Positions 1 through 64,000 of a DNA stretch of 64,000 bases are shown here, in pieces; position 1 is the stretch's first letter, and each line of letters begins with the position of its first letter. Location of the stretch: contig CAVSPA010000010.1 of the NCBI GenBank assembly GCA_963729715.1, positions 181,230 through 245,229 of the forward strand, given 5' to 3'. The position numbers were made by a program, and so were the translations under genes. The DNA comes from an uncultured delta proteobacterium (GTDB taxonomy: Bacteria > Desulfobacterota > Syntrophia > Syntrophales > UBA2185). A model generated the notes under the pieces. It ran no database searches. It worked only from the letters and a program-made list of their open reading frames with translations, and was not told the origin of the DNA.

Positions 1-452
1 GGATGTATGCTAATGACCGGTTTATCGGATTCTTGGGGGAAGTGCATCCGGATACTCTTCTTGAGATGGATTTAAAGAATCGGGCTTATGTAGCCGAAAT
101 AGATTTGGATATTATCTCCAGTATGTTTTCAGGCGAAGTGTTGTATCAAGATCTGCCAAGATTTCCATCAGTCGTAAGAGATGTGGCATTCGTAATCGGC
201 CAGGAAACGGAAGCGGATAAAATGCTTAAACTTGCCGTTGAAATGGGTAAAGAAATGCTTGAAAAAGTGAGTGTTTTTGATGTATATTCTGGTAATAATA
301 TTCCGGAGGGGAAAAGGAGTCTCGGAATAAGGTTTGTATATCGTGCTGCTGACAGGACCCTAACGGATGATGAAGTGAATCAGCTGCACGGTAAGATCGT
401 AAGAAAGATTGTTGACTTGACTGGGACAAGGATAAGAGGAGAAGAAATCTAG
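1..452 (+). CDS. pheT: Phenylalanyl-tRNA synthetase beta subunit, C-terminal part (truncated by window start)
   Basis: Motifs GFLGEVHP, RFPSVVRDVAF, VFDVYSG, GKRSLGIRFVYR, DRTLTDDEV (FDX-ACB domain); followed by ihfA. Confidence 0.97.
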   Translation, partial: MYANDRFIGFLGEVHPDTLLEMDLKNRAYVAEIDLDIISSMFSGEVLYQDLPRFPSVVRDVAFVIGQETEADKMLKLAVEMGKEMLEKVSVFDVYSGNNIPEGKRSLGIRFVYRAADRTLTDDEVNQLHGKIVRKIVDLTGTRIRGEEI

Positions 453-480
453 GCGTCTGTAAGATTGGGGGAGGTTCGAA

Positions 481-756
481 ATGACAAAGATTGATATTAT
501 TCAGGATGTGTATGAAAAGCTGGGATTTTCCAAAAAGGATGCAGCGAAAATTGTTGAGTCGGTTTTTGAGATCATGAAAGACAGCCTTGCTCGTGGTGAG
601 AAGATAAAGATTTCCGGTTTCGGCAACTTTTCCGTAAAGGATAAGAAATCCCGCAGGGGCAGAAATCCGCAGACCGGAAGTGAAATAGAAATATCTGCGA
701 GGAAAGTACTTACCTTTAAGTCAAGTCAAGTGTTGCGCAAAGCGCTGAATAGTTAA
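481..756 (+). CDS. ihfA: Integration host factor subunit alpha
   Basis: KISGFGNF, RRGRNPQTG, ISARKVLTFK; canonical position after pheT. Confidence 0.95.
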   Translation: MTKIDIIQDVYEKLGFSKKDAAKIVESVFEIMKDSLARGEKIKISGFGNFSVKDKKSRRGRNPQTGSEIEISARKVLTFKSSQVLRKALNS

Positions 757-791
757 TTTGGATAGCAAGAAAAATCTGATCATCAATTCGC

Positions 792-975
792 GATGATTCG
801 GTAAAAAAGTCAAGAATCTGTTTTACAACTGGCCGCTTTTGAGAGAAGTACGGGTATCGAGTCACTGTGATGCCGAGAGATGATACGATCGGACACGTGC
901 ACCGAGGAACTTGCCGTGCGCTTGATGAGGGGGGTATCCAGCCCCAGACTTTTGGACTTTTTGCTGGGTCATCAA
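792..975. repeat. Degenerate palindromic intergenic element (REP/MITE-like) with terminal inverted repeats
   Basis: Left end gatgattcggtaaaaaagtc (792-811) pairs with right end gactttttgctgggtcatc (955-973); mismatches are G-U compatible apart from one bulged A. Confidence 0.55.
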
Positions 976-1097
976 TCCCGCGTACTAAACGAATCCATAA
1001 AGAAATTGATTTAAAGTGACCTTTCGCTGCATGTACGTATGAAAGGCTTCTATATAAGATCTTTGCTTTTTGGGGGCGTCGGGATTTAGGTTTCTTA

Positions 1098-1436
1098 ATG
1101 AATGCGTCGATTCCGAACAAGGAATATTTCCGTATCGGAGAGGTCAGTAGAATCCTCGATGTAGACCCGTATGTCGTCAGGTTTTGGGAATCTGAATTCA
1201 AGTCAATTAAACCAATTCGCACTAAATCATATCAGCGTCTGTATAGGAGAAAAGATTTGGAGGAGCTGCTGATTATAAAAAAACTCCTTTATAGTGATAA
1301 GTTTACGATAAGTGGTGCCAAGAGACAATTGCTGAAAATGAAAAGGGGGGGAACGGAGCAGGATCGAGACGACATGCAAGAAAAGTTTGCGGAAATTAAA
1401 AAAGGATTATTGCAGATAAGACAAATGATAAGTTAA
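1098..1436 (+). CDS. MerR-family transcriptional regulator (ihfA-associated type)
   Basis: YFRIGEVS...VRFWESEF...QRLYRR...FTISGAK pattern. Confidence 0.9.
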   Translation: MNASIPNKEYFRIGEVSRILDVDPYVVRFWESEFKSIKPIRTKSYQRLYRRKDLEELLIIKKLLYSDKFTISGAKRQLLKMKRGGTEQDRDDMQEKFAEIKKGLLQIRQMIS

Positions 1437-1492
1437 AAACGAAAAGGGACAGGCATTTTTTTCAATGAAAAAAGTTACCTGCCCCACCGTTC

Positions 1493-1774
1493 TTAATGTT
1501 TGGTCGATCTCTTGGACGCCTTGAGCGGATTGAGTTTCTGCGTGGCTTCTTTGATCTCTCTCTTAATGTGCGATGCTGTCGGACAGTTTCCAGAAAGCCA
1601 TTTGCTGGAAGGTTCAGGATAGACCTTGCAGTACTGACCGGTCGGGCAATCTATAATTTTGATGCAACCTTCACACTTCTCTATTACCGTGTAGCAATTA
1701 CCCCCATTAAATCCACAACCTTTCTTGGTCATGAAGGCACACTCGGCCCCAATTTTGACGGTTTGACAGACCAT
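1493..1774 (-). CDS. PxxKW-family small cysteine-rich protein
   Basis: About 9 Cys, PEPSSKW motif, C-terminal KLNPLKASKR; SD AAAGGGGGTGA before ATG at 1774. Confidence 0.8.
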   Translation of the reverse strand: MVCQTVKIGAECAFMTKKGCGFNGGNCYTVIEKCEGCIKIIDCPTGQYCKVYPEPSSKWLSGNCPTASHIKREIKEATQKLNPLKASKRSTKH

Positions 1775-2041
1775 TGGAATCACCCCCTTTCGTATCTTCT
1801 TTTATTTGCTTAATTGTAGCCAGTTCTTGATTTAATAAAAATCTTTTTCTTGTAACAAAATATACAAGTATATGTCAAGAAAAAAGTTCATTGAATTAAC
1901 TTGTCGAATATTGGAATGATAACAGTGTCAATGCCTTATCGAATAAATTGACTTCGGACTACAATCATGTTAGGCAAACACCTCCGATGGAAATGAGTTT
2001 GAAAGCGCGGAGAAATCATCATCAGGCTTTCAGGATTAATT

Positions 2042-2320
2042 GTGACTGACATGGTAGTGATAAAAACGTTTGAGATAAAAAATAAGCTTGGTCTTCACGC
2101 AAGGGTTGCGGCAAAGCTCATCAATGTATCGTCGCGATTCAAGGCTAAGATATTTTTTGAGAGGGATGGTAAAGTTGCAAACGGGAAAAGTCTCCTCAGT
2201 ATCTTGACGTTAGCCTGTCCTTTGGGAAGCCGACTGACGATAAGAGCGGAGGGAATGGACGCGCGAGAGGCTGTTCAGGACCTTGGCAAACTTATAGAAA
2301 GTAAGTTTGGAGAAGATTGA
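2042..2320 (+). CDS. ptsH: Phosphocarrier protein HPr
   Basis: NKLGLHAR (His15) and NGKSLLSIL (Ser46) motifs. Confidence 0.95.
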   Translation: MTDMVVIKTFEIKNKLGLHARVAAKLINVSSRFKAKIFFERDGKVANGKSLLSILTLACPLGSRLTIRAEGMDAREAVQDLGKLIESKFGED

Positions 2321-4098
2321 TGGTCGATGACGCAGGGAAAAGGTCTTTTGTTCTGAAGGGCATTGGTGTCTCGCCAGGCATAGTGATTGGAAAGGCGCAC
2401 CTCTTTGATCGTTTTGATGCCCAGGTTTCCTTCTACAGGCTTCGGGACAAGGACCTCGTATCGGAAGAGACTAAGAGGTTTAAGGCGGCGCTGAAGGAAT
2501 CGGAAAAACAGCTCCTTGAGGTTAAAAATAGACTGCGTGAACTGGCGGGACAGGAACCTTTATATATCATCGACGTACATTTATTGATACTCAAAGATAA
2601 GATGTTCATCAATCATACTATTCAGTATATCAAGGACTTGTGCATCAATGCGGAATGGGCCATCAAGATGACCATCGACAGATATCGAGAGATCTTTGAT
2701 AAAGTGGAAGATGAATATCTCAAAGGACGAATCAGTGATATTCGATACGTGGGGCAGATGGTTACGAGAAATCTTGCCGGAGGTAAAGATGTCGTTCCGG
2801 ATATTGCTGGCAAGGGGATAATCATTGCCGCAGACCTTTCGCCCGCGGATACTGCGCAGATGATGATGAATAAGGTGCAGGGATTTGCAACTGATATGGG
2901 AGGAAAAACATCTCATACTGCTATTGTGGCGCGTGCTGTTGAGATTCCCGCCGTAGTTGGTTTGGAGTCTATCACCAAAATGGTACGAACCAACGATGAC
3001 ATCATTATCGACGGCACGGCGGGGCTTGTTGTTGTGAATCCTGATCCGGAAATGATTAAGGTATATGACGATAAGCGGAGGCATTTTGAAATAGCCCAGG
3101 AGAATTTTCTGAAATATGCCAGACTGCCTGCTGTAACAAAAGATAATTATAGAGTGGATATAGGGGGGAATATCGAGTTTATCGAAGAGATTCCCACTGC
3201 TGTATCCCACGGTGCCGAGGGCATTGGTCTCTACAGAACGGAGTTTATCTACATAAATAAAGGACAGCTGCCCACGGAGGAAGAACACTTTTCAAACTAC
3301 AGAAGTATCGTTGGTGTAGAGGGTTTAAATTGGGCGACAATCAGAACCTTTGATCTCGGCGGTGACAAGTTTTACTCCGATCCCAAGTTGGCCAAAGAGA
3401 TGAATCCTCAAATGGGTCTGCGAGCTATCCGCTTCTGTTTGAAAGAAGTCGATATGTTTAAGGTGCAGTTGCGGGCGATTGCCCGCGCCAGTGCTTTTGG
3501 AAAGACGAGGATCATGTTTCCCATGGTTTCGGGCATTGAGGAAATACGAGAAGCCAAGAGGATCTTTTTTGAGGTTAAGGGTGATCTTGTCGCCAAAGGC
3601 ATACCAATGGGTGATGACATTGAAATTGGCGTCATGATAGAAGTTCCGTCTGCCGTGATTATTGCCGACGAACTGGCAAAAGAAGTGGATTTCTTCAGCA
3701 TAGGCACGAACGATCTTATTCAATATGCCTTGGCTATCGACAGAATAAACGAAAGAGTGACCTATTTGTATGAACCGCTCCACCCTGCCGTTTTAAGACT
3801 CATCAAGCACGTGATTGACGTCGGTCATAACGCGGGCGTTCGGGTTGCCATGTGCGGGGAAATGGCAGGCGAACCGGCGTATATCATGATTCTCTTAGGT
3901 CTTGAGATAGACGAGCTGAGTATGAATCCCCTGGCAATACCGCGGGTGAAAAAAATCATTCAGGAATCTACCCTAAAGGAATCCAAGACGCTGTTAGAGA
4001 AAGTTATGACTTTCTCATCGGCTGCTGTGATTCGAGAATTTGTCAACAACTATATGCGTGAACGTTTCCCGGAAGAATTCCAGACGAACGGCACTTGA
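2317..4098 (+). CDS. ptsI: PEP-protein phosphotransferase (PTS enzyme I)
   Basis: GGKTSHTAIVAR, GIGLYRTEF, FFSIGTNDLIQY, MCGEMAG; no GAF domain. Confidence 0.97.
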   Translation: MMVDDAGKRSFVLKGIGVSPGIVIGKAHLFDRFDAQVSFYRLRDKDLVSEETKRFKAALKESEKQLLEVKNRLRELAGQEPLYIIDVHLLILKDKMFINHTIQYIKDLCINAEWAIKMTIDRYREIFDKVEDEYLKGRISDIRYVGQMVTRNLAGGKDVVPDIAGKGIIIAADLSPADTAQMMMNKVQGFATDMGGKTSHTAIVARAVEIPAVVGLESITKMVRTNDDIIIDGTAGLVVVNPDPEMIKVYDDKRRHFEIAQENFLKYARLPAVTKDNYRVDIGGNIEFIEEIPTAVSHGAEGIGLYRTEFIYINKGQLPTEEEHFSNYRSIVGVEGLNWATIRTFDLGGDKFYSDPKLAKEMNPQMGLRAIRFCLKEVDMFKVQLRAIARASAFGKTRIMFPMVSGIEEIREAKRIFFEVKGDLVAKGIPMGDDIEIGVMIEVPSAVIIADELAKEVDFFSIGTNDLIQYALAIDRINERVTYLYEPLHPAVLRLIKHVIDVGHNAGVRVAMCGEMAGEPAYIMILLGLEIDELSMNPLAIPRVKKIIQESTLKESKTLLEKVMTFSSAAVIREFVNNYMRERFPEEFQTNGT

Positions 4099-4213
4099 GA
4101 TTAAGTGGAGAAAAAGCATTATTGTCGTCGTAGGTATCGGGTAAACTGTGCTTCCTGCGGCCGTGTATCGAGACAATTTACAGCCGGGAACTTCATTTTC
4201 GTAAGAGATCATC

Positions 4214-6844
4214 ATGTCCTTCCTGTCAAAAATTAGAGTGTGGATGGAAGAAGATGGAGATTTTTACGCAGGCCACCTGTACCGGGAGGATAACTTCCTC
4301 CTTTTCTGGCTGATCAAGAAGGTGTTGTCCAAAGTAGAACTTGCCGATGAGTATGTCGAAGCGCTAAAAAATCTGTCTGAAAGAGGTACAGTCGTATACG
4401 CCATAAAGAATAAGAGTCAGCTAAACAGCCTCATTATTCGGGAGCTGTCCGCGCGAAGGGGTATCCCCAGACCGGTTTACTGCCACGGCTTCAATATGAT
4501 ATTCTGGCAGCCTTTCCCTGCCCTTGCCAAGGTTGTCTTCTCGAGTATATCTCATTTGGTCTTCAAGAAATCAGTCCCTGATGCCGCGAAGAAAAGTTAT
4601 CTGAAGCGGATCATTGCCGAAGGGAAAAGTGCGATAATCCATCTAGGAGGTTCGGAATTTTTTGAAAGCCCGGTTACCGAGGATGGTGTCGCCCAATTGA
4701 TAGATGCTCAGAATAACTCAAGTGTTCCCGTCTATATTGTCCCCGTCATGATTACTTACGGCCGGAGAAGGGAGAAAGAGAAAGAAAGCTTTCTAAATAT
4801 ATTGTTCGGCCAGACCGAAGAGACGGGTGCGCTCCGTCAGCTTATCACCTTCCTCAGGTATTCTAATAAGGCTACGGTGATATCCGCAGAACCTGTTGAC
4901 TTGGCGGACTATGTCAATAAGAACGCAGGCGCAAAAATAGATGTCTTATATCATGATTTGAGAAGAGAACTGATTGAACGGATTGACGAAGAAAAGATGA
5001 GTATCGTAGGACCTGTCTTGAAGTCGAGGGAAGAGATCATCAGTATGGTTCTTAATGATGGCAACCTTGATCATTTCATAGAAGATATGGCTGCACACGG
5101 GGCAAAAAACCATGTCTCCTTAGCTAAGGAAGCAGAGAAATATATCCGGGAAATTGCCGCCGACTATAATGATATGTTTATTGAGCTCTGGGATAAATTT
5201 CTGACTTGGTTGTGGAACAACATCTATGACGGCGTAGTAGTGGACAAGCCGGGACTTGCTAAAATAAGAAACTTATCAAAGAAAATGCCCTTCGTTATTA
5301 TTCCCTGTCATAGAAGCCATATTGATTATCTTCTCCTTTCCTATGTCTTTTACGAGCATAATATACAGATGCCATTTGTCGCCGCCGGCACCAATTTGTC
5401 TTTTTGGCCCTTAGGATATCTATTTCGGAAATCGGGCGCTTTCTTTATCCGCCGTACATTTAAAGGGAATAAACTTTACGGCGAAGTCTTTGCCAAGTAT
5501 CTGGAGGTCATCTTGAAAGAGGGTCTTCCCCTCGAGTTTTTCATTGAAGGGGGAAGGAGCCGCAGCGGCAAGATGGTAATGCCCAAGTTCGGCCTCCTTT
5601 CCATGCTTATTCAAGCTTACAGAAAGAGGGCCGGTGATGATCTGGCATTGATCCCTGTTTACATCGGCTACGATCGAGTCATCGAAGAAGAATCCTACCT
5701 GAGGGAGCTTGGGGGAGTTCCCAAAGAGAGAGAAAAGCCGTCAGATGTCATCAAGAGCCGCAGATTTCTAAGGAAGCGTTACGGGCGCGTCTACGTAAAT
5801 ATCGGTGAACCGACCTTCCTGAAATCATATCTCGCTTCACAGGAAAAATCTTTTGACGATATGAGTATGGATGAAAGGCAGAGCCTGTACAGAAAGATCA
5901 GTTATGAAATAACTCTGGAAATCAACAGGGTGTCCGTTGTTACTCCATTTTCTCTTATTGCCTCCGTTTTGCTGTGCCATGACAGAAGGGGCATATCACA
6001 TGATGATCTCATGGCGGTGCTGAAATTATTTTATGACTATCTGAGCTACAAAAAAGTAAATTTTGCAGCAACCTTGGTCCACAAGGAAAAGGCCTTTGTG
6101 GATGCCCTCAATCTGTTTGATGAGTCAGGAATTATATCCAAGATGGGGGCAGAAGAAGAAGAACCGGATGAAATGGAAGAGATTGTCTACTCTCTCGAAG
6201 AAAATAACCGCTTGAACTTAGAGTATTACAAAAATAATATCCTTCACTTTTTTGTCCCCATCAGTTTTGTAGCCGCATCGCTGTCTTCAAGCCATGAGGA
6301 CATGATACCCCTGAACCGGATTGTGAAAGATTTCCAATTTTTAAAGAGGCTCTTCTGGCAGGAGTTCATCTTTGATGACCGGAAGGACGACTTGGATGAG
6401 GTAAACGATGTTCTCTCTTATTTGAATAGCAGGGGCATGATTGCTGCCCTGGAACAGAATGGGCAGGCTCTTGTCGAGGTGAAAGGCAAAGGAAAGACGA
6501 ATCTTATGCCTTTCGCCGGGTTAATCAGCAACTATATGGAATCGTACTGGGTTGTGATAAGGAGCAGCATGTATCTCAGGAAGGGAGCCATGTCGGAGAG
6601 GGACTGGATGAGAAAAATCCAGCAGCTTGGCGCCAAGATGTACAAGAAGGGGGAGATACGAAGAGCGGAAGCCATGTCGCAGTCGAATTATCAAAGCGCC
6701 ATGCAATTCCTCCAGGATGCAGATATCGTGTATGTTTCGGTGGCAAGCGAAAGCGGCGACAGGAAAGAAGCGAACATATTTACGCTTACCGGAAACAAGG
6801 CTGAATTGGATTCTGTAAGACGCCGTCTTTTCGAATTCTTGTAA
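4214..6844 (+). CDS. plsB: Glycerol-3-phosphate O-acyltransferase (PlsB-like)
   Basis: PCHRSHIDY (HxxxxD), GAFFIRR, FFIEGGRSRSGK, IPVYIGYD. Confidence 0.9.
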   Translation: MSFLSKIRVWMEEDGDFYAGHLYREDNFLLFWLIKKVLSKVELADEYVEALKNLSERGTVVYAIKNKSQLNSLIIRELSARRGIPRPVYCHGFNMIFWQPFPALAKVVFSSISHLVFKKSVPDAAKKSYLKRIIAEGKSAIIHLGGSEFFESPVTEDGVAQLIDAQNNSSVPVYIVPVMITYGRRREKEKESFLNILFGQTEETGALRQLITFLRYSNKATVISAEPVDLADYVNKNAGAKIDVLYHDLRRELIERIDEEKMSIVGPVLKSREEIISMVLNDGNLDHFIEDMAAHGAKNHVSLAKEAEKYIREIAADYNDMFIELWDKFLTWLWNNIYDGVVVDKPGLAKIRNLSKKMPFVIIPCHRSHIDYLLLSYVFYEHNIQMPFVAAGTNLSFWPLGYLFRKSGAFFIRRTFKGNKLYGEVFAKYLEVILKEGLPLEFFIEGGRSRSGKMVMPKFGLLSMLIQAYRKRAGDDLALIPVYIGYDRVIEEESYLRELGGVPKEREKPSDVIKSRRFLRKRYGRVYVNIGEPTFLKSYLASQEKSFDDMSMDERQSLYRKISYEITLEINRVSVVTPFSLIASVLLCHDRRGISHDDLMAVLKLFYDYLSYKKVNFAATLVHKEKAFVDALNLFDESGIISKMGAEEEEPDEMEEIVYSLEENNRLNLEYYKNNILHFFVPISFVAASLSSSHEDMIPLNRIVKDFQFLKRLFWQEFIFDDRKDDLDEVNDVLSYLNSRGMIAALEQNGQALVEVKGKGKTNLMPFAGLISNYMESYWVVIRSSMYLRKGAMSERDWMRKIQQLGAKMYKKGEIRRAEAMSQSNYQSAMQFLQDADIVYVSVASESGDRKEANIFTLTGNKAELDSVRRRLFEFL

Positions 6845-7013
6845 TGATGGAATTGCGGAAGAATCAATCCATCCTGCTTGATGCGTCGGGACCGCTAATC
6901 TCATATAATAATCTTTTCAAAGTTTTACATTGCTGCTGCTTCCCACATTGCGGGTCCAATCGGCAGTTTTTGTTTGACATGAATGGCCGTTCGTGCTAAG
7001 GAGCGCCACGCAA

Positions 7014-7295
7014 ATGGATAAGGATACGAAGAAGACGGCCATCCAAATGGCATATGCAAGCAGCATAGGCATTTTCATGGTTGTGCTGATCTTTGGCGGT
7101 CTTTATCTCGGCGTTTTTCTGGACAGGAAATTCGATACCGGCTATATTTTCACAATTTTCCTTCTGATTGCGGCCATTGTTGCAGGATTCAGAAACATAT
7201 ATGTCTTAATCAAGAAAATACCGGATGAAAAGCCGTTAATTAAGTATCTGAAAAGTGAACCGCACAGAAAAAGACCCCCTGCAAAAGAGGCTTGA
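7014..7295 (+). CDS. AtpZ/AtpI-family small membrane protein
   Basis: Two TM helices with GLYLGVFLDRKFDT motif; precedes atpI-atpB. Confidence 0.8.
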   Translation: MDKDTKKTAIQMAYASSIGIFMVVLIFGGLYLGVFLDRKFDTGYIFTIFLLIAAIVAGFRNIYVLIKKIPDEKPLIKYLKSEPHRKRPPAKEA

Positions 7296-7650
7296 GCTTA
7301 CAAACTGGATCATCCTGGGAATATTGACGGTGATCAGTTTTATCTTCATGCCTCACAAGTTCGCCTTGGGCATGCTGTTGGGTGGCTTTATAAGCATCGT
7401 AAATTTTCACTGGCTCGTCCGAGATCTCCGAAAGGCGTTCAGAAGTCTTTCAGAAAAGTCAAATTCTGCCGTGACGTTTAAATATTACATCAGGTTTGGC
7501 GTTACAGCAATAGCACTGTATTTTATTATTACCGGAGATATCGTTGATATAATAGGTTTACTGATCGGGCTTTCAACAGTAGTAATTGCCATAGTAATTA
7601 CCACAATTGCTTTATATTCAAAAAAAAATTGTGTTGAGGAGGCTAGATAA
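7255..7650 (+). CDS. atpI: ATP synthase protein I
   Basis: Four TM segments, GGFISIVNF motif, directly upstream of atpB. Confidence 0.8.
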   Translation: MNRTEKDPLQKRLELTNWIILGILTVISFIFMPHKFALGMLLGGFISIVNFHWLVRDLRKAFRSLSEKSNSAVTFKYYIRFGVTAIALYFIITGDIVDIIGLLIGLSTVVIAIVITTIALYSKKNCVEEAR

Positions 7651-7653
7651 AAG

Positions 7654-8307
7654 ATGCATTCTCTTTCATTCCTTGAAAACCACTTGATCCCTGCGCACAT
7701 AATGTATACCTGGTTTGTCATGGTACTGCTTGCACTATGCTCTTTTTTGGCAACGCGCAAGCTGGATATTTATCCGACTAGATTTCAAAATGTGATGGAG
7801 GTTGTCGTCAGTGGTTTGGATTCTTTAATAACCGATACGATGGGTCATGACGGAAGGAAATTCTTTCCTCTCATTGCTACTATAGGGCTCTTTATTCTTA
7901 CATCCAATCTCCTGGGACTTGTTCCAGGTTTTGAATCCCCCACGGCCAATCTGAACACGAATCTTTCCATGGCGCTGGTGGTCTTTTGCATGACGCACGT
8001 TATGGGGGTCAAGGTGCACGGGTACAAATACGTTAAGCAATTTATGGGTCCGGTGTGGTGGTTGACGCCGCTCATGGTGCTCATCGAACTCGTCAGTCAT
8101 TTGGTTCGGCCCGTATCGCTCACGGTGCGATTATTCGGGAATATCGAGGGCGGGCATATCGTTGTTGCCGTATTGTTCCTGTTAGCTCCCTTCCTCGTGC
8201 CCATACCGATTCTTTTTCTCAAGATTTTCATTTCCGTAATCCAGACCCTCGTCTTCATGTTGCTCTCAATGATGTATATTGCCGGCGCCATGGAGGAAGC
8301 GCACTAA
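7654..8307 (+). CDS. atpB: F0F1 ATP synthase subunit a
   Basis: [34 protein letters not shown] (essential Arg). Confidence 0.97.
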
Positions 8308-8335
8308 AACACGCCAATCTGAACAATAACAAAGT

Positions 8336-8374
8336 GAGGGGCCAAGAATTGAACTGTCTTGGCTCCTCTTTTAT
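8336..8374 (+). terminator. Rho-independent terminator after atpB
   Basis: Stem gaggggccaaga / tcttggctcctc followed by ttttatt. Confidence 0.75.
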
Positions 8375-8588
8375 TCCCCGACAACCGAGGGAGGGAATAA
8401 CGCTATGGGTATTAAATCTTACCGGTTCAGCCCGAGCACATCCAAAGATATAATCTATTATGCGGTTAACTCTGACTGACGCGGCCGGATCCGCGCAGAT
8501 GCGAACCGTGACAATTCTCAGGGCTGTAACTGCGCGAATTATGCCGGCCCCAGTCGGCAGGATTCTCTATAAATATGATAAGGAGGCA

Positions 8589-9503
8589 ATGCTGGAGATG
8601 TCTTTGAAAAGTGAAACCGCAAAACTGAATAGAATCATTTCCGTCATTTTCTTGACCATCATATTCATCTGCGCCGGGTATTCAACATCGTACGCAGAGA
8701 AGAACTTCTTGTGGCGTATTCAATCAAAGAGAAACACAGCATATGTGCTTGGTTCTATCCATCTCTTGAAGAAAGATGTCTATCCCCTCAGCAGAACGAT
8801 AGAAGGCGCTTTTGAGAAATCGGATGTCCTGGCAGTCGAGACAGACGTCAGTGACATAAGCCGGCTGGATCTCCAGAAGTTGATGGAGAGTGCCTTTTAC
8901 CCGGGCGGTGACAGCCTTGAAAAACATGTCTCCGCGAAAACCTTCAACCTCATCAAGGAGGAAACGGCAAGGGCAGGTTTGCCCATGGAGCTGGTCTATA
9001 ACCAGCGTCCGTGGTTTTTGGGACTGACGCTGGAGTCGGTAGAACTAATGAAATCAGGCTATGACCCCAATTACGGGATAGACAAACATTTTCTTTCAAA
9101 AGCTGAAGGCAGGAAAAAGATATCAGAACTGGAGAGTCTTGATTATCAAATTAATCTTCTTGCAGGCTTAAACGACGATGAGCAGGAACTGTTTCTATTA
9201 TATACATTGAAGGAATTAAAAATACTCGTGAAGGAAGTTGATAAACTCGTAGACGCGTGGAAATCCGGTGCCGTGGAGAAGATGGAGTCGACAGTGACAA
9301 AAAGCCTGACTGAGGACAGGCGATTCTATACTATTTATGATAAGCTGATCTATAAGAGAAACAGAAACATGGCACAAAAAATCGACGGCTACTTGAAGAC
9401 AAACGGCACGTACTTCGTTGTTGTCGGGGCAGCCCATCTCCTCGGCGATAAAGGAATCATCCAGCTGTTGAAGGATAAGGGCTATTCCGTAGAACAATTG
9501 TAA
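8589..9503 (+). CDS. TraB/GumN-family exported protein
   Basis: Signal peptide, LWRI...YVLGSIH, GIDKHF, ELESLDYQ, KRNRNM, FVVVGAAHL; SD AAGGAGG before ATG at 8589. Confidence 0.88.
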   Translation: MLEMSLKSETAKLNRIISVIFLTIIFICAGYSTSYAEKNFLWRIQSKRNTAYVLGSIHLLKKDVYPLSRTIEGAFEKSDVLAVETDVSDISRLDLQKLMESAFYPGGDSLEKHVSAKTFNLIKEETARAGLPMELVYNQRPWFLGLTLESVELMKSGYDPNYGIDKHFLSKAEGRKKISELESLDYQINLLAGLNDDEQELFLLYTLKELKILVKEVDKLVDAWKSGAVEKMESTVTKSLTEDRRFYTIYDKLIYKRNRNMAQKIDGYLKTNGTYFVVVGAAHLLGDKGIIQLLKDKGYSVEQL

Positions 9504-9517
9504 TGAATATCATAAAA

Positions 9518-10117
9518 CTATTGACTGATCTTCAGGCCGCTGGCGAGAAGAAGCATAACCCCCTTTCTCACCATCATAACGGCAATGGCAGCGAGCAGAA
9601 GGGCAGCAAGCTTGGAAACCGTCCTGGCTCCGGACTTCCCCAAAAGGCGGATGATCGGCGCATAGAGCCAGAATGTGAAGCCGGCAATCAGTATATTCAC
9701 GATCAGGGCGGCCACCGTAGCTAAAGGTCCATACTCCTGAACGAGGATTAATATAGTGGTGAGGACGGCAGGACCGACGATCAGGGGTACACCTAAAGGC
9801 ACTGCGCCGAGACTCTCCGGATCGATCTGACTCCACCTTCTTTCCATGGACATTAAATCATCGAGGGAAATAATAAAGAGGAGGGTTCCACCCGCGATCA
9901 TGAAATCAGAGACGGTGATACCCAAAAGATCCAGGATCACTTTTCCTACTGCCAGAAAAATAACGGCTACGATGGTTGCCGTAACAACGGACTGCACAAT
10001 AATCCGGTTGATTTTTGGTCTGTCCAGCCCCTCGGTAAAGTTCATGAACATAGGCAGGACGCCGATGACATTCACCGCCATGAATATGGGTAAAAAGCAG
10101 AACCAGAACCTGTTCAT
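9518..10117 (-). CDS. MarC-family membrane protein
   Basis: LLGITVSDFMIAGG, AVPLGVPLIVGPA; about six TM segments. Confidence 0.9.
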   Translation of the reverse strand: MNRFWFCFLPIFMAVNVIGVLPMFMNFTEGLDRPKINRIIVQSVVTATIVAVIFLAVGKVILDLLGITVSDFMIAGGTLLFIISLDDLMSMERRWSQIDPESLGAVPLGVPLIVGPAVLTTILILVQEYGPLATVAALIVNILIAGFTFWLYAPIIRLLGKSGARTVSKLAALLLAAIAVMMVRKGVMLLLASGLKISQ

Positions 10118-10316
10118 GGGATCGCTGCCTCACACTTGGTATTATTCTACATTATAAGGAATAGAACAGAATAGGACAACAATAATTATGAAAGATACTT
10201 GTTACACGCTTGGAATATAGCACAGCGGCAAGAGACGCTGCTGCAATATGTGAATTTTTCTCCGCTGTGGCGTCCATGAGAAAATACTGTTTTGATAATA
10301 GTGGAGACGAATATAA

Positions 10317-10784
10317 ATGATTGATAGAACACCAGAACGGAGTGGAGAACTCTTCAAATCAGGATTTCGCTGAGCCGAAAGCGTTTTGCTTTCCGTGGCA
10401 GAGAGCAAAAATGTTAGATCGGAATTAATTCCGAAAATCGCCAGCGGCTTCTGCGGCGGAATCGCAAGGACGAGCGGGATTTGTGGAGCGGTCAGCGGCG
10501 CCGTTATGGCGATAAGCATATTTTATGGAAGAGGCTTGCCGGATGAGCCAATCGATAAGAGCTACGTCCCAGTAAGAAAATTAATAGAAACCTTTGAGAA
10601 CGAATTCGGTTCGACGAATTGCAGAGAGTTGACAGGGTGCGATCTGGGGACAGACAAAGGCAGGAAGAGATACTTTGCAACGAATATGCTTGAGCGATGC
10701 AGAGGTTATACTGAAGAAGCCACAAGAATGGCAATGTCAATTATCGAAAGAAAACCGCAGACGGAAGTTGTTGCAAACGCATAA
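10317..10784 (+). CDS. C-GCAxxG-C-C family redox-active selenoprotein (Sec at TGA 10371-10373), 155 aa
   Basis: ATG 10317 with upstream GGAG; in-frame GFR-TGA-AESV matches the family's GxxCAESV motif; downstream ICGAVSGA, NCREL, ERC; hairpin 10 nt after the UGA. Confidence 0.85.
10384..10410 (+). promoter_or_regulatory. Putative bacterial SECIS element
   Basis: Stem ttttgctttc / gagagcaaaa (10 bp with one U-G) and G-containing loop cgtggca, starting 10 nt after the in-frame UGA. Confidence 0.7.
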
Positions 10785-10810
10785 CAGCTGTCAACGAGAT
10801 AATCAAGAAC

Positions 10811-11518
10811 ATGCTAATTCATTATTTCCAGCACGTGCCATTTGAGGGATTAGGAAGCATTGAAGGGTGGATACGTGACCGTCGATATCATCTGACGGCA
10901 ACGAGACTCTATCAAAGTGACCCGATGCCGGACATGGAAGGATTTGACTTGCTCGTTGTCATGGGAGGTCCGATGGGTGTTCATGATGAAGATAGATTCC
11001 CCTGGCTGGCGACGGAGAAGCGCATTATTGAGAAAGCCATGGATAAGAGAAAGGCTGTTCTGGGAATATGCCTCGGTGCCCAACTGATAGCCGATGTTCT
11101 TGGTGCCAGAGTGTATCGTAATCGAACCAGGGAAATCGGCTGGTTTCCCATTGAGCTCACGGAGGCGGGGCGACGCTCTCCGTTATTCGGTTTCATGCCC
11201 GAGCGGTTGGAAGTGTTCCACTGGCACGGTGATACATTTGATTTGCCGGCTGGGGCAGTACATATAGCGCGCAGTGAAATATGCACACACCAGGCTTTTG
11301 TGTACAACAAGCGGATAATCGGGTTGCAATTCCACCTGGAGTCCACTGCGGCGGGCGTCGAGGCACTCATTGAGAATTGCTGAGAGGAATTAGCCGGTAG
11401 CAGATACATTCAGGCCCCGTCGCAATTGAAGGCCCATGCAGAGGCTTTCCGCGTTATCAACGGGGCAATGGACGAACTGCTTTCCGGAATTGAGAAAATG
11501 GTCAAGCAGGCATCATGA
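10811..11518 (+). CDS. Type 1 glutamine amidotransferase (GMP synthase-like) with internal TGA at 11381-11383; ORF track stops at 11383
   Basis: MGGPMG, GICLGAQL, WHGDTF, QFHLE; frame stays open 44 codons past the TGA with a plausible C-terminal helix. Confidence 0.8.
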
Positions 11519-11540
11519 CGGCACTGGTTACCCCCAACTG

Positions 11541-13973
11541 CTACATGAAGTTCAGTGGATCCACATCTACCCTAATATCCAGCGCAGTTACAGAAGCTCT
11601 TGAGATGATGTCTTTGGCAAGATCATGAACTGCGCGGGCGTCCTTGCCCTTCAAGAGCAGTTGCCAGCGGTGCCTTGCCTTGATTCTGGCAATGGGGGAC
11701 TCTGCCGGACCAATAACTTCCACCTTGCCTTTCAACTCATTCTTTATCAACGAGTCTGCAATAAAATGTCTCAGTCCTTCAAGCCCTTCCATGCCCTTCT
11801 CTTTTGACAGGCTCGACAGTTGAAGATTAACAATCCGGGTGAGAGGGGGATAGGACAGCGCACTTCGCAGTGCAAGCTCATCATCATAGAATCCCATATA
11901 ATCATGATCCTTCGCCCTGGTTATCGCATAGTGACCGGGATTAAAGGTCTGGATAATGACCCTTCCGGGAGATTCGCCCCTTCCTCCCCTTCCGGAAACC
12001 TGGGTCAGGAGCTGAAATGTTCTTTCCGACGCTCGGAAATCGGGTATATTGAGGGATGTATCCGCTGAAATTACACCCACCAGCGTGACGCAAGGGAAGT
12101 CGTGTCCTTTGGTAATCATCTGCGTTCCTACAAGGATATCGATATCACGCTGCGCAAGGGCCTTTAATATCTTTTCGTAAGCCCCTTTCGCAGATGTTGT
12201 ATCACTGTCCATTCTTTCAATTCTGGCATGCGGGAAAAGCTTTTTGACTTCCTCCTCCAGTCTTTCCGTTCCCAAGCCGTAGGGGCGAATACGTTTTCCC
12301 TGACAAGCGGGACACGACGAGGAGGGTCTCATGGCATAGTCGCAATAGTGGCACTTCAGATTGCTTTCACTCGCGTGATAGGTCATGGATACGGCGCAGT
12401 TCAGGCATTTAAATACATGCCCGCAGTCAAAGCAGAATGTGAAGGTATAAGAGCCGCGCCTATTCAAGAAGAGGAGAGTCTGCTGTTTCTTTTTAAGTGT
12501 GTCATCAATCGCTTCTTTCAATGCCCGGGACAGGACATGAGAGGAAGCATATCCACTGCCCTCCACCTCTCGCTTCATATCGATGATTTCAATCTTCGGC
12601 AGTGGTCTGTCTTCCACCCTGCTGGGCAGGACAAGGTACTTGTATTTCCCCTTCATCATATTGAAATACGTCTGAACGGCAGGCGTGGCGGAGCCTAAAA
12701 CAACCGTTGCTGAACTGAGGTTTGCCTTCATGATTGCGAGGTCACGGGCGCTGTATCTCATCCGATCATCCTGCTTGTAAGAGGTGTCATGTTCCTCATC
12801 CACGATAATCAGCTTAAGATTTCTTACAGGTGCGAAGATAGCCGAGCGGGCGCCGATGACGACATTGATGTCACCTCTTTGTATCCGCCTCCATTGATCG
12901 TACCGTGCAGATTTTGAGATACCGCTGTGAAGCACAGCTATCTCCGGGTCTTTAAATCTCTTGATAAAGCGGGTGAGCAGTTGCGGCGTCAAGGCTATTT
13001 CCGGGACAAGAAAAATTACGCCCCCCCTCATTCTGATAGTTTCTGCAATGGCATTGAAGTACACTTCCGTCTTGCCGCTCCCTGTGACTCCATGGAGGAG
13101 GAACGGCGAGAATCTGTTGTTCTGGAGGCCTTTTACAATCGCGCAAAGAGCATCTTCCTGATCCTCGTTCGGCGTAATTACGGATTGGCCGCCGCCGATA
13201 TCAGGATTCTGACCGTGTCCCCGGGAGACTTCTTGTTCGCTTATGCGGACAATACCCCGTTGTTCCAATCTTCTTAGCAAGGGCAGGACATTCTTGAATT
13301 TCTTCGAGAGGAAAGCGACGGAGCAAGAGCCATGCGTACTGAGTAATTCGGTGAGCAAGGTTTGTTTTCCTGTGAGCTTTGTAACGGCTGTATCCCGGCA
13401 ATTGAGATGGACGAGCTTTTCCTTTTTCGAGCTCACCTCCGGTTTCCCTGTTTTTAGTTCTTCAGCGACAAATCCCGCACCGATGAGGGCATTGATGTCT
13501 CTGGAAATGTCTTTCTTTCCGATTAATGTTTTTAGTCTATCAAGAGGCAGGCCACCCGGGAAATGATCGATAGTATCGATTATGCACTTTTGGACCGCAG
13601 AAATCATGGGGTCGTTTCCTTCCTGTCTCTTTCTGATGATAGTGATCCACCGGTCGCTTTTCGGATCGATTCCACCGGGCAGGATTTCGGCAAGCTCCTT
13701 TCCGAGAGGATAGATGTAGTATTGTGACGCCCAACGGTAGAATTTCAAATCTTCTTCGTTGAAAAGGGGTTCGGGGTCTAATATTTCTATGATTTCTTTA
13801 ACGTCTTCGATATATGCCAGGTGAGATACTTCGACTATATATGCCGTGAGCCTTCTCTTGCCGAAAGGAACGAGAACCCGTTTTCCAATGGCGATTTCTC
13901 GCTCAAGAGCCTCAGGGACGGAATATGAGAATGTCTTTTCCGAAGGGATATTAACAGCGACTGTTACAAACAT
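11541..13973 (-). CDS. priA: Primosomal protein N'
   Basis: [18 protein letters not shown], Cys-rich zinc region, GTQMITKGHDFP. Confidence 0.97.
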   Translation of the reverse strand: MFVTVAVNIPSEKTFSYSVPEALEREIAIGKRVLVPFGKRRLTAYIVEVSHLAYIEDVKEIIEILDPEPLFNEEDLKFYRWASQYYIYPLGKELAEILPGGIDPKSDRWITIIRKRQEGNDPMISAVQKCIIDTIDHFPGGLPLDRLKTLIGKKDISRDINALIGAGFVAEELKTGKPEVSSKKEKLVHLNCRDTAVTKLTGKQTLLTELLSTHGSCSVAFLSKKFKNVLPLLRRLEQRGIVRISEQEVSRGHGQNPDIGGGQSVITPNEDQEDALCAIVKGLQNNRFSPFLLHGVTGSGKTEVYFNAIAETIRMRGGVIFLVPEIALTPQLLTRFIKRFKDPEIAVLHSGISKSARYDQWRRIQRGDINVVIGARSAIFAPVRNLKLIIVDEEHDTSYKQDDRMRYSARDLAIMKANLSSATVVLGSATPAVQTYFNMMKGKYKYLVLPSRVEDRPLPKIEIIDMKREVEGSGYASSHVLSRALKEAIDDTLKKKQQTLLFLNRRGSYTFTFCFDCGHVFKCLNCAVSMTYHASESNLKCHYCDYAMRPSSSCPACQGKRIRPYGLGTERLEEEVKKLFPHARIERMDSDTTSAKGAYEKILKALAQRDIDILVGTQMITKGHDFPCVTLVGVISADTSLNIPDFRASERTFQLLTQVSGRGGRGESPGRVIIQTFNPGHYAITRAKDHDYMGFYDDELALRSALSYPPLTRIVNLQLSSLSKEKGMEGLEGLRHFIADSLIKNELKGKVEVIGPAESPIARIKARHRWQLLLKGKDARAVHDLAKDIISRASVTALDIRVDVDPLNFM

Positions 13974-14101
13974 CGGGCTCGTTACCTGTTTGGACAAGGC
14001 GGGAAAATTGTATTACACTTGATCTGTGGGGTTGTTATATCTTGTTGTAATGCGAGGTCGTGGTTAAAGAGTATATGTATTCAGGATATCAATCGGGATG
14101 C

Positions 14102-14494
14102 TTATTCCCCTTTGAGCCTTTCTATCTTTTCCTGTTTGGTCTTGCAATCGATGCAGAGAGTCGTTACCGGTCTCGCCATCAGCCTCTTCTCAGAGATGGG
14201 GCCGCCACAGACCTCACACATACCAAAGACACCATCGTCGATACGCTTTATGGCCTCTTGTATCTTGAGGAGCAACTTTCTTTCCCTGTCTCTGATGCGG
14301 AGCTCAAAGTTTCTGTCTGATTCGAGAGTCGCCCGGTCATTGGGATCGGGAAAATTTTCCTTTCCGGTTGTCATGTCGGAGACTGTTTTTTCCGCCTCAT
14401 CGAGGAGCTCATTCATTTTTTGGGTTAGGAGGTATCTATAAAATTGACGCTTCTCCGGTTTCATGGTTTGAAATTTTTCTGGTTTCGTGGCCAT
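14102..14494 (-). CDS. dksA: RNA polymerase-binding protein DksA
   Basis: FPDPNDRATLESDR, C4 zinc finger CEVC...CIDC. Confidence 0.93.
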   Translation of the reverse strand: MATKPEKFQTMKPEKRQFYRYLLTQKMNELLDEAEKTVSDMTTGKENFPDPNDRATLESDRNFELRIRDRERKLLLKIQEAIKRIDDGVFGMCEVCGGPISEKRLMARPVTTLCIDCKTKQEKIERLKGE

Positions 14495-14636
14495 CTCGAT
14501 CACCCTGTGGAACACTTAACATGAAGTCTTTATTTGAATTGTGTTTAATACACAAAGACTGCCTTCTTGTAAAGGAAAATAATCATTCGCCGGAGAAATG
14601 AATTAATTGCTAAAATTACAATGACTTATGATTTCA

Positions 14637-15119
14637 TTAGTATTGGCAGTAGGCCTTTTTCACTTTTTCAATGATGTTTGTTGTCGATGATCCCTTGATT
14701 TCCGGAATGATAACTACCCTGCCGCCCCATTTCTCTATCGATTCCCGTCCGACAACGTCTTCCTCTTTCCAGTCGCCTCCTTTCACAAGCACGTGGGGCT
14801 TCAGATATTCAATTAACTCGAGGGGGGTCAGTTCGTGGAAAATCGTAACATAATCTACCGATTCAAGGGAGGCGACAAGATCTGCCCGCTCGTTTTGCGG
14901 CGTCAGCGGGCGTTTTTCTCCTTTCAGGGATCGGACCGACTCGTCACTGTTGAGGCCCAGGACGAGTATATCGCCTTGCTTCTTGGCATCTCGAAGATAT
15001 CGGGTATGCCCGACGTGAAGGATATCGAAACAGCCGTTTGTGAAGACAATTTTTTTCCCTTCACCACGAAGTGCGTCAATCTTTTTCTTCAGTTTCTCCC
15101 GGGAATAGATTTTGTTCAT
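14637..15119 (-). CDS. rfaE2: D-glycero-beta-D-manno-heptose 1-phosphate adenylyltransferase
   Basis: FTNGCFDILHVGH, GLNSDESV, KGGDW, SSTTNII. Confidence 0.93.
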   Translation of the reverse strand: MNKIYSREKLKKKIDALRGEGKKIVFTNGCFDILHVGHTRYLRDAKKQGDILVLGLNSDESVRSLKGEKRPLTPQNERADLVASLESVDYVTIFHELTPLELIEYLKPHVLVKGGDWKEEDVVGRESIEKWGGRVVIIPEIKGSSTTNIIEKVKKAYCQY

Positions 15120-15335
15120 TTGTTCCCTCTCCAGTCACTGTTCCTATAGATTTGTCCTCTGAACGAAGAACTTCCTCTCATACCTGCGAGAAATGGCATT
15201 TTAAAATATCGTTTCGGATCATGATCGTGATCAGGTCCGGGCGGAAGTCGGTCTTGCATTATCGGATATTTGCATGATCTTACAATGGCGATGGCAGTAA
15301 TAACAAGAAAAGAATTATGCAAAGGACATATGGGG

Positions 15336-16058
15336 CTAAACCGCTCTGGCCAGTGTCAGAACCACCACTCGCTCGGCCCTGTTCTTCATGAGCACCCGTA
15401 CACATTCTTTTACCGTACTGCCGGATGTATACACGTCATCCACGAGGATGATCCTTTCTCCCTTAACTTTACCTGAATCTGCGATGGGAAAAACACCATG
15501 AACATTCGTTTCCCGCTCCTTCCTTCCGAGGCTGATCCGTGGTTCCGTATACACATGCCTCTTGAGCGCCATGGAGTCCAACGGTATATGGACTCTCCTC
15601 GCCACTTCCCTGGCAAGGATTACGGACTGGTTGAATCCCCTTTCCCTCAATCTCTTGGGATGAAGAGGGACGGGCATGATCAGAGAATATTCTCCGATAT
15701 TGAAAGTTGGGTAGGCGAATTCCGCCACTAATTTCCCGAGGATTTCGCTGATATGTGTTCTCCCGTTGCATTTAAACCGATGGATCGCTTCGGGGAGGGT
15801 GGTTTCGTAACGCCCGACGGCACGGGCGGCCACATAGACTGATTTTGAAACAATGCAATCATTACATAGGTGCCTGCCTCCGTCATCTCCGGCAAAGGGA
15901 ATGCCGCAGCATGGACAGAGAGATGAGTGTATGAAATGTATTTTTGCATAACAGGCGCCGCAGAAGGGGAGATGCTCGTGATGAGCGAGGACGGCGTCGC
16001 ATGTCAAACATCGGGGTGGGAATATGATGTCTGAAAGACCCGCGAGGATACGTTTCAA
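15336..16058 (-). CDS. comF: ComF-family double zinc ribbon phosphoribosyltransferase
   Basis: Four CxxC pairs, PVPLH, RGFNQS, LVDDVYTSGST. Confidence 0.88.
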   Translation of the reverse strand: MKRILAGLSDIIFPPRCLTCDAVLAHHEHLPFCGACYAKIHFIHSSLCPCCGIPFAGDDGGRHLCNDCIVSKSVYVAARAVGRYETTLPEAIHRFKCNGRTHISEILGKLVAEFAYPTFNIGEYSLIMPVPLHPKRLRERGFNQSVILAREVARRVHIPLDSMALKRHVYTEPRISLGRKERETNVHGVFPIADSGKVKGERIILVDDVYTSGSTVKECVRVLMKNRAERVVVLTLARAV

Positions 16059-16060
16059 TA

Positions 16061-16462
16061 CTAAATCCCTTTGTCGAGAGCGGTCATTTCGGTTACCTCA
16101 TCTCCGACATCCATACGCGGCGCATCTGGCCACAGCCTCTCAATATCGTAGAACTCTCTGATCGGATCGTAGAAAACGTGGATGATTACATCTTCGTAAT
16201 CCATAAGAACCCATTTTCCGAGGCTCTCGCCCTCTATACCGAGGGGTATAATACCACATTCTTTAAGATTTTCTCGAATCGATGCCGCTATAGACTGGAC
16301 CTGTCGGTCAGATGTGCCGCTGCAGATGATGAAGTAATCTGCGAAGGCAGATATTTCTTTGACGTTTAGTATGGTTAGGTTCTTGGCTTTTCTTTTAAGA
16401 GAAGCATTTATGCACAGGAGCAACCGTTCTTTTCCATCTATGTCTTCTTTTACCAATAACAC
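16061..16462 (-). CDS. rsfS: Ribosome silencing factor
   Basis: ADYFIICSGTSDRQV, WVLMDY, REFYDIERLW. Confidence 0.95.
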   Translation of the reverse strand: MLLVKEDIDGKERLLLCINASLKRKAKNLTILNVKEISAFADYFIICSGTSDRQVQSIAASIRENLKECGIIPLGIEGESLGKWVLMDYEDVIIHVFYDPIREFYDIERLWPDAPRMDVGDEVTEMTALDKGI

Positions 16463-16545
16463 CTCCTGAAAGAGTATGTGACGACTTTAAGCACAACGTC
16501 ATCGCTTTTTTCGTTATTCTACAATCGTCCGCTTGCTTTTGGCAA

Positions 16546-16571
16546 CTAAAATCTGCTGCTAAAATCTGCTG
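16546..16571. repeat. 13-nt tandem direct repeat CTAAAATCTGCTG x2
   Basis: Perfect duplication in the divergent intergenic region. Confidence 0.8.
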
Positions 16572-16631
16572 CCTCGCCAACGAGGGGTTTCCGCCGAGAA
16601 TGCGGTTGTTAAATAATTTTCCGTATGATAA

Positions 16632-17468
16632 ATGGAGGAGGAGCTCAGATTATTCTTGGCGGACACGGAATTTATCATGCATGATGTATTAAAATTGGTT
16701 CAGGTTCATATGCCGTTCCATTTTCTCCGCAATCAGTTCCTTCCTTTGGTCATAAGAGAAAGAATAAACCCTGAGATCAGCTTCAATCATTTCACGCTCG
16801 ACCATTTCCGGAAAGATGACTTTATAAGCGTTGCCGATCAGCTCTTGGAGGCGGGATTGACCATCAGCTTCCACGCACCGTTCATGGATTTGAGACCCGG
16901 GGCCATAGATCCGGAAATCCGTAAGGTAACTATAGGCCGGCTGCAGCAGGTTTTTGATCTGGTGCCCTATTTTAGGCCCATCTCCGTGGTATGCCATGCC
17001 TCATTCGATAAGAGATACTACGTATCAAACGAGCATGAGTGGCTGGAAAACAGCATAGAGACGTGGAAACTATTTTTGGCACAGGCCGCTGATATGGACA
17101 CCGTCATTGCCCTGGAAAATGTCTATGAAACTGACTGTCAATATTTGGCTTCGCTCCTCAATGCATTTACCTCGCCTCATATATGCTCTTGCTTCGATAC
17201 CGGCCACTTCAACGTATACTCTGCTACGCCCCTCGGAGAATGGATAGATTGCATGGGGGTCCGCATCGGACAGGTCCATATTCATGACAATAACGGGCTT
17301 CTCGATGAACATCTGCCGGTCGGCGAGGGGAACTTCCCTTTTCATGCATTCTTTGAAATGATCCGCAAAAGGGGTCTTAAGCCGGTGATAACTCTTGAGT
17401 CGCATTCAGAAAAGCAGCTCTGGCGCATGTTGGAGAATATCAAGGCACAAAACCTGTTTGTGGGATAG
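16632..17468 (+). CDS. Sugar phosphate isomerase/epimerase (AP endonuclease 2 TIM barrel) family; alternative start at 16677
   Basis: HAPFMDL, ALENV, CFDTGH, HIHDNNG..DEHLPVGEG, TLE. Confidence 0.85.
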   Translation: MEEELRLFLADTEFIMHDVLKLVQVHMPFHFLRNQFLPLVIRERINPEISFNHFTLDHFRKDDFISVADQLLEAGLTISFHAPFMDLRPGAIDPEIRKVTIGRLQQVFDLVPYFRPISVVCHASFDKRYYVSNEHEWLENSIETWKLFLAQAADMDTVIALENVYETDCQYLASLLNAFTSPHICSCFDTGHFNVYSATPLGEWIDCMGVRIGQVHIHDNNGLLDEHLPVGEGNFPFHAFFEMIRKRGLKPVITLESHSEKQLWRMLENIKAQNLFVG

Positions 17469-17507
17469 CTTGATTGATGACCACAAAGATTGGCGTGGAG
17501 GCATCAC

Positions 17508-18482
17508 TTGCTTAGATACATTGCCGAGAGATTGATATCCATGGTGCCACTCCTGATCGGTATAACGATGGTCTGCTTTGTCGTCATGCATCTCGCCCCG
17601 GGCTCCCCCACCGACATGGAGACACAGATGAACCCGAGGGCATCCGCCGATTACAGGGAGCGCCTGAATGCGATGTACGATCTTGATAAACCTCTCTATC
17701 AGCAGTACTTGTCCTGGGTCGGGAAGATTGCCGTCCTGGACCTGGGGAAGTCATTCTCCTCGGACCGCAGGCCCGTGGCACGGAAGATCATCGAACGCCT
17801 GCCTGTCACCATCCTCATCAATGTGCTTTCCATGGTCCTGATTTTTGTTATTGCTATTCCCATCGGCGTTCTTTCAGCCGTACACAAAGACTCCCTTTTT
17901 GATAAGATTACCGGTGTCTTCGTTTTCGTGGGATTTGCCATACCAACCTTCTGGCTGGCCCTGCTTTTAATGATCTTGTTTGGGATTGACCTGGGGTGGT
18001 TGCCTATATCGGGTATCCGGTCTTTGAATTACGACTATCTTCCTCCCGGGATGGTGTTTCTGGATGTGGTGAAGCACCTTATCCTCCCCGTTACGCTCTC
18101 CGCCTTCGGCGGTCTGGCGGGCCTTTCCCGTTATATGAGATCCAATATGCTGGAAGTGATCAGGCAGGATTATATCATGACGGCTAGGGCAAAGGGTTTG
18201 AGTGAGCGTAAGGTCATCTATAAGCATGCCCTCAGGAATGCCCTCCTTCCCGTTATAACTATCTTAGGGTTGTCCGTGCCCGGTCTTATCGGGGGGAGCG
18301 TCATCTTCGAGAGCATTTTCGCCATACCCGGAATGGGGCAGCTTTTTTATATGTCTGTCATGGCTCGGGATTATCCGGTTGTAATGGGAATTCTCTTAAT
18401 CGGGGCTGTATTGACACTGCTGGGGAACTTGATTGCCGATGTCTCCTATGCCCTCGCAGATCCACGGATCAGGGTTTCATAG
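17508..18482 (+). CDS. Peptide/nickel ABC transporter permease (DppB/OppB-like)
   Basis: DLGKSF, TARAKGL, KHALRNA, FAIPGMG; TTG start after GGAGG. Confidence 0.92.
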
Positions 18483-18491
18483 GTGTAGAGT

Positions 18492-19322
18492 ATGGGGACT
18501 GATTTCTGGAAGAGGTTTAAAAAAAATAGAATAGCTCTTGCCGGGAGTTTTGTTGTCATCCTGCTTTTTGCTGTATCCATCCTTGCACCTGTGATCGCTC
18601 CCTACGATCCCCATGAGATTGATCTTAAGTTGGTACTTGCACCGCCTTCGGGCAGCCACCTTTGCGGTACTGATCAGCTGGGCCGGGATGTCTTTTCGCG
18701 GATGGTCTGGGGTTCCCGGATATCATTGAGGGTGGGGTTTGTCGCCACGGGCATTGCCATCCTCATCGGGGCAGTCCTCGGCGCTGTGGCAGGGTATTAT
18801 GGAAGGTGGACAGATGCCGTGATTATGAGATTCGTCGACATTATGCTCTGTTTCCCGACTTTTTTTCTTATCTTGGCCGTGATTGCCTTGCTTGAACCTT
18901 CTATCTGGAACATAATGATCATCATCGGGCTAACAGGCTGGATGGGTATCACACGGCTTGTACGGGCTGACTTTACGTCCCTGAAGGAGAGGGATTTTGT
19001 ACTCGCTGCGAGGGCAATAGGCGCCAGCGATTTGAGAATTATTTTTATCCATATCTTGCCCAACGCCATGGCATCTGTCCTCGTTGCGGCGACACTGGGC
19101 GTTGCCGGGGCAATTCTCACCGAATCGGCCCTCAGTTTCTTGGGGATCGGTGTGCAGCCGCCGACGCCGAGCTGGGGGAATATACTGACCGCCGGTAAAG
19201 ACAATATTGATATCGCCTGGTGGCTCTCCCTGTATCCAGGGTTGGCAATTCTTATCACCGTCTTAGGCTATAACCTCTTGGGGGAAGGCATAAGGGATTC
19301 TCTTGATCCGAGGTTGAAGTAG
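18492..19322 (+). CDS. Peptide/nickel ABC transporter permease (DppC/OppC-like)
   Basis: GTDQLGRD, HILPN, ESALSFLGIG, PSWG, LDPR. Confidence 0.92.
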   Translation: MGTDFWKRFKKNRIALAGSFVVILLFAVSILAPVIAPYDPHEIDLKLVLAPPSGSHLCGTDQLGRDVFSRMVWGSRISLRVGFVATGIAILIGAVLGAVAGYYGRWTDAVIMRFVDIMLCFPTFFLILAVIALLEPSIWNIMIIIGLTGWMGITRLVRADFTSLKERDFVLAARAIGASDLRIIFIHILPNAMASVLVAATLGVAGAILTESALSFLGIGVQPPTPSWGNILTAGKDNIDIAWWLSLYPGLAILITVLGYNLLGEGIRDSLDPRLK

Positions 19323-19434
19323 TTGCAGTTACAAACCCCGGGATATGGCGGCGCTGTTCAGCACGAATGCTGACGGTCGTGTTTATTAAATCGGTACAAT
19401 ATCTCTCGGTAAGAAACTTTCGACGTTTCTGTAT

Positions 19435-20223
19435 TCAGAGAAGCCCAGTGATCATTCCCAAGCCGACTATCGCAAGCAAAATCCCAACTATAAATTGCAC
19501 GGATTTCAGAGTAATTTTTTTCAGTAATGTACTCCCCATGAACGCGCCTACAAATGCCGACAGTATTGCGGCGACAACAAGGTTAACTCCTATACTAGAG
19601 TCAAGTTCTCTGAACTGTGTAAAATTGAAACTGAGGCCGTAGATAAACAATCTCGTGATGTCGATTATTACTGCTGCAACTGTCCCGGTGCCGACAAACG
19701 TTTCCGGATTCATGCCTGCCTTAATCAGGAAGGCGCTGCGAAAGGCGCCCTGATGACCGGAGAGCCCGCCGAGAAATCCCGAGATTATGCCCCCTATGGG
19801 GAGATACATGCGATCAAAAGAGAGCCGTTGAAAACGCGGCAAAAATTCCAAGAACGAAAAAACAAGAATGACGCCCCCGATTGTTAGCTTCAGGGTGGAG
19901 ATGTCATGCATTTTGCCATCGACGGTATATGATGCAAAAGAAGGCATACCGGCGAAGAGGTTTAGCGTCGCAGCCCCAGCCGCGGCGGCCAAGGCGCCAG
20001 GCAGGGCAAACTTTGCCACAACCTCCCAATCGGCCTTCTTTCCCACTAAGAACGTCTTGAATACATTGTTTGCTAGGTGAACCACAGCTGTTGCGGCTAC
20101 TGCAACCTGTATGGGGAAAAAAAGAGCGAAGGCCGGCATAAGTACCGTGCCCAGACCAAATCCCGAAAAAAGTGTTGAGGCGGAAACGAACAGTGCGACT
20201 GAGCAGACTATGGCATATTCCAT
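19435..20223 (-). CDS. TSUP/TauE-SafE family membrane transporter
   Basis: SGFGLGTVLMP and GFLGGLSGHQG; multiple TM segments. Confidence 0.85.
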   Translation of the reverse strand: MEYAIVCSVALFVSASTLFSGFGLGTVLMPAFALFFPIQVAVAATAVVHLANNVFKTFLVGKKADWEVVAKFALPGALAAAAGAATLNLFAGMPSFASYTVDGKMHDISTLKLTIGGVILVFSFLEFLPRFQRLSFDRMYLPIGGIISGFLGGLSGHQGAFRSAFLIKAGMNPETFVGTGTVAAVIIDITRLFIYGLSFNFTQFRELDSSIGVNLVVAAILSAFVGAFMGSTLLKKITLKSVQFIVGILLAIVGLGMITGLL

Positions 20224-20380
20224 TTAGATAATTCTTTTCTAAATTTAAAAAGGCGCTTTTACAGTGTTGAACAAAGTGCCTGTTCGCAAGCTCTCGCTTG
20301 AACCGGCGAAGATGCTAACCGGTGGGACCACGGTCTTGCCAAAGGGGAGGTGAGGTGTCCGCCGGAGAATCTAGTACACT

Positions 20381-21346
20381 TCAGTCGGGCTGATTAATGG
20401 CAGACAGCTGCCAGTTGCCGCTTCCTACAGACCTCGCAAAAGTCCAGTATTCTTCAAATTTAACGGGCTCTGTTTTGCTGCCTGTAAGCAAGTCGCCGCT
20501 TTCACCGACTGTGTAGTCAAGAAGGCTCGCCACGATCCTGGCGGTGATAAAATCCGTTCCGCCTTCCTGCCATGCCTCCGTGATTTCCACAGACCTGACG
20601 GCGATATTGTCGAGTTTGTTGATCTTCTTTTCGGCCTTCAATTTATTTCCGTCTCTCTGCAAAATGCCGAACATTTCTTCTGTAAGTATATTCCTGACAA
20701 GGCTCATGTCGCGGTTAATCCACGCACCCTGAATCTTGAAGAAGTTATCCATGCATAGATCCGAAAACCTTGCTTCATCAAAAGAGGGGTCCATCTGACG
20801 AATGTGGCGCAATCCCGTTTGGACGTCAGCTTCGGTGTGTCCCTGATCCCGGGAAGAATCTGCAAATCCTGTCTGTTGTCCTATTGATGGGGAAACGCCG
20901 GCTTGGTAATGGTAGCCTGCCGTAGGTGCCGCTTCTCTGCGCCTCTTGATGAGCATATATAAAATGTAAAGCAGACCGCCGATGAGGATGATATCCAAAA
21001 GTCCGATGCCACTCCCGCCGAAACCGCCCATGCCCATGCCGTGGCTGAGTCCGCTAAAGAGCAAGCTGCCCAAAAAGCCGCCTGCCACGCCCATGGCAAG
21101 CCCTCTCCACATGCTCGGTTGCTGCTGCGGCAGCTGCGGAGTCATCGGTTGAGTGAGAGTCATTGACGGACTGGACGGTGATGGCGCCGAGTATGGTCTG
21201 CTGGGAGAGCTGAAAGACCGCGAACCGCGGCTGCCCATAGACATGCCGCCTCCCGCTCTGGCAAAAGCATCCAGCTCCATTATCCCAATGAAAAAAAACA
21301 GGAATACGAAAATGGTTACTCCTATTTCCCAATTTCTTCGCGACAT
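20381..21346 (-). CDS. Tim44 domain-containing membrane protein
   Basis: ARAGGG.SMGSRGSRSF N-terminus, Gly-rich TM region, C-terminal DPSFD...FEEYWTF...WQLSAINQ. Confidence 0.9.
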   Translation of the reverse strand: MSRRNWEIGVTIFVFLFFFIGIMELDAFARAGGGMSMGSRGSRSFSSPSRPYSAPSPSSPSMTLTQPMTPQLPQQQPSMWRGLAMGVAGGFLGSLLFSGLSHGMGMGGFGGSGIGLLDIILIGGLLYILYMLIKRRREAAPTAGYHYQAGVSPSIGQQTGFADSSRDQGHTEADVQTGLRHIRQMDPSFDEARFSDLCMDNFFKIQGAWINRDMSLVRNILTEEMFGILQRDGNKLKAEKKINKLDNIAVRSVEITEAWQEGGTDFITARIVASLLDYTVGESGDLLTGSKTEPVKFEEYWTFARSVGSGNWQLSAINQPD

Positions 21347-21425
21347 ATTTGCTCCTCCTTCGAGTTACTTAGCATCTGTGCGTATCTCTCGGATTGAGAG
21401 ATACAAGTGCAAACTTTGGGGCTGG

Positions 21426-21454
21426 ATTGTAGAAGATATGTTCCCAAGTGTCAA
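21426..21454 (-). promoter_or_regulatory. Sigma70-type promoter for the Tim44 gene
   Basis: TTGACA-17 nt-TACAAT on the minus strand. Confidence 0.7.
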
Positions 21455-21599
21455 CATCTCCTTTTCATCTCCTTTTCGTTTTGTCTTTTTCAGACAGATG
21501 TTGTATTAGAGGCTTCTGTAAGGGTTTGCCTGGATATACTTCTCGAAATCATGATATACAGAAATACCTCATATGCGTATAAATAATTGAGGAATATGT

Positions 21600-22379
21600 A
21601 TGGGTGTTTACGACTTAGACGGAAAAATTATACAAGCGGCGGATCTGATAGTGCATACCAGGAATGTGGTCGTGTTTACAGGTGCCGGCGTTAGCACGGA
21701 GTCAGGCATTCCCGATTTTCGCAGCCCCGGTGGGATATGGACAAAATTCGATCCGGAAGATTTTACAATTCAAAAATTCCTCTCAAGCCCGGCGACAAGA
21801 AAAAAACAATGGCAGATGCTTCTTGATGGAGGCTTGTTTGCCAATGCCCAACCAAACAGGGCCCACCTTGCCGTTGCCCTGCTGGAGGAGATCGGTAAAC
21901 TGAACTGTGTAATCACCCAGAATGTCGACAACCTTCATCAGAGGGCCGGAAACTCTCCGGAGAAGGTCTATGAGCTGCACGGCAATATGAGGTGGCTGAA
22001 ATGCATGAGCTGTGATGCGCGCTATCCTGTGGGTGACGTCACAGATAGCTTCCGTGCCAAGGGGGAAGTCCCAGACTGCGAACGCTGCCACGGGATTCTA
22101 AAGCCGGATGTAGTTTTCTTTGGCGAACTCCTGCCCGAATGGACATTGAAAAATGCGACTGCTCATGCCACCAGATGCGAGCTCATGATTGTCATCGGGT
22201 CGTCTCTTGTCGTGTACCCGGCTGCGTACATGCCCATGTATGCTAAAGAGTCCGGGGCCAAACTGGTGATCATCAACAATACGCCCACGTCCTGCGATGA
22301 TGTTGCGGATGTTGTAATCCATCATTCTGCCGGAGTAGTGATGGAGAGCATAATGGAAAATGTCAGAAAGAGACTCTGA
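21600..22379 (+). CDS. cobB: NAD-dependent protein deacylase (sirtuin)
   Basis: GAGVSTESGIPDFR, TQNVDNLH, ELHGN, CxxC/CxxC zinc, KPDVVFFGE, GSSLVVYPAA. Confidence 0.95.
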   Translation: MGVYDLDGKIIQAADLIVHTRNVVVFTGAGVSTESGIPDFRSPGGIWTKFDPEDFTIQKFLSSPATRKKQWQMLLDGGLFANAQPNRAHLAVALLEEIGKLNCVITQNVDNLHQRAGNSPEKVYELHGNMRWLKCMSCDARYPVGDVTDSFRAKGEVPDCERCHGILKPDVVFFGELLPEWTLKNATAHATRCELMIVIGSSLVVYPAAYMPMYAKESGAKLVIINNTPTSCDDVADVVIHHSAGVVMESIMENVRKRL

Positions 22380-22387
22380 GCGAGAAG

Positions 22388-22924
22388 ATGCCGAATATTG
22401 TTGCCATAGAAACGGAAAGACTGAAACTGGTGCCGCTGAATCTCGAAAGCATAAATCCGGACGACCATCAGAGGATTGAGCAGAAGCTGGGCTTGCAGCT
22501 GGCGAGCATGATCCTGGGCGAGCAAATTGACAGGAAAATAAAAGCGGCCATGAGAGCCTCCCTCGAAGATGTAATAAGAAACAAGAAGCAGGATCAATGG
22601 TATGCGGACTGGCAAAGCGTCCTGATCATACTAAAAAAGGAAAACGCGATCATAGGGGGATTCTGTTTCCAGAGGTATCCTGATGAAGACGGCACGGTTC
22701 AAATCGGATATATGATCAGACCGGAGTATCAGAGAGAGGGATACATGACGGAGGCTCTGAAAAAAGGAATCTCATGGATATTTGAGCGCCCTGATATATC
22801 GGCCTTGCTTGCAGACACTACGAAATCTAACCGGCCGTCGCACAGGGTGCTGGAAAAGGTCGGCATGGTCGTATATAAAGAAACGGATAATAGTATCTGG
22901 TGGAGGATCGAGAGATGTGCCTGA
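22388..22924 (+). CDS. GNAT-family N-acetyltransferase (RimJ/RimL-like)
   Basis: IETERL, QIGYMIRPEYQREGYMTEA, SNRPSHRVLEKVG. Confidence 0.88.
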   Translation: MPNIVAIETERLKLVPLNLESINPDDHQRIEQKLGLQLASMILGEQIDRKIKAAMRASLEDVIRNKKQDQWYADWQSVLIILKKENAIIGGFCFQRYPDEDGTVQIGYMIRPEYQREGYMTEALKKGISWIFERPDISALLADTTKSNRPSHRVLEKVGMVVYKETDNSIWWRIERCA

Positions 22925-23685
22925 TTATCTTGTCCTACAAAGTCCATGATAGATACCCTTTCATCCTTGCGGCTAATAGGGATGAGTTCTACGAGAGGCC
23001 TTCGGCACCGGTTTCTTTATGGGAGGATGCCGTGGGCGTGATCGCGGGGAAGGATTTGCTGAGGGGTGGAACTTGGCTGGGTATCAGGAAGACGGGAAGT
23101 CTCGCCATGCTCACCAACTACCGTGAACCAACGCCTTTTGGGCGGAACGCCCCATCGCGGGGGTGGCTCGTAAGGGATTTTCTTGTGAGCGAGGAGGAAC
23201 CGGAATCATATATCGAAACTGTTGCGGCCAAGAAAGATCAATATAACGGGTTCAATATGATCATCGGAGACCTGAATCGCCTGTTCTACTTTTCCAACCG
23301 CGGTGAAATGCTTGAACTGTCACCGGGCCTTTACGGTTTGAGCAACAGTATCCTCGATACGCCCTGGCCCAAGATCGAGCGAGCGAAAAAGGCGATAGAG
23401 TCCTTGCTCACAAGTAAAGAAGATCCTCTTCCGGAAGAGATTTTCGCAATCCTGAAAGACCGGTCAAAACCGGAGGCCAGCGAACTGCCTGATACGGGCG
23501 TGGGGCTGGAATGGGAACGGATTCTTTCCTCTATATTTATAACGAGCCCCATCTATGGCACCCGCTCCTCCTCAGTTATTATGATTGACAGAAAGAACCA
23601 TTGCATGTTTATAGAAAGGGTCTTTAATGCACATCCCGAACCGTGGATGGAGGCAAGGTTTGACTTCCGGCTTCATGGTAATTGA
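22915..23685 (+). CDS. NRDE/TANGO2-family protein
   Basis: N-terminal MCL, AANRDEFY, GGTWLG, SRG.LV.DFL, LSN..LDTPWPK, YGTRSS. Confidence 0.93.
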   Translation: MCLIILSYKVHDRYPFILAANRDEFYERPSAPVSLWEDAVGVIAGKDLLRGGTWLGIRKTGSLAMLTNYREPTPFGRNAPSRGWLVRDFLVSEEEPESYIETVAAKKDQYNGFNMIIGDLNRLFYFSNRGEMLELSPGLYGLSNSILDTPWPKIERAKKAIESLLTSKEDPLPEEIFAILKDRSKPEASELPDTGVGLEWERILSSIFITSPIYGTRSSSVIMIDRKNHCMFIERVFNAHPEPWMEARFDFRLHGN

Positions 23686-23716
23686 GTGAAGTCAGAGACA
23701 GAAGAGAAGGCGCAAG

Positions 23717-24157
23717 ATGTCGAGGCGTGAATATCCGGACAGGCCGATTTGTGGAGTCGGAGCGGTCGTAATCAGAGAAGGGAAGGTGCTCCTTGTAAGA
23801 CGCGGTGTCGATCCGAATAAGGGACTGTGGGCAATCCCCGGAGGCTCACTAAACTTAGGCGAAACCCTGCAGGAAGGTGCGGAAAGGGAGATTCTCGAAG
23901 AAACCGGCGTTACCATCAAGGCAGGAGCACCTGTCTACTCCTTTGATTTTTTTGAAGAGGATAGTGAAGGGCGGATGCGCTTTCATTATGTGATTGTGGA
24001 CATGATCGCTGATTACGTATGCGGTGAGGCGAAGGGAGCTGACGATGCCCTCGAAGCGAGGTGGGTTGCACCTGCGGAGCTCAGACATATGCACGTCTCA
24101 AGAAATACCCTGAGGATTCTGGATTTCTTGAAAAGTCATTTTCGCGAGGAGGTGTAG
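23717..24157 (+). CDS. NUDIX hydrolase (ADP-ribose pyrophosphatase-like)
   Basis: YPDRPICGVG, Nudix box GG..LGETLQEGAEREILEETG. Confidence 0.9.
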   Translation: MSRREYPDRPICGVGAVVIREGKVLLVRRGVDPNKGLWAIPGGSLNLGETLQEGAEREILEETGVTIKAGAPVYSFDFFEEDSEGRMRFHYVIVDMIADYVCGEAKGADDALEARWVAPAELRHMHVSRNTLRILDFLKSHFREEV

Positions 24158-24159
24158 TC

Positions 24160-24906
24160 ATGAAGGTCATTTATCACAAGGACTTTAATCAAACATACTG
24201 TTCTGATCCTGCCGCTGCGCCGGGCCGCATCGAGGCAGTCGTCAAGGCAATCCGTGACAAATGGACTCTTGTAGATGCAGTTCCCGCCCGGAAAGAAGAC
24301 ATTGGCGCTTGTCATACACCATCTCATATGGAAAGAGTGGCGAGAGAAGGGGTATATGATATTGCTGCGCTGGCGGCCGGAGGCGCCATACAGGCTGCCG
24401 AGATTGGCTTGCTGGAGCCATGTTTTGCCGTGATCAGGCCGCCCGGGCACCACGCCTCTGCCAATAGTGCATGGGGGTTCTGCTATTTTAACAATATGGC
24501 GATCGCTCTCGAAAAGTTAAAACGGGAAAACCGGATTAAGAAGGCGTTCGTGCTGGATATCGATCTTCATTTCGGCGATGGAACAGTGAATATCCTGGAA
24601 GGGACCGGTTATGTGTCCATCTGCAATCCTACGGCATCCAACCCGGAAGAATATCTGAAAAGTGTAAAAAGCCGCCTCTCTGAGGAGAAGGTAGATATCA
24701 TAGGGGTATCTGCTGGTTTTGACAATCATGAACAGGATTGGGGCGGGCTCCTTTCAACAGCTGACTATACGGCGATTGGAAAAATGGTCAGGGATGCCAG
24801 CAAGAAAAACGGTGGAGGCTGTTTTGCCATCCTGGAAGGCGGGTATAATCATTCCGTTCTGGGACAGAACGTAATGGCTTTCATCGAGGGCATGGAAGGG
24901 AAGTAA
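24160..24906 (+). CDS. Zn-dependent histone deacetylase-family protein (short form)
   Basis: RPPGHH, GFCYFNN, DIDLHFGDGT, SAGFD, LEGGY; SD GGAGG before ATG at 24160. Confidence 0.93.
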   Translation: MKVIYHKDFNQTYCSDPAAAPGRIEAVVKAIRDKWTLVDAVPARKEDIGACHTPSHMERVAREGVYDIAALAAGGAIQAAEIGLLEPCFAVIRPPGHHASANSAWGFCYFNNMAIALEKLKRENRIKKAFVLDIDLHFGDGTVNILEGTGYVSICNPTASNPEEYLKSVKSRLSEEKVDIIGVSAGFDNHEQDWGGLLSTADYTAIGKMVRDASKKNGGGCFAILEGGYNHSVLGQNVMAFIEGMEGK

Positions 24907-24947
24907 AAAAAAGCAGGGATGGTTCAAATGCCATCCTTGCTTTTTTT
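24905..24947. terminator. Bidirectional rho-independent terminator
   Basis: A-tract, stem gcagggatgg / ccatccttgc, T-tract, between convergent genes. Confidence 0.85.
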
Positions 24948-24982
24948 CTATGCTCAGTATCAGCGATTAGACTTAAACTGTT

Positions 24983-26209
24983 TCAGTAACCCATCTTCTT
25001 CATGAAGCCCTGTCCGCTCAGTGGTTGTCTCTCTACCAATTGACCAACTTTCACCCTTTTTAAATCTTGCGGTTTGCCTTCCACTGTAACCCACGCGCTT
25101 TCCGCCTGGACCTGGTCTGTTACCGTCAGCTCAACAGGCAGTTTCACGATGTTGCAGGTTATCTTCTTGCTTCCACTCACAGGATCTTCGTCCTCCATTT
25201 CTTCGAATGTGTAAGCAATCATCTTTGTACCCGGCTTGAGCCCGACTTTTTCGCCAATGTTCAAATTTGCATATCTTTCCTTTTCATCCTGGCGCGTCCG
25301 CAATTGTCTTATATAACCTTTGACGGTGAACCATTTGGATAGTTTTGGCCTTGTGTTTTCTATTCCTTTGGATGCCGCCTTCTTGATGCCACCGACCAAG
25401 GCATCGTAGTTAGGGTAGGGGATTTTGCCGATATTAACTTTCCCGATGACCTTATCTGATAATAGAACTTCACCTGTTTCTACATCAAGAATTCTCAGTG
25501 TCAGCTCCGTACCGATGTTCCAGCCTTCCTGCGCTTCCAGACCGGCTGCCATCGCCGAGCCCAAGAGGTCAACGCCCCAACTGCCGCTGCCTCCTCTGCC
25601 AAGACCCTGTCTGGCAGACTCGTAGCTCTTGTACGATAGATCAACGTTATTGACAGAACCTGTGATGATGTATTTTACGCCGGCAAATTTTCCGAGTCTT
25701 ACCAACGTCGATTCATCCACGAGCCCCGAACGCTGGAACTTTTGTTCCGATATGATTTTGTCCATTTCTTTTCTCGTAAAAACCTTCGCCCCTCCCATAT
25801 TCACTAATTCGTTCATCACGCCGTCTTCAACACTCTCGGGGAGCTTTGCATTTATCTGTCTCTGCGTTACTTCTGAATCTCTCTGAAACTGCCGCTTTTC
25901 CTTGGTGCCCCAGACAACGCCGGCAGCTCCTGGAACAACACCGACAGCGGCGCCCCCTACGGCAGTTCGCTGACTTGCGCCCTGAACATGGGACTGTACC
26001 ACATTGGCATAATCAAAAGTGGAGTTGTTTGTAAAATTGACGACAGCAACTTTCGGGAGCATGGCGTCATACGCAGATTTGCATGCTTTAGGCGGCGACT
26101 CTTTCGGTCCTTTGTCTACAGGATATGCCATGGGATCGATCTTCGGCACAGCTGCGCAGGCAGCCAAAAAGAATGACGCAAGAAAAAGTAGTGCGACTCT
26201 CTTAAACAT
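24983..26209 (-). CDS. CsgG/HfaB-like lipoprotein with FlgT-C-like C-terminal domain
   Basis: Lipobox LAAC; VAVVNF, R.EMDKIISEQ, GVKYIITGSV, LRILDVETGEV; C-terminal LNIG..VGLKPG...DPVSG. Confidence 0.7.
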   Translation of the reverse strand: MFKRVALLFLASFFLAACAAVPKIDPMAYPVDKGPKESPPKACKSAYDAMLPKVAVVNFTNNSTFDYANVVQSHVQGASQRTAVGGAAVGVVPGAAGVVWGTKEKRQFQRDSEVTQRQINAKLPESVEDGVMNELVNMGGAKVFTRKEMDKIISEQKFQRSGLVDESTLVRLGKFAGVKYIITGSVNNVDLSYKSYESARQGLGRGGSGSWGVDLLGSAMAAGLEAQEGWNIGTELTLRILDVETGEVLLSDKVIGKVNIGKIPYPNYDALVGGIKKAASKGIENTRPKLSKWFTVKGYIRQLRTRQDEKERYANLNIGEKVGLKPGTKMIAYTFEEMEDEDPVSGSKKITCNIVKLPVELTVTDQVQAESAWVTVEGKPQDLKRVKVGQLVERQPLSGQGFMKKMGY

Positions 26210-26222
26210 GCAGCTCTCCTCC

Positions 26223-27353
26223 TTATTTCTGGTAATCCAATATCAGGGAATAGGGTGAAAAATTTACTACGTTAAAATTACCTTTCTGTTTTATGCTGTT
26301 GGCCAGATAGATTGAGTTCTCAGGGTAGCTGACTATGAACTCTCCCATCTGTTTATCCTCCACTCCTGTCACCCAAACAATGTTCTGCAGAGTATTTTTG
26401 ATTTCCATGTTCGTATCAAGGTCGGTTACCCCATTGACCTTTATGTTTATTTTTTTGACATTGCCCTTGACGTAGGATGCAACTTTATCAAGTATCTTGG
26501 GGGTCAATTTTTCTGCGAGGTCTTTAAGACCTTCCGCGGCGGCATCCTCAACGTTGTTCGCGAGACCTTTGCCCTGTGCGGTATCCGCCGTAAGAATCTC
26601 CATACTGCCCGTCTTGTTGTTCTTGGCAACGATGCGATAGGTCAGTCTTACAGTAACATTATTGAATGGCATGGAGAGTCCGTAGCCAATGTCCTCTCCC
26701 TTCTTTGTCGATATGGTGTAATCGACCTTGCCGATGATGATTATATTGGAGAGGAATTTATACATCATACTCCTCACGGCCATGGTACTGCCACTTTGCA
26801 CCGCCTTTTCGATTTCACGAGCGTCGACAGCCTGCGTCGGTGCCACGTCGACGACCTTATAGTTTTGATCGGTGAGTTTTCCGATGAGGGTCTCTGAAAG
26901 GATATTCGTTTCCTCGAATTCATCTCCACGCTTGCCTGGTTTCCTTGCCGGAATAAAGACGGCAAGGGAGTTGTTCAGGGCAAGGGAGGAAACGGCTTCC
27001 CTCGCCTTGGCAGGTTCAACACAGGCCGAGATTTTTACTGTGACCATGTCTTCTTTGCTGGCTTGGTCGAGGACCTTGTAGCTCTTGATGACTCCTTCAA
27101 CCTGCGTCTTTATCACGTCTTCGACGAGTGTGAAATTTTGCACAAAGCTCTGTGCCTTGATTTGTGTTCCGACCGTCTGTTCGATGGCTGCCCATTTAGC
27201 TCTGGCAATGGCTTCCGTTTTTGCCGAAGGGAGATCATTATTGATGATGGCTGCTTCTCCCTGGGTATTTACGCACTTTTCTTGACACAGGCCCGCTGAC
27301 ACGGAGACGAAGCTAAGTAACAGTGACGCAATAACGATGATTATTCTGTACAT
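26223..27353 (-). CDS. Exported protein with FlgT N-terminal-like domain
   Basis: Signal peptide; GEAAI...AKTEAIARAKWAAIEQTVG.QI pattern. Confidence 0.6.
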   Translation of the reverse strand: MYRIIIVIASLLLSFVSVSAGLCQEKCVNTQGEAAIINNDLPSAKTEAIARAKWAAIEQTVGTQIKAQSFVQNFTLVEDVIKTQVEGVIKSYKVLDQASKEDMVTVKISACVEPAKAREAVSSLALNNSLAVFIPARKPGKRGDEFEETNILSETLIGKLTDQNYKVVDVAPTQAVDAREIEKAVQSGSTMAVRSMMYKFLSNIIIIGKVDYTISTKKGEDIGYGLSMPFNNVTVRLTYRIVAKNNKTGSMEILTADTAQGKGLANNVEDAAAEGLKDLAEKLTPKILDKVASYVKGNVKKINIKVNGVTDLDTNMEIKNTLQNIVWVTGVEDKQMGEFIVSYPENSIYLANSIKQKGNFNVVNFSPYSLILDYQK

Positions 27354-27474
27354 TTTGCCCTTACCTCCGATGTGGGATCATAAGAACCGCGCAGCACTAT
27401 ACTGAAAAGGGTATGGTTTGTAAAGTACATTATGTTTTGCATGTCTTGAGGACCCTGTCTTCCAGTTCTCTCAC

Positions 27475-28851
27475 TCACTTGCCGATGCAAAAAGCAGAAA
27501 ATATTCTGTCCAGTACTTCTTCAGTAACCGTTTCTCCGGCTATTTCACCAAGACTTTCAAGTGCTTGGCGGATATCAAAAACCGAGAATTCAGGGGAAAG
27601 TCCCTGGAGGATGCCGTCCCGGGCCTTTGACAGGAGGTCCCTTGTTTTTTCGATGGCGATCTTATGGCGGATATTGGATACTATGTTCAGGGTGCGGCCA
27701 CGGTCCGGACCATTGAGAACAAGACTGTGGATTGCGTCTTTCAGTGCCGGTATGCCGTCGCCGTGTTTTGCTGATATCCATAGGGGCGGCATGACATCGG
27801 GATAAAGACCTGCCAACTCATTTCCGTCAAGGGCATGAGGAAGATCAGCTTTGTTGACGACTATGAAGAATTTTTTCGTTTTGCACCTCTCGACGATCTC
27901 GACGTCCTCTTTCGTCAAGGCCTCGCTGCCGTCGACAACGACTATTGCCACATCCGCCTGTGAAAGTTTTTCCCATACGAGATCTACGCCTTCTTTTTCG
28001 ACAACATTCTGTGGTTCTCTCAGTCCTGCCGTATCCGTGAGTTTCACAGGCACCCCCCTGATGGAGATGGTCTCCTCAATGAAATCCCTCGTTGTTCCCG
28101 GCAGGGCTGTCACGATGGCCCTTTTTTCACCGAGAAGCCTGTTTAACAGACTCGACTTTCCCACATTCGGCCTTCCCGCAATTACGGCATTAATGCCATC
28201 CCGGTATATTTTCCCCTCTTCGCATGTCGAAGCAAGTCCACTCAGTTCGTCGACAATGTCCGCGATATTTTTGGCGGCACTTAGGGGATCACCGACCGCT
28301 ATGTCTTCGTCCGAGAAATCGATGGATGTCTCGAGGACGGCGAGGATATCAATAATCGCCTTACGTATAGTTTCAATTTTGCAAGCCAAGTCACCTTTGA
28401 GTTGGGAGACGGCAAGGTCAAGGGCCCTGTCAGTTTGTGCCATGATCGTTTCCGCTACCGCCTCCGCTTGGGAAAGATCGATGCGGTTGTTGAGAAAGGC
28501 GCGTTTCGTGAATTCGCCTGGTTTTGCAAGACGTGCACCTGCTTTGATGACTTCTGAAAGCACGGACTGAAGAATAAAACCGCTGCCGTGGCAGTTGATC
28601 TCGAGAATGTCTTCTCCCGTATAAGAGTGAGGTTTCATCATGAAGGAAATAAGAACTTCATCGATGACTCTGCCGGTGCCAGGTGAAATAATGTCTCCGT
28701 GATATAGTCGATGGCTGTTGAAGCCGTCAGTATTGTTTGATGGTCTGAAAATGAGGGAGGCGATATCTCCGGACCTGGGGCCGCTCACGCGTATGATGCC
28801 GATCGCTCCCGTACCCGGAGGAGTGGCTATGGCCGCTATCGTGTCTTCCAA
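27475..28851 (-). CDS. mnmE: tRNA modification GTPase MnmE
   Basis: DTIAAIATP, GEFTKRAFLN, GRPNVGKSS, GTTRD, C-terminal FCIGK. Confidence 0.98.
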   Translation of the reverse strand: MEDTIAAIATPPGTGAIGIIRVSGPRSGDIASLIFRPSNNTDGFNSHRLYHGDIISPGTGRVIDEVLISFMMKPHSYTGEDILEINCHGSGFILQSVLSEVIKAGARLAKPGEFTKRAFLNNRIDLSQAEAVAETIMAQTDRALDLAVSQLKGDLACKIETIRKAIIDILAVLETSIDFSDEDIAVGDPLSAAKNIADIVDELSGLASTCEEGKIYRDGINAVIAGRPNVGKSSLLNRLLGEKRAIVTALPGTTRDFIEETISIRGVPVKLTDTAGLREPQNVVEKEGVDLVWEKLSQADVAIVVVDGSEALTKEDVEIVERCKTKKFFIVVNKADLPHALDGNELAGLYPDVMPPLWISAKHGDGIPALKDAIHSLVLNGPDRGRTLNIVSNIRHKIAIEKTRDLLSKARDGILQGLSPEFSVFDIRQALESLGEIAGETVTEEVLDRIFSAFCIGK

Positions 28852-29061
28852 GTCTGATAACCTCTCGAAAGCTAAATATCAAGTTAAGAAAAGGGTGATG
28901 ATAAGGGCGAAAGTCAGAAGAGGTATCTTCTGACAAGCTCAGATTAAGACTCGCCTAAAGTGTGAGATATACAAGGGTGTGCAGCGTAGTTGCCCCGAGC
29001 CAGCATAGGAAGAGATGAATAGGCAAAATTACAGTTCCGGGCACATAGCACGCTGCCAAAC

Positions 29062-29796
29062 CTAACTCTTCTTGGCCGGCATAATAACGATTTTTCTGAA
29101 TTCCCCTTCGCCCCGGCTTTTTGTAGTCAATGACTCGTCATTTTGCAAAGCAAGATGGATGACGCGGCGGTCATGGGCGTTCATGTGTCCTACAGTCAAC
29201 GCCTTCTTTGACCTTTTTACTTTTTCTGCCAGCCTTCCTGCCAGCGCAATGAGTGACTCTTCCCTTTTCTTTCTGTAGGATTCCGTATCCACAACGATCA
29301 TCTTGCGGTTGTTTGAATTCTTGCTTACTGACTTGTTCACAATGTACTGTATGGCATCTAAGTTCTGCCCTCTCTTGCCTATAAGTAAGCCACTGCCATC
29401 ACCCTTGATATTTAACAGAATCGTATCATCATTTTCGTCAACGGTTAATGGGCAATCAAGGCTCATTCTCTGCAAGATGCCTTGCAAGATTCTTTTTGCC
29501 CTCACTGCGGGTCTCTCTGCGGAATCTTCGGGCCCCGCCGGTTCTATCGAATCTGAAACAACAGATGATTTGCTTTGAGCACCTTTTCGGGATTGTGCAG
29601 GCGGCGTATCCATGGCCATATCAATGGACATGATACTTGCTTTAATTTTTGCCTTTTTAGAGCCGAGGCCGAGGAATCCCGTCGCGCCGTCTGAAATGAT
29701 CTCTATGTTAAGTTTTTCCCTCGGAACGTTGAATTCGCTGCAGGCTTTTTCAATGGCCTCGTCTATTGTCTTCCCTTCGATTTCTATAGAATTCAT
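29062..29796 (-). CDS. jag: RNA-binding protein Jag/EloR/KhpB
   Basis: Jag_N domain, KH GLLIGKRG, R3H DRRVIH. Confidence 0.93.
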   Translation of the reverse strand: MNSIEIEGKTIDEAIEKACSEFNVPREKLNIEIISDGATGFLGLGSKKAKIKASIMSIDMAMDTPPAQSRKGAQSKSSVVSDSIEPAGPEDSAERPAVRAKRILQGILQRMSLDCPLTVDENDDTILLNIKGDGSGLLIGKRGQNLDAIQYIVNKSVSKNSNNRKMIVVDTESYRKKREESLIALAGRLAEKVKRSKKALTVGHMNAHDRRVIHLALQNDESLTTKSRGEGEFRKIVIMPAKKS

Positions 29797-29814
29797 AATA
29801 ACTACCTCAATTCA

Positions 29815-31425
29815 CTATCTGCGCTTATTAATGTAGTATTGTTGCCCGATGCTCAGTACGTTTTGAAAGAGCCAGTAAATAACGAGACCCGACGGAAAAT
29901 TTACGAAAAGAAATGTGAAAACCACGGGCATGAACATCATAATTTTTTGCTGCATAGGATCGCCCATGGAAGGAGTCATTTTTTGCTGAACGAGCATGGT
30001 CGCACCCATGATGATCGGCGTAATGTAGTAGGGGTCCTTTGCCGAGAGATCATGTATCCACCAGTAAAAAGGGGCATGGCGGAGTTCAATGGAATACATG
30101 AGAGCCTTGTAGAGCCCAAAGAAGACTGGTATCTGAATGACCATGGGCAGACATCCACCCAAGGGGTTTACCTTGTGCGTCTTGTACAGGGCCATTGTTT
30201 CCTGACTCAGTTTTGCCTTATCACTTTTGTACTTTTCACGAAGTTCGGCTATCTTCGGCTGTAGTTTCTGCATCTCCTTCATGGATTTGTAGCTCTTGTT
30301 GCCCAGGGGCCAGAAGATAATCTTTATCAGGATGGTCAGGATGATAATGGCGATGCCATAATTGTGAACATAGCTGTCGAGAAATTTGACGGAGATCAAG
30401 AGCGGCATGGCGAGCCACTTCATCCATGAGCCGAAATCTATAGCATTCTCGAGGCCGACTCCCTGAGCTTTGAGAATGTCATTCTCCTTAGGTCCGAGGT
30501 ATAATGAGTAGCCAAACGAAGCGACCTGTCCGGGAGGGATAATGGTGGGAGTGCTTTTCAGGTTCACAGAAACCATATTCCGGGGATCCACGGAAAGAGC
30601 AAGACTGGTCAGCGTCGGGTTTTGGGGCACCATGGCGGCAAGAAAATATTTGCTTTCAAACCCCGCCCAGGCGATATCAGGGCCGGCTAATTTTCCTGAT
30701 TCAATCTTTTTGACTTCGTAACGCTCTACGTCTTTGGCAATGTAGGAAATAGGTCCATCATGCCCGTAACTGTCTGATTTTGAGTTCGGGTCCACATACT
30801 GATTCCAGGAAAGAAGCGCACTTTCACTGAGGGCTGCTCTTGATACGTTATGTATTCTGACTTCCAAATCAAAGGCATATTTATCAGGATAGAAAGTGAA
30901 TATCTTTTCTTCTTTTATCTCATTGGCGAATGTCTGCGTAAAGGTGAGTATTCGGCTCTCAGGACTTTGTGTCATATCAATAGACACTGTATCGGATGTG
31001 AATACACTTTCAGGGTGTACGGCGACACTTGATTCGGGAAAAGTCATTGTGAGAGGTTTCGGCATGCCGTCCATAATGTGGACGAGTTCAATAGGTTCCG
31101 AGTCCTTGTCGAGAGAGCTGCGGTAGTTCTTCAGTTTGTAAGATTTCAGGCTGCCGCCTTTCGTGGAGAAAACGGCCCTATAAAGAGAAGTCTCCACAGG
31201 GATATCCTTTTCGATTCCCATGACCGGCTTTGAAAGAACGGTTCCGCCCTTAACAGTCGCCACCTGTGCCGGGGCAGCCACTTTACCGGCGGGCGTTTCT
31301 TTAACTGCCGTCTCCTGCCGGGCTGGTCCCAGTTGTTGCTGGGGCGGTTTTTTGACAAAAAATGCCTGCCAGACAAGTATGACCGCCACTGACAGGATTA
31401 TGGCAAGAAAGGCCTTCTTGTCCAT
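29815..31425 (-). CDS. yidC: Membrane protein insertase YidC
   Basis: NYGIAIIILT, KVNPLGGCLP, DLSAKDPYY, PSGLVIYW. Confidence 0.97.
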   Translation of the reverse strand: MDKKAFLAIILSVAVILVWQAFFVKKPPQQQLGPARQETAVKETPAGKVAAPAQVATVKGGTVLSKPVMGIEKDIPVETSLYRAVFSTKGGSLKSYKLKNYRSSLDKDSEPIELVHIMDGMPKPLTMTFPESSVAVHPESVFTSDTVSIDMTQSPESRILTFTQTFANEIKEEKIFTFYPDKYAFDLEVRIHNVSRAALSESALLSWNQYVDPNSKSDSYGHDGPISYIAKDVERYEVKKIESGKLAGPDIAWAGFESKYFLAAMVPQNPTLTSLALSVDPRNMVSVNLKSTPTIIPPGQVASFGYSLYLGPKENDILKAQGVGLENAIDFGSWMKWLAMPLLISVKFLDSYVHNYGIAIIILTILIKIIFWPLGNKSYKSMKEMQKLQPKIAELREKYKSDKAKLSQETMALYKTHKVNPLGGCLPMVIQIPVFFGLYKALMYSIELRHAPFYWWIHDLSAKDPYYITPIIMGATMLVQQKMTPSMGDPMQQKIMMFMPVVFTFLFVNFPSGLVIYWLFQNVLSIGQQYYINKRR

Positions 31426-31452
31426 TCAATACCTCCGTACTTTAGTTTTGGT

Positions 31453-31689
31453 TTATTTAACTGGATCGTAACCGCCGGGGTGAAGAGGATGACACCGTAA
31501 CAGGCGTATCAGAGCAATGTACGGTCCTCTGACTGGGCCATATCGCCGGATTGCGTCTATGGCATACTCGGAACAAGACGGGTAAAAACGGCAACATGGG
31601 GTAAAAAGAGGAGAAATGCACATCTGGTACAATCGGATAAATACAATAAGAATTTTTCCCAGAATCTGCGCGAACGTTATCTCATGCAT
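31453..31689 (-). CDS. yidD: Membrane protein insertion efficiency factor
   Basis: [22 protein letters not shown]. Confidence 0.95.
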
Positions 31690-32029
31690 CTGATTTCTTG
31701 ATTAAGTGGCTTTCTAACTCTGTGTATACATCTTGATATGTCAATGTTGTTATATTTCTTTTTGCAATTATCACGATGTCTTGTGGAGTAGAAAGTCTTG
31801 GTCTGTTTAATCTAAAAAATTCTCTTACGAGACGTCTAATCCTGCTTCTCTCTACAGCGCCCCCCACCTTTTTACTGACCGTTATTCCCAGTCTGCTAAT
31901 GCCCATTTCATTCTTACATACGAGGATGGTGAAATGTTCCGAATGGCTGCGCACCCCCTGCTGATAGACGGTCAAATAATCTCTTCTCTTGATAATTCTT
32001 ACGTGCTTGCCAAAGGATTGTTTTTCCAT
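31682..32029 (-). CDS. rnpA: Ribonuclease P protein component
   Basis: [21 protein letters not shown]; position in cluster. Confidence 0.93.
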
Positions 32030-32047
32030 GGACCGCTTTTTCGGGTG

Positions 32048-32185
32048 TTAAACGGCCAGCCTCTTTCTGCCCTTAGCTCGTCTGCGACTCAGGACCAATC
32101 TCCCTCCCCGCGTAGACATTCTAACTAGAAAGCCGTGGGTTCTTTTCCTCTTCGTGTTGCTGAAATTTGTCAGGTTCTTTTTCAT
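32048..32185 (-). CDS. rpmH: 50S ribosomal protein L34 (45 aa, not in ORF track)
   Basis: Translation [45 protein letters not shown]; directly upstream of rnpA. Confidence 0.95.
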
Positions 32186-32327
32186 TCACTCGACCCCGCT
32201 GAAAAATATTAAGATGTTTCATTAACCATAACTGGATTTGTTTGTCAAGATTAAATTGGATATGCGGAATTGATAACTATTGATAATTCGCTTTAATGTT
32301 AATATAATACGACCCGGACAGTGGGAT

Positions 32328-33593
32328 ATGAAGAAAGAAAGCAAAACAAAATATCAGCTTCTCAACGAATTGTTCGAGCTGAGCCAGCGGGTCGCAGAGT
32401 TCGAAAGATTGGAGGCTGAACACAAACTCGCAGATGAGATATTATCTGAAAGTGAAATACGATACCGCCGGATGGTAGATGCAGTCACCCCTTATACCTA
32501 TTCGGTTGAGGTCAAAGAAGGACGGGCTGTCAGAACAAGGCATAGCGCAGGTTGCCTGGCTGTCACCGGCTATGGTCAGCAAGATTATGAACATGACACG
32601 AACCTCTGGTACTCTATGATACATCCTGACGATCGAAAGCTCGTGGAAAATGCGGTTAGCAGGATTATGGATGGTGATGATGTTTTGCCCATTGAGCACC
32701 GCTTGGTGCGCCATGATGGCGTGGTTGTCTGGGTGCGCAACACGATGGTTCCTTATCGTGGTGAAAATGGTCAATTGCTTCGGTATGACGGTTTGATAGA
32801 GAACATTACCGAGCGCAAGAAAATGGAAGAAGAAATTCTCAAAGCAAAAAAACTGGAATCCGTGGGCACTCTTGCGGGCGGCATAGCTCACGATTTCAAC
32901 AACTTGTTGCAGGCTATCTTGGGCAGCATCACTCTTGCTAAGATGCACTCTGACCCTAGTGATAAAATTCATAAGTTTTTGGACACGGCGGAGAAGGTAT
33001 CAATACGTGCGAGCGATATAACAAAGCAATTGATCACCTTTGCTCAGGGCGGGGCGCCGGTAAAGAGAACAATGTACATAGGGGAGTTTATAAAGAATAC
33101 TGTGCTCTTCTTTCTCGGCGGTTCCAATGTGACTACCAAGCTTCATATAGAACCTGACTTAACTCCCGTTGATGTCGATGAGGGTCAGATGAGACAGGTG
33201 ATTCACAGCATGGTCAGCAATGCCACGGAAGCAATGCCTGGCGGAGGCATACTCACGATTATCGCGGGAAATGTTGATGTCGTTGTGACGGACGAGCTTC
33301 CCTTAGGCGAGGGGAAATACGCAAAAGTGACGTTGTCCGATTGCGGCACCGGCATACCTGGAGAAAATATTTCAAGGATATTTGATCCCTTCTTCACGAC
33401 AAAAGAAATGGGGTCTCAAAAAGGAACAGGACTGGGGCTTGCCATATCTTATTCCATCGTCAAGAACCATAATGGTCTAATAACGGTAGAATCTGAGGTA
33501 GGTGTCGGAACAACTTTTCATATCTACCTTCCTGCTTCGAAGAAAGATATCGCCACGAAAGAGCCTGCGGAGGATGAGCCTCCTGCATGTTAG
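32328..33593 (+). CDS. PAS-domain sensor histidine kinase (cytoplasmic, no receiver)
   Basis: PAS IHPDD...NITERK, H-box GGIAHDFNN, FDPFFTTK, GTGLGL. Confidence 0.93.
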   Translation: MKKESKTKYQLLNELFELSQRVAEFERLEAEHKLADEILSESEIRYRRMVDAVTPYTYSVEVKEGRAVRTRHSAGCLAVTGYGQQDYEHDTNLWYSMIHPDDRKLVENAVSRIMDGDDVLPIEHRLVRHDGVVVWVRNTMVPYRGENGQLLRYDGLIENITERKKMEEEILKAKKLESVGTLAGGIAHDFNNLLQAILGSITLAKMHSDPSDKIHKFLDTAEKVSIRASDITKQLITFAQGGAPVKRTMYIGEFIKNTVLFFLGGSNVTTKLHIEPDLTPVDVDEGQMRQVIHSMVSNATEAMPGGGILTIIAGNVDVVVTDELPLGEGKYAKVTLSDCGTGIPGENISRIFDPFFTTKEMGSQKGTGLGLAISYSIVKNHNGLITVESEVGVGTTFHIYLPASKKDIATKEPAEDEPPAC

Positions 33594-33670
33594 GGGGGGC
33601 GTTTGCCGGTCGCTCAGAAACATGTGTGTCTTCTTCAATATTACCCGATTGACTGAATGAAGAACAGCAA

Positions 33671-33842
33671 GGGCAGTTGCGAATATACCTGTGAGTAGGC
33701 TGTACTTCGTAAAGGCGGGTTCAGGCGCCTGATGTTAAGACCATGCGGTGTTGAACAAATGTTTGCGAAGAGCTGAGTACAACGAGGGGGAATTCCTGAA
33801 GCGTTACAACTGATGCAGATGAGCTTATTTTTCAAACCGTGT
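33671..33842. repeat. Degenerate palindromic (REP-like) intergenic element between convergent genes
   Basis: Pairings tgtact/agtaca, cttcgtaaa/tttgcgaag, gttca/tgaac. Confidence 0.4.
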
Positions 33843-33873
33843 GCAAAGGGAAAAGAGCCCATTGCCCTTTTGG

Positions 33874-34269
33874 TTACGTGAAGTTATTTTCGTACTTCGT
33901 GCTGCCGAAAATTACCAGACGCAACATCTTAAGGAGAGCAGTGCCTTTGAAAGGCTTGGCGAGAAAATATTGACCACCGACAATATTATTCCGGGGGAGC
34001 TCACTTGACTTAACGGCGCCTGTAAGGAAAATGATGGGAATCTGATCGGTGCCCGGATCTTCTTTCATTTCTGCGGCTACGCTGGACCCGTCTATATCGG
34101 GCATCACTATATCCAGTATGACAGCATCAGGTTTCAATAATTTAGACTTTTCCAGGCCTTCCTCTCCAGAATACGCCGTATAAACCTCGTAATCATTTGC
34201 CTTGAGCCAAGATTCCACAATATTAACAATATCGTGATTATCGTCGACAACCAGTATCCTATTTCCCAT
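33874..34269 (-). CDS. Single-domain response regulator receiver
   Basis: ILVVDD, ILDIVMPDIDG, IPIIFLT, LAKPF. Confidence 0.93.
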   Translation of the reverse strand: MGNRILVVDDNHDIVNIVESWLKANDYEVYTAYSGEEGLEKSKLLKPDAVILDIVMPDIDGSSVAAEMKEDPGTDQIPIIFLTGAVKSSELPRNNIVGGQYFLAKPFKGTALLKMLRLVIFGSTKYENNFT

Positions 34270-34446
34270 TGCGCCACCTAAATGTTCGTGCCTATGATTT
34301 TGGAACTCAAAGGCAGTGTGACAACAGCCTTGATGTAAGAGTGTATATTTCCGCCTATACTTCCATTTATTTTTTTAGGCCGAGCCGCGATCTACACGTA
34401 TAACAGATGATAGAACTCATCCAGTGCGGTTTTCCGAACCGATAAG

Positions 34447-34794
34447 TTAATACACGCTTTCGGCAGACACTGGGGTACTTTCAAATGCGACCGGCGCCCG
34501 CAGCTTTGTTATGTGGTAATCCTCATTCAAATTGATAGTCATGCCAGACAGATCGGATTTTGCAACCGTTCCCGTAACATTTATGAGAATTGTTCTGCCC
34601 GGCTTTCCCGGTCTTGTAAAATTGAGAATGATATCCAGGCTTACCTGCAAATTCTCGGGAAGAGGTGCATCAGTATGGAAAAATACTTCTCTTGCCGAAA
34701 TACTTGCAGTCCGAAGAAAGAAACTCCGCGCCTCATTTTCTGAGATAAACTCAATTCTGGCGGGAACTTCGATGTCGTACCTCTCAAATTTCAT
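34447..34794 (-). CDS. PilZ-like domain protein (degenerate)
   Basis: KFERYDIEVPARI...TASISA..VFF.T..PL...GTV...GM pattern; lacks an intact RxxxR and D/NxSxxG. Confidence 0.55.
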   Translation of the reverse strand: MKFERYDIEVPARIEFISENEARSFFLRTASISAREVFFHTDAPLPENLQVSLDIILNFTRPGKPGRTILINVTGTVAKSDLSGMTINLNEDYHITKLRAPVAFESTPVSAESVY

Positions 34795-34887
34795 GGTCAA
34801 ATTCGCCCCCGTCCTTTCCTAAGAATTAAATTATTTTTTCATGCCGGTCATCACCAATGCCCGTGACCTGTGCCTATAAGAAAGGCA

Positions 34888-34903
34888 AGCAGGAAGTATG
34901 CCA
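34888..34903 (-). promoter_or_regulatory. Sigma54 (-24/-12) promoter upstream of the PilZ-like gene
   Basis: TGGCATACTTCCTGCT on the minus strand, GG-N10-GC spacing. Confidence 0.65.
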
Positions 34904-34955
34904 CCGATACTACAAAATAACTGCAAATAATTTCATATACATATCACTGGAGACC

Positions 34956-35011
34956 ATGAGGCATGGGAAAGAAATCCCATTTTTTGATGAGGCATGGCAA
35001 AAAATTGCCGC
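34956..35011. promoter_or_regulatory. Tandem palindromic sites (putative enhancer-binding protein UAS)
   Basis: atgaggc-atgggaaagaaatcccat and atgaggc-atggcaaaaaattgccgc, 31 nt apart. Confidence 0.55.
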
Positions 35012-35358
35012 ATCGAGTGAAGCCGCAGGCATACGGGACACTCACAGGAAAGTAGCGATCTTCCATCAGAGGTGGTTTATTCGAGGACCTCCTTACGTTA
35101 ATCGGGGGAAATCCTAACCTTCATTAATTCATCTTCATCTGTCTCAAGACTCTACCGGTAATACGCACAGTGCATGTGTCATCATTTCTGCGACTCTATT
35201 TTTGAAATGACTACCTTTTCCGCATCTGAGACCACATGGATCTTCCGGCGGTGAGGCATGCATGAAAGCCGCCATTTCTCTGTTGCAGGAACGGAGAAAG
35301 TCTGCCTATTATGGCCGCGCAATTTCTTGCGGAAATGTATTGTGGAAGAGGTGTTTTA

Positions 35359-37362
35359 TTGAATCAGTTCCGGATCGTTACCGAATTCGAGCCGAAGGGT
35401 GACCAGATAAAGGCCATATCGAAGCTTGTCGATGATATTGAGCAGGGGGCTCAACATCAGGTGCTACTCGGCGTCACGGGTTCGGGCAAGACATTCACCA
35501 TAGCAAATGTCATTCTTGCGGTTCAGAGGCCTGCCTTGGTGATTGTACACAACAAGACTCTGGCGGCCCAACTCTACGGCGAATTCAAGACGCTGTTTCC
35601 TCAAAACGCCGTGGAATACTTTGTGAGCTACTACGATTATTATCAGCCTGAAGCCTATATACCGAGCACGGACACGTATATCGAAAAGGATTCTTCAATC
35701 AACGAGGAGATCGATAAGCTGCGACATTCTGCGACCCATTCCCTCTTGGAACGCAGCGACGTCATCATTGTTGCCAGCGTTTCCTGCATTTACGGTCTGG
35801 GATCACCTGAAGCCTATCATGGCATGCTGCTCTTCTTGGAACAGGGCGCGGAGCTTCCAAGGGACGAGATGTTAAGAAGGCTCGTTGAGATTCAGTATGA
35901 GCGCAATGACATAGACTTTCATCGTGGAACATTCCGGGTGCGCGGGGATGTGGTCGAGATATTTCCGGCGTATGAAGAAGAAAAGGCAATACGGGTCGAG
36001 TTCTTTGGAGATGTTATCGAGTCCATTTCCCTTGTTGATCCCCTCCGGGGAAGAAAATTAAATCCCGTGCAGAAGATATCCGTCTATCCGGGCAGTCACT
36101 ACGTGACGACGAGAGACAATATGAAAAGGGCCATAACCGCAATCAGGCAAGAACTCGAGGAGAGGCTCGGGGAACTCCGCACACAGAATAAACTCCTTGA
36201 GGCGCAGAGGCTTGAACAGCGCACAAAGTTTGATATCGAGATGATGGAGGAGATGGGCTACTGCCAGGGCATCGAGAATTATTCCCGTCATCTCACGGGG
36301 AGAAGGCGGGGAGAACCTCCTCCCACTCTCATGGAATATCTGCCGGAGAATGCCCTTGTCGTCATCGATGAGAGTCATGCCACCATCCCGCAGCTTATCG
36401 GCATGTACCGGGGTGATAGAGCACGCAAGGAGACCCTCGTCAATTACGGTTTCCGTCTTCCTTCTGCCCTCGATAACCGGCCGTTGATGTTTGCAGAATA
36501 CGAGGGCTTCGGGAATCAGAGGATATACGTATCGGCGACGCCTGCCCTGTATGAACTCAAGAAGGCCAAGGGGCGGGTTGTTGAGCAAATCATACGGCCC
36601 ACAGGGCTCGCGGATCCGGAAATAATTGTGAAGCCCGTAATCCATCAGGTGGATGATCTCCTTTTCGAGATCCGTGAAAGGGTGAAAAAAGGCGAGCGCG
36701 TCTTGGTGACCACGCTCACCAAGAGGATGGCGGAAAATCTCGCGGCCTACTACCAGACTTTGGGAGTCAAGGTGAAGTATCTTCATTCAGATATTCATAC
36801 CCTCGAGCGGGTAAGCATCATCCGTGACCTGCGTCTCGGCGAATTTGATGTCCTGGTCGGGGTTAATCTCCTCAGGGAGGGCCTTGATATACCGGAGGTA
36901 TCTCTGGTTGCCATTCTCGATGCCGACAAGGAGGGGTTTCTTCGCTCCGAGCGGTCCCTGATGCAGACGAGCGGAAGGGCGGCGAGAAATTTATCGGGAC
37001 AGGTGATAATGTATGCCGATAAAATTACTGAATCGATCAAAGCTTGTCTTAATGAAACGAAAAGGCGCAGAATAACCCAGATACGCTATAACGAGGAAAA
37101 CAACATCACTCCCGAGTCCATCAAGAAAGGCATCAACGATATACTTGCTTCCATCTATGAAGCGGATTATATTACCGTCCCTGTTGCATTGAAAGAAAGC
37201 GAAGTCATTGCCTCGGAAGAAGAGCTGCCCATTATGATAAGGAGATTGAAAGAAGAAATGAAAGAGGCCGCAAGAAATCTTGAATTTGAAAGGGCCGCGG
37301 GGCTCCGCGATAAGATTAGGGAGCTGACGAGTATATTACTGGAAATGGGAGAAGAGGTCTGA
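35359..37362 (+). CDS. uvrB: Excinuclease ABC subunit B
   Basis: [37 protein letters not shown] domain. Confidence 0.98.
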
Positions 37363-37372
37363 TTTTGTGTTT

Positions 37373-39061
37373 ATGAAAAAGATCATCTCCGCAATAACGT
37401 TGCTGACTGTTTTTACGCTCCTTGCGCTTTCAGATATCTCACATGCTGAGACCCTCTCGGAGCAGGTGTGCGCTCATATTGGCATTAGCATCGGGGGGGC
37501 GGAACCGTCAGCGAAAGTCGCGTATCCTACGGGATTACAGTCCCCTTCACCGCTGCTCTTTCAATTCTATAAGGGGCGCGGGTTTTGGCCCGCCTGGAGC
37601 GATGATTTCGGTCCCTCTCCGGATGTGGAGGATTTTCTGGAAGTGATCCGCTCTTCTTACCGCGAAGGATTAAATCCCGAAGATTATCATCTCAATAAAA
37701 TCGAAGCCGTGCTATCCGATTTATATGCAAGTCAAATTGGATTGGAACCTTATGATGTGGCAAGACTTGCCGGTCTTGATCTGATATTGACGCAAGCTTT
37801 TCTCCTTTATGCGTCCCACATGGTTGCTGGACGTGTAGATCACGAAAATATTTATCCTGATTGGGTTGTGAACGAGAAATCTGTTGATCTGGTGGCAGTC
37901 CTTAACGAAGCACTTGACTCGAAGGAGATGCAGAAGACGCTCGCGAATCTGGCGCCCCCTTATCCACGATACGCCAAGTTGAAAGAAAAATTGATAAAGT
38001 ATCAGACCATTGCCGAAAGTGAAGGATGGCCTCGAGTTCCGGGTGGACCGAAGTTACGAAGGGGATCGCGAGGCAATCGGGTAGCCATACTGAGGCAGAG
38101 ACTCACTATCTCGGGCGACCTCGCTTCGACGGTACGGGGAAAACCCGACATCTTTGACGGCGATCTGGAGTCGGCGGTACGAAAGTTTCAAAAAAGACAT
38201 GGTCTGAAAGATGACGGGAGAGTCGGCAACTCGACGTTGAAAGATATAAACGTCCCCGTCGAAACACGGATACGCCAAATAGCCCTGAACATGGATCGCC
38301 TGCGCTGGCTTTCTGATGACATGGGGCGGAATTATATTTTCGTTAATATCGCTGATTTCTCTTTGGAGGTAATAGAAGATGAACATCCTGTGATGGCGAT
38401 GCGTATCATAGCGGGGAAAGATGAGCAGCGGAGCTGTGTCCTGAGCGCCAAGATGACGTACCTGGAGTTGAACCCGTTCTGGAGGGTGCCGGACAGTATC
38501 GCAACCAAAGAGATATTGCCTCAAATAAAGAAAGAACCTGGTTACCTCGCGCAAAAAAACATAAAAGTATTTAAGGATTGGAAGGACAATGCAAAGGAAA
38601 TAGATCCGAGGCTGATCAACTGGTCACGTGTCAGGGTGAGTAACCTCGGCTATAAATTCCGTCAGGAGCCCGGCCCCTTAAATCCCTTAGGGAGGATAAA
38701 ATTCATTTTCCCAAACGAGTGCGAAATATACCTTCATGATACACCCGCGCGTCACCTCTTTGGGCGGACCCGCAGGGATCTCAGCCACGGTTGCATCCGC
38801 GTGGAAAAGCCCGTTGAACTGGCGACCTATCTCCTGAGGAACAAGGAAACATGGATACAAAAGAAGATATTGGCGGAAATCAAGAAAGGGAAACGACAGG
38901 TCGTGATGCTTCCCGAACCTGTGAACGTGCATATTTTCTACGGGACTGTGTGGGTGGACCGTGACGGAGTGCTGCAATTCCGCAATGACATTTATCATGC
39001 CGATGAAATACCATATGCCCCGCCTCTTAGGAGAGGACATGTCACCGGTACGATACAGTGA
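37373..39061 (+). CDS. L,D-transpeptidase (YcbB/LdtD-like) with peptidoglycan-binding domain
   Basis: Signal peptide, AVRKFQKRHGL..DG, NPLGRIKF.FPN, IYLHDTP, SHGCIRV. Confidence 0.92.
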   Translation: MKKIISAITLLTVFTLLALSDISHAETLSEQVCAHIGISIGGAEPSAKVAYPTGLQSPSPLLFQFYKGRGFWPAWSDDFGPSPDVEDFLEVIRSSYREGLNPEDYHLNKIEAVLSDLYASQIGLEPYDVARLAGLDLILTQAFLLYASHMVAGRVDHENIYPDWVVNEKSVDLVAVLNEALDSKEMQKTLANLAPPYPRYAKLKEKLIKYQTIAESEGWPRVPGGPKLRRGSRGNRVAILRQRLTISGDLASTVRGKPDIFDGDLESAVRKFQKRHGLKDDGRVGNSTLKDINVPVETRIRQIALNMDRLRWLSDDMGRNYIFVNIADFSLEVIEDEHPVMAMRIIAGKDEQRSCVLSAKMTYLELNPFWRVPDSIATKEILPQIKKEPGYLAQKNIKVFKDWKDNAKEIDPRLINWSRVRVSNLGYKFRQEPGPLNPLGRIKFIFPNECEIYLHDTPARHLFGRTRRDLSHGCIRVEKPVELATYLLRNKETWIQKKILAEIKKGKRQVVMLPEPVNVHIFYGTVWVDRDGVLQFRNDIYHADEIPYAPPLRRGHVTGTIQ

Positions 39062-39279
39062 CCTGTGCAGAGAAGATTTTTCCACAACTCTCATTCCAAC
39101 CACGGCTATGCTGAACTCAGGCAAGATACTGGAATCTGTTGTATTGACTGCTGTCGATAGGGAGACCTTCTACGCATTTCATCATTCTGGCATGCAAGGA
39201 AAGTAATCATGCAAAGCATACGCTCAAAGCGTGTGTTTCTTGTGAAGACATTCTGTAACTATCAATGTGGTGAAATTAA

Positions 39280-41106
39280 ATGACTGATCAATTAATCGTC
39301 AGGTTGAAGAATGCACCCACATCACCAGGCGTCTACCTCATGAAAGACAAGGATGACAAAGTCATATATGTGGGTAAGGCCGGCAATTTGAAAAACCGCA
39401 TCAGGAACTATCTCGGCAGGACGGACGGTAGGTCCATGGTTTCCTTCCTCATCGCGAAGGTCCGCGATGTAGAATTTATATTAACAGATACAGAAAAGGA
39501 GGCCCTCATCCTCGAGAACAACCTGATTAAGGAGCACAGGCCTCGCTATAACGTCAATTTCAGGGATGACAAAACTTACTACAATATACGGATGGATCTG
39601 GCCGTTCTCTTCCCGCGCTTCCAACTCGTCAGACGCCCGAGAAAAGATGGCGCTCGCTATTTCGGACCGTACCCGTCGAGTGCTGCGGCAAAAGAGACGC
39701 TCCGTTTTATCCAAACCATATTCCGTCTCCGGACGTGCACAGACCGGGAAGTGATATCCAGAAAAAGACCTTGTATTGAATACCAGATCAAGAGATGTTT
39801 CGCTCCCTGTGCCGGACTCATCGATAGAGCATCTTATGAAGGATTGGTAAATGACAGCATGGCGTTTATGGAAGGCCGAGAGAAAAAGCTGGTGGCCGAT
39901 CTTAGTGTACGCATGGATACTGCCTCTGCACACCTGCGCTTTGAAGAGGCGGCGGTCCTGAGAGACACGATTGCCGCCGTCGAAGAAACTCTGGAGAAAC
40001 AGACGGCAGTCTCCAGATTCTTGATGGATCGTGATGTATTTGGTCTGCATGGCAAAGGCAACCTGACACAAATATGCATACTGTATGTAAGAAAAGGGAA
40101 GATTATCGGGAAAAAGCAATTTCCCCTATTCAGGATTGGAAGCCCTTCTTTTGAAATACTGTCTTCTCTTTTGAAACAATACTATGACGGCGGTGCTTAT
40201 ATCCCCGACGAAATAATCATTCCTCTTGATATAGAGGATCGAGCAGTTACGGCGGAATGGCTCTCGGAAAAGAAAGGGAAGAAGGTATCAGTAGCGGCGC
40301 CGAAAAGAGGCCATGGGATGGAACTGCTCAAGATAGCGGCAAACAACGCGGGAAGCATATTCGAAATGGAAAAACATAGAACCCCCGTGGAAGAAGTACT
40401 GAGTATACTTGCGAGAGAGCTCATGTTGAAAAATATACCGCACCGGATAGAGTGCTTCGACATTTCCAATATTGGCGGCAAGTACGCGGTGGGGTCAATG
40501 GTCACCTTCGTTGATGAAAAGGCATGGAAGTCAGGATACAGGCGCTTCAGGATCAAGACCGTTCATGGGGCCGATGATTATGCCATGATGTACGAAATCC
40601 TAAACAGGAGATATCGGGGGAAAGTCAATCTTCCGGATCTTATCCTTGTGGATGGAGGAAAAGGACAATTGGGCGTAGCTGTTGCAGTCCTGAAAGATTT
40701 AAATATAGAAGGCGTTGATGTTGTTGCTCTGGCCAAGGAACTCAGGCAGAGCCATACCGATAGAAGCGAGGATCGAGCTTTCATCGTAGGAAAGAAGGAT
40801 CCTGTGTACGTTTCAAAATGGCCTGAAGCGCTTTTCCTGCTTCAGAGGGTGAGAGATGAGGCGCACAGATTTGCCGTTGCTTATCACCGGAAGTTGAAAG
40901 GGAAGGGGGATTTCCACTCTCTGCTGGATGACATTGGGGGCATCGGCACAGCGAAGAAGAAGGCGCTGCTTAGACTCTTCGGTGATGTTGGCAGGATCAG
41001 AAATGCGTCTCTACAAGAACTGCAAGGGGTCCAGGGCATCGGCAGGAAGACTGCCGCAAATATCTATGCCTTTCTTAACGGGCATGGACGAGCGAGTGAT
41101 TTATGA
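39280..41106 (+). CDS. uvrC: Excinuclease ABC subunit C
   Basis: PGVYLM...YVGKA (GIY-YIG), ECFDISN, PDLILVDGGKGQ, RDEAHRFA, HhH. Confidence 0.97.
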   Translation: MTDQLIVRLKNAPTSPGVYLMKDKDDKVIYVGKAGNLKNRIRNYLGRTDGRSMVSFLIAKVRDVEFILTDTEKEALILENNLIKEHRPRYNVNFRDDKTYYNIRMDLAVLFPRFQLVRRPRKDGARYFGPYPSSAAAKETLRFIQTIFRLRTCTDREVISRKRPCIEYQIKRCFAPCAGLIDRASYEGLVNDSMAFMEGREKKLVADLSVRMDTASAHLRFEEAAVLRDTIAAVEETLEKQTAVSRFLMDRDVFGLHGKGNLTQICILYVRKGKIIGKKQFPLFRIGSPSFEILSSLLKQYYDGGAYIPDEIIIPLDIEDRAVTAEWLSEKKGKKVSVAAPKRGHGMELLKIAANNAGSIFEMEKHRTPVEEVLSILARELMLKNIPHRIECFDISNIGGKYAVGSMVTFVDEKAWKSGYRRFRIKTVHGADDYAMMYEILNRRYRGKVNLPDLILVDGGKGQLGVAVAVLKDLNIEGVDVVALAKELRQSHTDRSEDRAFIVGKKDPVYVSKWPEALFLLQRVRDEAHRFAVAYHRKLKGKGDFHSLLDDIGGIGTAKKKALLRLFGDVGRIRNASLQELQGVQGIGRKTAANIYAFLNGHGRASDL

Positions 41107-41660
41107 GTTTCCCGGCTATCTTGATCATTGCCATAGGCTTGGGAATGGATGCCTTCTCAGTGGCTGTCGGTGTGGGAGCAGGCCTCAGGGCAGTATCATG
41201 GGGAGCAGTCTTTCGGCTTTCCTCTTGCTTCGGATTATTCCAGTTTCTTATGCCTGTGGCGGGTTGGTTTGCCGGGGTGTCAGTAGCGAATATCATAGCA
41301 GGGTACGGTCACTGGATTGCTTTTGGGCTTCTTCTTCTTGTGGGTGGAAAAATAATCATTGAGTCATTTACCGGGGAAGCAAGGGTCCACGCTACGGATC
41401 CAACAAAAGGGCTGACCGTCACAATACTCTCCGTGGCGACGAGTATCGATGCCCTTGCCGTCGGCTTCGGCTTAGCTCTCTTGCAGATACCTGTATTCTA
41501 TCCCAGCATTGTTATCGGCGTAGTTACCTTCCTCATGACTATGTGCGGCATATTATTCGGAGGGAAACTGGGAGTGATTTTCGGCAAAAGAGTGGGAGCG
41601 ATTGGCGGTCTCCTTCTTATAGGCATCGGTGTGAAAATAATAATGGGGCACATGGCATAA
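41103..41660 (+). CDS. mntP: Manganese efflux pump
   Basis: LGMDAFSV and ATSIDALAVG motifs. Confidence 0.9.
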   Translation: MSFPAILIIAIGLGMDAFSVAVGVGAGLRAVSWGAVFRLSSCFGLFQFLMPVAGWFAGVSVANIIAGYGHWIAFGLLLLVGGKIIIESFTGEARVHATDPTKGLTVTILSVATSIDALAVGFGLALLQIPVFYPSIVIGVVTFLMTMCGILFGGKLGVIFGKRVGAIGGLLLIGIGVKIIMGHMA

Positions 41661-41673
41661 CGATAAGGGGGTT

Positions 41674-42237
41674 TTGATCATTATGGAGCCCATGTATTAT
41701 ACTTCGACGTCCACAGCGCTTGGCGACGTGGGAATTGCCTGGAGACGCAAAGACTACGTTGCAACCATCGTGAGGATATTTCTTCCTGCTCATGACGAGC
41801 GGCTTGATGATCTTATCCGGCGCTCCTTTCCGGGAGCGACCCGGCAGTCTCACACAATGACGAAGCAGCTATGCAGGAGCATCCAGGGCCTGGCAGAAGG
41901 GCGAGATGTTACATGTTCTGAGAACATTCTTGATATGAAAATCTGCGGTGAATTTCAGAGAAGGGTACTAAGTCAGGTGGTGCGGATTTCACGGGGAAGG
42001 GTCAGCACTTATGGGCGGATTGCAGAAAAAAGCAAGGCTTCAAGAGGCGCACGAGCGGTGGGGAATGCCCTTGCGATGAATCCTTATCCTCTCCTGATAC
42101 CATGTCACCGTGTGATTCGCTCCGATGGTTCTCTGGGCGGTTTCGGGGGCGGGTTGAAGATGAAAAAAGACCTCCTTGTTATAGAGGGCATCATATTTGA
42201 TGCAAAGGGACGGGTTCTCGAGAAATTTCTTTATTGA
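41674..42237 (+). CDS. ogt: Methylated-DNA-protein-cysteine methyltransferase
   Basis: STYG.IA, ARAVGNA, IPCHRV. Confidence 0.9.
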   Translation: MIIMEPMYYTSTSTALGDVGIAWRRKDYVATIVRIFLPAHDERLDDLIRRSFPGATRQSHTMTKQLCRSIQGLAEGRDVTCSENILDMKICGEFQRRVLSQVVRISRGRVSTYGRIAEKSKASRGARAVGNALAMNPYPLLIPCHRVIRSDGSLGGFGGGLKMKKDLLVIEGIIFDAKGRVLEKFLY

Positions 42238-42252
42238 ACATCCATGATGGCG

Positions 42253-43404
42253 TCAGATGTGAGTCTGTGGTTTTCGGGCTTCTCTTATTATAACGAGGTT
42301 ATCACGGTGGATAATCTCGTCGTAATCTTTGTAACCTAAGACCTGTTCGATCTTGGTTGTCTTCAGTCCCATGATTTTTCTCACTTCAGAGGAGCTGTAA
42401 TTAACCAGCCCCTTTGCAAGAGTTTCTCCTCTCATGTCGACGCAGGTAATCGGGTCACCTACGGAGAAATCACCTTCAATATTGGCAACGCCTGAGGGCA
42501 GCAGGCTTTTTCCTTCCTTAATCAGGGCATCCCTTGCCCCGTCATCGAGAATCAGTTTACCGCGTGACTTAAGCGTAAACGCTATCCAATGCTTTCTGCT
42601 GCGCAGGCGGTCGTTCGTGGGCAAAAAAAGCGTTCCTATGTCTTTGCCTGCGAATATATCATGTAGTACGCCCTTCCTCTTGCCCGGCGCTATAATGCAT
42701 GGAAGTCCGGAAGAAGTTACCGCCTTTGCGGCAATCACCTTGCTCTTCATGCCGCCTAATCCGACAGATGTCGTGTCATCCGTTGCCGCCGATTCTATCT
42801 CATCCGTGAACTCTTTTACCAGTGAGATAAGTTTTGCTTTAGTAGATACCGCTGGGTTCTGGTCGTACAGGCCTTCCGTACTGGTCAGATTGATGAGAAG
42901 CTGGGCATCCATGATATTAGTCATCATGGCTGCGAGATGATCATTATCCCCGAATTTTATTTCGTCAACGGCGACCGAATCGTTCTCGTTGATAATGGGG
43001 ACGACTTCCCAGTCGATGAGGGTGGATAGTGTATTGCGGACATTCAAGTATCTCTTCCTGTCTGTAAGGTCACTCATGGTAAGCAATATCTGGGCTACAA
43101 AAATGCCGTATTTTCCGAAGGAATTGGAATAGACCCGCATGAGCCGACTCTGTCCGACAGCGGCGGCGGCCTGCTTCTGCGGCATACTCTTCAGCTTGCC
43201 TGTTATGCCCATTCTGTGTTTGCCGGATGCAATGGCGCCTGACGTTACAATTACGATCTGGTGTCCTGCTTTCCGGAGTTGCGCCATCTCGTCAACGAGT
43301 TGCTCGATAATCTGCAGATCAAGTCCGTCTTCGCCCGTTAATACGGCGCTGCCGATTTTGATGAGTACACGCTTAACGTTGGCGAGGGTTTCTTTCCGGT
43401 TCAT
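42253..43404 (-). CDS. proB: Glutamate 5-kinase
   Basis: IKIGSAVL, PIINEND, FGDND, GGMKSK, PUA domain. Confidence 0.97.
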   Translation of the reverse strand: MNRKETLANVKRVLIKIGSAVLTGEDGLDLQIIEQLVDEMAQLRKAGHQIVIVTSGAIASGKHRMGITGKLKSMPQKQAAAAVGQSRLMRVYSNSFGKYGIFVAQILLTMSDLTDRKRYLNVRNTLSTLIDWEVVPIINENDSVAVDEIKFGDNDHLAAMMTNIMDAQLLINLTSTEGLYDQNPAVSTKAKLISLVKEFTDEIESAATDDTTSVGLGGMKSKVIAAKAVTSSGLPCIIAPGKRKGVLHDIFAGKDIGTLFLPTNDRLRSRKHWIAFTLKSRGKLILDDGARDALIKEGKSLLPSGVANIEGDFSVGDPITCVDMRGETLAKGLVNYSSSEVRKIMGLKTTKIEQVLGYKDYDEIIHRDNLVIIREARKPQTHI

Positions 43405-43411
43405 AGCTCCC

Positions 43412-44422
43412 TCAGGTCACCTCATTATTATGCAGTTTTCTTGTGATTTCATTAATCACACTATCAATTCCTTCTCCGGTTATGGCGGAAAATGCTAATA
43501 CCTTTATGCCGTTTCTCTTAAATATGTCAAATTCTTTTTTGAAACTGTCCCGCGTTACGGGAAGATCAATTTTATTTATGGCAACAACCTGCGGCTTTTC
43601 TCGGAGAGACGGGCTGAAAAGACTGAGTTCGTGGTTTACGGTCTCGAAATCCTGCCAGGCATTACTGTGCGATTCCTGGGATATGTCGAGAATGTGCAGA
43701 AGAACAGAGGTCCTCTCGATGTGACGGAGAAACCTGGTTCCCATTCCCATTCCCGCGTGGGCGCCTTCGATAAGCCCGGGGATGTCGGCTATCACGAAGG
43801 TTTCCAAGTCTCCATACTTTACGACACCCAAATGGGGCACCAGCGTAGTGAAAGGATAATCGGCGACTTTAGGCTTTGCCGCAGACACCTTGGAAATGAA
43901 TGTCGATTTTCCAACATTGGGCAGTCCAATGATGCCTACATCGGCCAGAAGCTTCAGTTCAAGAGTTATCCAGCGTTCTTCACCCTGAATGCCGCCTTGA
44001 GCATGACGTGGCGCCTGATTTGTTGACGTGGCAAACCATGCGTTTCCCTTGCCGCCTGCGCCTCCCGCAGCCACGATAGAGGTCTCTCCATCAGCGGCCA
44101 GATCTGCTATGATTTCTCCCGTTTCCGCGTCTTTGACCAATGTGCCTATGGGAACAACTATTTCAACGTCGGGAGAATTACGGCCTGTTCTGTCAGCACC
44201 TTTTCCATGTCCGCCGTGTTTCGCCCTGTGGTGCTGTTTGTACTTTAAGTCAAGCAGTGTCCTGTGACTCGCAGAAGCCCGTACAACTATATCGCCGCCT
44301 TTACCGCCGTTTCCGCCGTCGGGTCCGCCCCGGGGAACGAACTTTTCCCGCCGGAAACTAACACAACCTCGACCTCCGTCGCCTGCCTTCACATATATTT
44401 TTGCTTCGTCAATGAATTTCAT
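43412..44422 (-). CDS. obgE: GTPase ObgE/CgtA
   Basis: MKFIDEAKI...GGPDGGNGG, GLPNVGKS, DYPFTTL, DIPG, NKID. Confidence 0.97.
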   Translation of the reverse strand: MKFIDEAKIYVKAGDGGRGCVSFRREKFVPRGGPDGGNGGKGGDIVVRASASHRTLLDLKYKQHHRAKHGGHGKGADRTGRNSPDVEIVVPIGTLVKDAETGEIIADLAADGETSIVAAGGAGGKGNAWFATSTNQAPRHAQGGIQGEERWITLELKLLADVGIIGLPNVGKSTFISKVSAAKPKVADYPFTTLVPHLGVVKYGDLETFVIADIPGLIEGAHAGMGMGTRFLRHIERTSVLLHILDISQESHSNAWQDFETVNHELSLFSPSLREKPQVVAINKIDLPVTRDSFKKEFDIFKRNGIKVLAFSAITGEGIDSVINEITRKLHNNEVT

Positions 44423-44437
44423 CGGACATGATCTTTT

Positions 44438-44467
44438 AAAAAAAAGAGGCACTTGAACAAGTGCCTC
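44438..44467 (-). terminator. Rho-independent terminator after csp, just upstream of obgE
   Basis: Stem gaggcactt / aagtgcctc followed by eight T on the minus strand. Confidence 0.8.
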
Positions 44468-44532
44468 AAAGGAATTTACATACTTTAAATAAAATTCCCG
44501 GCCATTCTCACTCATGGCCCGTAGAGTCCGTC

Positions 44533-44742
44533 TTATAATTTGCGGACATTCACGGCTGCCTGCCCCTTATTATCCTGCTTTACCGTGAACTCCACGCGTT
44601 CTCCCTCTGCCAAACTGCGAAAACCCTCCCCGTCAATTGATGTGTAGTGAACAAAAACATCCTCTCCCGATTCCCGAGAGATAAAACCATACCCCTTCTT
44701 GTCGTTAAACCATTTAACAACGCCGGTTTCACGCTCGTCCAT
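44533..44742 (-). CDS. Cold-shock protein
   Basis: GVVKWFN, KGYGFI, DVFVHY. Confidence 0.96.
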   Translation of the reverse strand: MDERETGVVKWFNDKKGYGFISRESGEDVFVHYTSIDGEGFRSLAEGERVEFTVKQDNKGQAAVNVRKL

Positions 44743-44777
44743 TTTCCTACAAGCCTCCTCCTTTATTTGAAAGCTGG

Positions 44778-45032
44778 CTATGAAGCATAAACGCTTACTT
44801 TTTTTCTTTTCTTGTCCAGCCTTTCATACATCACAATGCCGTCAATTTTGGAAAAGATTGTGTAGTCCTTGCCCAGAGCGACGTTATTGCCCGGATGGAT
44901 TTTTGTTCCGACCTGACGGACGATAATGGTGCCGGCGTTAATCTTCTGCCCGCCAAACGCCTTAATACCACGCCTCTGGGCGTTGCTGTCCCTGCCGTTC
45001 CGGGAACTTCCCTGTCCTTTCTTATGTGCCAT
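44778..45032 (-). CDS. rpmA: 50S ribosomal protein L27
   Basis: [23 protein letters not shown]. Confidence 0.98.
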
Positions 45033-45042
45033 GATACCCCCG

Positions 45043-45354
45043 CTAAATGGAAATTTCCTTAATCTTCATTCTTGTCAATTTCTGGCGATGCCCCGTTTTT
45101 TTCTTGAAACCCTTTCTTCTTTTCATTTTAAAGACATTTATCTTGCCTGCCTTCGTCTGATCGATAATCTCGCCCTCAACCTTTGCACCCGTGAGGAATG
45201 GCGTACCCACCTTGACAACTTCGCCACTGGAGACCATCAACACCTCGTTAAAGACAATGATTTCCCCTTTAGAGCCATCTATTTTCTCGATCGAAATCTC
45301 ATCGCCCTGTGAGACTTTATGCTGCTTTCCGCCTGTTTTTATTACCGCATACAT
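45043..45354 (-). CDS. rplU: 50S ribosomal protein L21
   Basis: [15 protein letters not shown]. Confidence 0.98.
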
Positions 45355-45388
45355 ACAATCAAACCTTCATTGGAGAAATTTGGAATGC

Positions 45389-45418
45389 ACTTTATCGAAA
45401 AAAATCACCATTTGTCAA
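45389..45418 (-). promoter_or_regulatory. Sigma70-type promoter of the rplU operon
   Basis: TTGACA-18 nt-TAAAGT on the minus strand. Confidence 0.55.
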
Positions 45419-45542
45419 CATAATTTATTTGGCGGAGTCGTTCTCTTCTTTAGCTGTAGTTGCAACCTGTCACAAAACCATAGAGTAGAGTCTTCTCCTC
45501 AAATAATGTTTTAGCGGCAGCCGTGCTTTTTCCAACGGGCCG

Positions 45543-45974
45543 TCAGGACGAACCGTCCCTGAGGAAGGAACTGTATTTGTAGCTGTTTTTCTCGATATCC
45601 CGGTATTTGGAAAGAGCGTAACTTGCAGGAAATGAGGCTCGCGAAAGATATGACAGAGAGTTCTTCTTGAAATCATCCAGCAACTCTTGGAAAACGACAT
45701 TCTTCTCCCTATCCCTTACGAAGGCCCGCTCTTTCCTGTATTCGAAGAAGATCTCCGTGCCCATAATTTTTCTCACCCGCTCATAGTGATCAGATTTAGC
45801 AAAATAAGATGGCTGAAGTTCAATCCGAATCCTGATTAAGAGTTCGACCTTCGTTGTATCGTCCGCAATAGAAACGGATTTATCCCAGACTTCGACCGTT
45901 AGACCATTTGGCATGGGTATTTTTTCTATCAGTACCATATGGGATTTTTTATCATCTTTATACTTGACCTGCAA
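45543..45974 (-). CDS. Hypothetical protein
   Basis: 143-aa ORF with protein-like composition; GAGGA before TTG. Confidence 0.65.
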   Translation of the reverse strand: MQVKYKDDKKSHMVLIEKIPMPNGLTVEVWDKSVSIADDTTKVELLIRIRIELQPSYFAKSDHYERVRKIMGTEIFFEYRKERAFVRDREKNVVFQELLDDFKKNSLSYLSRASFPASYALSKYRDIEKNSYKYSSFLRDGSS

Positions 45975-46110
45975 ATATATTCCTCATATATAGGGGCAAA
46001 AATCTGCCTCCTGACTTCAGGTTCAAGAGGGAGGATCGTTTTAGCCGGGGATGTTTAGGCTTCATGGCGATCCGGGATCTTAATCACGGTTCCAAATCGG
46101 TTATCAGCAA

Positions 46111-46920
46111 ATGAAAGATGAGACACTCATCCAACTTTGCCAGCCAGATGCAAACAAATCCTGCGGGGCGTGTTGCGGACTCTATAATTATGCTGACAGC
46201 ACCAAAGATTCTCTGTCGAGACGATTAAGAGAAAGGACGGATTACTTTCGGGAAACGGTCAGGTGCAGAGAAGACTTACCAGACTTTTCCCGGACAGTTA
46301 AAATGTCGGAAGACGCGAGGACAATATACGAGGTTATCTACTGCTGTGAGTACCTGGGTTTCCTCGATGAAGCGGAGAAAAAAGTAGGGTGCCTCCTCCA
46401 TCCCTGCCAGAACGGCGGCTCGGATATGAGGGGAGTTTCCTTTTATGGCAGGGAGCTATGTGAAGGGCATCTGTGTCCGAGCTATCATTATCTGTCGAGA
46501 GAAGAGAAGGTCGCACTGACAAATATTGCAAACGACTGGTACCTTTACGGCTTATGCATCACCGATATCGATTTGGTAAAATCGTATTTTCGCCTGGTCA
46601 GCGAGAGGGTTTGTGAAACGCTGTCACCCGCCAGATTGAAAGAAAACGGTCTTGAGGATATCATCCTCAATTTCTTTTCCTTCAAGATTTCCTGGCCTTT
46701 CAGGTCGTCTGCCACCAATCGTTTCGGCAAGTATTATTTCGACGGATCAGAGTATATGATCAACCGCATCGACTACAATGCCCTGGGCTGCGAGGGATCT
46801 CGATTCAACAGTATATTTCTCAGCCTTTCTTCAGAGTTTCAGAATATGCAGGAATTAAAGGAAGGGGAGAAGCTGATAGAAGCAAACATTGATGAATTCG
46901 CTCGCGCCTATTTGCCGTAA
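46111..46920 (+). CDS. Cysteine-rich hypothetical protein (possible Zn/Fe-S binding)
   Basis: SCGACCG, YCCEYLGF, VGCLLHP, CEGHLCP. Confidence 0.75.
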   Translation: MKDETLIQLCQPDANKSCGACCGLYNYADSTKDSLSRRLRERTDYFRETVRCREDLPDFSRTVKMSEDARTIYEVIYCCEYLGFLDEAEKKVGCLLHPCQNGGSDMRGVSFYGRELCEGHLCPSYHYLSREEKVALTNIANDWYLYGLCITDIDLVKSYFRLVSERVCETLSPARLKENGLEDIILNFFSFKISWPFRSSATNRFGKYYFDGSEYMINRIDYNALGCEGSRFNSIFLSLSSEFQNMQELKEGEKLIEANIDEFARAYLP

Positions 46921-46997
46921 TTATGATTGCTGCTCATGAGCAATCGGCATTTGCAAGAGGTGCGCTATCTTGAACATGGCTGGCACGGGGGGATCGT

Positions 46998-47525
46998 ATG
47001 AGCGAAATAAAAAAAGAGATTCTTATTGCCAAGGCGGATATTGACAGAAGGGTTCGGGAATTGGCTGATGTCATCTCCCGTGATTACGAAGGGAAAGATC
47101 TGATCCTTGTCGGTATTCTTAAGGGTGCGTTTGTATTCATGGCGGATCTGATACGTTATCTGCGTATCCCGTGTCAAGTCGATTTTGTGCGCCTGGCGAG
47201 TTATGGTGGAGGAACCATGAGCACGGGGAATATCACGATCTCTAAAGATATTGAAACATTGATAAAGGGAAAGGACGTCCTCGTTGTGGAAGATATCCTG
47301 GATACCGGCCTGACCCTCTCTTCTCTGGTGGAGAGGCTCAAGAAAAGAGATCCGCGATCGTTAAAGATATGCGTACTCCTCGACAAAAAAGACAGAAGAA
47401 AGGTGCCGTTTGAAGCGGAGTACGTAGGTTTCGACATTCCGGACAGGTTTGTCGTGGGATATGGCATTGATTTCAATGAAATGTATCGCTTCTTACCGGA
47501 TGTATGTGTCATCGGGGAAAGTTGA
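46998..47525 (+). CDS. hpt: Hypoxanthine phosphoribosyltransferase
   Basis: GILKGA, LVVEDILDTG, LLDK, FVVGYGID. Confidence 0.96.
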   Translation: MSEIKKEILIAKADIDRRVRELADVISRDYEGKDLILVGILKGAFVFMADLIRYLRIPCQVDFVRLASYGGGTMSTGNITISKDIETLIKGKDVLVVEDILDTGLTLSSLVERLKKRDPRSLKICVLLDKKDRRKVPFEAEYVGFDIPDRFVVGYGIDFNEMYRFLPDVCVIGES

Positions 47526-47591
47526 TGGACAAGCCATTCTTCAAGATGGGATTGCTTAAGGAAGGAATCTTTCCGATTTACTGGAGGGTAT

Positions 47592-48518
47592 ATGGTCGCT
47601 GAATGTAAGAATTGTCAAACGAAATTCAGGTTTGATGAGACACTGATTGGAGGCGAGGGTGTATGGGTCAGGTGTAACCAATGCAAGCATGTCTTCTTTC
47701 TTGATAATGCGAATGAGGCAGGAACGGCTTCATTGGACGATAGAGAAAGTGGTAGGGATACAGAAGATATGAAGGAACCTGCATCTGATTACAAGAGAGC
47801 GACACAAGGGCAGATTATGTTGGATCAGAAGGAAGATATGAAAGAGCGGGAAACGGTGACGGTCGGGGATATTGAAAAGGAGGTTGGAGACATCGGCAAG
47901 CATAGGTCTGTCGAGACGGAAAATGTGCAAGATAATAGGCCGGGCCGGAATAAGATCACTGAAGAAAAGGCCGGGACGAAGCCGGTGGCGTCCCATATAA
48001 GACAAGTGGTGTATTTATTAATAGTGCTCCTCATGGGGGGTGCTTATTTTGCCTTCTTCGCCGACACCGATTGGCAGACGTCCTTCGAAAAAATATTCGG
48101 CATGTCTAAGAAAAGCGAGGAAGTTGGTCCCGCGCAGGTCGATGTTACAGATGTGAGACAGCGATTCGTGAATAACTTAACCATGGGGACAATTCGCGTT
48201 TTAGAAGGTACGGCAATCAACCGTTCATCGTATCCTATGACGAGAATAAAGGTTAAGGGGGAGGTTACCGATGCCTACACTGTTGTACTCGGAGTCAGGG
48301 AATCGTATTGCGGAAATCTGCTGAACGCGGATGAACTGGTGACCATGACTGAGGATCAAATCCAGAAGGAACTATCCAATCCTCAGGGGAGTGACGTGTC
48401 TAACGACCGGATTGTGCCCCAGGGTCGGATCCCCTTCATGATAGTATTTACGCGGGAACCGGCGGGCGTTGTGAAAGCGTTTGCCACGCCTGTAGGCGCA
48501 GAGCGCCTGCTGCCTTAG
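47592..48518 (+). CDS. Zinc-ribbon (MJ0042-type) / TM / DUF3426-like protein
   Basis: CKNC...VRCNQC.HVF N-terminus, charged linker, one TM, C-terminal IPFMIVF. Confidence 0.75.
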   Translation: MVAECKNCQTKFRFDETLIGGEGVWVRCNQCKHVFFLDNANEAGTASLDDRESGRDTEDMKEPASDYKRATQGQIMLDQKEDMKERETVTVGDIEKEVGDIGKHRSVETENVQDNRPGRNKITEEKAGTKPVASHIRQVVYLLIVLLMGGAYFAFFADTDWQTSFEKIFGMSKKSEEVGPAQVDVTDVRQRFVNNLTMGTIRVLEGTAINRSSYPMTRIKVKGEVTDAYTVVLGVRESYCGNLLNADELVTMTEDQIQKELSNPQGSDVSNDRIVPQGRIPFMIVFTREPAGVVKAFATPVGAERLLP

Positions 48519-48520
48519 GG

Positions 48521-49156
48521 CTATACAAATGTGGAATTGGCTAATTTGTATTTGGGAATGATCCCCTCTCGCAGTATCACCGGAGGGTCAGTGGTTACAT
48601 CTATGATTGTAGATCCTGAACCGCCCGGGGTTTGCCCACCGTCTATGACCGCGTCTATTTGATCTCCAATGCCTTGGATGACTTCATCGGCCGACGTACA
48701 CTCAAGCTTACCGGAAAAATTAGCGCTTGTCGCCGTTATCGGGTGACCGAGTTTATTAGTCAGAGCGGTTGCTACAGGGTGGCTGGAGAGGCGGATGCCG
48801 ATCTTTCCCGTTCCAGCCGTAAGAAATGCTGATACGTCCGGCGAGGCTTTGAATATGATGGTCAAGGCCCCCGGCCAGAATTGTTCCATAAGATAGAGTG
48901 CGAACTGCGGTATTTCCGCCACAAGACCTCTCACATCTTCGGCGTTGCCAATGATTACAGAGATGGGATTCTTAAAGCTCCTTCCCTTGATCACGAATAT
49001 CTTCTTGATTGCATCTTCGATTTGTCCGTCTGCACCGAGCCCGTAGAAGGTCTCCGTAGGATAGGCTACGACTCCGCCCGCCCTGAGAATCGATGACGCT
49101 TCTGCAATCACGGATTCATCAGGTCTTTGGCGATCGATTTTCAAGACTTGTCGCAT
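48521..49156 (-). CDS. tsaC: L-threonylcarbamoyladenylate synthase (YrdC/Sua5)
   Basis: YPTETFYGL, KGR, FWPGALT, TATSAN, STIID. Confidence 0.93.
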   Translation of the reverse strand: MRQVLKIDRQRPDESVIAEASSILRAGGVVAYPTETFYGLGADGQIEDAIKKIFVIKGRSFKNPISVIIGNAEDVRGLVAEIPQFALYLMEQFWPGALTIIFKASPDVSAFLTAGTGKIGIRLSSHPVATALTNKLGHPITATSANFSGKLECTSADEVIQGIGDQIDAVIDGGQTPGGSGSTIIDVTTDPPVILREGIIPKYKLANSTFV

Positions 49157-49653
49157 ATCAGGCTTTCCTGCTTCTTCTCCACATCTTTGGCCATACGTTC
49201 TATGAAGGCATCCAGTTTTGTTTTCAGGCTCTTATCTTCGAGGGCCAGGATTCTAACAGCGAGCAGGGCTGCATTTTTTGCGCCCGCCTTGCCAATGGAC
49301 ATGGCCGCAACAGGTATGCCTCCGGGCATCTGCGCCGTGGAGAGCAATGCATCCATTCCGCCAAGCGGCGTTGCATCAATCGGCACGCCGATGACCGGCA
49401 GGATGGACTGGGAGGCAATAACGCCGGCGAGATGCGCCGCCGCTCCGGCGCCCACGACGATAACCCTGATGCCTCTTTGAGATGCCTTTTTCGCGAATGA
49501 GGATGTCCTTTCCGGCGACCGGTGGGCGGAAGTCAAGAAAACCTCGTGAGGAACTGCGAAATCCTTCAAGAGCCTGATCGTCTCCCCCATAACCGGAAGG
49601 TCGGAATCACTTCCCATAACTACGCTGACTATGGGTGCCTTCTTCTCTTTCAT
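49141..49653 (-). CDS. purE: N5-CAIR mutase
   Basis: MGSDSD, SAHRSP, GAGAAAHLAG, QMPGGIPVA. Confidence 0.97.
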   Translation of the reverse strand: MKEKKAPIVSVVMGSDSDLPVMGETIRLLKDFAVPHEVFLTSAHRSPERTSSFAKKASQRGIRVIVVGAGAAAHLAGVIASQSILPVIGVPIDATPLGGMDALLSTAQMPGGIPVAAMSIGKAGAKNAALLAVRILALEDKSLKTKLDAFIERMAKDVEKKQESLICDKS

Positions 49654-49778
49654 ATCAATTAGTCCTCCATCTTGTGATGTCGCCAACGTGACAATACGCA
49701 AATCCCAAACAGATACAAAATTCCCATGTCCCAAAATAAGAGATAAAAACTCAGATGCAAGATTCCGGACAGCCTCTG

Positions 49779-51344
49779 TCAGTGTCGGAAGTGCCTCATC
49801 TCCGTGAAAACCATGGCCATGTCACGCTCATCGGCCGCCTTGATAACTTCCGCATCTCTGACGGAGCCGCCGGGTTGGATTATGGCGGTGATGCCTGCCT
49901 CTGCTGCCATATCGATGCCATCCCTGAATGGAAAGAAGGCATCGGAAGCCAATACACAGCCCTTTGTCGGCAGCTTGGCTTTCATGGTGGCGATTCTTAC
50001 AGAGTCCACGCGGCTCATCTGTCCCGCGCCCACACCGACCAATTGGTCCTTTGTGGCGTAGACAATAGCGTTCGATTTGACGTATTTCACAACCCTCCAC
50101 GCAAAGTCCAAAGCCTGATATTCCTCACCCGAGGGAGGCCTCTTTGTAACTACATGCGCTTTCCTGATATCAAAATCATCAGTATCCCTTTCCTGAATAA
50201 GAAGGCCTCCTACGACTCTCCGAAAATCGTAGCCTGCAGGGCGGGTTCCCGCCAGGGGAATTTCCAAAAGCCGCACATTCTTCTTTGCGCTTAATATAGC
50301 CCTCGCGTCCTCGTCAAATCCCGGCGCGATAATGACTTCAAGGAAAATTTTGGCCATATCCTGGGCTGCTTTTTTATCTATGGTCCGGTTTACAGCCACG
50401 ATGCCCCCGAAGGCGGAAACGGGGTCCGTTTCCATGGCCTTCCTGAAAGCTTGGGCGATATCACCGCCGGAGGTGGCGGCGCCGCAAGGGTTGGCGTGTT
50501 TGACAATGATCGTTGCGGGTAATTCAAAAGCAGAAACCATCTGCCATGCCGCATCGCTGTCCATGATATTGTTGTACGATAATTCTTTACCCTGGAGCTG
50601 ATGCGCTCCGGCTATGGCAGAGGGAGGCTGATCCGTTTCCCTGTAAAAAGCGGCATGCTGATGAGGGTTCTCTCCGTAGCGGAGATCCTGGGTCTTGACG
50701 AACTGAACGGTAAAAGTCTCGGGGAATGTTTTCGGGGCGCCATCCTTGCTGATGCTGCTCAGGTAGTTGGAGATAGCGCCATCGTATCTGGCAGTCAGTC
50801 GAAAGACCTTGGCGGCAAGAGCAAAGTTTGTATCCTCCGAGATTTTCCCTCCCGTGTTTTTCATTTCCTCCAAGATGGCGGAGTAATCAGCGGGATCGGT
50901 GATTACGCTTACATGGCGGTAATTCTTCGCCGCGGCCCGCAGCATGGTCGGGCCGCCGATGTCGATGTTCTCGATAGCGTTATCAAGGGTACAGTCCTTT
51001 TTTGCTATGGTGTCTTCGAACCTATAGAGGTTGACGACAACCATGTCGATCATGTCGATATGGTGCTCCGCAGCAGCTTTCATGTGGGCCTCATTATCGC
51101 GCAGCGCCAGAAGGCCGCCATGTATCTTCGGATGCAGTGTCTTCAACCTGCCATCCATCATTTCCGGGAACCCTGTATAATCTGATACATCAATCACATC
51201 TATGCCGCCCATCCGCAACTGGGCCGCCGTTCCGCCTGTCGACACGATTACTACATGAAAGACCTTGAGCTCCCGTGCAAACTCGATAATCCCCTTCTTG
51301 TCCGTGACGCTTATCAGCGCTCTTTTGATAGTATTCATTTTCAT
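49779..51344 (-). CDS. purH: Bifunctional AICAR formyltransferase/IMP cyclohydrolase
   Basis: [33 protein letters not shown]. Confidence 0.98.
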
Positions 51345-51383
51345 CTCATGGTCTGGAATCCTGATGATACCAATAAACCAACT

Positions 51384-52709
51384 TTACCTCCTTACTTGTT
51401 GCATGTGGCGTATTCTTTTTTCAATGAGTGGTTCCGTACCAATATCAGGTCTGTGATCAACAGGCCCCTTGATTTGGGAAGCAGCTCTTTCGGCTATCTC
51501 CTCCGCCTTATGAAGACTGTCTGCTATGCCGACGACGCCGATTGCACGGGATGTGCTCATATAAAGTCCATCTTCCCTTTTGTCAACTGAAGCATAGTAC
51601 AGGCGCGCTGATCCCACATCGCCTACCTCGATTCTTGCCGAAGTCGATTGGGCGTGGGGATGGTCTTTGGGAAGGCCGTAACCCAAGGGGACAACGTACT
51701 TGCATACTGTTGCCTTTTTCTCAAAGTCTATGTTTATCCTGTCGAGGGTTCCCTCGATGATTGCTTTACAGACATCGATGAAGTCAGTGTTCAGGATTGG
51801 AAATATATTCATAGCCTCGGGGTCGCCGAAGCGCGCATTGTATTCGAGAAGTTTGATGCCGGATCTTGTTATCATGAATCCACCGTACATCACTCCTTTG
51901 TAATACTCCCCTGTTTCTTTATAAATTGCCTTTGCAACCTTCCTGGTAATTGCCAGCGCCTCTGCGACATTTTTCTTATCCATGAAGGGAAGGGAGTGAT
52001 CTTCACAAGAGTATGATCCCATTCCCCCTGTATTGGGGCCTTTATCGTCGACGAACCGCCGTTTGTGATCCTGAACGGGAGGAGTTGCGACAACCGTCTT
52101 TCCGTCGCACAGGCACTGCAGGGAGAATTCCTCACCCTCCAGTCTTTCGTCAATAGTCACACTTTGATGTTCGGCCAGAACCTGTTCGCAGTACGCAAGC
52201 GCCTCTTCCTCTGTCTGAAAATGATCGCCCTGAACCATTACGCCTTTGCCTCCGGTCAGTCCATCCGGCTTGACAACTATACCGTCAAGTTCGCCCAAGA
52301 ATTCTTTGATTCCTTTCATGCTTGTGAATATTTCAAATTTTGGATTCCCCGGTATATTGTATTTTTGGAGCAAATTCCTTGTGAAGGACTTTGAAGTCTC
52401 AAGACGGGCCAGGCTCTTGGTGGGACCGACTGCCGGAATGCCCATTTCCTTCAAGGCATCAACAACGCCGTTGTTCAGTGGGTCCTCCGGACCGACAATT
52501 GCAAAATCTACGGAGGTGCCTTTTGCAAAAGTGCTGATCGCCGTTAGGTCACTGTAGCTTCCCATGGATATCTTTTCTGAGATCGATGCGATGCCCGGGT
52601 TGTTGGCTTTCATAAATGAAAATAGTCTTGGCCGACGCTTAGATCTCATGACTGCTTCGGCGAAAGCGTGTTCACGGGCACCATTTCCGATCAAAAGTAC
52701 GCTAATCAT
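51384..52709 (-). CDS. purD: Phosphoribosylamine-glycine ligase (archaeal-type sequence features)
   Basis: GNGAREH, VGPEDPL, QDHKR, GPNTGGMG, EYNARFGDPE. Confidence 0.95.
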   Translation of the reverse strand: MISVLLIGNGAREHAFAEAVMRSKRRPRLFSFMKANNPGIASISEKISMGSYSDLTAISTFAKGTSVDFAIVGPEDPLNNGVVDALKEMGIPAVGPTKSLARLETSKSFTRNLLQKYNIPGNPKFEIFTSMKGIKEFLGELDGIVVKPDGLTGGKGVMVQGDHFQTEEEALAYCEQVLAEHQSVTIDERLEGEEFSLQCLCDGKTVVATPPVQDHKRRFVDDKGPNTGGMGSYSCEDHSLPFMDKKNVAEALAITRKVAKAIYKETGEYYKGVMYGGFMITRSGIKLLEYNARFGDPEAMNIFPILNTDFIDVCKAIIEGTLDRINIDFEKKATVCKYVVPLGYGLPKDHPHAQSTSARIEVGDVGSARLYYASVDKREDGLYMSTSRAIGVVGIADSLHKAEEIAERAASQIKGPVDHRPDIGTEPLIEKRIRHMQQVRR

Positions 52710-52955
52710 GGCATTTCTCCTCACACAAAGTTCTTGCGGCAAACTGTATCCGCATGCATATCACGTGACGCTGATTTTGAAACAACCTCCTTTTGTGTTC
52801 CAAAATATCGGAAAAAATCATCCGCGTCAAACAAAACTGATCGCACGTTGAGATTAATAGTCTGTCCTTCATGGAAAAAATTTGCTAAAGTAATCCATAA
52901 CAATATCCATACTCATGACCAATGATTCAATACGGAGGAGTATTTTTCTGTAAAA

Positions 52956-54224
52956 TTGGAATATCTTATTACATTCAAATTTGCACTGCTTGTAATTCTT
53001 TTTCTCCTGTCGGGATTCTTCTCCTGTTCAGAGGCGGCTCTTTTTTCGCTTACCCCCCTCCACCTCCACAAAATGAAGGAAGAACGCTCCCAGTTTCTGT
53101 CTCATGTAAGCAGGCTCTTGGAACATCCGCGAAGGCTGCTCATTACGGTCCTTGTAAGTAATGAATCAGTCAACATCACCATATCCGTCTTGGTGGCTTC
53201 CCTGTGCATACATTATTTCGGTGCAGACGGTCAGTGGTTGGCAGTTGCCGTTACCACCCCGGTTTTGCTTATTTTTGCGGAGGCGATACCAAAAACTTTT
53301 GCCGTTATACGTCCCATGACTTTTTCAGCGCTCGTCTCGCCTCTATTGGTGATCATCTCGAGGATTGAACGCCCTGTCGTATGGGCCTTGGAAAGAATAT
53401 CATGGTTTTTTGTATCTCTGTTCTCGGCTGAAGCATCAGCGGGGAAAAAGGCTCTTACAGAAGATGAATTTAAGATCCTCATTGATGTCTATCAAAAAGA
53501 AGGGGGACTGGAAGAAGCACAGAGGGATCTCATACACAAGGTATTTGGTTTGGCCGATAAGCCGGTTTCGGAGATCATGATCCCCCGCGTTGAGATGTTT
53601 TGTCTTCCCATATCTCTCAGCATGACAGAGATGGAAGCAGAAATCATCAAGGCGCGGCATACAAGGATACCCATTTACGGCAGTGATCGGGATGACATTC
53701 TCGGGATCCTGTTTGCAAGGGACCTCATAAGCGGAATCTCCGGTGAAAGCGGCGGCCTTCACATAAATAAATTGTTGAAGAAGCCGTGGTTTGTTCCTGA
53801 GGTAAAAAGTGCGGCCAGTCTCCTTAGGGAATTTCAGACAAGAAAGATTCAAATTGCCATAATCGTCGACGAGTATGGCGGTGTCTCCGGCATGGTAACA
53901 ATTGAGGATATCCTCGAGAGCCTCTTTGAGGATATATATGATGATTACGGGCTAAGGGACAACCTCTGGCAGAGAATCGATGACAGAACATTGCTGGTAT
54001 CAGGAAAGATGCCTGCGGAAGACTTAAACAATCTGATAGATGTTTCGATCCGGCAGGAAGATTTTGACACCGTCGGCGGCTTCGTCTTCCATCTTTTCGG
54101 AAAACTGCCTGCAAAAGGGGAAGAGGTCGGCTTCGGTGATTATGTTTTTAGGGTGGAAAAAATGGGCAAGGCGAGGATCCTGAATATAAGGATTGAGAAG
54201 CGGGAGCAAAGTGGCGATGGATAA
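52956..54224 (+). CDS. Hemolysin C/CNNM (DUF21-CBS-CorC) membrane protein
   Basis: FFSCSEAA, AEAIPK, IMIPR, DEYGG, TVGGF. Confidence 0.92.
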   Translation: MEYLITFKFALLVILFLLSGFFSCSEAALFSLTPLHLHKMKEERSQFLSHVSRLLEHPRRLLITVLVSNESVNITISVLVASLCIHYFGADGQWLAVAVTTPVLLIFAEAIPKTFAVIRPMTFSALVSPLLVIISRIERPVVWALERISWFFVSLFSAEASAGKKALTEDEFKILIDVYQKEGGLEEAQRDLIHKVFGLADKPVSEIMIPRVEMFCLPISLSMTEMEAEIIKARHTRIPIYGSDRDDILGILFARDLISGISGESGGLHINKLLKKPWFVPEVKSAASLLREFQTRKIQIAIIVDEYGGVSGMVTIEDILESLFEDIYDDYGLRDNLWQRIDDRTLLVSGKMPAEDLNNLIDVSIRQEDFDTVGGFVFHLFGKLPAKGEEVGFGDYVFRVEKMGKARILNIRIEKREQSGDG

Positions 54225-55533
54225 CTTTTCTTCCCTCCTGTTGATTCTTTCCTGCATATGTCTCGAGGGACTATTCTCCGGAGGTGAACTCGCCTTCGTT
54301 GCCTCGGATGTCAATAAGATAAGGCAGAAGGCCAACATGGGGTCCCGCTCTGCCAAGATTGCCCTGAGACTTCTCGAGAAACCGGACTGGTTCCTTTCGA
54401 CAACATTGAGCGGGACGGGGCTATGTGTAGTCACGAGCACCTCCATAGCTACCGCTCTCTTCATATCCGCATTCGGTTTGGCCAAAGGCCCGATATTGGC
54501 TGTCGCTGTCATGATTCCGACGCTTCTCATCGTGGGTGAGATTGTTCCCAAAAGTATTTTCCAGCAGCATGCGGAATTCATTGCCATAAGACTGTCATGG
54601 TTCATATGGGTGTCATCGTGGTTGCTGTTTCCCATAGTTCTTATCATCTCTACGATATCGCGGGTGGCTATCCGTATTTCAACGGGAGGAAAAGATATCG
54701 TCTCCGCATCCTATATTACAAAAGACGGTCTTAAACAGATCCTGAGGCACAGATCGGAAGAAAGCGATATCCTGGGCACGGAAAGGGAAATGATCAGAAA
54801 CATCATCGATTTTTCCGAGGTAACCGCCGATAAAATAATGGTGCCCCTATCGGCACTGACATCCCTTCCGGCAACGGCCACTCTCAGAGAGGCGGTTCAA
54901 CTTGCAGCTGAAAAAAAATACCTCCGCATCCCCATATATCGTGATCAGATATTCAATATCATCGGTATACTTCACTACTTTGATCTCTTGGAGGCTCTAC
55001 ACGGACGGTCTTCCAGTCATCCTTCTCTGTCTGATGGGAAAGAGACAATCGAATCCTATCTCAAACAGATGGTTTATTATGTTCCGGAGACAAAACTTGC
55101 CAAAGAACTCCTCGTTGAATTGCTGATCAGAGGTGAAAGGATGGCTGTCGTTGTCGATGAATATGGTGGTGCACTGGGCATTGTGACTATAGAAGACATC
55201 CTAGAGGAAATTGTAGGTGAGATTGACGATGAATACGGCAGCGGCGAAAAGATGTATAAGAAAATCGGGGCGGGGAAGTATCTCGTCAATGCCAAGATGA
55301 GCATAGAGAGGATTAATCAATTGCTGCCGCTCGACATTCCGGACGGAGACTATGAGACCCTCGGGGGATTTTTACTTTACAGGATGGAGAAGATACCGAA
55401 AAGACGAGATGCGTTGAGACATGGCAGCGCCCTGCTTGTGATCGAGGATGCTGACGCAAGGTCAATCAAGGAGGTCTTAATTGAGCTGCCGGTCGACGCC
55501 GATGTCAGCGGAAGGGATAAGACCGGCCCTTGA
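54217..55533 (+). CDS. Hemolysin C/CNNM (DUF21-CBS-CorC) membrane protein, second paralogue
   Basis: [38 protein letters not shown]. Confidence 0.92.
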
Positions 55534-55601
55534 TGGTTTATAATAAATGGTCGGATTAATTAGCCGGAGTCACTCAATCAATTAATATGTAAGGTTGTTG
55601 A

Positions 55602-56357
55602 ATGAACGGGAATGAAAAACAAAAAGTGAGTGCCATCATTTTGGCCGCAGGTAAGGGGACGAGGATGAAGGCGGACGTAGCTAAGGTCATGCATCCACTC
55701 TGCGGGAGGCCGATGCTGACATATTCGGTCGATGCTGCCAGGGCAGTAAACGCGGAAAAGATCGTGGTCATCGTAGGTCACCAGGCAGGTCTCATCATGG
55801 AGGCATTCAAGAGTCAGGGTTTGATCTTCGTAGAACAGCATGAGCAGCTGGGAACGGGACATGCCGTACTTCAGGCGAGAGATGTTTTCCGCGGTTACGA
55901 CGGCACCATACTGATATTGTGCGGAGATGTCCCCATGCTTTCGCCTTCAACAATCAGCGCCCTTCTGGAAATTCATATTCTGGGAAAATCAATTGTTACG
56001 GTTCTGACAACGATATTGGATGATCCCTCCGGCTATGGACGAGTGATCAAGGAAGGGGAGAAAGGTGATATATCGCGGATCGTGGAGGAAAAAGATGCGT
56101 CTCCTGCTGAAAATAAAATAAAGGAGATAAATACAGGCATATACTGCGTAGAAAGCAATTTTCTCTTCAGAGCCGTTCGCGACATTGGCAATGAAAATAT
56201 CCAGAAAGAATACTATCTCACGGATATAGTTGGTATCGCCTGGCAGAAAGGTTTCAAGACCAGATCGTTCATCGCCGCCAATTCCAGCGAGGTTATGGGT
56301 ATAAACACTCCTGATGATCTTGAGAAGGCGTCCGAACGCATGAAAACATGCAAGTGA
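55602..56357 (+). CDS. Stand-alone GlmU N-terminal-like uridyltransferase (no acetyltransferase domain)
   Basis: LAAGKGTRM, QLGTGHAV, GDVP, GYGR, EINTGIY, EYYLTD; ends after GINT. Confidence 0.88.
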   Translation: MNGNEKQKVSAIILAAGKGTRMKADVAKVMHPLCGRPMLTYSVDAARAVNAEKIVVIVGHQAGLIMEAFKSQGLIFVEQHEQLGTGHAVLQARDVFRGYDGTILILCGDVPMLSPSTISALLEIHILGKSIVTVLTTILDDPSGYGRVIKEGEKGDISRIVEEKDASPAENKIKEINTGIYCVESNFLFRAVRDIGNENIQKEYYLTDIVGIAWQKGFKTRSFIAANSSEVMGINTPDDLEKASERMKTCK

Positions 56358-57346
56358 AAATAGGAAATCTGACCCTCAAGAATAATGTTTTTCTGGCGCC
56401 CATGGCAGGCATCACGAATCTGCCTTTCCGGACCCTCGCCAGGGAATTCGGGTGTGGTTTAGCTTTTACGGAAATGATCAGCGCCAATGGCCTTGTCAGG
56501 AACACCGGGAGGAGCTACCGATACCTTCGATCCTCACCTGGTGACAAACCCTTAGGCGTTCAGATCTTCGGTGCCGATCCGGGTGTCCTTTGCGAAGCGG
56601 TGCAAATGGCAGCCGATACCGGTGCAGACCTTATAGATATAAACATGGGCTGTCCTGTAAGGAAGGTCGTAAAGACGGGCGCCGGAGCCGCCCTCCTAAG
56701 GGAGCCTGAGCGAGTGCGCCGTATCCTGCAAGCGATCCGGAAGGCGACATCATTGCCATTGACCATAAAACTTCGTTCCGGCTGGCATCGTGGTGAAACG
56801 GGAGCCCTTGAGATTGCCAGCATAGCCCAGGATTGCGGAGTAGATGCAGTGATACTTCATCCCCGTTCGGCAGATCAGGGATACAGCGGTACTGCAGATT
56901 GGAGTGTTATTGAGGAAGTGAAAAAAAAATTACATTCCCCAGTAATAGGGAGTGGCGATATAAGAAGCCCCGAAGACGCCTGCCGGATGATAAAAACTAC
57001 CGGTTGTGATGGCATCATGGTGGGAAGAGCGGCGCTGGGCAATCCCTGGTTATTCACCGAAATCATAAGATATCTTGAGGAGAGGAAAGATACTTTGCCG
57101 CCCTCTTCAGTCGAGAGGGAGAAAGTTATAAGAAGGCATATGGAAATGGAAATCAATTACTCGGGGGAAAGCCTCGGTCTCAGAAATTTCCGCAAACACC
57201 TCCTCTGGTATACGAAGGGCATAAGGGGCGGCTCTCTGTTCAGGGAGATAGTGGGCAGGATACATGACAAGAATGACATATTGGATGCGGTTCACGGATT
57301 TTTCCATGCTATCGTGGAAGGCCCTCCCATGCCCCAGAAACAATAA
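56348..57346 (+). CDS. dusB: tRNA-dihydrouridine synthase B
   Basis: LAPMAG, DINMGCP, GDI, MVGRAALGNPW. Confidence 0.93.
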   Translation: MQVKIGNLTLKNNVFLAPMAGITNLPFRTLAREFGCGLAFTEMISANGLVRNTGRSYRYLRSSPGDKPLGVQIFGADPGVLCEAVQMAADTGADLIDINMGCPVRKVVKTGAGAALLREPERVRRILQAIRKATSLPLTIKLRSGWHRGETGALEIASIAQDCGVDAVILHPRSADQGYSGTADWSVIEEVKKKLHSPVIGSGDIRSPEDACRMIKTTGCDGIMVGRAALGNPWLFTEIIRYLEERKDTLPPSSVEREKVIRRHMEMEINYSGESLGLRNFRKHLLWYTKGIRGGSLFREIVGRIHDKNDILDAVHGFFHAIVEGPPMPQKQ

Positions 57347-57355
57347 AATAAGCGC

Positions 57356-57384
57356 TTGACATTTATGGGTCGAATTGGCATAAT
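57356..57384 (+). promoter_or_regulatory. Sigma70-type promoter of the zapB-zapA-6S-rny operon
   Basis: TTGACA-17 nt-CATAAT. Confidence 0.75.
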
Positions 57385-57524
57385 CCGAGCCAATTCCTTG
57401 GATAAAAATTACCGAGAGGTTCATTAATCTGCAGAAGCTTCTCCTCTTACTATTAACAGCCTATTTTTAGGGTGTTCGATTGCGGGGAATGCAGCTACGA
57501 ACCGGATGAAAGATGTGATGGATT

Positions 57525-57755
57525 GTGGAACTTGTAAAATTTGAGGAATTGGAAAGCAAGATTAAAGATCTTATCGAAGAACATGCTTTACTGAGAAGGA
57601 AGAATCATGAATTGGAAGAACTTCTCAAGAGCAAAGGATTGGAATTAGAAGGGGCGAACAATAAAATAAGGGGATTAAACGAGGAAAGGGATTCTATACG
57701 CACAAAGGTGGACTCACTACTTGATTTGCTTCAGGATATCAATGTACAGCAATGA
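57525..57755 (+). CDS. zapB: ZapB-like coiled-coil protein
   Basis: Heptad coiled coil, ERDSIRTKVDSLL; upstream of zapA. Confidence 0.75.
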   Translation: MELVKFEELESKIKDLIEEHALLRRKNHELEELLKSKGLELEGANNKIRGLNEERDSIRTKVDSLLDLLQDINVQQ

Positions 57756-58051
57756 ATACTGAGGTCGTGTATTTGGACAAGAGTTTTAATATCAATATAC
57801 TGGGGCAGCAGTTGTCGGTTTTGTCTGATTCGGGGGATGAACACGTAGCAAGCGTTGTCAAGTACGTAACTGACAAGATAAGGGAAGCAGGAAGTACATC
57901 TGCAAACGCGAACACCTTAAATGTTGCCATACTGGCTGCTTTGAACATTGCAGATGAGTATATTAAATTTAAGGGAATGAAAGAAGATATTTGCAATCAA
58001 TTAGAGAGTAGATCCGAGAGACTGATTGATCTTATTGATGAAATAAAGTGA
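57752..58051 (+). CDS. zapA: Cell division protein ZapA
   Basis: INILGQ, VAILAALNIADEY. Confidence 0.92.
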   Translation: MNTEVVYLDKSFNINILGQQLSVLSDSGDEHVASVVKYVTDKIREAGSTSANANTLNVAILAALNIADEYIKFKGMKEDICNQLESRSERLIDLIDEIK

Positions 58052-58065
58052 AGTAAGAAGATATT

Positions 58066-58256
58066 ATCCCCTGCAGTGTGCGTGATTAACATTCATTTTT
58101 TGAGCCAACACCTTGGAACCGGGGGCCTTTCCTTGTTAGCGGTGTGCATGTCTGCCGGCATCCCGTAAAAACGGGGGTGGAAAGCCTAAAGCAACAATAG
58201 GGTGCCCACCTTATCGGAAGGTTCAAAAAGGTGTTTAACACGGCATTGGCGGGGGT
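58066..58256 (+). ncRNA. ssrS: 6S RNA
   Basis: About 190-nt rod: cccctgcagtg pairs with cattggcggggg, ttttgagcc with ggttcaaaaa; conserved position after zapA. Confidence 0.9.
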
Positions 58257-58520
58257 TTTATTTTATAATTAGGGCTTTCATCTGCATTTGTTCCCTCAGC
58301 CGCGCAGTGTAACCCAATCCCTTCCATCATATCCCCACTGATACAATAAGACTTGGACTTTTTTTGCGGCTATGCCGCTAATAAATGGTTAGTCAGAGTA
58401 TCCTTAGGCGATGAGACAAGTTGAAAGCTCTTGCGTTGTAGATTCGTGCAATGGACATTTTATCCATGATAAGCCCTGGATATTTTGTTCCACATCATAG
58501 ATTAGGGAGGTGAAGAGGCT

Positions 58521-60086
58521 TTGATATATAACACTTTAATCACGTTAATTGTAATTGGTTCTATAGCAGCTGGTGTCTTGTTAGGATATGCCTTGAGACA
58601 GAGGCTTTCCGATAAGAAACTGGAATCATCGGAAAACCTCTCAGCCAGAATCATAGATGAGGCCAAGAAGGAAGCGGAAACCATCAAGAAAGAGGCTCTC
58701 CTTCAGGCTAAAGAAAATCTTCTCAAGACAAAAACGGAATTCGAAAAAGATTCAAAAGAAAGGAAATTTGAACTCGACAATCTTGAACGAAGACTGCGGT
58801 CTAAAGAAGAAAATATAGACAGGAGATTGGACTCGCTGTCTCAGAAGGAAACGAATATTGAAAACAGGGAGAAGGGCCTGATAAACAGGGAATCGCAGCT
58901 AAATGATAAACATGAAAGGTTAAACCGTTTGCTTGAGGAACAGAAAGAAAAGCTGGAGAAGATTGCAGGCATTTCCTCCGATGAGGCGAAGAATTATCTC
59001 ATGCAGTCCATGGAAACTCAAGCGAAACGGGAAGCGGCAGTTAATATAAGAAAGATAGAGGAGGAAGCCAAACGGACTGCTGATAAGAATGCACGAGAGA
59101 TCATTACCTATGCCGTGCAAAGATACGCCAGCGAATTCGTTGCTGAGAACACTGTATCGGTTGTTAATCTTCCCAACGACGAAATGAAGGGCAGAATTAT
59201 TGGAAGGGAAGGCAGAAATATCAGGGCTATTGAAGCGGCAACGGGCATAGACTTAATCGTTGATGATACACCGGAGGCCGTTGTCCTATCGAGTTTTGAT
59301 CCCATCAGACGGGAAGTGGCAAGAATGTCCCTGGAGAGATTGATTACAGACGGCAGAATCCATCCGGGAAGGATTGAGGATATAGTGAAGAAGGTTAAGA
59401 CGGAGGTCGATGCTATTGTCCGAGAGACGGGCGAACGCACATCTTTCGACGTAGGAGTACATGACCTCCATCCTGAAATTACGAATCTCTTAGGAAGTCT
59501 TAAGTTCAGGACCAGCTTTTCTCAAAACGTCCTTCAGCATTCTATAGAAGTGGCTCACCTTACGGGCATTATGGCTGCCGAGCTGAAAATGAACGTCAAA
59601 GAAGCCAAGAGGGCAGGGCTGCTTCATGATATAGGAAAGGCGGTGGACCATAAGGTAGAAGGCACGCATGCCGCAATTGGTGCCGATTATGCAAAGCGAT
59701 TCGGCGAGTCCGCCAGGATTGTTCAGGCCATTGCTACGCACCATGATGATGGTCGAACCAATACGCTCCTGGGTGTACTCATTCAGGCGGCTGACAGCCT
59801 GTCGGCCGCGAGGCCGGGCGCACGCAGGGAGATGCTCGAAACATATGTCAAGCGTCTGGAAGAACTGGAAAGTATAGCGAACTCCTTTAGCGGAGTTGAT
59901 AAATGTTATGCCATACAGGCAGGAAGAGAGATACGCATACTTGTCGAAAATGAAAAGATTTCGGATGACGATGCCGTAATGCTCTGCAAGGATATTATCA
60001 AGAAAATTGAAGCTGATTTGACCTATCCGGGACAGATAAAAGTAACTGTCATCAGGGAAACGCGCGTTTCAGATTATGCAAGATAG
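58521..60086 (+). CDS. rny: Ribonuclease Y
   Basis: N-terminal TM, coiled coil, [35 protein letters not shown]. Confidence 0.98.
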
Positions 60087-60095
60087 AAAACGTAG

Positions 60096-60881
60096 ATGAA
60101 GATATTGTTTATTGGAGACATAGTAGGCAAACCTGGAAGACGGGCGGTACGTGAGCTTCTTCCCGAAATAATTTTTCAGCGTAAGATTGATTTTATCATT
60201 GCGAATTGTGAGAATGCAGCTGCGGGATTTGGTGTGACAAGAGACGTCGTTGAAGAGCTCTACGGCAATCACATCAACGTGTTGACTTCGGGGAATCACA
60301 TCTGGGATAAAAGAGAGATTAGTGAATTTATTGGTGACTATGAAACTCTTCTCAGACCGGCCAATTTTCCTGCAGGCTCGCCTGGGTGGGGAAGTGTCGT
60401 CAGGCCTGATTCGTCGGGGATATCCTGCGGAGTGATTAATCTTATGGGACGGGTCTTTATGAGACCTATCGACTGTCCTTTCAGAGTGGCCGAAAGAGAA
60501 ATAGAAAAGATGAAAAAATATACGAAGACAATTATTATCGATATGCATGCTGAGGCGACTTCGGAGAAGGAAGCCATGGGTTGGTTTCTTGATGGTCGCG
60601 TTAGCGCTGTTCTCGGGACGCATACACATGTGCAGACGGCCGATGAGAGCATACTGCCTGGCGGCACCGCCTACATTACAGATGTCGGGATGACGGGTCC
60701 TTTCAATTCGATCATCGGCATAAGAAAGGATGTTGTGATTGAGAGGTTTTTGACGCAGATACCAAATAAGTTTGATGTGGCCAAGGATGATGTTCGGCTT
60801 CAGGGTGTCGTAATCGACGTTGATGAGAAAAGCGGCAAGGCCGCAGGCATTGAGAGACTGACCGTGCATATGAGAGATTGA
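60096..60881 (+). CDS. ymdB: YmdB/TIGR00282 metallophosphoesterase
   Basis: GDIVG, ENAAAG.G, GNH, DMHAEATSEK, GTHTHV. Confidence 0.93.
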   Translation: MKILFIGDIVGKPGRRAVRELLPEIIFQRKIDFIIANCENAAAGFGVTRDVVEELYGNHINVLTSGNHIWDKREISEFIGDYETLLRPANFPAGSPGWGSVVRPDSSGISCGVINLMGRVFMRPIDCPFRVAEREIEKMKKYTKTIIIDMHAEATSEKEAMGWFLDGRVSAVLGTHTHVQTADESILPGGTAYITDVGMTGPFNSIIGIRKDVVIERFLTQIPNKFDVAKDDVRLQGVVIDVDEKSGKAAGIERLTVHMRD

Positions 60882-60997
60882 GAAGACTATCGGGACCGAC
60901 GGTCATCCGGGGCGTTAATTTAATTAATAACGATATGCTGGGATGATGACGTGCTGAGCGATACGAACCCTTGAAAGGAAGCAGTGGAGAAGGAAGA

Positions 60998-62281
60998 TTG
61001 AAGAACGTTTATGACGTCTTTACCGAAAGGGGATTTGTGGAACAGGTTACGGATGAGGCGGAACTGCGCACTCTGCTGCAGGATGCATACGTTACCTGTT
61101 ATATCGGCTTTGATCCGACTGCGACAAGTTTGCATATAGGAAGCCTCGTCCCGATAATGGCTTTGATGCATATGCAGAAATGCGGTCATCGTCCGATTAT
61201 TCTGATCGGCAGCGGAACAGGTCTGATAGGAGATCCGAGCGGGAAGACTGAAATGCGTCAGATTCTCACACGAGAAGATATTGACTACAATGCGTCTTGT
61301 CTGCAAAAGCAACTGTCGAGATATATGGATTTCGGAAAAGGTAAGGCCATATTATTGAATAATGCAGAGTGGCTGACTGGACTTAAATACATCGAATTTC
61401 TGAGGGATATAGGGAGACACTTCAGCGTAAACAAGATGCTCGCGGCAGAGAGCTACAGGATGCGTTTAGAAACCGGTCTCAATTTTATTGAATTCAATTA
61501 CATGCTGCTTCAGGCCTACGATTTTTTGTATCTGTTTACCAATTATGGTTGTGCACTGCAGATGGGTGGAAATGATCAGTGGGGTAATATGCTGGCAGGA
61601 AGTGACCTTATTAGGAGGGTGAAAGGGAAGAACGCCTTCAGCATAACATTCCCCCTCATTACAACGTCACATGGATATAAAATGGGAAAAACTGAAAAGG
61701 GAACCGTGTGGCTCGACCCGGAACTGTCGTCTCCCTATGAGTATTATCAGTTCTGGATCAATACTGATGATTCAGATGTGGAGAGGTTTCTGGCGCTATT
61801 CACTTTTCTACCGATGGAAGAGATACGGGAAGTCCGAACTCTGATTGATTCAAGGTTGAACATGGCCAAGGCGGTGCTCGCTTTTGAGGCGACCAAGATA
61901 ACCCACGGCAGTGAAGCAGCCATTGCTGCATGGACGGCTTCTGCGACAGCCTTTAATACGAAACCAATAGAAGAAGGGCTCTTTCCATCGAGCAGTATTC
62001 CGAGAGAGGACGCGGCACGCGATGTATCTGCAATTCCCACCTGTGAGCGATCACGGTCCGAACTCGAAAAGGGAATACCCGCCTTTAAGCTTGCCTGTGA
62101 AGTGGGTTTAGCCGCTACCAGTGGAGAAGCAAGACGCCTGATTGCGCAGGGCGGGATATACATCAATGATCGCCCAATTGAGAAGTTTGATGAAAAGATC
62201 ACCATCAAGCATCTCAACGAACATGGAGAAATTCACTTAAGAAAAGGCAAGAAAAAACACGCCCTTATTACCGTGAAATAA
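60998..62281 (+). CDS. tyrS: Tyrosyl-tRNA synthetase
   Basis: GFDPTA.SLHIG, YMLLQAYD, GGNDQWGN, KMGKT, S4 domain. Confidence 0.98.
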   Translation: MKNVYDVFTERGFVEQVTDEAELRTLLQDAYVTCYIGFDPTATSLHIGSLVPIMALMHMQKCGHRPIILIGSGTGLIGDPSGKTEMRQILTREDIDYNASCLQKQLSRYMDFGKGKAILLNNAEWLTGLKYIEFLRDIGRHFSVNKMLAAESYRMRLETGLNFIEFNYMLLQAYDFLYLFTNYGCALQMGGNDQWGNMLAGSDLIRRVKGKNAFSITFPLITTSHGYKMGKTEKGTVWLDPELSSPYEYYQFWINTDDSDVERFLALFTFLPMEEIREVRTLIDSRLNMAKAVLAFEATKITHGSEAAIAAWTASATAFNTKPIEEGLFPSSSIPREDAARDVSAIPTCERSRSELEKGIPAFKLACEVGLAATSGEARRLIAQGGIYINDRPIEKFDEKITIKHLNEHGEIHLRKGKKKHALITVK

Positions 62282-62308
62282 ATTTTTATTTTTTGGCAAA
62301 AATTTATC

Positions 62309-62478
62309 TTGACTATTGCCGAAAGAGTATGTAGAAGAACAAGTTCTTTTAAGTCTTGACGGATTTCTTTTTAGTACTGCAGTAACTCTTCGCGTATAGT
62401 GCTTCGAGAAATAAATCTTGACAGAATTGGTAATTTAAATTATTCTAAAAACTCGCTTTAGAATTGTTCTTTGTAAAT
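62309..62478 (+). promoter_or_regulatory. rrn tandem promoters and boxA-like site
   Basis: TTGACT-17-TAGAAG (62309), TTGACA-17-TATTCT (62418), boxA-like TGTTCTTTG (about 62465). Confidence 0.65.
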
Positions 62479-62553
62479 TGAATAGTGGGATAATAGATTT
62501 GTGGGTCCTTTTCGATTTGATGGAAAGTTAGAGAGCAATCTCTATAAGGATTA

Positions 62554-64000
<1,447 letters not shown>

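Follow-up and report, generated by a model that had tools for sequence, protein, structure and literature searches.

Gene Content and Organization of the Locus

Five genes, encoding a sirtuin (Sir2), a GNAT acyltransferase, a TANGO2/NRDE protein, a NUDIX hydrolase and a short HDAC-type deacetylase, occupy positions 21600-24906 of the window, i.e., the whole 64,000-nt stretch of DNA analyzed here (Table 1). All five lie on the plus strand in the ORF listing. The original prediction had described them as co-oriented, separated by gaps of 8, -10, 31, and 2 nt, and closed by one terminator. The ORF listing yields the same gaps when the same starts are used, the negative value being a 10-nt overlap of the GNAT 3' end with the TANGO2 start, and the closing element is a strong bidirectional terminator at 24907-24947.

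Table 1. Features of the five-gene cluster and its borders (window coordinates).
Feature	Position	Strand	Length, evidence
Sir2-family NAD-dependent protein deacylase, CobB-like	21600-22379	+	259 aa, PF02146
GNAT acyltransferase, RimJ/RimL-like type	22388-22924	+	178 aa, PF13302
TANGO2/NRDE, Met-Cys start, predicted Cys N-terminal-nucleophile hydrolase	22915-23685	+	256 aa, PF05742
NUDIX hydrolase, possibly ADP-ribose pyrophosphatase	23717-24157	+	146 aa, PF00293
Short HDAC-family zinc amidohydrolase	24160-24906	+	248 aa, PF00850
Intergenic region, presumed operon promoter site, common to the divergent Tim44-like gene	21347-21599	.	253 nt
Bidirectional intrinsic terminator: A8, stem-loop, T7	24907-24947	.	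fold energy

The TANGO2 ORF could start at a GTG at 22900 (261 aa) or at an ATG at 22915 (256 aa), and the HDAC ORF at a GTG at 24061 (281 aa) or at an ATG at 24160 (248 aa). Ribosome-binding sites precede each start in the cluster. In particular, Shine-Dalgarno-like motifs are found 7 nt upstream of the Sir2 ATG at 21600 (GAGGA), upstream of the TANGO2 ATG at 22915 (GGAGGA), which yields the Met-Cys start, and upstream of the HDAC ATG at 24160 (GGAGG).

The terminator hairpin has 18 bp including the A8/T7 pairs, with a G+C-rich core and flanks of A8 and T7. Its fold energy of -26.1 kcal/mol (z = -6.9) was not reached by any of 200 shuffles. It serves both the cluster and the convergent CsgG-like gene, and the consensus scan lists it for the minus strand. 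The same scan yielded no convincing internal terminator (6 sites versus 3.7 ± 2.0 expected), and the two plus-strand sites within the cluster have poor T tails. On the plus strand, the consensus scan detected no sigma-70-like promoter upstream of 21600; a near-consensus promoter, TTGACA-17-TACAAT at 21454-21426, is present on the minus strand only and is positioned for the Tim44-like gene. The five genes likely form one operon.

Conservation of the Cluster within Syntrophales

At the order level, we considered 41 Syntrophales genomes (G000 included), 22 of them from the family of the window (f1) and 19 from other families, one genome each. In f1, the order Sir2-GNAT-TANGO2-NUDIX-HDAC is seen in 19/22 genomes; one more cluster is cut by a contig end, and two lack TANGO2 only. 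The other families carry Sir2-TANGO2-NUDIX-HDAC (7 genomes), Sir2-TANGO2-NUDIX (3), Sir2-TANGO2-HDAC (2), Sir2-TANGO2 (2), TANGO2-NUDIX (1, with a contig end upstream), TANGO2-HDAC (1), or Sir2-NUDIX-HDAC (1), and in 2 the genes are dispersed. The GNAT gene is restricted to f1, being present in all 22 genomes there and in none of the 19 other families. Some lineages of the order also have clusters that lack TANGO2, NUDIX, or HDAC: TANGO2 was not found in 5/41 genomes, three of which still have Sir2-(GNAT)-NUDIX-HDAC together, and six of the 19 other-family genomes have no NUDIX gene in the cluster, five of them retaining part of it. The proteins of other families are 46-67% identical to those of the window, with TANGO2 at the lower end (46-62%).

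In ten further public Syntrophales-like loci the sirtuin adjoins TANGO2, and in six of these HDAC is present too, a further one being cut inside TANGO2; an eleventh locus (L082) has TANGO2-NUDIX only. In 15 order-level loci examined within 6 kb on each side, Sir2 adjoins TANGO2 in 13 of the 14 evaluable, and, of all 15, the flanks include Tim44, the upstream neighbour in the window, in 0, CsgG in 1, FlgT_N in 5, and MnmE in 8. Genes upstream of the Syntrophales clusters encode CdaA, CorA, prephenate dehydrogenase, an AMP-binding enzyme (in one relative only, L068), a histidine kinase, OmpA, and YadA. Downstream, the mnmE-jag-yidC-rnpA synteny is partly retained in the order (8/15 loci), and therefore some inertia exists.

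Gene order and orientation are thus conserved while the flanks change, and the cluster is a probable conserved operon, within Syntrophales only. Conserved linkage as opposed to scattering in relatives had been named as a test of the original prediction, and the genes proved to be co-linear and tightly spaced across Syntrophales families.

Linkage outside the Order and Its Origin

Outside Syntrophales, the sirtuin adjoins TANGO2 in 1/90 loci (G109), comprising 1/21 in the phylum sample and 0/69 among public loci. In the remaining 20 of the 21 phylum-sample loci, no Sir2, NUDIX, or HDAC gene lies within 1.5 kb of TANGO2, and neither Sir2 nor HDAC was found near TANGO2 in the 69 public loci, which extend up to 4 kb on each side and in which the nearest neighbours of TANGO2 are heterogeneous. 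TANGO2 and the short HDAC are close together in none of the 14 genomes outside the order that have both. By a hand tally, the short HDAC is present in 14/60 TANGO2-bearing genomes outside the order versus 95/291 overall; there is no phyletic correlation between the two genes.

In a quick TANGO2 tree, 41 of the 46 Sir2-adjacent rows fall in one weakly supported clade, consistent with essentially one origin of the Sir2-TANGO2 linkage, and therefore with persistence after a single origin rather than repeated assembly. Since the linkage is nearly absent outside the order and probably arose once, it represents a lineage-specific context, not one general to bacterial TANGO2.

These data might also be explained by history only, that is, by unrelated housekeeping genes that were joined in the Syntrophales ancestor and have stayed together by synteny inertia, possibly co-transcribed, with no shared pathway. 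The probable single origin, the near-zero linkage outside the order together with the missing co-occurrence signal, the loss of cluster members one by one, and the likewise syntenic mnmE block agree with this explanation. However, at the above level of divergence the genes have remained on the same strand, co-linear, and with short or overlapping gaps in 17/19 other families (7 with the four core genes), while the upstream flanks have been swapped at least seven times and unrelated insertions are rare. Moreover, the four core genes include two for deacylases that differ in mechanism, and a third may encode an enzyme acting on the product of the sirtuin, a theme that would rarely be expected from chance. 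We consider history alone unlikely.

Sirtuin and NUDIX Hydrolase

All five proteins keep their catalytic residues, as judged from alignments and, for the Nudix box, by eye. The sirtuin matches PF02146 (1.6e-53, 181.8 bits, cut-off 24 bits) and the NCBIfam family NF001753, 'NAD-dependent protein deacylase' (273.3 bits, cut-off 243). Its nearest solved relatives, Sir2Af2 (1ma3, 1.2e-63) and Sir2Tm (1yc5), are proven deacylases. In an alignment of 18 sequences, no variation is seen at the GAGxS residues G28-A29-G30 and S32, at H127, or at the zinc cysteines C135, C160, and C163, and almost none at the fourth zinc cysteine, C138. Among the Syntrophus aciditrophicus sirtuins, it most resembles, by eye in the supplementary alignment, SYN_01020, which reportedly 'did not display reproducible activity' as a deacylase, and not the active paralogue SYN_00042, which takes off glutaryl, butyryl, and succinyl groups (PMC8942843).

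The NUDIX protein matches PF00293 (4.1e-19, 69.4 bits, cut-off 21.1 bits), and the Nudix box, read by eye against the consensus GX5EX7REUXEEXGU, is present in the 23717-24157 translation. In NCBIfam, the Nudix halves of NadM-Nudix enzymes rank first (3.8e-17), though at 46-63 bits they are far under the cut-offs of 354-449. The top solved chain is the bifunctional NMN adenylyltransferase/Nudix hydrolase 2qjo (2.5e-11), and the Thermus ADP-ribose pyrophosphatase 1v8i is matched at 1e-7. Some Nudix hydrolases, such as yeast Ysa1 and human NUDT5, cleave O-acetyl-ADP-ribose. The window protein shares the Nudix box with these and with the NadM-Nudix ADP-ribose pyrophosphatases (PDB 2qjo), but differs in being a stand-alone protein of 146 aa. 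These similarities give no more than a hint of specificity for ADP-ribose derivatives.

A different reading of these two proteins places NAD+ and ADP-ribose at the centre of the cluster: the sirtuin would be mainly an ADP-ribosyltransferase or NAD+ consumer, the NUDIX protein would control ADP-ribose levels, and TANGO2 and HDAC would either play no part or reverse other modifications. The lack of reproducible deacylase activity in SYN_01020 and the proximity of the NUDIX protein to Nudix domains of NAD-metabolic enzymes point in this direction, and sirtuin operons for ADP-ribosylation, with SirTM and a macrodomain, have been described. The SirTM-macrodomain-GcvH-L-LplA2 operon and anti-phage SIR2 systems are known sirtuin systems and, as in the window, have the sirtuin inside a conserved operon. 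Unlike the SirTM operon, however, the cluster has no macrodomain, GcvH-L, lipoate ligase, or lipoylation gene in Pfam searches; its sirtuin is canonical, CobB/Sir2Af2-like, and above the deacylase subfamily cut-off; and the cluster persists in part in most genomes where it lacks NUDIX. We regard an NAD+-centred role as improbable. As for anti-phage SIR2 defence, the sirtuin, GNAT, TANGO2, and HDAC had no PADLOC match, and NUDIX matched a generic candidate family only.

TANGO2

Loss of TANGO2 causes a severe human metabolic disease, TANGO2 deficiency disorder, and we know of no member of the TANGO2/NRDE family (PF05742) with an established activity. The window protein matches profile positions 1-256 of 257 (1.1e-76, 258.8 bits) and the structures of human TANGO2 (9bwa, 8sv7; 1e-41). 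Residues M1, C2, N21-R22-D23-E24, N144, and K153 are invariant in an alignment of 15 sequences; none of 15 longer homologues is a fusion to Sir2, HDAC, NUDIX, or GNAT. The invariant residues correspond to human C2, N25, R26, D27, N157, and K166, which a crystal study names as catalytic. According to that study, human TANGO2 has the structure of a Cys Ntn hydrolase, with fatty-acyl derivatives as its proposed substrates, and binds acyl-CoA and, nonspecifically, heme (PMC13044924).

On the other hand, TANGO2 could be a heme-trafficking protein like its Shewanella homologue HtpA, which reportedly binds heme and increases cytochrome c content (PMC10470608); its position in the cluster would then be uninformative about its chemistry. 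Human TANGO2 and HtpA are like the window protein in the full family length, Met-Cys start, and NRDE motif, and differ from it in gene context, the company of two deacylases being seen in Syntrophales only. Still, no heme or cytochrome-maturation gene adjoins TANGO2 in the window and the Syntrophales loci examined, and a mere carrier would not need the Ntn catalytic residues that are invariant here. Besides the nonspecific binding by the human protein, the heme role is disputed in an eLife paper (PMC12782551). Heme trafficking appears very improbable to us.

HDAC-Type Deacetylase and GNAT

The match of the HDAC protein to PF00850 (3.9e-37) is split into two parts, which cover positions 68-167 and 224-297 of the 298-position profile and leave 168-223 unmatched. 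The 248-aa protein does not have the full-length catalytic domain. Nevertheless, H97-H98, D133, H137, D188, and G227-G228-Y229 are invariant in an alignment of 25 sequences, and the His-His dyad, the Asp-His-Asp zinc ligands, and the GGY Tyr align to HDAC6 motifs. The AF2 model (pLDDT 88.7, pTM 0.90) has Foldseek TMq of 0.83-0.89 to HDAH, Kdac1, HDAC6 CD1, 5ji5, and the lysine deacylase 5zmp, and by this model the protein is predicted to fold as a class-II-like deacylase. It is similar to HDAH, Kdac1, acetylpolyamine amidohydrolase, and 5zmp in fold, zinc-binding, and catalytic residues, but these chains, at 305-374 aa, are 60-125 residues longer.

The GNAT protein matches PF13302 (4.4e-20, 73.2 bits, cut-off 25.4) and PF00583 (2.7e-13) and reaches no NCBIfam equivalog; the nearest solved chains are 3fbu, RimJ (3igr), 1nsl, and PA3944. 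In Bacillus subtilis acuABC, the GNAT acetyltransferase AcuA and the HDAC-type deacetylase AcuC control acetyl-CoA synthetase, and both acuABC, as writer and eraser, and the window pair a GNAT with an HDAC-family deacetylase in one operon. An acuABC-type switch was rejected, as AcuB-type and acsA/acyl-CoA synthetase domains are absent from the five genes and four neighbours scanned with Pfam. The window further differs from acuABC in adding the sirtuin, NUDIX, and TANGO2, in its RimJ/L-like GNAT confined to one family, and in the minimal size of its HDAC.

Pat/CobB is the system of reversible lysine acylation in Salmonella and E. coli, and the window sirtuin is CobB-like, as in Pat/CobB. No clustering of CobB with TANGO2, NUDIX, or HDAC is known.

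A Candidate Deacylation Operon

The best reading of the cluster is a lineage-specific deacylation operon. The five intact genes, their tight spacing, the terminator, and the conserved order are observed; from family knowledge we infer that the cluster would rid proteins or small amines of unwanted acyl groups and dispose of the by-products, a proposal to which we give about an even chance. Sir2 would remove acyl groups from lysines with NAD+, yielding nicotinamide and 2'-O-acyl-ADP-ribose, and other acyl-amides, whether on lysine or on polyamines, would be the substrates of the short HDAC-type zinc enzyme. NUDIX may split ADP-ribose or O-acyl-ADP-ribose into AMP and a ribose phosphate, while the N-terminal Cys of TANGO2, with its free amine and thiol, might hydrolyse, within this traffic, an acyl compound of the amide, ester, or thioester type. 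GNAT would have joined later, in the window's family only, as an accessory acyltransferase dependent on acyl-CoA. The setting fits this proposal: Syntrophus relatives depend on reactive acyl-CoA intermediates, from which their abundant lysine acylation derives, and S. aciditrophicus is rich in acyl-lysines (PMC8942843).

The original prediction of a dedicated write/erase/recycle module thus survives in part. The linkage in Syntrophales and the intact catalytic residues speak for it, but it is too tidy: the GNAT 'writer' is confined to one family, TANGO2 is dispensable, the linkage all but vanishes outside the order, the most similar sirtuin in print, SYN_01020, gave no reproducible activity, and there is no more than a hint that NUDIX is specific for ADP-ribose derivatives.

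The activity of TANGO2 is still disputed between heme carrier, acyl-CoA binder, and Ntn hydrolase. Its retention between a sirtuin and NUDIX, usually with a second deacylase, in many families offers a testable biochemical context, with O-acyl-ADP-ribose, acyl-CoA, and acyl-amides as candidate substrates. The weight of this clue is limited because the linkage is of single origin and confined to one order. A bolder idea, which we consider a long shot, is that TANGO2 performs a 'third step' of sirtuin chemistry: its Cys would take the acyl group off 2'-O-acyl-ADP-ribose or the chemically similar, ADP-bearing acyl-CoA, the acid would be released or passed on, and NUDIX would then dismantle ADP-ribose. 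Were this the case, the operon would disclose the biochemical activity that has long been sought for the protein mutated in TANGO2 deficiency disorder.

More generally, the cluster points to a possible acyl-damage control system in syntrophs. It also brings out the compact 248-aa HDAC form, which is widespread in the phylum (104/301 genomes) and is labelled 'AcuC-like' by JGI annotators.

Organization of the cluster

The five + strand genes of the original prediction were recovered in the ORF listing at the positions claimed for them and with the same gaps (8, -10, 31, and 2 nt), and Pfam confirmed all five family names: Sir2 sirtuin, GNAT, TANGO2/NRDE, NUDIX, and HDAC. Purine-rich ribosome-binding sites are located upstream of the starts originally proposed. 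The anticipated terminator proved to be a strong hairpin, formed by a 41-nt element 3' of the HDAC stop with A8 and T7 flanks; none of 200 shuffles was as stable as its fold (-26.1 kcal/mol, z = -6.9). It is common to the cluster and the convergent CsgG-like gene. The 253-nt spacer upstream of the sirtuin has no sigma-70-like promoter on the + strand, and its sole good promoter match faces the divergent Tim44-like gene.

Features of the window, and of other loci (L) and genomes (G; G000 is the window's own) mentioned in the text
Feature	Position	Strand	Length	Remarks
Tim44-like gene	20381-21346	-		Divergent; Gly/Ser/Pro-rich N-terminal half, C-terminal Tim44-like domain (PF04280, 2.5e-40)
Tim44-like gene promoter	21426-21454			Near-consensus, TTGACA-17-TACAAT
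Sirtuin	21600-22379	+	259 aa
GNAT	22388-22924	+	178 aa
TANGO2	22915-23685	+	256 aa	From ATG 22915, preceded by GGAGGA; GTG at 22900 also open
NUDIX	23717-24157	+	146 aa
HDAC	24160-24906	+	248 aa	ATG 24160 preceded by GGAGG; GTG at 24061 also open
CsgG-like and FlgT_N-like genes	24983-27353	-		Pfam domain names; between cluster and mnmE
mnmE-jag-yidC-rnpA block	27475-32029	-		Pfam; convergent to cluster
Second sirtuin	G000:C3:176697-177206 (L158 1459-2160)		233 aa	Window's genome
Full-length HDAC-family gene	G000:C5:676528-677388			Window's genome, outside window
Full-length HDAC-family gene	G000:C3:249286-250167			Window's genome, outside window
HDAC gene	L025 (G013) ~2739-3420			Two overlapping HMM pieces
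Sirtuin-TANGO2 pair	L072 (G109, family f51) 5950-7652			190-nt gap
DUF559 endonuclease-like gene	L087 3527-3892			Unrelated insertion, sirtuin/TANGO2 junction
PRAI-like gene	L059 6470-7483			Unrelated insertion, TANGO2/NUDIX junction
SnoaL/EF-hand gene	L081 5204-5980			Unrelated insertion, NUDIX/HDAC junction

Conservation of the linkage

To count arrangements in the order, HMMs built from orthologues were run over every locus of 41 Syntrophales genomes, the window's own included; PF05742 was present in 36 of them. In the window's family, the five-gene order is kept in 19 of 22 genomes, with the end of GNAT and the start of TANGO2 overlapping in every case. A further genome is interrupted by a contig end after TANGO2, and two, from a single genus, carry Sir2-GNAT-NUDIX-HDAC without TANGO2. 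The 19 other families were represented by one genome each, and none of these has the cluster GNAT. Their arrangements are Sir2-TANGO2-NUDIX-HDAC (seven genomes), Sir2-TANGO2-NUDIX (three), Sir2-TANGO2-HDAC (two), Sir2-TANGO2 (two), TANGO2-NUDIX with the contig ending upstream (one), TANGO2-HDAC (one), and Sir2-NUDIX-HDAC (one); the last two genomes have a sirtuin and a short HDAC on separate contigs and lack TANGO2. Sirtuin also adjoins TANGO2 in ten further public Syntrophales-like loci, the eleventh (L082) consisting of TANGO2-NUDIX only. The HDAC gene of L025 may be frameshifted or partly duplicated, as it is covered by two overlapping HMM pieces. An apparent Sir2-TANGO2 fusion in genome G037 (a 546-aa open frame) was rejected, the two matches being in different frames, and none of 15 longer TANGO2 homologues was fused to Sir2, HDAC, NUDIX, or GNAT, which is weak evidence.

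The neighborhood comparison of NRDE homologues across Desulfobacterota, suggested with the original prediction, gave a split answer: the linkage is kept inside Syntrophales and nearly absent from other orders. Of 301 genomes sampled evenly across the phylum, 69 had TANGO2; the neighbor check set aside ∼33 more divergent matches (E 1e-16 to 1e-37). Among 26 newly fetched loci, sirtuin accompanied TANGO2 in all five from Syntrophales and in one of the 21 from other orders (G109), the sole pair found outside the order. Since f51 sequences nest next to those of a Syntrophales family in the TANGO2 tree (SH-aLRT 96-97) and four other f51 genomes have TANGO2 without the sirtuin pairing, this pair suggests a transfer or a misplaced lineage. 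We also gathered 80 public loci by TANGO2 alignment. The 69 non-Syntrophales ones, spanning Desulfobacterales, Pseudomonadota, Bacillota, Bacteroidota, Acidobacteriota, Ignavibacteriota, and Gemmatimonadota, had no sirtuin or HDAC near TANGO2 within up to 4 kb per side. As separate genes, two of the components are widespread in the phylum, with short HDACs in 104 and close sirtuin homologues in 231 of the 301 genomes. By hand tally, short HDACs outside the order are no commoner in TANGO2-bearing genomes (14/60) than overall (95/291), and in none of the 14 genomes holding both are the two genes close together.

A quick maximum-likelihood tree was computed from 138 distinct TANGO2 sequences with a minimum length of 200 aa, after shorter rows and duplicates had been removed. 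In it, one weakly supported clade contains 41 of the 46 rows with an adjacent sirtuin, and therefore the linkage arose essentially once. The support for the cluster is thus its persistence and not independent reinvention. A single origin speaks for the main rival explanation, namely that the genes are co-located by history and share no pathway; with the cluster outlasting its surroundings in Syntrophales, we regard this as rather unlikely. In 15 order-level loci compared over ±6 kb, sirtuin abuts TANGO2 in 13 of the 14 evaluable ones, and of the cluster's neighbors in the window, Tim44 was kept in none of the 15, CsgG in one, FlgT_N in five, and MnmE in eight. The mnmE side is therefore partly syntenic, the CsgG-like and FlgT_N-like genes at the cluster-mnmE position being variable. 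The Tim44-like gene is the upstream neighbor in the window's family only; the products encoded upstream in relatives include CdaA, CorA, prephenate dehydrogenase, an AMP-binding enzyme, a histidine kinase, OmpA, and a YadA adhesin. Insertions inside the cluster are occasional, each of the three seen being limited to a single genome.

Predicted proteins

The sirtuin is canonical and CobB-like, scoring above the NCBIfam deacylase subfamily cut-off, with the NAD motif, catalytic His, and four zinc cysteines conserved; among solved structures, Sir2Af2 and Sir2Tm come closest to it. For this reason, and as it had no PADLOC match, the cluster was rejected as a defense system. The GNAT is of the RimJ/RimL-like Acetyltransf_3 type.

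TANGO2 aligns with the complete Pfam model and, at 1e-41, with the crystal structures of human TANGO2. Translation from the ATG gives a Met-Cys N-terminus, in line with the N-terminal Cys originally described, and 15 sequences from the phylum show no variation at M1, C2, the NRDE motif, N144, or K153. The corresponding human TANGO2 residues are named in the available text of a 2026 crystal study (PMC13044924) as the catalytic set of a cysteine N-terminal-nucleophile hydrolase.

The NUDIX protein has a complete Nudix box, as judged by eye from the translation. Its nearest matches are the Nudix domains of NadM-Nudix enzymes, domains that cleave ADP-ribose, but the scores are far below the curated cut-offs.

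At 248 aa the HDAC is unusually short, with no match to positions 168-223 of the Pfam profile. Across 25 sequences there is no variation in the His-His dyad, the Asp-His-Asp zinc ligands, or the tyrosine of the GGY motif, and a confident AlphaFold model (pLDDT 88.7, pTM 0.90) superposes on bacterial HDAH, Kdac1, HDAC6 CD1, and a 'lysine deacylase' (TMq 0.83-0.89). We know of no characterized member of this form. The minimal 248-aa HDAC is not peculiar to the window, as the 104 genomes of the phylum have full-length matches; their open frames are mostly 250-300 aa and usually unlinked to sirtuin or TANGO2. The window's genome additionally encodes a second sirtuin and two full-length HDAC-family proteins.

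Proposed function

The most likely explanation, to which we give about an even chance, is that the cluster is a lineage-specific deacylation operon, every functional step of which we infer. Acyl groups would be removed by two mechanistically different deacylases, the sirtuin and the HDAC, the ADP-ribose product of the former would be cleared by NUDIX, and TANGO2 would be a further acyl hydrolase; GNAT would be a late addition in one family. The boldest reading, that TANGO2 deacylates O-acyl-ADP-ribose, seems to us quite improbable.

For Syntrophus aciditrophicus, the available text of PMC8942843 describes two sirtuins, along with lysine acylation of seven kinds derived from acyl-CoAs of the benzoate pathway. 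Acetyl groups were not removed by SYN_00042, which did take off glutaryl, butyryl, and succinyl. SYN_01020 'did not display reproducible activity'. In the alignment printed there, the window's sirtuin is, by eye, much closer to SYN_01020 than to the SYN_00042 row, and so the cluster sirtuin is of the type without demonstrated activity so far. Locus tags adjoining SYN_01020 were not found in the accessible supplements or papers. For bacterial TANGO2, heme trafficking has been proposed in the paper on Shewanella HtpA, the available text of which discusses no gene neighborhoods (PMC10470608). Among titles on TANGO2 with neighborhoods, sirtuins, or deacylases, we found none on a bacterial sirtuin-TANGO2 cluster or operon.

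Outside Syntrophales, Pfam annotation of 128 flanking ORFs from the 69 public loci revealed no common theme among TANGO2 neighbors. The recurrent ones were RNase HII (four Bacteroidota loci), various GNATs (four), nitroreductase (three), and Usp (three). A thiolase gene is divergent from TANGO2 in six Desulfobacterales-type loci (L098, L101, L103, L104, L107, and L123), and same-strand neighbors elsewhere include enoyl-CoA hydratase (L091) and a 4HBT thioesterase (L114). These neighbors offer a separate, weak hint at a link of TANGO2 to acyl-CoA.
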